Positions 1-32,088 of a DNA stretch of 32,088 bases are shown in pieces. The position numbers and the translations under genes are program-made. Each line of letters starts with the position of its first letter. Within the stretch, counting starts at the first letter, position 1. The DNA is taken from positions 1 through 32,088 of the forward strand of contig JAGLPV010000014.1 of the NCBI GenBank assembly GCA_023137195.1, read 5' to 3'. Source of the stretch: Candidatus Aenigmatarchaeota archaeon. Lineage in GTDB: Archaea > EX4484-52. Below the pieces are notes generated by a model. The model searched no databases. It worked only from the letters and a program-made list of their open reading frames with translations, and was not told where the DNA came from.

Positions 1-175
1 GGTAGTGAACAAAGGAATTTGCCCCGAAAGAGCAAATTCCGCAGTGAGCACCGAAACACCTTGAAAAGTGCGGTAAATTACGTAAGCCCAGCAATTTTCA
101 TGGTTTTTTTCGTTGTATTTTTTGCAAGGAAACGAAAAAACTCGTAAGCGTAAGGAACATATGACACAACCATCA
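1..175. other. Non-coding segment with several stem-loops (candidate structured RNA or mobile-element end), probably truncated by the window edge
   Basis: GGAATTTGC(14-22)/GCAAATTCC(32-40); ACCG..CAC(50-59)/GTGCGGT(68-74); TTTTTTCGTT(105-114)/AACGAAAAAA(131-140); possible closing stem GGTAGTG(1-7)/CACAACC(165-171). No family recognised. Confidence 0.35.
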
Positions 176-214
176 ATTATTTTAAAATGTTTTCTTTATT
201 ATATTTATTACATC

Positions 215-287
215 GCTCCTGTAGTGTAGTTGGTAATCATACAGGCCTCTCAAGCCTGTGACTTGGGTTCGAATCCCGGCAGGAGCA
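215..287 (+). tRNA. tRNA-Glu (anticodon CTC), intronless, CCA not encoded
   Basis: Acceptor GCTCCTG/CAGGAGC+A; anticodon stem CAGGC/GCCTG with loop CT-CTC-AA; T-loop GGTTCGAATCC; TATA-like TTTTAAAA at ~180-187. Confidence 0.96.
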
Positions 288-328
288 TAAACGAAACATC
301 TATATAAACTTCAATTCCAATTATTTCT

Positions 329-931
329 ATGTTCGGCATGATAAAAAAAATAGAAAAAGTAAAAATCAGCAACAGCATATACCACGAATTAAAAAACGAA
401 GCTGTCCGTGGAGAACAAAACAATATTGTAGTTTGCGGCGTTCTTCTGGGCGATATCGGCTACATTAATGTCGGCTTAAAGATGATATATCAGGCAAAAT
501 GCAGCCAAATTATAAATTACGAAACCCTTCAGTCAAACAAAGCACTAATAAGTCCCCTGAAAGTCAGAGAAGGTTTATTCTTCGGAAACTCCTATAACAT
601 TTATCTCCCAGACCCAAAAATAATCAACAAACAAAAGAATGCAATAGGCATCTATGCTTTTTTCCCCCGCAACCTAAAAAAACTGGAAGAGAACATAAAA
701 AAAAGATACAGGAATAAAGGAGGGAGTTTTAAATTCATGTTATTAACTTCATTTAAAGACGCAAATATTATTTCAAAAAAAGAAAAATCCGTAAAGGGAA
801 TTTCCGGGTTTTTGAAAACAAATGAAATAAATGAACTCCAGATATTAAAATCCCGCATACATTCAATGCAAATGAATATTGTGTGTTTGCAAAAAAATAT
901 GAATCCAGTCAGTGTTGAAATTGTTGTTTGA
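329..931 (+). CDS. Hypothetical protein; N-terminus resembles a degenerate JAB/MPN domain
   Basis: 200-aa ORF after TATATAAA (~301-308). KISNSIYHELKNEA...VVCGVLLG resembles the MPN start (E-x-CG-x-L-x-G) but has no catalytic Glu or HxH. Confidence 0.55.
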   Translation: MFGMIKKIEKVKISNSIYHELKNEAVRGEQNNIVVCGVLLGDIGYINVGLKMIYQAKCSQIINYETLQSNKALISPLKVREGLFFGNSYNIYLPDPKIINKQKNAIGIYAFFPRNLKKLEENIKKRYRNKGGSFKFMLLTSFKDANIISKKEKSVKGISGFLKTNEINELQILKSRIHSMQMNIVCLQKNMNPVSVEIVV

Positions 932-933
932 TA

Positions 934-1650
934 TTACATTAAAATTTTAATGTTGTTTTTTTCAATTGATTTTTTTATGTCATTTATTTTTTCTTGTGGT
1001 GGCGCAGTTAAGTCTTTAAAACGGGCTTTATGGGCATCATCCCATTTATCTTCCCCAAGGGAACTGTATGGTAGTAGTTCAATTAATTCCAGGTTCTTTA
1101 GCTGTTCGGCAAATTTTATCAATTGGTTGATGTCTTTTTCTGAATCTGTTTTTCCTGAAATCAAAACATACCTTAACCAGACTGGTTTTTTTGAGGCGAC
1201 ATATTTTATATTTTCTAAAATTAGTTTATTGGTCTTTCCTGTCAGAGCCAAATGCTCTTTTTCATCTATCTGCTTGACAGAGACTAAAAACAAATCAACT
1301 ACGGGCAGAAGGGCATCCAAAACTTTTTTTTGGGTGTAGAGGCATGTGTCTATTGCTGTGTGAATGTTTTTTTGTCTGCAAAGAGTAAGTAGTTCTCTTA
1401 CAAATTCCCATTGCATCGTGGGTTCGCCACCACTTATTGTAATGCCGCCGTTTTTGAGGTAAGGGATGCATTTGTCTATTTTTCTCATCAACTCTTCTGG
1501 TTCAATTTGTTTGCCTCCAAGAGGAGTTATTAAGTCAGAATTATGGCAGAAAACACATTTGAGGGGACATCCCTGCATAAAAACGACATACCTAATTCCA
1601 GGACCATCTAAAGTGCCAAATGACTGGATTGAATTGATTCTTCCCTTCAT
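934..1650 (-). CDS. pflA: Pyruvate formate-lyase activating enzyme (radical SAM)
   Basis: DGPGIRYVVFMQGCPLKCVFCHN (CxxxCxxC), GGITISGGEP, HTAIDT, ELLPY; SD GAGGT; directly downstream of pflB. Confidence 0.96.
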   Translation of the reverse strand: MKGRINSIQSFGTLDGPGIRYVVFMQGCPLKCVFCHNSDLITPLGGKQIEPEELMRKIDKCIPYLKNGGITISGGEPTMQWEFVRELLTLCRQKNIHTAIDTCLYTQKKVLDALLPVVDLFLVSVKQIDEKEHLALTGKTNKLILENIKYVASKKPVWLRYVLISGKTDSEKDINQLIKFAEQLKNLELIELLPYSSLGEDKWDDAHKARFKDLTAPPQEKINDIKKSIEKNNIKILM

Positions 1651-1667
1651 TTAATTACCTCTGTTAA

Positions 1668-3896
1668 TTATATGGTATTGTGGAATGTTCTGGCAATGAC
1701 TTCTTTTTGCTGTTCCTTGTTCAGCCTGTCAAAATTTACGGCATAGCCGGAAACTCTTATTGTAAGGGAAGGATATTTTCCCGGGTTGTTCATTGCGTCG
1801 ATTAGTAGTTCCCTGTCAAGTACGTTTACATTTAGGTGATGGGCATTTTTTAGGAAATAGCCTTCAATCAGGTTCATTAAGTTTGTTGATTTGCTCTCTG
1901 GTGTTTTTCCAAGGACGCTCGGGACAATTGAAAAAGTGTTGGATATCCCGTCCATGCATGAAGAGTAAGGGATTTTTGCGACGCTGTTTAACGAGGCAAT
2001 TGCTCCTTCTTTATCCCTGCCGTGCATCGGGTTTGCACCCGGAGCGAAAGGCTCTCCTTTTTTCCTTCCGTCAGGGGTGGTTCCTGTCTTTTTGCCGTAA
2101 ACCACATTTGAAGTTATTGTCAGGATTGAGAGCGTGTGCTCTGCATCCCTGTAAGCAGGGTATTTTTTCAGGAAATTTATGAAGGAGGTCACCCCTTCTA
2201 TTGCAATGTGATCTACCTCTGAATCATCATTTCCAAATTTCGGGAAAGTCCCTTTTATTTTGAAGTCAACTGTAATGCCTTCCTTGTTTCTTACAGGCAT
2301 GACTTTTGCGTATTTTATTGCAGATAAAGAGTCTGCAATCACACTTAATCCTGCCAGACCAAATGCCATTTTTCTTTTTACGTAGGTGTCATGCAAAGCC
2401 ATCTGTGACCTTTCGTAGCTGTATTTGTCGTGCATAAAATGGATTATGTTCATTGTGCTTACGTATTGCTCTGAAAGCCAGTTAGAGTAAAACATGAATT
2501 TTTCTTTTATTTCATCATAATCCAGATATTTTCCCTTTGGTATCGGTTGTATGGGGGCTATCTGTTCGCCTGAAATTTCATCCCTTCCGCCGTTTATTGC
2601 CAGGAGGAGAAGTTTTGCTCCGTTGCATCTTGCCCCGAAAAACTGCATGTCTTTGCCGACCCGCATTGCGCTGACACAACAGGATATTGCATAATCATCA
2701 CTGAATAAAGATTTCATCAAATCGTCATTTTCATATTGGATGGAGCTTGTATTGATGCTTGTCTGACAGCAATATTTTTTGAAGCTTTCCGGGAGTTGAG
2801 CGCTCCATAGAACTGTTATGTTTGGTTCAGGGGCAGGACCAAGATTGGTCAAAGTATGAAGGAGTCTAAATGAAGTTTTATTGACAAGTGGTTTTGAACT
2901 CATCCCTCCTATGGCACAAGTGACCCAGGTCGGCTGACCGGCAAAGAGGGCATCGTAGTCAGGATGTCTCAAGTGCCTTACAAAACGCATCTTCAGGACA
3001 AGATGGTCGATTAATTCCTGGGCTTGTTTTTCAGTCAAGACTTTGTTTTTCAAGTCCCGCTCTATGTAAATGTCGAAAAAAGAATCAACCCTTCCAAAGG
3101 ACATTGCCGCACCGTCCTGTTCTTTGATTGCGGCAAGGTAAGCGAACCAAGTCCATTGGATTGCCTCTTTTGCATTTTGTGCAGGTTTGCTTATATCAAA
3201 TCCATATTTTTCAGCCATTTGGATTATTTCTTTTAATGCCAGACTCTGTTCAAATACTTCTTCCCTTAACTGAATTTTGTCCAGGGGAATTTTTTCATAA
3301 TCCTTTTGTTTTTCTTCTATCAGCCAGTCTATCCCGTAAAGAGCAACTCGCCTGTAATCGCCGATTATTCTTCCGCGCCCGTAATTGTCCGGGAGTCCTG
3401 TGATTAACCCGGCGCGTCTTAACTGTTTTATTTTTGGAGAATATGTAGAAAAGACACCGTCATTATGCGTCTTGCAATAACTGAATATTTTTTTTACCTC
3501 TGCGTCAAGTGTGTAGCCATGTGCTTCGCAGGCTTTCTGGGTGGATTTTATACCTCCTTTTGGTTTTATTCCCATTTTCAGGGGTTTGTCTGTCTGGTAT
3601 CCTACAATGACTTCCAGATTTTTGTCGACATATCCCGGTTCATGGGATGTTATGGTAGAGGGGGTTTTTGTGTCTACATCATAGACACCGCCTTTTTTTG
3701 CTTCTTCTGCCAGAAGCTTTTTTTTCTTTGAAAAGAGGTTTGTTGTTTTGTCTGTTGGCTCTTCGAGAAACGATTCGTCTCCGTCGTAAAAAGAGTAATT
3801 CTTTTGAATAAAATCCCGTACATCAATGGTTTTGGTCCATCTTCCCTTGTTAAAACCAGTCCAGCTTTTTTCTTCTATTAATTTTTTATCATCCAT
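1668..3896 (-). CDS. pflB: Formate C-acetyltransferase (pyruvate formate-lyase), bacterial type
   Basis: [33 protein letters not shown], active-site AISCCVSAM, glycyl-radical loop [13 protein letters not shown] 3896 preferred over TTG 3902 from the spacing to SD GGAGGT (3911-3906). Confidence 0.97.
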
Positions 3897-4258
3897 TGTC
3901 AACTTACCTCCTTAATTAGAATGCGCGGAACAATTATATAAATGTATAGGCGGGTGTGGTTGTTGGATAAGACTTATTGAAGAAAGCTGTTTTTGTTCGC
4001 TTTTTATCTTATAACATCATATGACCGAAAAACAAATTGGTTAATGGTCATAAGGTTCAATTGAGTTTATGTTTTCCAAAAAATGGTTTTTAGTCTTACG
4101 AACATGTACAGGATATTCAATTGAAGAAATAATGTTTGTGGTGCTATTGCACAAGTTTCGATCAAATGGCTTGCTGATCTTGTTTAACGATTTATAGCGG
4201 GCTTGTTAAAAACAGCAAAATTTATATAATGTTCAATAATTATGCAGTAATATCGATA

Positions 4259-4286
4259 TTTGTGAAAAAATCACAAAGTATATAAG
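4259..4286 (+). promoter_or_regulatory. Palindrome TTTGTGA-N5-TCACAAA abutting TATA box TATATAAG of the ATPase/RloB operon
   Basis: Inverted repeat 4259-4277; TATA 4279-4286, ~25 nt before ATG 4309. Confidence 0.5.
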
Positions 4287-4308
4287 TGTGTGTGCTATAG
4301 ACGATAGT

Positions 4309-5565
4309 ATGCTAATAGAATTAAAAGTTAAAAATTTTATGTCCTTTAAAGAAGAAACAATTTTTTCTATGGAACGAAGTAGTATTGACAAAGATAAATT
4401 AATTAATAACTTTACTAAAATCAATGAATTAAATATCCTTAAAAGTTCGATAATTTTAGGAGCAAATGCTTCTGGAAAATCTAATTTATTGTTAGCACTT
4501 GATTTTATTAAATGGTTGTTAAAAAGCTCAAGAACATTTGAAAAAAAACAGAAAATAAAATATTTTCCATTTAAACTAGATTCAAATTATAGAGAAGAGA
4601 AACCTATTTCTTTTCAAATTAAATTTATTTCTAATAATAATATTTATGCTTATGACATCAGTTTGCGTAAAAATATTAAAAAAACATCAGAATATGGATT
4701 TAAAATAATCTCTGAAAAATTAGAAAAAAATAATGTTTTAATTTATAATAGGAGAGAGAAAAATAAGTTTGAATTTAATCCTTCTGTTTCTGATGAAACA
4801 AGAATCACTTCAACAATTCTATATGAAAATGCTTTATTATTAAGTACTTCGGCAATAAAAAAAACAGAAAAATCATTAGAAGAAGCATACCAATGGTTTG
4901 ATGAAATTTTAGAAGTTAATATGGGCGGATTACTTAGTAAAGAAGCAACAATTGATAATTATAACAAGAATCCTAAATTCAAAACCTATTTAATGAATTA
5001 TTTAAAAAAAGCAGATTTGGGAAATATTACGGACTTAAAAATAAAAAAAAGAAAATTTACATTCCCAAAAGATCTTCCAGAAGACATAATACAAGAGTTT
5101 TTGAAAGAAAACAAATACATTATAGAAACATATCATTTAGATGAAAAAAAAGAAAATATTAAGTTTGATTTTGATATGGAAGAATCAAATGGAACAAAGA
5201 AATTCACATACTTACTAGGATATATTTATAACTTAATCAACCAGAACAAAGTATTAATTATTGATGAATTAGAAAATGGATTGCATCCAGAATTGTTAAA
5301 GCTGATTTTCCAAATAATACATAAAACTGATTGCAAAGCGCAATTAATTTCAACAACTCACTCTTATTCTTTATTACAATATGTAAATTCAGATAATGAT
5401 GAGGTTTTTAGAAGAGATCAAATTTGGTTTGCCAGAAAAAAGAAGGATATGTCAACTCAATTATATTCTTTAGTAAATATAGGCGGTATAAGAAAAGATT
5501 TGAGAATTTGGAAAGCCTATTTTGAGGGCAGATTAGAAGCATTTCCAAATATAAAATTTGAATAA
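4309..5565 (+). CDS. AAA_21/AbiEii-like ABC-type ATPase (RloA-like)
   Basis: MLIELKVKNFMSFKEE start, Walker A GANASGKSN, signature-like ESNGTKK, Walker B LIIDELENGLHP, H-loop STTHS, FRRDQIWF. ATG 4309 preferred over GTG 4288. Confidence 0.9.
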   Translation: MLIELKVKNFMSFKEETIFSMERSSIDKDKLINNFTKINELNILKSSIILGANASGKSNLLLALDFIKWLLKSSRTFEKKQKIKYFPFKLDSNYREEKPISFQIKFISNNNIYAYDISLRKNIKKTSEYGFKIISEKLEKNNVLIYNRREKNKFEFNPSVSDETRITSTILYENALLLSTSAIKKTEKSLEEAYQWFDEILEVNMGGLLSKEATIDNYNKNPKFKTYLMNYLKKADLGNITDLKIKKRKFTFPKDLPEDIIQEFLKENKYIIETYHLDEKKENIKFDFDMEESNGTKKFTYLLGYIYNLINQNKVLIIDELENGLHPELLKLIFQIIHKTDCKAQLISTTHSYSLLQYVNSDNDEVFRRDQIWFARKKKDMSTQLYSLVNIGGIRKDLRIWKAYFEGRLEAFPNIKFE

Positions 5566-5566
5566 A

Positions 5567-6298
5567 ATGGCAAGAGATGAATCTGAAGTTATTCATATAG
5601 GGAGTGAGAAACCAAAAAAAGAAGTAGGCGGTGTGCTTGACTCAGAAAAAACTCTTTTTCATGGAATAAAGATGTTCTTATTTTGTGAGGGAAAAACAGA
5701 ATATAATTATTTTAAAGGGTTTGAAATAAATCAAGGCAATTCTAGATTAGAAATTATACCTCGTTTTCCAATTAATAACGAATGCGGTATTGAAAAACTA
5801 GTTGAACAGGTGTTGTCCTCTAAAGCAGAGGGAAAAGTAATTGTTAAATCCGATGAAAGTAAAATCATTCATGAAGTGAAAGATGGCGATGAATTTAATA
5901 TAATTTTTGATTGTGAAAAAAATTTTAATATGAATAAGAATGGTAAATCAAAAATGGATGAAGCAAAAGAACTACTTGGTGACGACAATACTTTATTTTT
6001 GTCAAATCACAATTTTGAAGTTTGGATATTGTGTCATTTCAAAAAACCTAATCGTTCTTGTAAATCAACGAACCTAATAAAACAAATACTAAAAGAAAGC
6101 AAGTGGGAAAAATATAAAAAAAATGATAAAGAGCTTTTTGATAAATTAAAGGATAAATTAGATTTAGCAATCCATAATGCAAATGAATTAATTGAAGAAA
6201 GAAAAAACGCAGGAATCAAAATCCATTCTATAAAGAGCAATCCTGTTACAGAAATAGGTATTTTGATTAAAAATATTAATTCTCAATTAATTGATTAA
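5567..6298 (+). CDS. RloB-like (TOPRIM-related) protein, partner of the ATPase
   Basis: FCEGKTEYNYF, IFD, LSNHNFEVWILCHF and NPVTEI match RloB-family motifs; ATG 1 nt after the ATPase stop. Confidence 0.88.
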   Translation: MARDESEVIHIGSEKPKKEVGGVLDSEKTLFHGIKMFLFCEGKTEYNYFKGFEINQGNSRLEIIPRFPINNECGIEKLVEQVLSSKAEGKVIVKSDESKIIHEVKDGDEFNIIFDCEKNFNMNKNGKSKMDEAKELLGDDNTLFLSNHNFEVWILCHFKKPNRSCKSTNLIKQILKESKWEKYKKNDKELFDKLKDKLDLAIHNANELIEERKNAGIKIHSIKSNPVTEIGILIKNINSQLID

Positions 6299-6347
6299 CT
6301 CAACTTTTGAAATTTGCTATGCAAAACAGAGGAATTAACAATAAACA

Positions 6348-6381
6348 TACTCTTTTCTGAGTAGCATAACATATTTAAATA
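6348..6381 (+). promoter_or_regulatory. Putative RbkR operator TACTC-N6-GAGTA upstream of the TATA box (TTTAAATA 6374-6381) of the rib operon
   Basis: Palindrome at 6348-6363, 10 nt upstream of the TATA box; position fits an activator site. Confidence 0.6.
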
Positions 6382-6400
6382 TATTGATTAATATTCTTGT

Positions 6401-7517
<1,117 letters not shown>

Positions 7518-7522
7518 AAAAT

Positions 7523-7942
7523 ATGAATGAAAAAAAAATAAGAATAGGTATTGTCGCTGCGGAATTTAACTTTGACCTAACGCAGGCAATGATAAAACTT
7601 GCAGAGGAACACGCAAAGTTCCTGAACGCGGAGGTTGTAGATATTATCTTGGTACCGGGGTGTTTTGAGATACCATTTGCATGTGCAAATACCATAAAAA
7701 GAAAAGATATTGATGCACTCGTTGCACTTGGCTCTGTTATTGAAGGGGCGACAAGCCATGATGAGATTGTAGCACAGCATTCGGCAAGAAAAATAATGGA
7801 CATTGCTCTTGAATACAACAAACCAATTGGATTCGGCATAACTGGACCAGGCATGAGCAGACTTGAAGGACACCAGAGAATCAAGAATGCCAAGAATGCA
7901 GTTGAATCTGCTGTAAAACTTGCAAGACGGTTTAATAAATGA
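7523..7942 (+). CDS. ribH: 6,7-dimethyl-8-ribityllumazine synthase
   Basis: [44 protein letters not shown]; SD AGGTGA before ATG 7523 (GTG 7514 is an alternative). Confidence 0.96.
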
Positions 7943-9162
7943 GCATAATATCTATGGCTGAATTTGAGTTTGCAAGTATCAAAAAGGCAATTGAAGACAT
8001 CCAAAAGGGCAAAATAATTATAGTTGCGGATGACGAGAATAGGGAAAACGAAGGAGATCTTATCTGCGCTGCCGAAAAAGTTAGTCCTAAAATCATTAAT
8101 TTCATGGCAAAATATGGCAGGGGGCTTATCTGTACGCCTATGGAAAAAGAACGCCTTGAAGAGATTGAGATTCCGCAGATGGTTGTAAATAATACAGATA
8201 AGCACGAGACTGCGTTCACTGTTTCCATTGATGCAAAAAAGGAGACTACAACCGGCATTTCTGCATATGACAGGGCGGCAACTATTCTAAAAGCAATTGA
8301 TTCGCAAACCAAACCATCTGATTTTTCAAGACCAGGACATGTATTTCCATTAAAAGCAGTGCCTGGCGGTGTACTGGTAAGAGCAGGGCATACTGAAGCG
8401 GCTGTTGATTTTGCCCGGCTGGCAGGGTTGTATCCGGCTGGTGTAATCTGCGAGATAATGAAAGATGACGGGACTATGGCAAGAGTACCACAGTTGTTTG
8501 AATTTTCCAAAAAGCATAATATTTCTATTGTTACAATTGAAGATTTGATAAAGTACAGGGGAATAAATGAGAAACTTATTGAGCGTATCTCTGATGTGAA
8601 TCTGCCTACAAAATACGGTAGTTTTAGGGCTGTCTCTTATCAATCAAAAATTGACAGGCTGTGTCATGTTGCTCTTGTGAAAGGAAGTGTTAAATCAAAA
8701 GAAACTGTGCTGGTCAGGGTTCATTCAGAATGTCTTACGGGAGATGTTTTTGGGTCGCTCCGTTGTGATTGTGGAGACCAGCTTAGAGAATCCATGAAAA
8801 TGGTTAATGATGAAGGTATTGGTGTGGTGTTGTACATGCGTCAGGAAGGTAGAGGTATTGGGCTTTCAAACAAAATGAGAGCTTATGAATTGCAGGATAA
8901 TGGGCTTGATACGGTCGAAGCAAACGAGAAGCTCGGTTTTGACGCTGATTTGCGTGATTATGGTATCGGCGCGCAGATTCTTTCAGATTTAGGATTAAAG
9001 AAGATTAAGCTTATTACAAACAATCCAAGAAAGATCACAGGGCTTTCCGGTTACGGGCTTGAAATTATAGAAACAATTCCTATTCAAATAAAGCCAAACA
9101 AGAACAATAAAAAGTACCTGATGACCAAGCAAAAAAAACTTGGTCATAGATTAGGATTATAA
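7939..9162 (+). CDS. ribBA: Bifunctional DHBP synthase / GTP cyclohydrolase II (bacterial type)
   Basis: [31 protein letters not shown]; [48 protein letters not shown] overlap with the ribH stop. Confidence 0.97.
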
Positions 9163-9164
9163 TT

Positions 9165-10205
9165 ATGAGGCATATTTTTAGCGGACCATTATTTCTCGGG
9201 AAGAATCTTGAATTTGTTGAAGATGGTTTTGTTGTTGTTGAAGATGGCATGATTGTTGATTGTGGCAGAGGCAGGAAAAACAAGGCAAAGAGACATTCTA
9301 TTATACCTGCATTCATCAATGCACATACTCATATTGGAGATTATTTTCTGCGGGAGAAGTTTACTGGTATGCCTCTTGATAAAGTCTGCGGGAAAGATGG
9401 GCTGAAAAATAAATATTTGAATTCGACGGGCGATGATGTTGTGATTGAAGGGATGAAGTCTGCAATCATTGAAATGATGCGTACCGGGACATGTTGTTTT
9501 TCTGATTTTCGTGAAGGTGGGATTAAAGGCATTAAATTACTTAGGAAAGCACTTTCTAATCATGATGGCATAAGTGCTAAAATATATGGAAGACCAGATA
9601 ATCCTGATGAAGCGTTTCTGGGTGAATGTGATGGCTATGGTGCAAGAAGTATTAGAGCAGAAAAAATAAAGAGGAAAAAAGGAAAATCTATCGGGATTCA
9701 TGTATGCGAAACAAAGAGTGGTGAGTTAAAAGAAGCAATGGGCTTCGACCCGAATTTTCTTGTGCATATGAATTGTGCAGGAAAGGAAGAGATAAGTAAA
9801 GTCGCAGGCATGGATATTCCTGTTGTTGTCTGCCCGCGTTCCAATGCATATTTTGGTCTGAAATTGCCGGATATACCATTGATGCTTGAAGAAGGGATTT
9901 TGGTTTGCATAGGGACAGATAATGCAATGACTAATAGTTTGAGCATGATTTCTGAGATGGAATTTGTGTTCAGGTGGTTTATGGATAAAGTAGATGCTAT
10001 AGACATCTTAAAGATGGCAACAGTTAACCCGGCAAAAGTTTTTGGATGGAATTGTGGGTTTATAGAAAAAGGAGCTGATGCAAATCTCCTTCTTTTGGAT
10101 GAGTCTTTTTTGAAGACGCCAAATCCTTATGCAACTGTGGTTTTGAGGCTTTCGGCGCAAAAGATGGAAATTATGTTGGAGGGTAAATATGCATGTAATT
10201 GTTAA
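9165..10205 (+). CDS. Metal-dependent amidohydrolase, deaminase type; candidate riboflavin pyrimidine deaminase
   Basis: PAFINAHTHIGD (HxH), IHVCE (HxxE), LVHM, CPRSN, IGTDN, ATVNPA; starts 2 nt after ribBA and overlaps the next gene. Confidence 0.88.
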   Translation: MRHIFSGPLFLGKNLEFVEDGFVVVEDGMIVDCGRGRKNKAKRHSIIPAFINAHTHIGDYFLREKFTGMPLDKVCGKDGLKNKYLNSTGDDVVIEGMKSAIIEMMRTGTCCFSDFREGGIKGIKLLRKALSNHDGISAKIYGRPDNPDEAFLGECDGYGARSIRAEKIKRKKGKSIGIHVCETKSGELKEAMGFDPNFLVHMNCAGKEEISKVAGMDIPVVVCPRSNAYFGLKLPDIPLMLEEGILVCIGTDNAMTNSLSMISEMEFVFRWFMDKVDAIDILKMATVNPAKVFGWNCGFIEKGADANLLLLDESFLKTPNPYATVVLRLSAQKMEIMLEGKYACNC

Positions 10206-10773
10206 TTGCGCAATGAGCCTTGACGGTAGGATAGAAGGGAAGTTTTCAAATGACAAGGACTGGAAAAGAGTCTATGAACTCAGGGCAGAATGCGATGCTG
10301 TAATGGTTGGAATAAATACTATTTTGAAGGATAATTCCGGACTTACTTCTCACGGAGTAGGCAAAAATCCTCTGATTGTTGTTGTTGACAGCAAATGCAG
10401 AATACCGTCCGATGCACGTGTGTTTGAAGGTAATGTTGTTGTTGGTGTCTGCGAAGGAGTAAAGACGGATGCTGTTTGGAATAAGGCAAAAGTGATTGCA
10501 TGTGGAAAAAAACAGGTTGATTTGAAAGTACTTGTTGAGGAGCTCGCTTTAATGGGTGTTGAGAAATTGATGGTTGAGGGAGGAGGCATGTTGATTGCTT
10601 CAATGTTGGATTTGGGGCTTGTCGATCAGGTAAATGTTGCTGTTGCTCCGGTGATATTGGGCAGAGGAATTAAGTTGGTTGAGGACGAATTGAAATTGCC
10701 GGTTAATCTTAAATTGAAAGATATCCTGGAGCTTGATGAAATTGTTGTTTTGGAATATGTTGTTTTGAAATGA
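10189..10773 (+). CDS. arfC: 2,5-diamino-6-ribosylamino-4(3H)-pyrimidinone 5'-phosphate reductase (stand-alone RibD_C, ArfC/Rib7 type)
   Basis: NCAMSLDGRI, LRAECDAVMVGINTILKDNS, VVVDS, LMVEGGG, VAPVILG; no deaminase domain. Confidence 0.9.
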   Translation: MHVIVNCAMSLDGRIEGKFSNDKDWKRVYELRAECDAVMVGINTILKDNSGLTSHGVGKNPLIVVVDSKCRIPSDARVFEGNVVVGVCEGVKTDAVWNKAKVIACGKKQVDLKVLVEELALMGVEKLMVEGGGMLIASMLDLGLVDQVNVAVAPVILGRGIKLVEDELKLPVNLKLKDILELDEIVVLEYVVLK

Positions 10774-10830
10774 TTGTACCACACGATAAACTGTGGGGCG
10801 TTTATGTTTTTCCCGGCAAAAAACAAAACA

Positions 10831-10863
10831 TTTAAATAATTATTATGCATTATAATGCATAAT
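10831..10863 (+). promoter_or_regulatory. TATA box TTTAAATA (10831-10838) followed by a perfect 22-bp palindrome ATTATGCATTATAATGCATAAT overlapping the start codon
   Basis: 10842-10863 equals its own reverse complement; repressor-type position. Confidence 0.75.
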
Positions 10864-11356
10864 GGCAAGACCAAAGAAAATAAAGATTGTAAATTTTGAA
10901 CCGGGCGTGACCTATTTTAAACCAAGGGCAGTTCCTCTAAATACACTACAGGAAGTCGAACTAACCATCGAGGAATTGGAGTCGCTAAGACTATCCGACC
11001 TTGAAGAATTAAGCCAAACCGATTCTGCCCAAAAAATGCACATACACCAGTCGACCTTTCAAAGGACCTTGTCAAGAGCAAGACAAAAGATAACTGATGC
11101 TTTAGTTAATGGAAAAGCGATAAAAATTAAAGGAGGTGATTACAGAATGCCAGGCGGAGACCAAACAGGACCACCAGTTGGCGGTGGTTTTAGTAGAAGA
11201 GGAGGAGGACGAGGCGGCAGATTTTTTGCTGCCGGAGCAGTAGGTGGAATTTGCATATGCCCTTCATGCAACTATGAACAAACCCATGCGAGAGGACTAC
11301 CATGCAACCAAATAAAATGTCCTAAATGCGGAGCACTAATGACAAGAAAAGTATAA
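10862..11356 (+). CDS. DUF134 (UPF0251) HTH protein fused to a Gly/Arg-rich segment and a Cys-rich Zn/Fe-binding tail
   Basis: MARPKK..YFKP, EELESLRLSD, AQKMHIHQSTFQRTLSRARQKITDALVNGKAIKIKGG; tail CICPSC..H.RG.PC...KCPKCG. Confidence 0.9.
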   Translation: MARPKKIKIVNFEPGVTYFKPRAVPLNTLQEVELTIEELESLRLSDLEELSQTDSAQKMHIHQSTFQRTLSRARQKITDALVNGKAIKIKGGDYRMPGGDQTGPPVGGGFSRRGGGRGGRFFAAGAVGGICICPSCNYEQTHARGLPCNQIKCPKCGALMTRKV

Positions 11357-11363
11357 CTCCAAC

Positions 11364-11405
11364 TTGCACTGTTTTTTAGGGGATTTCCCCTATTCAGTGT
11401 CGCAA
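11364..11405 (+). other. Intergenic stem-loop
   Basis: CACTG(11367-71)/CAGTG(11395-99) enclosing TAGGGG-ATTT-CCCCTA. Confidence 0.5.
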
Positions 11406-11451
11406 TAGAAATCAAATAAAAATTAAATTAAACAAAAAAAGGTGAATAGAG

Positions 11452-12186
11452 ATGAAAATAGCAATATCAACACAGGAAGATAATATCGACAGTAAAATTG
11501 ACCAGAGATTTGGAAGATGTATGTATTTTCTTATAGTCGACATAAAAAACAAGAAAATAGCAAATGCAGAGGCTTTTGAAAATGAGGGCAGGATACAAGG
11601 ACACGGCGCGGGAATAAAAGCGGCGCAACAGGTTGGAGAACTGGACGTTGAAAACGTAATAACAGGAGCAGTCGGACCTAACGCAGAAAATGTGCTTAAC
11701 CAGATGGGCGTGAAAATATATCATGCCTCGGGAATAGCCAAAGAAGCAGTTGAGGATTTTATCAATGACAAGTTAGGCAAAATAACAGAAATTTCAGAAC
11801 CGCACCCAACATCAGCAAAACCAGATGAAGAGGAAGAAAAAGAAGACAAAATATTCATTCCTTTGTTGGACAACATGGGAGAAGATTCTCAAGTTTCGCC
11901 GCATTTCGGACATGCTCCTTTTTTTGGGTTGTATGATTTAAAGACGAAAAAATTGACTATAACAGAGAATAAACTTGACCATAGCGACCCGCTTAAGTCA
12001 CCTGTCGACCAGATTGTCGAGGCAGTCCATCCGACAATTGTTCTTTCAGAGATGATGGGGCAAAGAGCAGTCAAATTATTTTCTGAAAAAGGAATTTCTC
12101 TTAAGACAGGACCATTTAAAACAGTAAAGGAATTGATAGAAAATTCAGATAAGATGGAAGATTTGACCAAAGACTGTGGACATTAA
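11452..12186 (+). CDS. Tandem NifB/NifX-family (FeMo-co-binding fold, Orange-protein-like) protein
   Basis: Domain 1 MKIAI..RFGRCMYF..GAGI..ITGAVGPNA; domain 2 KIFIP..PHFGHAPFF..MGQRA; SD AGGTGA. Confidence 0.9.
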   Translation: MKIAISTQEDNIDSKIDQRFGRCMYFLIVDIKNKKIANAEAFENEGRIQGHGAGIKAAQQVGELDVENVITGAVGPNAENVLNQMGVKIYHASGIAKEAVEDFINDKLGKITEISEPHPTSAKPDEEEEKEDKIFIPLLDNMGEDSQVSPHFGHAPFFGLYDLKTKKLTITENKLDHSDPLKSPVDQIVEAVHPTIVLSEMMGQRAVKLFSEKGISLKTGPFKTVKELIENSDKMEDLTKDCGH

Positions 12187-12209
12187 ATAAAAAGAGGTAA
12201 GCCGACAAC

Positions 12210-13052
12210 ATGAAAATAATAGGGATAACAGGAGGAAAAGGAGGAACAGGCAAATCAACTATTGCCACTGCTCTTGCCTATAGTCTGGCAAAAAACAAGA
12301 AAGTGCTTTTGGTAGATGCAGATGTGGATTGTCCAAATGACCATCTTCTTTTAAACATCAAAAGAACATTAATCAAAAAAGTCAACCAGAGAATTCCTGA
12401 ATGGAACTTAAGCAAATGTACCAAATGCGGTCTATGCGGAACTGTGTGCAAGTCCAATGCAATAGTCTCGATAAAAAACAAAACTCCTATTTTTATGAAA
12501 CAGCAATGTAATGGTTGCGGTGCATGCAAAATTATATGCCCAACTGGAGCAATCAGCTGGGATGAAAAAGAAATAGGTGAGATTTATTCAGGGAATAATT
12601 ACAATATTGATTTTTTGTCAGGTCAGTTAAAAACAAACGAACCTGTCTCTGAATTTATAGTAAACTCATTGAATGAAATCATTGAAGAAAAGAAAAAAGA
12701 TTATGACTATGTTATAATAGATACTGCTGCAGGAACTCATTGTCCGGTTATAGCGGCACTCGAAAACTGCGACTTGACCTTTGCAGTAACTGAACCCACT
12801 CCACTAGGGAGCCATGATATGGAACTGATATTGGGGCTATCCAAAAAACTCAAAATTCCTATGTCTATTGTACTTAACAGGTCGGATATAGGAGATGAAA
12901 AAATGACCGAACAGCTTGCCCGAAAATACAATACAAAAATACTGGCAAAAATACCTTATTCAAAAGAGATTATTGATTGCTATTCGAAAGGAAAACCAAT
13001 ACCGGAAAAATACATTAATGATTTATTAATGGAGGCAACTAAACATGAATGA
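12210..13052 (+). CDS. MinD-superfamily P-loop ATPase with inserted 2x[4Fe-4S] ferredoxin
   Basis: GGKGGTGKST, DADVDCPN, CTKCGLC..C and CNGCGAC..CP, DTAAGTHCPV, VTEPTPLG. Confidence 0.93.
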   Translation: MKIIGITGGKGGTGKSTIATALAYSLAKNKKVLLVDADVDCPNDHLLLNIKRTLIKKVNQRIPEWNLSKCTKCGLCGTVCKSNAIVSIKNKTPIFMKQQCNGCGACKIICPTGAISWDEKEIGEIYSGNNYNIDFLSGQLKTNEPVSEFIVNSLNEIIEEKKKDYDYVIIDTAAGTHCPVIAALENCDLTFAVTEPTPLGSHDMELILGLSKKLKIPMSIVLNRSDIGDEKMTEQLARKYNTKILAKIPYSKEIIDCYSKGKPIPEKYINDLLMEATKHE

Positions 13053-14286
13053 TGCTCTAAAGAAAGGACAAAAGGCGGCAGGGATTGCAACAATAGCAAC
13101 TATTTTGCTTGCAGCAGTCAAAGGAATCGTCGGCATCATTTCAGGAAACATTCTTATTATAGCAGATGCTATTCACAGCGCGGCAGATGTTCTTGCAATA
13201 TTTGCTTCATGGTATGGTCTGAAAATTTCACAGAGAAAACCTGATGAAAAATTTCCTTATGGCTATTATAAAGCAGAAAATATTTCAACATTAATTGTAT
13301 CTGTATTTATCTTTTTCATAGCATACAGACTTTTTACAGAAAGCTATAGCCGAATTTGGGTAGTGGAGGAATTAAAAATACCTTTTATTGTATTATCTGT
13401 CTCTTTAATGTCGGCAATTGTTTCTTACAGAATAGCAAAATACGAGGAAAAGATAGGCACCCAAATAAATTCGCAAAGCCTGATGGCAAATTCTTATGAA
13501 TCAAAAATGGATGTTGTAACATCCCTGATAGTTTTTGTGGGTTTGATTTTATCGTATCTAAAAATAAATTATGTGGCGGGTGTTATTGGAATTCTGTTTT
13601 CCTTTTTGATAGTAAAGATTGGCTACCAAAATGCTAAAATCAGTATCTTTTCTCTTATGGATGCAAGCCCGGATACGAAACTGGAAAAGAATATTGAAAA
13701 AATAATTCTGAATGTCCAGGGGGTGATGGATATTTCCCATATAAAACTAAGGCAATCTGGGTTGTTTATTTTTGGAGTAGCAAATATCAAAGTACTCAAG
13801 CATCTTGATGTTAAACGAGCTCATCAGATAGCTGATATCATAGAAGAAAAAATCAAGAAAAAATACCCGCACATTGAATCCTTTATTATTCGGGTAGAGC
13901 CATACAAACCGGAAAAACAAAAAATAATCATTCCTTTGGACGAAAACAAAGGTCTTGACTCAAGAGTTACCGGGCATTTTGGAAGAGCAAAGTATTTTTT
14001 ATTTGTTCTGATAAAGGATAAGAAAATTGAATCATGGCACATAAAAAGCAATCCTTTCATCAATGAAAAGGCAAGGGCTGGTCTTGATGCGGCAAAATTT
14101 GTTCTGGAGGAAAAAATTGATGTGGTTGTCCTGCAAAAAATCGGGGAAATTGCTTTCCATACGTTAAGAGACAACTTTGTTGATTTGTACATTACTCATG
14201 GAAAAACTCCTAAGACAGTTATTCACAATCTAATTAATAACAAATTAAAAAGGCTTCAAAAGCCAACACATGCAAGTGATAAATAA
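13045..14286 (+). CDS. Cation diffusion facilitator (FieF-like) fused to a C-terminal NifB/NifX domain
   Basis: ADAIHSAAD, PDEKFPYGYYKAE, six TM segments, ZT-dimer region AHQIADIIE, then IIIPL..GHFGRAKYF. Confidence 0.92.
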   Translation: MNDALKKGQKAAGIATIATILLAAVKGIVGIISGNILIIADAIHSAADVLAIFASWYGLKISQRKPDEKFPYGYYKAENISTLIVSVFIFFIAYRLFTESYSRIWVVEELKIPFIVLSVSLMSAIVSYRIAKYEEKIGTQINSQSLMANSYESKMDVVTSLIVFVGLILSYLKINYVAGVIGILFSFLIVKIGYQNAKISIFSLMDASPDTKLEKNIEKIILNVQGVMDISHIKLRQSGLFIFGVANIKVLKHLDVKRAHQIADIIEEKIKKKYPHIESFIIRVEPYKPEKQKIIIPLDENKGLDSRVTGHFGRAKYFLFVLIKDKKIESWHIKSNPFINEKARAGLDAAKFVLEEKIDVVVLQKIGEIAFHTLRDNFVDLYITHGKTPKTVIHNLINNKLKRLQKPTHASDK

Positions 14287-14287
14287 A

Positions 14288-15166
14288 ATGAAAACAATAA
14301 CAATATTATCGGGGAAAGGAGGCGTTGGGAAAAGTAGTATCACTGCTTCTTTGGCAATAACTTTAGCAAAAAGAAGAAGAATCATCTGTGCAGACTGCGA
14401 TGTAGATGCATCAAATCTTGCGCTGGTATTTGGAATCAAAGAGAAAGATTTTGAAGAATACCTGCCGATTTCAACAATTCAGAAGGCAGTGTTTGATCTC
14501 TCAAAATGTAATTCATGCAGGAAGTGCTTTGAAGAATGTTATTTTGATGCGATTGAGTTGGTCAATGACAAGCCAAAATTGAAGGAGTTTAGCTGTGAAG
14601 GGTGTGGCGTGTGCCAGCTGGTTTGTCCTGTGGATGCGATAAAACTAGTGGATGAAAAAAATGCAAAAATAGGTTATGCCAAGACAAAATATGGTTTCAG
14701 GATTTTTTCAGCGCAGTTGGATGTCGGGGCTTCGGGGTCCGGAAAAATAGTTTCTGCGGTCAAGAAGAAAGCAGAAGCATTGGCGCAGGATGCAGAGATA
14801 ATGCTTGTTGATTCATCGGCAGGTGTTGGTTGTCCTGTGATTGCATCTGTATCAGGAAGTGATTATGCTCTCCTGGTAACTGAACCCACGCCGTCTGGAT
14901 TTTCTGACATGAAAAGAGCTATAAAAATAGTCAATCACTTCAATATTCCTTATGGCATTGTTGTAAATAAGCATGATATAAATGAAGAATATACAAAAAG
15001 GATTGAAGAATTTGCAGAAAAAAACAATGCGCAAATTCTCTCGAAGATACCTTATGATAAAGCATTTGTCAAGGCTCTTGTGAATCTGGTTCCTGTTGTG
15101 GTTTTTGATAAAAAGTATGAGAAATTGTTTGAAGAGATTGGCAGTAAAATTTTGCTACGGCTATAA
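14288..15166 (+). CDS. Second MinD-superfamily ATPase with 2x[4Fe-4S] ferredoxin insert
   Basis: SGKGGVGKSS, DCDVDASN, CNSCRKC..C, CEGCGVC..CP, SGKIV, GVGCPVIAS, VTEPTPSG. ATG 14288 follows the CDF stop. Confidence 0.93.
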   Translation: MKTITILSGKGGVGKSSITASLAITLAKRRRIICADCDVDASNLALVFGIKEKDFEEYLPISTIQKAVFDLSKCNSCRKCFEECYFDAIELVNDKPKLKEFSCEGCGVCQLVCPVDAIKLVDEKNAKIGYAKTKYGFRIFSAQLDVGASGSGKIVSAVKKKAEALAQDAEIMLVDSSAGVGCPVIASVSGSDYALLVTEPTPSGFSDMKRAIKIVNHFNIPYGIVVNKHDINEEYTKRIEEFAEKNNAQILSKIPYDKAFVKALVNLVPVVVFDKKYEKLFEEIGSKILLRL

Positions 15167-15195
15167 ACTTATAAATTTTAATCATCAATAATGTT

Positions 15196-16713
15196 ATGCT
15201 CTCAGATGGAATTACCTATAAAATAGTGCTTTGCTTTGCTGTACTTTTGGCAGGATTTATAATTTCTAAAATAGGGGAGCGATTAATAACATACCTATGG
15301 AGAAGAAAATACAGAGTATCTATTGAAAGGGTTCAGATAGCCCATATTTATGCACTTGGAATTAACATACTGGCGATTGTCATTGCTCTTAGTTTTTTGA
15401 AGATAAATATAACTGAAAACACATTGGTTGAACTTTACAGCTACTTTCCTTTTGTTTTGTCAATAGTTCTGCTCGGGATATTGATAGTCCTTCTTGTAAG
15501 GGTCGTATTTTTTGCAATAGATAAATTTTTGTCTACAAGTGGGCTTAAGGATATAGTTGAGGAATATGATCAGGAGCAAAACATGACTAATTTTTTGTTC
15601 ATCCTTAAATATGTTTTGTATGTTGTATTTGGTCTTATTGCATTAACGTCTCTTGGAATCAATATAGATTCAACTGTGCTTTTGTTCAAAGGCATTTTAT
15701 ATCCTTTGTTGATATTTGGGTTGGTCATATTGTTTGTTGGCATAAAGCCCTACGTGGAAAATACCTTTTCCGGGTTGTTCCTGAAAAAAATGAATTTTTT
15801 AAGGGTCGGCGAGAAAATTAAGATTAAGAAAGAGATTTACACAATTTCTGCTTTGAAAAAACAAGGTCTTCTTTTGAAAACAAAGACAAATTATAATATG
15901 TTCATTCCATACAAGCGAGTATATGAAGAACAGGTAACGTACAGGGAAATAATGTATGATTTGGCAACTCTTGAGAAAATAAAAAATCATTTTCTTGCCC
16001 AGTACCCGAGCCATTGCGGACCTGCTTCTGTTTCTATAGTTCTGAAGATATTCGGTCATAATATAGGTCAGGAAGAAATAGCAAAGCAGACAAAAACTGT
16101 AGTACCTAAACAGAAAAGGCTGGACGGGACAAAGATTCCGGGCGGAACAAAACCAAAAGATTTAATTCGGGCTGTTGAGAAACTAACAAAAAATAAAGTG
16201 AAGGGTGTTTGGATTAATATAGACAGGATTAATGATTTGAAAATGGAATTGAAGACATGGCTGAACAATAAGGCACTAATTATCATTGACTACAAAAAAA
16301 GTTTTTTATTTCCTGAGGCAAAGACAGCGCATTATTCTGTTTGCTTCTCCATTCGTGGGGAGGAACTGCTCATAATAGATCCTGGTCTAAAAAAAGGAGG
16401 GGTGTATTATGCAGACATAAAGAAAGTATATCTTGGGATGAATACTTATTCAGAACTGTTGAAAGAGAAAAGAGGATATATTGTTCTGGCACCAAAAGGG
16501 ACTACTGCATATCATAGGATAGAGGAAGGGCTGATTTATTCAGATCCTGATTTGTACAGGAATCTTAATAATAACCTGACAAAGGAATTGAACCGGCTTA
16601 TGCAAAAGGCAGGCAAGCTTGAGGATATTCTTCCAAAGAGTATAAAGAAAATAGTTGATGATTACAAGAAGAAAGAAAAGGTGACACGTGTGTGGAGACC
16701 TAAGAGTAACTAA
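15196..16713 (+). CDS. MscS/CmpX-like membrane channel domain fused to a papain-like C39/phytochelatin-synthase-like peptidase domain
   Basis: Multiple TM helices, then VENTFSGLFL..LRVGEKIKI..LKTKTNYNMFIPY (MscS beta domain); then QYPSHCGPASVSIVL, AHYSV, LLIIDP. Own TATA (TTATAAA ~15169). Confidence 0.8.
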   Translation: MLSDGITYKIVLCFAVLLAGFIISKIGERLITYLWRRKYRVSIERVQIAHIYALGINILAIVIALSFLKINITENTLVELYSYFPFVLSIVLLGILIVLLVRVVFFAIDKFLSTSGLKDIVEEYDQEQNMTNFLFILKYVLYVVFGLIALTSLGINIDSTVLLFKGILYPLLIFGLVILFVGIKPYVENTFSGLFLKKMNFLRVGEKIKIKKEIYTISALKKQGLLLKTKTNYNMFIPYKRVYEEQVTYREIMYDLATLEKIKNHFLAQYPSHCGPASVSIVLKIFGHNIGQEEIAKQTKTVVPKQKRLDGTKIPGGTKPKDLIRAVEKLTKNKVKGVWINIDRINDLKMELKTWLNNKALIIIDYKKSFLFPEAKTAHYSVCFSIRGEELLIIDPGLKKGGVYYADIKKVYLGMNTYSELLKEKRGYIVLAPKGTTAYHRIEEGLIYSDPDLYRNLNNNLTKELNRLMQKAGKLEDILPKSIKKIVDDYKKKEKVTRVWRPKSN

Positions 16714-16806
16714 AAGAGGTTCTGTTAATCTTGCCGTATAGTTTATATCTAAAATTAACCTATCTTTTTTCCTGATTATTCTACAGAAACTATAGAATTG
16801 CAAATA

Positions 16807-16867
16807 ATTGTATGACCACAAAATAATGCAATTTTTTAATATTTAAATAGTTTTGTGGTCATACAAT
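16807..16867 (+). promoter_or_regulatory. Perfect 17-bp inverted repeat enclosing the TATA box of the Fic gene
   Basis: ATTGTATGACCACAAAA(16807-16823)-N27-TTTTGTGGTCATACAAT(16851-16867); TTTAAATA at 16842-16849. Confidence 0.75.
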
Positions 16868-16870
16868 ACT

Positions 16871-17800
16871 ATGGTCATTATAGAAAAGATAAAAAGAAAT
16901 GAAAAAGAATATTATTACATCAGCAAGAATTTCAGAATCAGTAAAAACAAATGGAAAAAAATCAGAAAATATGCAGGAAAAGAAAAACCGGGAAAAACAG
17001 AAATTAAGGAAATGGCATGCCAAATAGAAAAAGAAGCTGAAAAACTCGGATTAATCAAAAAAACAGGAAGATTCAGGTATCTAGAAGATAATGAAGCAGA
17101 AGTTCTGGAAGACTTAAAAGAATCTTATAAAAAATGGTTTGGCAAACTCCCTATTGAAATAAAAGAAAAATATTACGATGATTTTCTAGCAAGATTCACT
17201 TACAACACAAATGCAATAGAAGGAAATACTTTGGGTTTAAGAGATACTAATTTGATTTTGCAGGACAATATCATACCTGCTGATGCCACCACTTACGAAT
17301 ATAATGAGGTCATCAACAGTAGAGAATGCATGACTTTTATTAAATCGCATGAAGGCGAATTAAATAATAGTTTTTTGCTTAAAATCCATAGTATTTTAAC
17401 CAAAAATACAAAAGTAAAAATTATCGGCAAATATAGGACTCATGAGGTAATTATAACGGGTTCTGAGCATATAACGCCTCCTTTTAAAGAAATAGACAGA
17501 TTAATGAAACAATTTTTTGTGTGGTACATAAACAATAAAAATAATTTTCATCCTGTTGAAATAGCATCTCTTATCCACACAAAATTCACAAGAATACATC
17601 CTTTTGGTGATGGCAATGGAAGAACAGCAAGGGTCATCAGCAACTTCATTCTTTTAAAAAAAGGGTATCCTATGTTTTTTATTGAGAACAAAGACAGGAG
17701 AGAATATTATAAAGTACTGGAATTGTCAGACAAAGGAGATGAAAGACCATTTATAAAATTTGTATTTGACATGATTGTGAGTCAAATAAAGATAAGATAA
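16871..17800 (+). CDS. Fic/Doc family protein (class II, internal inhibitory motif) with a basic N-terminal domain
   Basis: HPFGDGNGRTAR; TNAIEGN; N-terminal EYYY..NFR..KKIRKYAG. ATG 16871 preferred over TTG 16853. Confidence 0.93.
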   Translation: MVIIEKIKRNEKEYYYISKNFRISKNKWKKIRKYAGKEKPGKTEIKEMACQIEKEAEKLGLIKKTGRFRYLEDNEAEVLEDLKESYKKWFGKLPIEIKEKYYDDFLARFTYNTNAIEGNTLGLRDTNLILQDNIIPADATTYEYNEVINSRECMTFIKSHEGELNNSFLLKIHSILTKNTKVKIIGKYRTHEVIITGSEHITPPFKEIDRLMKQFFVWYINNKNNFHPVEIASLIHTKFTRIHPFGDGNGRTARVISNFILLKKGYPMFFIENKDRREYYKVLELSDKGDERPFIKFVFDMIVSQIKIR

Positions 17801-17846
17801 ATTTTAGATGCTCATTGGTCATAAGAATTAGTATAATCAAAATATC

Positions 17847-17874
17847 TAAATATATAATGTCCATTATATAACAG
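17847..17874. other. dif-like palindrome TAAATATATAA-TGTCCA-TTATATAACAG between convergent genes
   Basis: 11-6-11 layout with ATATAA-N6-TTATAT core; perfect inverted repeat TATATAATG/CATTATATA. Confidence 0.35.
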
Positions 17875-17912
17875 AAATTATATTAACGACAGAACAAATA
17901 GAAATACTCCTT

Positions 17913-18518
17913 TCAAGCAAAATCCCTGCTTATCTTACTATGCTGAACCCCTTTCTGATTCTGGTACTTAGAATTCCTGCTTTTATGCCCATAAGGGACT
18001 TCACATGCAGATGTCATCTGGTACAGAACCAGCTGGCATATTCTCATTCCGGGATACAGCATCACAGGAAATTTCCCTACATTTGCAAGTTCCAATGTGA
18101 TGGTTCCGCAAAATCCGGGGTCAATATAACCGGCCGTAACATGAATCATTATTCCTAATCGTCCAATAGAAGAGCGACCTTCAACAGCGGCAACCAAATC
18201 ATGCGGTATTTCAACATGTTCTTTAATGGTTCCAAGAACAAATTCGCCCGGGTGGATTATGAATGATTTTTTCATCTTGTATTTTGTGGTGTATGTATTT
18301 TCTATGATGCTTGTGCTGTCTGTTTCCCTGCGGTAAAGTTCCTTGTCCTCGTAGTTTTTTGGATCAATTATCGAGTGGTCTGATAATTTAAACACCTGGA
18401 ATTCATCGCCCAGTTTTAAATCAATAGAACTTGGACCCAGTTGTTCCTTGAGGTCAAGCGGTTTGATTACTAAATCTTTTTCAAGCCTTTTTTTTATATC
18501 TCTGTCAGAAAGTATCAT
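17913..18518 (-). CDS. dcd: dCTP deaminase
   Basis: MILSDRDI, PSSIDLKLG, EGRSSIGRLGI, AGYIDPGFCGTITLEL, GMRICQL, KYQNQ. Confidence 0.96.
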   Translation of the reverse strand: MILSDRDIKKRLEKDLVIKPLDLKEQLGPSSIDLKLGDEFQVFKLSDHSIIDPKNYEDKELYRRETDSTSIIENTYTTKYKMKKSFIIHPGEFVLGTIKEHVEIPHDLVAAVEGRSSIGRLGIMIHVTAGYIDPGFCGTITLELANVGKFPVMLYPGMRICQLVLYQMTSACEVPYGHKSRNSKYQNQKGVQHSKISRDFA

Positions 18519-18645
18519 AGTATCTAATATTTAATTAATCAATAAGCTTTAAAACATTTCAATAAACATAATACCAGAGCAGAATGATTAGATTTAAAAA
18601 TTGCTGATAAATGAAGAGTGACGGGCGATATGACTGCATAAAATT

Positions 18646-19209
18646 ATGTTTTTGAAACTTAATTCAAAGGAAAAAAGATTGTATGGCGTTCTTTTGTTTT
18701 TGGTAAAATTTTTCCTGTTGTCTCTGGTTCTTCACTTTTTAATCTGGCTGAATATAGACATGACAGGTATCCAGAACTTTGTTGCACAAAGCATTCATCT
18801 TATTCTTACTATTACAGGATTTTCGATAACAAAAACAGGCGTATTCTTCATATTAAAGGATTCTACGGGAACTTTGTTTGCGGAAATCACCCGAGATTGC
18901 ATTGCGTGGAAATCTATTTTGGCGTATGTCTGCCTTATTTTTGCGACAGAAGTTAAGGCAAAAAAGAAAAAAAGAAAACAAAAGAAAACATTTTTTGAAT
19001 CATTGGAAGGATATAAAAAAGTCAGGGCGATGTTGATTGGCAGTGCGATAATATTTTTTGCGAATATTGTCCGGCTTGTAACAACATTTGCTTTTGTTCA
19101 TATCTATGGAATAAAGTATTTTGATTTTATTCATAATATTTTATGGCAGGGAGGGATGATGATTTTGATAATTGCTTTGTGGGATTTTATGAGAAGGAAG
19201 TATTTGTGA
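18646..19209 (+). CDS. Archaeosortase/exosortase family membrane transpeptidase
   Basis: Hydrophobic protein with the family Cys-Arg-His positions: EITRDCIAW, ANIVRLV, FIHNILWQ. Confidence 0.85.
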   Translation: MFLKLNSKEKRLYGVLLFLVKFFLLSLVLHFLIWLNIDMTGIQNFVAQSIHLILTITGFSITKTGVFFILKDSTGTLFAEITRDCIAWKSILAYVCLIFATEVKAKKKKRKQKKTFFESLEGYKKVRAMLIGSAIIFFANIVRLVTTFAFVHIYGIKYFDFIHNILWQGGMMILIIALWDFMRRKYL

Positions 19210-19245
19210 GCGATTTTTTCTTTAATGGTTTTAATGCCCCTTGGT

Positions 19246-20175
19246 TCATTTAATCAAATATTGCGCAGTGAGTTTTACTGCTTCATTACTACTATATTTT
19301 GGTCTCCAGCCATATTTTTTTAATGCAGAAATGTCCAATATCATTTTCGGGACATCTCCTTTCCAGCCACCGGAGCCACCAGTATAAGTATATTTAGGAG
19401 ATAAAGACATAACACCAGAAACGATATCTGCTATCTTTGTTGTCGTTGTCCATTCTTTTGTGCCGACATTGAATATATTTACCTTTTCTTTTGAGTTTTG
19501 GACTACGTGAATCATTGCTTCAATACAATCAGAGACATGTATGTATGATTTTGCCTGTTTGCCGTCGCCTAAAATTTCCATTTGGTTTGGGTTTTTCTTT
19601 AATTTGTTTACAAAGTCATAAATCACGCCGTGTGTTGAATTTGGTCCGACAACATTTGCAAATCTGAAAATATATGTTTTGAATGAAAACATGGATGCAT
19701 AAGCGCAAATCATCGCTTCTGATGATAGTTTTGTTGCCCCGTAAATTGATATAGGTTTTAGGGGTCCGTAATCTTCTTTTGTCGGTATTGTTTTTGCGAT
19801 TCCATAAATGGTTGAAGTGGATGAAAATATAAATTCTTTTATTTTATGTTTTTTTACCTGATTCAAAACATTGTTTGTTGCGGTCGTGTTCTGGGCAAAT
19901 ACGTTGTTGATGTTTGTTGCGCTTGTCCTGACATTCGGGTCTGCTGAAAGATGCCATACCTGTTCTGTTCCGGAGAAATAGTCGTCAAGATTGTCTTTTA
20001 ACAAATCTATTTTTTTGAAATCTACATTTGGCTGTTTTAACTCTTCTTCAATGAACTCCAGTTTTCCTGAAGATAAGTTGTCGATGACAAGGATTTCATT
20101 GTCTTTGTTTTGGGCAAGTTTCTTTACAAGATTGGAGCCGATAAATCCTGCCCCGCCGGTTATTATTATTTTCAT
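19246..20175 (-). CDS. NAD-dependent NDP-sugar epimerase/dehydratase (GalE-like)
   Basis: ITGGAGFIGS, FSSTSTIYG, YGATK, FRFANVVG, GDGKQAKSYIHV, GWKGDV. Confidence 0.93.
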   Translation of the reverse strand: MKIIITGGAGFIGSNLVKKLAQNKDNEILVIDNLSSGKLEFIEEELKQPNVDFKKIDLLKDNLDDYFSGTEQVWHLSADPNVRTSATNINNVFAQNTTATNNVLNQVKKHKIKEFIFSSTSTIYGIAKTIPTKEDYGPLKPISIYGATKLSSEAMICAYASMFSFKTYIFRFANVVGPNSTHGVIYDFVNKLKKNPNQMEILGDGKQAKSYIHVSDCIEAMIHVVQNSKEKVNIFNVGTKEWTTTTKIADIVSGVMSLSPKYTYTGGSGGWKGDVPKMILDISALKKYGWRPKYSSNEAVKLTAQYLIK

Positions 20176-20355
20176 TATATGCGAAGTGCGTATTAATTAT
20201 ATAATGCTTTGGATTGGCTCTTTAAAAAATCTTGTTGATACCATATTCAATAATTGTAGAAAGAATAACAGAGCTCACAGAGGCAGAAGAAAGGCATATT
20301 AACAGAAGGAAAATACATAGTTAAGTATATAAATTTACTTTTATATTTATACATT

Positions 20356-23300
20356 ATGTTTTTTGGAAAGATAAACAGTGTTCTTTTTCCCATCTTATTA
20401 TTTTTCTCTATTGCATATTTTGCATTTGCAATTCCATCAATTACATTTATTCCTCCTACTTTAAATGATTCTGTCACAACTCAATCAGACTGGGTTTATG
20501 TGAACATTACTTCCAGCGAATCTCTGTCTGCTGCTTTTGTGGAATGGGGTAGTTCATTAGGATTTACAAATTTTACGATGTCAAATACCAGCTTAACAAA
20601 TTTCTATAGGAACATCACAAATCTTACGGACGGGATGTATAATTATTCTATTTGGGCGCAGAATACGACAGGAGACTGGAATCAGACAGAGAGGAGATAT
20701 GTTACTGTTGATAATATTCCGCCTTATAATATATCTGCTTGCCAGGAATTAACTATAGAAAACGGAAGTTATATTCTGGTGCAGAATGTTTCGTCTTCAG
20801 GGACTTGTTTTACAATAAAGGCAAACAATATTACTTTGGATGGTGCAGGATACACCATAAACTATTCTATGTCGTCAATAGGTTATGCTGTAAACAATTC
20901 TTTAGGATATAATTTTACAGTAATAAAGAATATGGATATTGTGCAGGGCTCGACAAGTTCGTACTCTTATGCCATTTGTTTTAATATGTCTTCAAATGGG
21001 GATATTTTGGATAATACGATTGCGACATTAGGTAGTACCAGTCCCGGCGTTATATTGGATGCATCCGGTGCAAACACAATTTCTAACAATACAATTACGA
21101 CATTCGGAGAATATGGTTATGGCATTTATTTTGATTCATCTAACACAAACAATATTTCAAATAACACAATCACAACATCTAGTTCAAATAGTTATGGCAT
21201 TTATGGTGCTTCTTCTAATAATAATATACTTTCAAGCAACACAATCACAACATCTAGTTCAAATAGTTATGGCATTTATAGTGCTTCTTCTAATAATAAT
21301 ACACTTACAAGCAACACAATCACAACATCTAGTTCAAATAGTAATGGCATTTATTTGCGTTCCTATAGTAATTCAAATACACTTTCAAGCAACACAATCA
21401 CAACATCCGGTTCATTCGGCAATGGCATTTTGCTTAATATATACAGCAATTCAAATACACTTTCAAGCAACACAATCACAACATCCGGTTGGCATGGTGA
21501 TGGAATTTATACTGCTGATTCCAGTTATAATACACTTTCAAATAATACAATTACAATAGGGGGCTTAGAAAGTAAGGGCATTCATTCATATTCTTCTATT
21601 ACAAATAACATTTCAAATAACACAATCACAACATTTGGTTCATATGGTTATGGCATTTATTTTGATTCATCTAACACAAACAATATTTTATACAACACAA
21701 TCACAACATCTGGTCATAATGGCAATGGCATTCTTTTTACTTCATCCAACAACTCTATTTTTTGGAACAACACAATAAATACATCTGGTTCAAGTGGTCA
21801 TGGCATTTATTTTGATTCATCTAACACAAACAATATTTCATACAACACAATCACAACATCTAATTCAAGTAGTTCTGGTATTTATTTGGAATCCCATAGC
21901 AATTCAAATGTGCTTTCGAACAATAGGATTACAACAGCAAATTCCTATGCACATGGTATTATTTTATGGTCATCTTCATTAAACAGTATTGCTGGTGGAT
22001 CAATTGTTCTAACGACGAACACGGAGAATATGGAGTATATTTTAATGAATGCAGGAGCTACAAATAATTTTACAAATACAAACTTTACAACAACAAGAAA
22101 AATTTACTTATTAGATAATATATCTTGGTTCAATTACAACAATGAAACCAACGGGAATATCTGGCTGAAGACAAAGGCATCTGCATCTGTCGTGCTTTCA
22201 AGAACTCTCATAAATTGGTCCAACACCACAATGCAATGGAATGATACAAACTCAACAGACAGCGGGATAATTACAACATACAACATCACCGGGTTGAAAA
22301 CAAATACAACATATAATGTGTTTAATTCTTCTAAAGGAATCCAGACTAATTCCCATGTATTGGCAACTGATGCAAATGGTAATCTTCCGTCTTTTACGAT
22401 TGCGCTTAATAACAATACAGAGCTTATTGTTACTTTAGATACATTAGCACCCGAAATTACAATAAATTCTCCAGTAAATGCAAGTTCTATTGAGATAATA
22501 GATGCAACCAGCACAACATTAACAATTACAACAAATGAGGAGGCAACATGCAGATATTATACAAATTCAACATTTGATTATGTGAATGGGACAGATTTTA
22601 CTTCTACTGGTGGAACAGTGCATACACAGAGTTATGGCGGTTTATCTGACGGGCAATCATATTCCTTGTATTATAAATGCAACGATACTACAGGGAATGC
22701 AAATAATGCATCAAAGCATCATTATTTTATTGTGGAGCTTACAACATCGCCTCCTCCGGCTACATCTTCATCAAGTAGTAGTTCATCTTCCGGTGGTGGA
22801 GTACCCACCACAGAAGAAACAAAAATAGTTAGTTTGATTGAGAATGTTTTTAAGAAAATAGATTTTGATTCGTCAAAGAATTTCATAAAGGAAATACAGA
22901 TAAAGGCAAATAAGAAAAAAACAAATATGGTGATTTCAGTCAATAAATATTCTGTTAAGCCATACAAAGTTACTGTGCCAAAAATACGCAATGTATACAG
23001 ATATCTTCAGATAACACATGATGGTCTTAATAATAGTGAAATAGATGAAGTTAAGATTACTTTTGCTGTGGAAAAATCCTGGATGACAAAAAATAATGAA
23101 TCTAAAAATGATGTAATTTTATTAAGGTATAATGATGCACTCTGGGAAGATTTAGATACAGAGTATTATAATTCAGTTGATAATTATTCTTATTTTACGG
23201 CAAAATCGGAAGGAATGAGTTATTTTTCTATTGGAACAAAAACAAAAGAGGACAATAATAATTCCGGTGTTTCTGAGGTAGATAACAATAGTGAATTGTT

Positions 23301-24003
23301 GGGAGAAAACGTATCTTCGTATGATTATGTAGATGATGAAAAGTTGTTATCTGAAATAAATGATATGATTGAAGAAATGAAGTTGGCACTATCTGAAGCG
23401 GAAAAGACAAAAAATATTACTTATGTTCAACAGAAATTTCAAGAGGGAATTCGATTATATGAAGAAGGACAGTATGACGAGGCAAGAGTGTTGATACTGG
23501 AAGCAAAATCTTTGCTTGATTCTGCACCGCTTAAAACTGTTCGTAGAGGAATAATATACTACGGGATTATGTTATTTATGTTGCTAATTGGTATGGTTGG
23601 CATAGGGGGAATCATATATATGAATAAAGACAAGTTGTTGGAATTATTCAATAAGAAGGAAAGATATGTTGCAGAGCAAAGCGAAAGGAAGGAAGAGCTA
23701 AATAATGTTGCGGATATTGTGAAAGTAAAAGAACACCCTCTTGCTACAGAAACCATCGGGAGGAGAGCAAACCAGAAATATATTGTGCTGTTAAATGAAA
23801 AAATGAATGGACTTATAGAAAGGGTAGGATTATTAAAAAGAGACAATAAAACTACATTGGGTCTAAAAGAAAATATGGTTAGTGTAGTGGAGGAAGTAGA
23901 GTTGGCCAAATTTCTTGTCAGGAATAATTCGGATGAAGCTCTTGCGCAAATAAAAAAGGCAAATGCTCTTATTAATCAGATTTCTGAAAATTTGATGGAT
24001 TGA
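20356..24003 (+). CDS. Large secreted surface (glyco)protein: Ig-like domains, parallel beta-helix repeats, PGF-pre-PGF domain, TM anchor and cytoplasmic tail
   Basis: Signal peptide; ITLDGAGYTI; 25-26-aa NNTITT..GIY repeats; Ser/Gly linker; VYRYLQIT..ITFAVEKSW..LLRY..FTAKSEGMSYFSI; TM GIMLFMLLIGMVGIGGIIY; many NxS/T sequons. Confidence 0.88.
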   Translation: MFFGKINSVLFPILLFFSIAYFAFAIPSITFIPPTLNDSVTTQSDWVYVNITSSESLSAAFVEWGSSLGFTNFTMSNTSLTNFYRNITNLTDGMYNYSIWAQNTTGDWNQTERRYVTVDNIPPYNISACQELTIENGSYILVQNVSSSGTCFTIKANNITLDGAGYTINYSMSSIGYAVNNSLGYNFTVIKNMDIVQGSTSSYSYAICFNMSSNGDILDNTIATLGSTSPGVILDASGANTISNNTITTFGEYGYGIYFDSSNTNNISNNTITTSSSNSYGIYGASSNNNILSSNTITTSSSNSYGIYSASSNNNTLTSNTITTSSSNSNGIYLRSYSNSNTLSSNTITTSGSFGNGILLNIYSNSNTLSSNTITTSGWHGDGIYTADSSYNTLSNNTITIGGLESKGIHSYSSITNNISNNTITTFGSYGYGIYFDSSNTNNILYNTITTSGHNGNGILFTSSNNSIFWNNTINTSGSSGHGIYFDSSNTNNISYNTITTSNSSSSGIYLESHSNSNVLSNNRITTANSYAHGIILWSSSLNSIAGGSIVLTTNTENMEYILMNAGATNNFTNTNFTTTRKIYLLDNISWFNYNNETNGNIWLKTKASASVVLSRTLINWSNTTMQWNDTNSTDSGIITTYNITGLKTNTTYNVFNSSKGIQTNSHVLATDANGNLPSFTIALNNNTELIVTLDTLAPEITINSPVNASSIEIIDATSTTLTITTNEEATCRYYTNSTFDYVNGTDFTSTGGTVHTQSYGGLSDGQSYSLYYKCNDTTGNANNASKHHYFIVELTTSPPPATSSSSSSSSSGGGVPTTEETKIVSLIENVFKKIDFDSSKNFIKEIQIKANKKKTNMVISVNKYSVKPYKVTVPKIRNVYRYLQITHDGLNNSEIDEVKITFAVEKSWMTKNNESKNDVILLRYNDALWEDLDTEYYNSVDNYSYFTAKSEGMSYFSIGTKTKEDNNNSGVSEVDNNSELLGENVSSYDYVDDEKLLSEINDMIEEMKLALSEAEKTKNITYVQQKFQEGIRLYEEGQYDEARVLILEAKSLLDSAPLKTVRRGIIYYGIMLFMLLIGMVGIGGIIYMNKDKLLELFNKKERYVAEQSERKEELNNVADIVKVKEHPLATETIGRRANQKYIVLLNEKMNGLIERVGLLKRDNKTTLGLKENMVSVVEEVELAKFLVRNNSDEALAQIKKANALINQISENLMD
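21010..21985 (+). repeat. Coding tandem repeats, 75-78-nt unit (beta-helix rungs); boundaries approximate
   Basis: Recurring AACACAATCACAACATC and TGGCATTTAT; near-identical GGCATTTATTTTGATTCATCTAACACAAACAATATTT at ~21121, ~21652 and ~21802. Confidence 0.85.
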
Positions 24004-24043
24004 TTTAAAGGGAAGTTTATATATTTTATTTGCTCTTGTAACT

Positions 24044-24562
24044 ATGTCATCAGGAAAAAATAACATTACATTTCATGAAGAACAGCAATTTAGGGAATCA
24101 TGGGTGTGGATTATCATTAGTATTCCAACACTTATCCTGTGGTATATTACTATTCAACAACTAATTTTCGGCAATCCAGTTGGTAATAATCCCGGATCAG
24201 ACACGATGATATTTGTATTCTGGGTTTTATTTGGAATACTCCTTCCACTGTTTTTTTACAGGCTTAAACTTATAACAGAAGTACGGGACGAGGGACTTTA
24301 TGTTCGTTTTGTTCCTTTTCATTTTTCTTTTGTAAAAATATCGCTGGATGATTTGAAAAAATGTTATGTTCGTACGTATGATCCTATTGGAGAGTATGGT
24401 GGATGGGGCATACGGTGCGGATTGTTTGGACATGGCAAAGCATATAATGTAAGTGGCGATGAGGGAGTGCAGTTGGAATATAATGGTGGGAAAAGATTAT
24501 TGATTGGGTCGCAGAAAGCACAGCAACTTAAAAGTGCGATTGATTTGTGTGAGGGAAAGTAG
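24044..24562 (+). CDS. Membrane protein, DUF6141-like (two TM helices plus PH-like domain)
   Basis: FHEEQQFR, two TMs, LKLITEVR..GLYVRFVPF, EYGGWGIR, AYNVSG..GVQL, LLIGSQK. Confidence 0.75.
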   Translation: MSSGKNNITFHEEQQFRESWVWIIISIPTLILWYITIQQLIFGNPVGNNPGSDTMIFVFWVLFGILLPLFFYRLKLITEVRDEGLYVRFVPFHFSFVKISLDDLKKCYVRTYDPIGEYGGWGIRCGLFGHGKAYNVSGDEGVQLEYNGGKRLLIGSQKAQQLKSAIDLCEGK

Positions 24563-24573
24563 TTTTTGGAAGT

Positions 24574-25596
24574 TCAATTACAGGTGCTGATTGTCTTGTT
24601 TTTTTTATTTATGATGAAGTTAACATCTATAAATTTTTTTACGACCCATATATTGGTTTCGGTGTGCTTTGTTATTTGTGATGTTTGAATGGTTCCTCCT
24701 CTAATTGCAAGAAACGGTATTAGTTGGTCGCATAAGTGCTTGTCGACGCAGGCTTTTGTCTTGTATTCTTCAATCATTTCAAGAGCGGCTTCTTTGCCGA
24801 CGGATTCAGCTTTTTTGCCTATGTCTCCGATGGATGAGGTTCCGAGAAACATGTCGTTATTTGTCCATAAGGTAATTCCTGTGCCTGTTGAAAAGGAATC
24901 TTTGTATGTGCTTTCAATGGATATACTTCCAAAAAGATTTGAGTTTTGGAGTATGTTTTTCGCAGATTCTGTCTGTCTTGATGCTACCGCTTTATTTTCA
25001 AGGTTTGAAGATGCAATGCTTAAGCCCAGAATATTCTCTTTTTCCTTGAAGGAAGTAAATATGGCTTTTTGTGGTTTAGGGGGTTGTATTTGTAGGCATA
25101 CCAGACTGCATCCTTTCGGGTAAAAGCCATGGCGCAATATGTTAATATTTATATTGTATCCTAATTTAGATATTGCTTTGGTAAAAGTAGTTTGGATGTA
25201 AGTGAGTGGCGGAGCCCACTTTCCGAAAGTAGCTCCTCCTTTAATTTCAATCTCTATTTTTTTGTCAATTTTGGAAGTGGCTATTATGAGCGTTTGTAGA
25301 ACCAGACCTACAGATCCCGCGGTCGGTATATTTACTTTGATATTCTTTGCGTTCCAATGTCTGCCGGGGGAGAACTCTATTGTTTTAGATCCTGTGAAAA
25401 TGCCTTTGGTCTTTGCCGAACACAGGTCTGCGACTGCGTTTATTGCAGAGACATGCTGGAATGAAAGCCCCGGGTTTGACCTTTTGGCGCGGATGTTTTC
25501 AATTTTTATGTCTTTTTCCATGAGTGCGGAAAGGGCGACAGCTGTCCGGACAATCTGTCCTCCGCCTTCATGATATGAACCGTCAATTACAATCAT
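24574..25596 (-). CDS. rtcA: RNA 3'-terminal phosphate cyclase
   Basis: IDGSYHEGGGQIVRTA, IRAKRSNPGL..QH, TAGSVGLVLQ, RHGFYPKG, VDKHLCDQL, TKHTETNIWV. Confidence 0.95.
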   Translation of the reverse strand: MIVIDGSYHEGGGQIVRTAVALSALMEKDIKIENIRAKRSNPGLSFQHVSAINAVADLCSAKTKGIFTGSKTIEFSPGRHWNAKNIKVNIPTAGSVGLVLQTLIIATSKIDKKIEIEIKGGATFGKWAPPLTYIQTTFTKAISKLGYNININILRHGFYPKGCSLVCLQIQPPKPQKAIFTSFKEKENILGLSIASSNLENKAVASRQTESAKNILQNSNLFGSISIESTYKDSFSTGTGITLWTNNDMFLGTSSIGDIGKKAESVGKEAALEMIEEYKTKACVDKHLCDQLIPFLAIRGGTIQTSQITKHTETNIWVVKKFIDVNFIINKKNKTISTCN

Positions 25597-25633
25597 ATAT
25601 AGATAGGTGATTCGTAAATAAAAAACTTGTTAT

Positions 25634-26347
25634 TTAAGGGGTTACAGGCACAGTATATTTTGGATCCAGTTCATGCGCTTTTTCAAGGGCGTTTTTTGCA
25701 TCTGCAAATCTTTTTAATTTAACAAGGGCAATGCCCATGTTATTCCATGCGTGTGCGTATTCGGGGTTCAACTCAATAGACTTGTTAAATGCTTCAATTG
25801 CTTCTTCATGCCTTTGCAGATTTCCAAGAGCGATGCCTTTGTTGTTCCATGCATTTGCATATCCCGGGCTTAGTTCTATGGTTTTTTTGAATGCAGAGAC
25901 TGCTTCTTCATGCCTTTGCAGATTTCCAAGAGCGATGCCTTTGTTGTTCCATGCATTTGCATAAGCTGGGTTTAATATGGTTGCTTTGTCAAATACTTCA
26001 ACTGCTTCTTCGCTATTTCCATTGTTTCCAAAATCAATGCCTTTTTTGTTTAATTCTATCGCTTCCTGGAGGGATAGTTCGACGATGTATTCTCCCGGGC
26101 TTTTTCCATATAAATCTAATATTAGAACTTTTTCGTTATTTTGCCAAATGTCTTTGTAATAAGAATATCGTTCTATGTCTGAAGATTCTAAAGGCGTTTG
26201 AGTCACTTCAACTATTTCCATACTGCTGTCCCCAGTATTATAATCCTCGTTTGCCTGTGGATCAGGAGAGCTAAAATAAAGACCATATATGGAAAAACAC
26301 AATACTGCGATAAATGCAATGGCTAAAATGATTTTTAGGGGGTTCAT
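25634..26347 (-). CDS. Membrane-anchored TPR protein
   Basis: N-terminal TM; 34-aa repeats AWNNKGIALGNLQRHEEA; 63 bp identical at 25799-25861 and 25901-25963. Confidence 0.9.
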   Translation of the reverse strand: MNPLKIILAIAFIAVLCFSIYGLYFSSPDPQANEDYNTGDSSMEIVEVTQTPLESSDIERYSYYKDIWQNNEKVLILDLYGKSPGEYIVELSLQEAIELNKKGIDFGNNGNSEEAVEVFDKATILNPAYANAWNNKGIALGNLQRHEEAVSAFKKTIELSPGYANAWNNKGIALGNLQRHEEAIEAFNKSIELNPEYAHAWNNMGIALVKLKRFADAKNALEKAHELDPKYTVPVTP

Positions 26348-26409
26348 AATACTAATAATTATGAATCTTTTTTTTAAATATTGTGTTCATGGTTTTTACA
26401 CTAGACATC

Positions 26410-27324
26410 TTAGTTTTCTTCGGCAATAGAATAGGCAATGGAATATTGACATTCTTCTCTTTTATTTACATTCTCTATATTTTCACAAATCAGGATATCT
26501 TCCTTTATTTTAGCGATAGATAAATAACAACGATCTTTTCTTTCCCCATTGATGATGGTTTCGCAAATAGTTTGGTCTTCTTTTGCTTTAGCAATAGAAT
26601 ATTGACAATCCTCTCTTTTAGTTGTATCTGTAACAGTTTCGCAAATAAGGACATCTTCTTTTAATTGGGCGACTGAAGAATAGCACCTGTCTTTCTTCTC
26701 TCCATTGGAGATGGTTTTGCAGACGGAGAGGTCTTCTTTTGATTTGGCGATAGAATAAAGACAATTATCTATTTCCTTGGAATCTGTAATATTCTTACAG
26801 GAGGAGACATCTTCTGTTGCCTGGGCAACATAATAATAACAATTGTTTCTTTCCTCTATATAATCAATATGTCTGCAAATAGAGGCATCTTCTTTTCTTA
26901 GGGCGACATAAGCATAACAAAGGTCTTTTTTGCCTGCATCTGTGATATTTTCACAGGCAGACATATCTTTTTTTGCGCCGGCAACATGAATGGGGCAAAG
27001 CTCTTTCTTGCCTGTGTCCTTGATATTTTCACATAGAGAAAAATCCTTTTTTGCTTCAGCAAAATAATAATAACAATCATCTCTTTCATCTGCATCAGCG
27101 ACATTTTCACAGGAATTCACTTCTTTTGTATCGGGAATAGTATCTTCACTACTTTCGTCTGCCGTGACATCTCCACTCGTGTCAGTATCAGCTTCTGCAA
27201 TATCGCCGGAAGGCAGCCCCGGAGTATCTATTATTTTACTTTCAACACTATTATTATCTGCAACACATCCGCTTATTAAAACAACAGACAAAAGCAATAA
27301 GATTAAGAAGTTCTTTCTATCCAT
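26410..27324 (-). CDS. Lipoprotein with nine 26-aa Cys-pair repeats
   Basis: Lipobox-like LISGC; acidic linker; repeats C-x11-C (C.nI.D...KD.CY..iA..KeD...) from aa 72 to the end. Confidence 0.85.
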   Translation of the reverse strand: MDRKNFLILLLLSVVLISGCVADNNSVESKIIDTPGLPSGDIAEADTDTSGDVTADESSEDTIPDTKEVNSCENVADADERDDCYYYFAEAKKDFSLCENIKDTGKKELCPIHVAGAKKDMSACENITDAGKKDLCYAYVALRKEDASICRHIDYIEERNNCYYYVAQATEDVSSCKNITDSKEIDNCLYSIAKSKEDLSVCKTISNGEKKDRCYSSVAQLKEDVLICETVTDTTKREDCQYSIAKAKEDQTICETIINGERKDRCYLSIAKIKEDILICENIENVNKREECQYSIAYSIAEEN

Positions 27325-27467
27325 ATTATTTTTTAATACAATAATATGAGTCTTAATTATATATAGTTTTACCTATAGTTTCATTGGAGTCTTTTTTAGT
27401 TTATTTTATTTCCTGTACAATAAAATATATAAAAGAAATAATTAATATAATAGAAGGATAATTAACT

Positions 27468-29171
27468 ATGGAAAGATTCGCAGAAAAAATTATAAAAAAA
27501 GAGAAACGCAATATTGCATATTTTAGCATGGAAATCGGGCTGGATTCTAAAATTCCAACTTATAGTGGAGGGCTGGGAATTCTTGCAGGAGACACGATAA
27601 GGAGCTGTGCTGACCTTCATATCCCTATTGTTGCGACAACATTATTGTACAGGAAGGGTTATTTTACACAAAAGCTTGACCATCATGGCAATCAAACAGA
27701 AAGTGATGTGCATTGGAAACCGGAACTTTTTCTAAAAAAAACAGGTAAAAAAGTTATTGTTGATATAGAAGACAGGAAAGTTGCAGTTACTGCATGGCAA
27801 TACAATGTGGTGGGTGTTGCCGGCTACAAGATACCTGTCATATTTTTGGACACAAATCTCAAAGAAAATAATTCTCATGACAGGAATATAACCAACTGGC
27901 TATATGGTGGTGATCAAAAATACAGGCTTTGCCAGGAGATAGTTCTTGGAGTTGGAGGAGTCAGGATTCTTGAAGAGTTGGGCTATAACCGGATAAAAAA
28001 ATATCACATGAATGAAGGGCATTCCAGTCTGCTTATACTTGAATTATTAAGACGCCAAAAGAAGAGCGAAAAAAAACTGACAAAAAAACATTATGATTTG
28101 GTAAGGTCAAAATGCATATTTACGACACATACTCCTGTCCCGGCAGGACATGACCAGTTTCCGATAGATATGATAAAAAATGCACTCAAAACTACATTCC
28201 CTCCTGAAGAGATGGATAAAATGAACTATCACGGAAATCTGAATTTAACGCACCTTGCACTAGACAATAGCCAATATATAAACGGCGTTGCAAAAAAACA
28301 CGGTGAAGTCTCAAGAAAGATGTTTCCCGGGCATCTTATCGATTCTATAACAAATGGCGTTCATTCTACTATGTGGACATCAAAATATTTTAAGGAGGTC
28401 TATGATAAATATATTCCGGGCTGGCAAAAAGATTCTTTTTCTTTAAGATATGCTCTTGGCATACCGGATTATGAAGTATGGAATGCCCATAAAAAGGCAA
28501 AAAAAGATTTGATGGATTATATAAATGCCGGGCATCCGAATGCAGATTTGAAAACCCATGTGTTTACGATAGGGTTTGCAAGAAGAAGTGCTACATACAA
28601 GAGAGGGGCTCTTCTTTTTTCTGACATAAACCGATTGCTTGAAATTGCAAAAAAGAAAGGAGAAATACAGATAATCTATGCGGGAAAAGCACATCCTCGT
28701 GACGGTCAGGGAAAGGATATAATTAAATTTATTTTTTCAAAGATGAAAGAGCTGAAAGGAAAAATAAGCGTGGTGTATATTGAAAACTATGGTATAGAAG
28801 TTGCAAAGAAAATGGTTTCCGGGGTGGATTTATGGCTCAACACACCTCAAAAACCACTTGAAGCTTCAGGGACTTCCGGGATGAAGGCATGTCATAACGG
28901 GATTCCTAATTTGAGTGTTCTTGACGGATGGTGGATTGAAGGGCATATTGAAAGCAAGACAGGGTGGTCTATTGGAGGTAAAATGGAAAGTTCCAACGAG
29001 GAAGATGCAAGAGATTTGTATTACAAGCTTGATGAAAAAATAGTGCCTAAATATTATAATAATCGAGAGCAGTGGATTAATATAATGAAGCATTCTATTG
29101 CTTACAATGCGTCTTTTTTTAACACGCACAGGATGATGCATCAGTATGTGCTGAATGCTTATTTTCGGTGA
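27468..29171 (+). CDS. glgP: Alpha-glucan (glycogen/maltodextrin) phosphorylase, short form
   Basis: AYFSMEIG, YSGGLGILAGD, HMNEGH, FTTHTPVPAGHD, ITNGVH, GFARR..YKR, AGKAHP, PLP motif EASGTSGMKA. Confidence 0.96.
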   Translation: MERFAEKIIKKEKRNIAYFSMEIGLDSKIPTYSGGLGILAGDTIRSCADLHIPIVATTLLYRKGYFTQKLDHHGNQTESDVHWKPELFLKKTGKKVIVDIEDRKVAVTAWQYNVVGVAGYKIPVIFLDTNLKENNSHDRNITNWLYGGDQKYRLCQEIVLGVGGVRILEELGYNRIKKYHMNEGHSSLLILELLRRQKKSEKKLTKKHYDLVRSKCIFTTHTPVPAGHDQFPIDMIKNALKTTFPPEEMDKMNYHGNLNLTHLALDNSQYINGVAKKHGEVSRKMFPGHLIDSITNGVHSTMWTSKYFKEVYDKYIPGWQKDSFSLRYALGIPDYEVWNAHKKAKKDLMDYINAGHPNADLKTHVFTIGFARRSATYKRGALLFSDINRLLEIAKKKGEIQIIYAGKAHPRDGQGKDIIKFIFSKMKELKGKISVVYIENYGIEVAKKMVSGVDLWLNTPQKPLEASGTSGMKACHNGIPNLSVLDGWWIEGHIESKTGWSIGGKMESSNEEDARDLYYKLDEKIVPKYYNNREQWINIMKHSIAYNASFFNTHRMMHQYVLNAYFR

Positions 29172-29212
29172 GAGTTTTTGACAAGAGATTATCAATTCTC
29201 TTTAAATACGAT

Positions 29213-30547
29213 TTATCTAATTACTTCCCAATGACCGCCTTTATCCGGACCAATTCTTTTCAGCACTCCTTTTTGCTTTAATTTTGAAATATTGTTTTCG
29301 ATAGCAGTAGTTCCTATTTCTAGTTTTTTGGTCATTTGATTGATTGTAATTGAGTTGTCTTTATCGATAAGTTCAAGAATTTTCTTCTCATTTTCTCCCC
29401 ACTTTTCTCCCCACTTTTCTCCCCACTTTTCTATTTTTATGGGTGCCATATTCCTCTGAAACACAACGGTAAATCCACTTTTGATTATCTTGAATTCCAC
29501 TTCAACATTCGCTTTTTTGCATTCATCACAAATTCTCTTTAATCCGGAACCCCATTGCTCTATGTCTTTGCTGAAATAGAGAGTATTTGCAATGAGAGGA
29601 TTTCTTAAAATTGATTTTTCTTTCCCTTCAATAAAATCGAATGGAGTGTATTCTTCAGGAAATTGCCCTGGATTGTAGATTTCTATTCTGTCTTTAAAAA
29701 ATGCAATCTCATTTCCTTTAGGATTGCTATAATCCCTGTGGCACAGGGAATTAATTATGCTTTCAGTTATTGCTCTTAGAGGCACTTCAGGAATTTCTTC
29801 TCTTCCGTTTCCTGTAAGTTCAGCTCTCCAGTTCATATGTTCTTTGATATATGATTCAGACTGTTTTATTAACTCAAAAACATTTCCTTTAAACCGGCGA
29901 ATATCCAAGAAAGTGAGTTTATCCTCCCCTGCAAAAACTGCTGCCTGAACTTCTGCGAAATTGTTATCACAGAATAATATTTCTGTCGCTCTTATTGGCT
30001 TTCCATCTTTGAGCAGATTTAATTTATTTAAAGTATCTCTAATATTTGTAAATTCAAAATCAATTCTTTTTACGGCATTTGCTTTTGTTATAAATTCTTC
30101 CAATGTTTTTTTGTTGACATCATCAATTGTTTTTTCTGAAAAACCGCTTTCCCAAAGCGTCTCGTTCTTTTTTAGAATTGATTTTTCTATTTCCCTTATG
30201 CTGAGCTTTTTGTCTTCATCTCCTACACGCATGTATGGTCGACCATAAGCATAATAAAGAACATTATCCCCGGAAAAATCCACGCAAATACAATCTTTGC
30301 CGCTTAGTTTTAATTCATTTATTTTTGGATAAATTTTTGGCTCAATGTGATTAGAAATTGATCTTGTTATGTCTTTTACGGTTTGCTTGCCAATTTCCTG
30401 ACCTATAATTTCACCAGAATCTCTTATTCCAAAATATAGTTTTCCTTTTTTGTGCTTATTTAGAATAGAAACTATCGAGATTATTGCTTCTTTTAATTCA
30501 GATGTGGATTTTTTTAATTCCAGTGTTTCTGATTCTCTGTAAGTCAT
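29213..30547 (-). CDS. AlbA_2 (Schlafen-like) + HATPase_c_4 + C-terminal HTH protein ('RecG C-terminal-like' ATP-binding regulator)
   Basis: ESETLELKKS, GKLYFGIRDSG, ESIINSLCHRDY, DRIEIYNPG, RNPLIA, EQWGSGL, LKRIGPDKGGHWEV. Confidence 0.9.
   Translation of the reverse strand: MTYRESETLELKKSTSELKEAIISIVSILNKHKKGKLYFGIRDSGEIIGQEIGKQTVKDITRSISNHIEPKIYPKINELKLSGKDCICVDFSGDNVLYYAYGRPYMRVGDEDKKLSIREIEKSILKKNETLWESGFSEKTIDDVNKKTLEEFITKANAVKRIDFEFTNIRDTLNKLNLLKDGKPIRATEILFCDNNFAEVQAAVFAGEDKLTFLDIRRFKGNVFELIKQSESYIKEHMNWRAELTGNGREEIPEVPLRAITESIINSLCHRDYSNPKGNEIAFFKDRIEIYNPGQFPEEYTPFDFIEGKEKSILRNPLIANTLYFSKDIEQWGSGLKRICDECKKANVEVEFKIIKSGFTVVFQRNMAPIKIEKWGEKWGEKWGENEKKILELIDKDNSITINQMTKKLEIGTTAIENNISKLKQKGVLKRIGPDKGGHWEVIR
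29391..29432. repeat. 12-bp tandem repeat TTTTCTCCCCAC x3.5 (encodes KWGE repeats)
   Basis: Read directly from the sequence. Confidence 0.9.
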
Positions 30548-30623
30548 ATATTATTCTTTCACCAGATACTTTTAAATATTATTATTATTTTGTCTTAGAT
30601 TCTATGAACAAATTCAAATTAGT

Positions 30624-30689
30624 TTTTCTTTGATTGATTTGTGAGTTATTAAAGAAAATAGGGGTTTTGTTTAATTAGGAGGATTTTAA
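30624..30689. repeat. 66-bp imperfect direct repeat, copy A
   Basis: 57/66 identical, ungapped, to 32005-32070. Confidence 0.85.
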
Positions 30690-30720
30690 TTAACGCTGGG
30701 TTTAACTATTTTTTACTGAG

Positions 30721-30745
30721 TTAAAGAATTTGCGGAATTCTTTAA
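30721..30745. other. Inverted repeat TTAAAGAATT-N5-AATTCTTTAA downstream of the second Fic gene
   Basis: Perfect 10-bp arms; shares the TTAAAGAA word with the 66-bp repeat. Confidence 0.5.
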
Positions 30746-30831
30746 TTGGGATTTTGAAATATCCTCTTTCATCCACTATTTCATCAAAAGAACGATTTTA
30801 TATTCAGAAGGGTTTAATAAATTAATAACTT

Positions 30832-31968
30832 TTATAGCTCCAGCGTTCTCAAAATAGACTCTGCGCAATAAAGCTTGTTTCTCTCTTTTTTGTCTGCTTC
30901 AACAAGAACGCCCGTCTTTAGAAAAGAATCCACAATTATTCTTTTTGCTGTTGGGTAAGTGGTATCTAAAACATCTGCTGCTTTTGATATTGTTATGAAA
31001 GGATTATTGAAAAGACAATCAATTAAATTTATTGCCTGATTGCTCGTTGTAACTCCCTGTATTTTTTTCCTGTACTCTTCCCTGATGTCGTATAGTTTTT
31101 TTGCCCGGTTAATTGCATCTTCTGATTGGCTCTGTACGCCCAAAAGAAAGAATTTTATCAATTCTTCAAAGCATCCTTCCTGATTTACTCTCAAAAGAAG
31201 AGATTGATATTCTGTCCTGTTTTTTTCAAAATAAGCACTCAGATAAAGTAGAGGGTGCAAAATCACTTTTTTTTTGCACAACAGCAATGTTATGAGAGAC
31301 CTTCCTATCCTGCCATTCCCGTCGCAGAAAGGATGTATGGTTTCAAACTGGTAATGCATTAAAGCTGCCTGAACCAGAGAGGGAACATTATCTTCATTGA
31401 TGTAATCTTCTAGTTCTTTCATTAAACCCGGCACTTTTGCAGGCGGAGGCGGCACATAAGTGGCATCTTCCATCCTGTCTGTAAAACCTATCCAGTTTTG
31501 CACATTCCTGAATTTTCCCGGCATCTTGTTATATCCTCTGACATTATTGGACATTAGGATTAAATGCATCTTTTTTATCAAATCAAGAGTAATTCTTTCT
31601 TCTTTGGAATCAAGGGCATAGTTTAGGGCAGATATATAATTTTTCACTTCAACTACATCTTCGTCTTTGCTTTCATCATGCTGAATCTGCGATTTATACA
31701 ACTCAGAAATTGTTATTCTCGTGCCCTCTATTCTCGAACTCATTACAGCTTCCCTGTTGATGTAAGGCACAATCAACAGGTTCGGATTCGGAAGACGTTC
31801 CCCTGCACCAGAAAGTTCTCCTATCTTGTGCGTGGCTTTCGATAATAAGAGCAATAATTTGTTATCGTAATTTATGTGTGTTGGTATTTTGCATGGGATG
31901 AATGTGTAACTTTCTTCTGTTATTTTTTCTAATTTTCCGGCTTTTCCATTGAATTTTTCCAAATCCAT
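30832..31968 (-). CDS. Fic family protein (class II; Fic_N + Fic + C-terminal wHTH)
   Basis: EAVMSSRIEGT, PGKFRNVQNWIG, YVPPP, HYQFETIHPFCDGNGRIGR, LYLSAYFE, C-terminal HTH. Confidence 0.95.
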   Translation of the reverse strand: MDLEKFNGKAGKLEKITEESYTFIPCKIPTHINYDNKLLLLLSKATHKIGELSGAGERLPNPNLLIVPYINREAVMSSRIEGTRITISELYKSQIQHDESKDEDVVEVKNYISALNYALDSKEERITLDLIKKMHLILMSNNVRGYNKMPGKFRNVQNWIGFTDRMEDATYVPPPPAKVPGLMKELEDYINEDNVPSLVQAALMHYQFETIHPFCDGNGRIGRSLITLLLCKKKVILHPLLYLSAYFEKNRTEYQSLLLRVNQEGCFEELIKFFLLGVQSQSEDAINRAKKLYDIREEYRKKIQGVTTSNQAINLIDCLFNNPFITISKAADVLDTTYPTAKRIIVDSFLKTGVLVEADKKERNKLYCAESILRTLEL

Positions 31969-32004
31969 ATAATTAAATGTAAGAATGTTTTAAATATTTT
32001 GCTG

Positions 32005-32070
32005 TTTTCTTTAATTGAATGGTAAGTTATTAAAGAAAATGATGGTTTTGTTTAATTGAGAGGATTTTAA
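32005..32070. repeat. 66-bp imperfect direct repeat, copy B, with internal inverted repeat TTTTCTTTAAT-N13-ATTAAAGAAAA
   Basis: See copy A. Confidence 0.85.
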
Positions 32071-32088
32071 CTTGAGAATTCCCCACAG

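What the first reader, a model, noticed from the sequence alone, without database searches (positions are those of the whole stretch)
9165..10205. Amidohydrolase in the riboflavin operon: candidate for the unassigned archaeal pyrimidine deaminase
Seen: the gene is tightly coupled between ribBA (2-nt gap) and the stand-alone reductase (17-nt overlap), and carries the HxH, HxxE, H and D residues of amidohydrolase-fold nucleobase deaminases. Established: the GTP cyclohydrolase II product must be both reduced and deaminated before lumazine synthase; bacteria use the CDA-fold domain of RibD and fungi use Rib2. To my knowledge the archaeal enzyme is not firmly assigned. No CDA-type HAE/PCxxC domain occurs in this operon, while cyclohydrolase, DHBP synthase, reductase, lumazine synthase, riboflavin synthase and kinase are all present. 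Inference: this is a non-orthologous deaminase for 2,5-diamino-6-ribitylamino-pyrimidinone 5'-phosphate.
Basis: partly seen in the sequence, partly recalled or inferred. Interest (0 to 1): 0.82.

Follow-up and report, generated by a model that had tools for sequence, protein, structure and literature searches.

The report
Predicted archaeal riboflavin pyrimidine deaminase
The gene is a metal-dependent deaminase that very probably carries out the never-assayed deamination step of archaeal vitamin B2 synthesis, but its family (MJ0699, "PyrD") was already proposed for this role in print, so this is a well-supported rediscovery.

Summary
Window 9165-10205 (+) encodes a 346-aa amidohydrolase. It starts 2 nt after ribBA and overlaps a stand-alone archaeal-type pyrimidine reductase by 17 nt, inside an operon rbkR-ribC-ribH-ribBA-X-arfC. 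It carries the HxH (H54/H56), HxxE (H179/E182), His (H201) and Asp (D252) set. Its model (pLDDT 95) is closest to TM0936-type and guanine/isocytosine deaminases.

The functional inference is well supported:
- The protein is an orthologue of MJ0699 (31% identity, E 8e-43).
- No CDA domain, ArfA or ArfB was found in the 85%-complete genome, so the pathway starts with GTP cyclohydrolase II and deamination and dephosphorylation are the only steps left without a gene.
- 28 of 80 orthologue loci across Archaea have arfC nearby.
- Among 31 genomes of the same order, orthologues occur only where rib genes occur.
- In a 101-genome Thermoproteota-type sample, all 24 orthologue-level hits lie in reductase-positive genomes (24/40 versus 0/61).

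The idea is not new. This family ("PyrD"; MJ0699, HVO_2483) was proposed as the archaeal pyrimidine deaminase in 2010 and restated in 2017 and 2021. I found no published assay.

Verdict: a new, divergent member of a known predicted family. Interest is modest.

The parts
6347..6364 (.). Candidate RbkR operator: ATACTCTTTTCTGAGTAG, with palindrome TACTC-N6-GAGTA at 6348-6363
   Evidence: It lies in the conserved block upstream of rbkR in the window and in two related genomes. G011 has the same arms; G028 has ACCC-N6-GGGT. It resembles the published Thermoplasmata/Thaumarchaeota RbkR consensus TTAC-N10-GTAA (passages). This is an inference; binding was not tested.
6371..6383 (+). TATA-like A/T box about 18 nt upstream of the rbkR start codon
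   Evidence: It overlaps the 3' end of an 18-nt run, GTAGCATAACATATTTAA (6361-6378), that is invariant in the three upstream regions aligned. Its role as a promoter is inferred.
6401..7054 (+). rbkR: winged-helix regulator fused to CTP-dependent riboflavin kinase
   Evidence: Pfam CTP-dep_RFKase 8.8e-41 plus MarR-like HTH; NCBIfam NF010762 200 bits.
7083..7517 (+). ribC: archaeal-type riboflavin synthase
   Evidence: TIGR01506 ribC_arch 177 bits, over the cut-off of 100.55.
7514..7942 (+). ribH: 6,7-dimethyl-8-ribityllumazine synthase
   Evidence: TIGR00114 136.9 bits, over the cut-off; Pfam DMRL_synthase 2.7e-35.
7939..9162 (+). ribBA: fused DHBP synthase / GTP cyclohydrolase II
   Evidence: NF006803 644.6 bits, over the cut-off of 569; Pfam DHBP_synthase 1.7e-89 and GTP_cyclohydro2 3.9e-75.
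9165..10205 (+). The finding: a 346-aa MJ0699-family amidohydrolase and predicted pyrimidine deaminase ('PyrD'). Metal and catalytic residues: H54, H56, H179, E182, H201, D252
10189..10773 (+). arfC: stand-alone archaeal-type pyrimidine nucleotide reductase (RibD_C domain only), with Asn6 at the predicted specificity site
   Evidence: Pfam RibD_C 6.7e-39; TIGR01508 140.5 bits, under the cut-off of 186. Best solved relatives are 6p8c (4.5e-38) and M. jannaschii 2azn (4.1e-26); bacterial RibD chains score 1e-9 or weaker.

Best explanation
The gene encodes a mononuclear-metal deaminase of the amidohydrolase fold. It is an orthologue of MJ0699/HVO_2483, the family called 'PyrD'. Its proposed job is the deamination step of riboflavin synthesis in this archaeon. 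The proposed pathway runs as follows. RibBA (GTP cyclohydrolase II) makes 2,5-diamino-6-ribosylamino-4(3H)-pyrimidinone 5'-phosphate. The archaeal-type reductase ArfC reduces the ribosyl to a ribityl side chain. This enzyme then hydrolyses the 2-amino group to give 5-amino-6-ribitylamino-uracil 5'-phosphate. After dephosphorylation, that product feeds RibH and RibC. The chemistry would be that of guanine or isocytosine deaminases: a metal held by H54, H56, H179 and D252 activates water, and E182 (HxxE) and H201 shuttle protons. The family-specific residues K81, R116, R143 and R225 are candidates for holding the ribityl phosphate. Shown here: the gene, its operon, its fold, its motifs, its orthology and its phyletic pattern. 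Inferred: the substrate, the order of reactions and the roles of individual residues.
For: (1) Orthology. P0001 matches MJ0699 (P0241, UniProt Q58110, identified by name) at 31% identity over the full length, E 8e-43. In genomes of Methanocaldococcus, Haloferax and Nitrosopumilus, its best hit is the family locus and the next hits are far weaker: 81+65 vs 18.5 bits, and 189 vs 36 bits. In an 88-row tree the family separates from paralogues of the same order with support 100, and P0001 sits inside it.

(2) Operon. The gene is tightly packed between ribBA and arfC. The order rbkR-ribC-ribH-ribBA-X-(insert)-arfC is seen in related genomes of another genus. G011 has all six genes. In G030 and G032 the stretches examined hold five and do not reach rbkR. 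G028's contig ends 40 bp past ribBA.

(3) Linkage elsewhere. 28 of 80 orthologue loci have arfC within the stretch fetched: 24 overlapping or adjacent and 4 about 1.5 kb away. 17 also have ribH and 16 have ribB. These include Nitrososphaeria, Bathyarchaeota, Asgard and Methanosarcinales.

(4) Phyletic pattern.
- In 31 genomes of the order, lumazine synthase and arfC occur in 5, and the orthologue occurs in 4 of those 5 and nowhere else.
- In a 101-genome Thermoproteota-type sample, hits of at least 119 bits occur in 24 of 40 reductase-positive genomes and 0 of 61 reductase-negative ones.
- In a 121-genome Halobacteriota-type sample, 116 have the family at E<=1e-30, 121 have a stand-alone reductase and 0 have a full RibD.

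(5) No alternative enzyme in this genome. There was no PF00383 match at E<=1 and no ArfB. ArfA gave only a 15-bit sub-threshold hit. Only one other Amidohydro_1 protein was found.

(6) Enzyme type. The model has pLDDT 95.2. The nearest folds are TM0936, MTA/SAH/adenosine deaminases, aminofutalosine deaminase, guanine deaminase and isocytosine deaminase. HxH, HxxE, His and Asp align with those of TM0936.

(7) Order of reactions. The reductase is of the archaeal type.
Against: - No enzyme of this family has been assayed in any paper I could search, so the function rests on context alone.
- The NF005552 score (240 bits; 230.6 in the six-frame search) is below the curated 294-bit cut-off.
- P0001 and its three closest relatives sit on a long stem (1.21 changes per column), so the specificity could have drifted.
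- 52 of 80 orthologue loci show no rib gene nearby with my single-sequence queries. These include all 20 Halobacteria and the Thermoplasmata and Methanococci rows.
- 14 of 40 reductase-positive genomes in the Thermoproteota-type sample have no family hit at E<=1e-20, and two more have only weak or partial hits. The family therefore does not explain the step in all Archaea.
- The genome is 84.8% complete, so a CDA-type deaminase on an unassembled piece cannot be excluded.
- Genomes within a sample are related, so the counts overstate independence.
- I had no model coordinates, so residue roles come from sequence alignment only.
Confidence: 0.75

Rival explanations
1. The enzyme is the riboflavin deaminase but works in the bacterial order. 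It would deaminate the ribosylamino compound made by GTP cyclohydrolase II before the reductase acts.
For: The pathway here starts with a bacterial-type fused RibBA. The reductase scores below the cut-off of the archaeal equivalog TIGR01508 (140.5 vs 186) and almost as well on the general ribD_Cterm model (137 bits).
Against: The reductase's closest solved relatives are the DARPP reductases 6p8c and M. jannaschii 2azn (E 4.5e-38 and 4.1e-26), while bacterial RibD chains reach only 1e-9 to 1e-6. By motif it has Asn6 where bacterial enzymes have the lysine that selects the deaminated substrate (passages; the residue equivalence is my reading of the motif).
Confidence: 0.1
2. It deaminates another amino-heterocycle, such as MTA, SAH, 5'-deoxyadenosine, guanine or a pterin, and only travels with the rib genes, for example for salvage or detoxification.
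For: The nearest solved folds are MTA/SAH/adenosine deaminases, with TM0936 first. One database record names a family member 'S-adenosylhomocysteine deaminase' (P0166). 52 of 80 loci have no rib neighbour.
Against: - Scores on the curated models for those enzymes are far below their cut-offs, for example MTA/SAH deaminase at 36 vs 779 bits and guanine deaminase at 46.5 vs 375.
- The family is a clade separate from the 420-500-aa paralogues.
- Orthologue-level hits are confined to reductase-positive genomes: 24/40 vs 0/61.
- Within the order the orthologue occurs only where rib genes occur.
- The gene is tightly packed inside the operon.
Confidence: 0.1
3. It performs another hydrolytic step of the pathway, either deformylation (as an ArfB substitute) or dephosphorylation of the 5'-phosphate.
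For: The phosphatase step also has no assigned gene in this operon. Earlier readers of this scan raised the ArfB-substitute idea for orthologues next to arfA.
Against: GTP cyclohydrolase II already deformylates, and neither ArfA nor ArfB was found here, so no formamidase is needed. The HxxE motif plus a single-metal ligand set, and the closest folds, are those of deaminases.
Confidence: 0.04

Closest known systems
MJ0699 / HVO_2483 family: 'PyrD', the predicted archaeal pyrimidine deaminase (EC 3.5.4.26) of Rodionova et al. 2017, who cite Osterman, Overbeek and Rodionov 2010. The NCBIfam model is NF005552 (PRK07213 'chlorohydrolase').
   Same: Full-length orthologue: 31% identity to MJ0699, E 8e-43. 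It has the same invariant residues, the same clade and the same kind of rib-gene linkage on which the published prediction was based.
   Different: It is a divergent, short branch: 346 aa, no more than 41% identity to any member outside its own four-sequence clade, a stem of 1.21, and 240 bits against the 294-bit cut-off. Here it works with a bacterial-type fused RibBA instead of ArfA/ArfB. Its order consists of small genomes (0.5-1.6 Mb), most of which lack the pathway in those searched.
TM0936-type MTA/SAH deaminases and related adenosine, 5'-deoxyadenosine and aminofutalosine deaminases of the amidohydrolase superfamily
   Same: Best structural matches (1j6p/1p1m, TM-score 0.81-0.82 on the query). 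HxH, HxxE, His and Asp align.
   Different: Only 18-22% identity. The family has Asp59, Lys81, Arg116, Cys223 and Arg225 where TM0936 has other residues. The protein is about 60-100 residues shorter. The genomic context is riboflavin synthesis, not methionine or purine salvage.
Guanine deaminase and isocytosine/8-oxoguanine deaminases (amidohydrolase fold)
   Same: The predicted chemistry is the same: hydrolysis of the 2-amino group of a 2-amino-4-oxo-pyrimidine ring. The fold is the same, with TM-scores of 0.77-0.81.
   Different: 13-19% identity. Scores are far below the curated cut-offs (guanine deaminase TIGR02967, 46.5 vs 375 bits). The proposed substrate carries a ribityl phosphate.
RibD N-terminal domain (bacteria) and Rib2 (fungi): CDA-fold, zinc-dependent pyrimidine deaminases of riboflavin synthesis
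   Same: They catalyse the same pathway step. Rib2, like the enzyme proposed here, acts after reduction. This is established knowledge; the reversed order of deamination and reduction in M. jannaschii comes from passages of Rodionova 2017, and reduction before deamination in yeast.
   Different: The fold is unrelated. No CDA domain was found in this protein, this operon or this genome. If the prediction holds, this is a non-orthologous displacement.

Membership tests
MJ0699 / 'PyrD' orthologous group | Full-length sequence similarity to MJ0699 (UniProt Q58110) | tested here: met
   P0241 was identified as MJ0699 by its source names. P0001 vs P0241: 31% identity, E 8e-43, residues 21-328 of 346.
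MJ0699 / 'PyrD' orthologous group | Best-hit relationship in both directions, clearly separated from paralogues | tested here: met
   P0001's best hit in genomes of Methanocaldococcus, Haloferax and Nitrosopumilus is the family locus, and second hits are far weaker. NF005552 finds only this gene in the window's genome.
MJ0699 / 'PyrD' orthologous group | Falls inside the family clade in a tree that includes paralogues | tested here: met
   The 84 family rows separate from 4 paralogues of the same order with SH-aLRT 100. P0001 and 3 relatives form a clade (support 100) within the family. This is a quick IQ-TREE search without bootstraps, and the clade's exact position is unresolved.
MJ0699 / 'PyrD' orthologous group | Family-invariant residues beyond the general deaminase set (D59, K81, F115, C223, R225, N253; nearly invariant R116, E117, R143, N227) | tested here: met
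   All are present in P0001 in the 89-sequence alignment. R225 and C223 differ from TM0936.
MJ0699 / 'PyrD' orthologous group | Chromosomal clustering and co-occurrence with riboflavin genes, which was the basis of the published prediction | tested here: met
   In the window the gene lies between ribBA and arfC. 28 of 80 loci have arfC nearby.
MJ0699 / 'PyrD' orthologous group | Deaminase activity on the riboflavin pyrimidine intermediate | not testable with these tools
   This needs an enzyme assay or genetics. No published assay turned up in the searches.
NCBIfam NF005552 (PRK07213) equivalog | Score at or above the curated cut-off of 294 bits | tested here: not met
   240 bits and 230.6 bits in the six-frame search. 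The cut-off is narrow: only 23 of 121 genomes of a phylum sample pass it, although 116 have a hit at E<=1e-30. I therefore file the gene in the wider orthologous group and not in this equivalog.
Amidohydrolase-superfamily deaminases (TM0936 / guanine deaminase type) | Amidohydrolase fold (inferred to be the (beta/alpha)8 barrel with a small beta-sandwich known for these enzymes), closest to solved deaminases | tested here: met
   Model pLDDT 95.2, pTM 0.94. In Foldseek the top-ranked hits are deaminases, apart from one uncharacterised amidohydrolase and atrazine chlorohydrolase, with TM-scores of 0.69-0.83 on the query among those listed.
Amidohydrolase-superfamily deaminases (TM0936 / guanine deaminase type) | HxH, HxxE, a later His and the Asp of the final strand | tested here: met
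   H54/H56, H179/E182, H201 and D252. They align with the matching TM0936 motifs and are invariant in the family. The assignment of each residue to a strand is recalled, not computed.
RibD / Rib2 CDA-fold deaminase | Cytidine/deoxycytidylate deaminase zinc-binding domain (PF00383) | tested here: not met
   No match in this protein or the operon, and none in the genome at E<=1. TIGR00326 matches only the reductase gene, at profile positions 142-324.
MTA/SAH, 5'-deoxyadenosine or guanine deaminase equivalogs | Score over the curated cut-offs of the NCBIfam models | tested here: not met
   NF012037 36 vs 779 bits; NF005557 49 vs 522; TIGR02967 46.5 vs 375; NF006269 56 vs 320.

The most novel reading that the evidence does not exclude
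The amidohydrolase-fold family is the real archaeal deaminase for 2,5-diamino-6-ribitylamino-pyrimidinone 5'-phosphate, a non-orthologous replacement of the CDA-fold RibD/Rib2 domain that has been proposed but never assayed. This six-gene operon has a GTP cyclohydrolase II entry, and no ArfA, ArfB or CDA domain was found in the genome. That makes it the cleanest natural case separating a deaminase role from a formamidase role. It is also a ready-made minimal set for rebuilding the archaeal route in a heterologous host.
Probability: 0.75. Interest if true: 0.45.

Novelty: new member of a known kind. Interest (0 to 1): 0.3.

Why it matters
The deamination step is one of the last steps of archaeal riboflavin and F420-precursor synthesis without an experimentally proven enzyme. 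The other, according to Pfeiffer and Dyall-Smith 2021, is the phosphatase. Proving that an amidohydrolase-fold enzyme does the job of the CDA-fold RibD/Rib2 domain would close that gap. It would also correct many database names such as 'chlorohydrolase' and 'SAH deaminase', and add a textbook case of non-orthologous displacement.

This window adds little that is new in kind, because the candidate family has been in print since 2010. It does add three things:
- a divergent member from an order of small-genome archaea;
- a case where the enzyme is paired with GTP cyclohydrolase II, which argues against the formamidase alternative;
- fresh counts of linkage and co-occurrence, including the caveat that some reductase-positive archaea lack the family.

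Tried and rejected
- **Fused forms.** A search for longer proteins (607-2000 aa) found none at E<=1e-20. A 585-aa open frame in G030 looked like a deaminase-reductase fusion, but it is only an upstream open frame that overlaps ribBA. The genes are separate and have a roughly 600-bp insert between them.
- **Lateral transfer of the operon into this genome.** The rib operon was not found in the 3 other genomes of the genus, which are 57-75% complete. However, the rib proteins are 63-75% identical to those of genus g6, much the same as two unrelated window proteins (dCTP deaminase 60-62%, RtcA 60-63%). The flanks match same-genus genomes at 66-75% nucleotide identity. There is no sign of recent transfer or mis-binning, and loss versus incomplete assembly cannot be told apart.
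- **FMN riboswitch.** Rfam at gathering thresholds found only a tRNA in the window.
- **Earlier notes of this scan.** There was nothing for this genome or this sequence. The word search returned eight listed follow-ups on orthologues in other genomes that reached the same conclusion. These are not independent evidence.
- **Literature.** One search was rejected for a badly formed term. The other searches found no assay of MJ0699, HVO_2483 or any family member. A 2026 review of riboflavin enzymology names no archaeal deaminase in the passages I read.
- **Not seen.** The 2010 book chapter by Osterman et al. is known to me only through Rodionova's text. Papers in subscription journals are outside the library.
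- **Residue-level 3D analysis.** This was not possible because model coordinates are not exposed.
Full report
**The observation**

The window has an ATG-started open reading frame at 9165-10205 on the + strand, encoding 346 residues. It begins 2 nt after the stop codon of a fused DHBP synthase/GTP cyclohydrolase II gene (7939-9162). It overlaps the start of a RibD_C-only reductase gene (10189-10773) by 17 nt.

Upstream on the same strand lie three more genes with overlaps or short gaps:
- a winged-helix/CTP-dependent riboflavin kinase gene (rbkR, 6401-7054);
- an archaeal-type riboflavin synthase (7083-7517; TIGR01506 at 177 bits, over its cut-off);
- lumazine synthase (7514-7942).

The protein matches Pfam Amidohydro_1 (E 1.2e-29). 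Among NCBIfam models it fits best to NF005552/PRK07213 'chlorohydrolase' (240 bits, E 3.8e-71, under the curated cut-off of 294). None of the ten proteins scanned between 5558 and 13052, which include all operon proteins, matched a CDA-type domain.

**What the protein is**

A database search gave 1088 relatives at E<=0.001. A tight group at 61-66% identity, plus one at 95%, is followed by a drop to 41% or less. Named members include proteins from Halococcus, Methanosarcina, Methanolobus and Methanococcus.

A second search started from the Methanocaldococcus member. A cluster look-up then identified P0241 as MJ0699 (UniProt Q58110). The window protein aligns with MJ0699 over its full length at 31% identity, E 8e-43. 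In three named genomes (Methanocaldococcus, Haloferax, Nitrosopumilus) the window protein's best hit is the family locus, and the next hits are far weaker. NF005552 finds only this gene in the window's own genome.

I built a tree of 88 rows: 80 named loci, the window protein, three relatives of the same order and four paralogues of the same order. It separates the family from the paralogues with support 100. The family follows archaeal taxonomy: the 11 taxon labels need 10 changes, which is the minimum. The window protein and its three closest relatives form a supported clade on a long stem of 1.21 changes per column (a quick search with SH-aLRT only; the clade's position within the family is unresolved).

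In an 89-sequence alignment the invariant positions are P48, H54, H56, D59, K81, G108, F115, G157, H179, E182, H201, C223, R225, G250, D252 and N253. R116, E117, R143 and N227 are nearly invariant.

**Fold and chemistry**

The AlphaFold model built on that alignment is confident (mean pLDDT 95.2, pTM 0.94). Foldseek against the PDB ranks these first:
- TM0936 (1j6p/1p1m, TM-score 0.81-0.82 on the query);
- MTA/SAH/adenosine deaminase homologues;
- aminofutalosine deaminase;
- E. coli guanine deaminase;
- an isocytosine-specific deaminase.

Sequence identity to these is 13-22%. A profile-to-PDB alignment shows HxH, HxxE, the later His and the Asp aligned with the same motifs of TM0936. D59, K81, R116, C223 and R225 are specific to this family.

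This is the catalytic set of the mononuclear-metal deaminases of the amidohydrolase superfamily. The assignment of each residue to a role (metal ligands; Glu and His as proton shuttles) follows established knowledge of that superfamily and is recalled, not computed here. The reaction proposed is removal of the 2-amino group of a 2-amino-4-oxo-pyrimidine. That is the same ring chemistry as in guanine and isocytosine deaminases. The conserved basic residues are plausible ligands for a ribityl phosphate, but this is inference only.

**Evidence for the pathway role**

(a) *This genome.* The assembly is 1.42 Mb in 57 contigs and 84.8% complete.
- PF00383 (the CDA domain) has no match at E<=1.
- TIGR00326 (bacterial RibD) matches only the reductase gene, and only on its reductase half.
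- ArfB (creatininase family) has no match, and ArfA has only a 15-bit sub-threshold hit.
- Besides this gene there is just one other Amidohydro_1 protein.

The route therefore begins with GTP cyclohydrolase II, which needs no separate formamidase. Every step has a gene in the operon except deamination and dephosphorylation.

(b) *Relatives.* Among 31 genomes of the same order (0.5-1.6 Mb):
- Lumazine synthase occurs in 5: this genome and all 4 of genus g6.
- The stand-alone reductase occurs in the same 5.
- The orthologue (63-66% identity) occurs in 4 of those 5 and in no other genome.
- In the fifth, G028, the contig ends 40 bp beyond ribBA, exactly where the gene is expected.
- The other four hits are paralogues: 38-43% identity over the C-terminal third, in 422-506-aa frames.
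- Eight genomes have a short CDA-like match, but none of them has lumazine synthase.
- The gene order rbkR-ribC-ribH-ribBA-X-arfC recurs in genus g6. G011 has all six genes. In G030 and G032 the stretches examined hold five and do not reach rbkR. Inserts between X and arfC measure about 0.6 kb in G030 and G032 and about 4 kb in G011.

(c) *Across Archaea.* Of 80 orthologue loci fetched with up to 10 kb on each side, 28 have arfC in the stretch. In 24 it overlaps or adjoins the gene, and in 4 it lies about 1.5 kb away. 17 also have ribH and 16 have ribB. These are Nitrososphaeria, Bathyarchaeota, Asgard and Methanosarcinales rows. The other 52 show no rib neighbour with my single-sequence queries, and they include all Halobacteria, Thermoplasmata and Methanococci rows. 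Many of the 80 loci are short contigs.

(d) *Phylum samples.*
- In 121 genomes drawn from the phylum of the Haloferax locus, 116 have an NF005552 hit at E<=1e-30 (23 over the cut-off). All 121 have a reductase-half match to TIGR00326, and none passes the RibD cut-off. Forty weaker rows were not listed. By my reading of the listed rows, the two genes lie within 5 kb in 19 of the 121.
- In 101 genomes from the phylum of the Nitrosopumilus locus, 40 have the reductase. Three reductase-negative genomes have only a CDA-like match, and none has a full RibD. NF005552 hits of at least 119 bits occur in 24 genomes, all of them reductase-positive (24/40 vs 0/61). In 17 of these 24 the hit lies within 1 kb of the reductase.

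Genomes within a sample are related, so these counts are descriptive and not a statistical test.

**Order of reactions**

The neighbouring reductase is closest to solved archaeal enzymes: 6p8c, titled 2,5-diamino-6-ribosylamino-4(3H)-pyrimidinone 5'-phosphate reductase (E 4.5e-38), and M. jannaschii 2azn (E 4.1e-26). Bacterial RibD chains reach only 1e-9 to 1e-6.

The RIB7 paper (PMC3631187, passages read) reports that bacterial enzymes use Lys151/152 to select the already deaminated substrate. Fungi have Thr at that site and archaea have Asn. In the N-terminal motif the window reductase has Asn6, aligned with Asn9 of 2azn. That this is the site equivalent to the bacterial lysine is my reading of the motif and was not separately computed.

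This favours reduction first.

**What is already known**

Rodionova et al. 2017 (PMC5397151, passages read) state that RibD deaminase orthologues are apparently missing in Archaea. They add that a candidate archaeal pyrimidine deaminase, 'PyrD', was proposed from chromosomal clustering and co-occurrence (citing Osterman, Overbeek and Rodionov 2010) and that the prediction 'remains to be tested'. PyrD is listed in the RbkR regulon of 15 genomes.

Pfeiffer and Dyall-Smith 2021 (PMC8305020, passages read) list HVO_2483 as a 'prediction', 34% identical to MJ0699, for which the same role is 'also predicted'.

Searches for MJ0699, HVO_2483 and combinations of riboflavin, archaea, deaminase and amidohydrolase found no assay. 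A 2026 review of riboflavin enzymology mentions only that some archaea use separate polypeptides (passages). Earlier follow-ups in this scan on orthologues in other genomes reached the same conclusion. They are not independent evidence.

The SEED role name 'Pyrimidine deaminase archaeal predicted' is recalled by me and repeated in those notes. It comes from no database call. I could not see the 2010 chapter or any supplements, and subscription journals are outside the library.

**Caveats and evidence against**
- The function is inferred from context and has never been measured.
- The score is below the NF005552 cut-off, although that cut-off also excludes most clear orthologues.
- The window protein's clade has a long stem.
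- Most loci outside four lineages show no rib linkage.
- 14 of 40 reductase-positive genomes in the Thermoproteota-type sample have no family hit at E<=1e-20, and two more have only weak or partial hits. Either very divergent members or another enzyme must exist there.
- The genome is incomplete.

**Verdict**

The gene is real. The operon is as described. The deaminase reading is the best-supported one (about 0.75, with a further 0.1 on the same enzyme acting before reduction). It is a divergent new member of a family whose role was already predicted in print, so the finding is a rediscovery of modest interest. Its particular value is that the pairing with GTP cyclohydrolase II rules out a need for a formamidase, and that the compact operon is a convenient test bed.

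Noticed in passing
window 6347-6383: Upstream of rbkR there is a palindrome, TACTC-N6-GAGTA, followed by an 18-nt run (GTAGCATAACATATTTAA) that is invariant in this genome and two genomes of genus g6. One relative has matching changes in both arms (ACCC-N6-GGGT). It resembles the published Thermoplasmata/Thaumarchaeota RbkR operator TTAC-N10-GTAA, which suggests the operon is under RbkR control. No FMN riboswitch was found.
   Followed up: partly
window 1-160 (next to tRNA-Glu at 215-287): A roughly 160-nt non-coding element holds short inverted repeats. It recurs at 71-92% identity on at least 15 other contigs of the same genome, often near contig ends, and in all three same-genus genomes. 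It has no Rfam match. It may be a miniature mobile element or a repeated promoter or leader.
   Followed up: no
window 4288-6298: An AAA_21 (AbiEii-like) ATPase and an RloB-like protein are overlapping genes directly upstream of the rib operon, in the lowest-GC stretch of the window (0.26). They look like a two-gene defence module.
   Followed up: no
window 16853-17800 and 30832-31968: There are two Fic/DOC-family genes. In same-genus genome G004 the genes that flank the first one are contiguous (window 15162-16860 is joined directly to 17913-18947), so this Fic gene is a presence/absence difference within the genus.
   Followed up: partly
window 10862-15166: Downstream of the rib operon lies a cluster of a DUF134 regulator, NifX/FeMo-cofactor-domain proteins, two MinD/CbiA-type ATPases with inserted 4Fe-4S ferredoxin motifs, and a cation-efflux protein fused to a FeMo-cofactor-type domain. 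It may be a metal-cluster handling module.
   Followed up: no
window 934-3902: A pyruvate formate-lyase-like glycyl radical enzyme (744 aa) sits next to its radical SAM activase, which is notable in a genome of about 1.4 Mb.
   Followed up: no
genomes G162, G170, G178, G186, G194, G202, G205, G213, G218, G225, G228, G242, G246, G253: Fourteen genomes of the Thermoproteota-type sample have the stand-alone reductase. They have no MJ0699-family hit at E<=1e-20 and no CDA-like match at E<=1e-10. Their deaminase is either very divergent or of yet another kind.
   Followed up: no
L090 (G011:C23) about 1500-5480; L093 (G030:C145) about 3640-4270: In relatives of genus g6 the deaminase and reductase genes are separated by inserts. 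G011 has about 4 kb that includes a frame of more than 485 aa. G030 has about 0.6 kb with a fragment-like small ORF. The tight overlap seen in the window is therefore not universal.
   Followed up: partly
window 20356-24003: A 1215-aa protein with NosD/right-handed beta-helix repeats, probably a surface or secreted protein.
   Followed up: no
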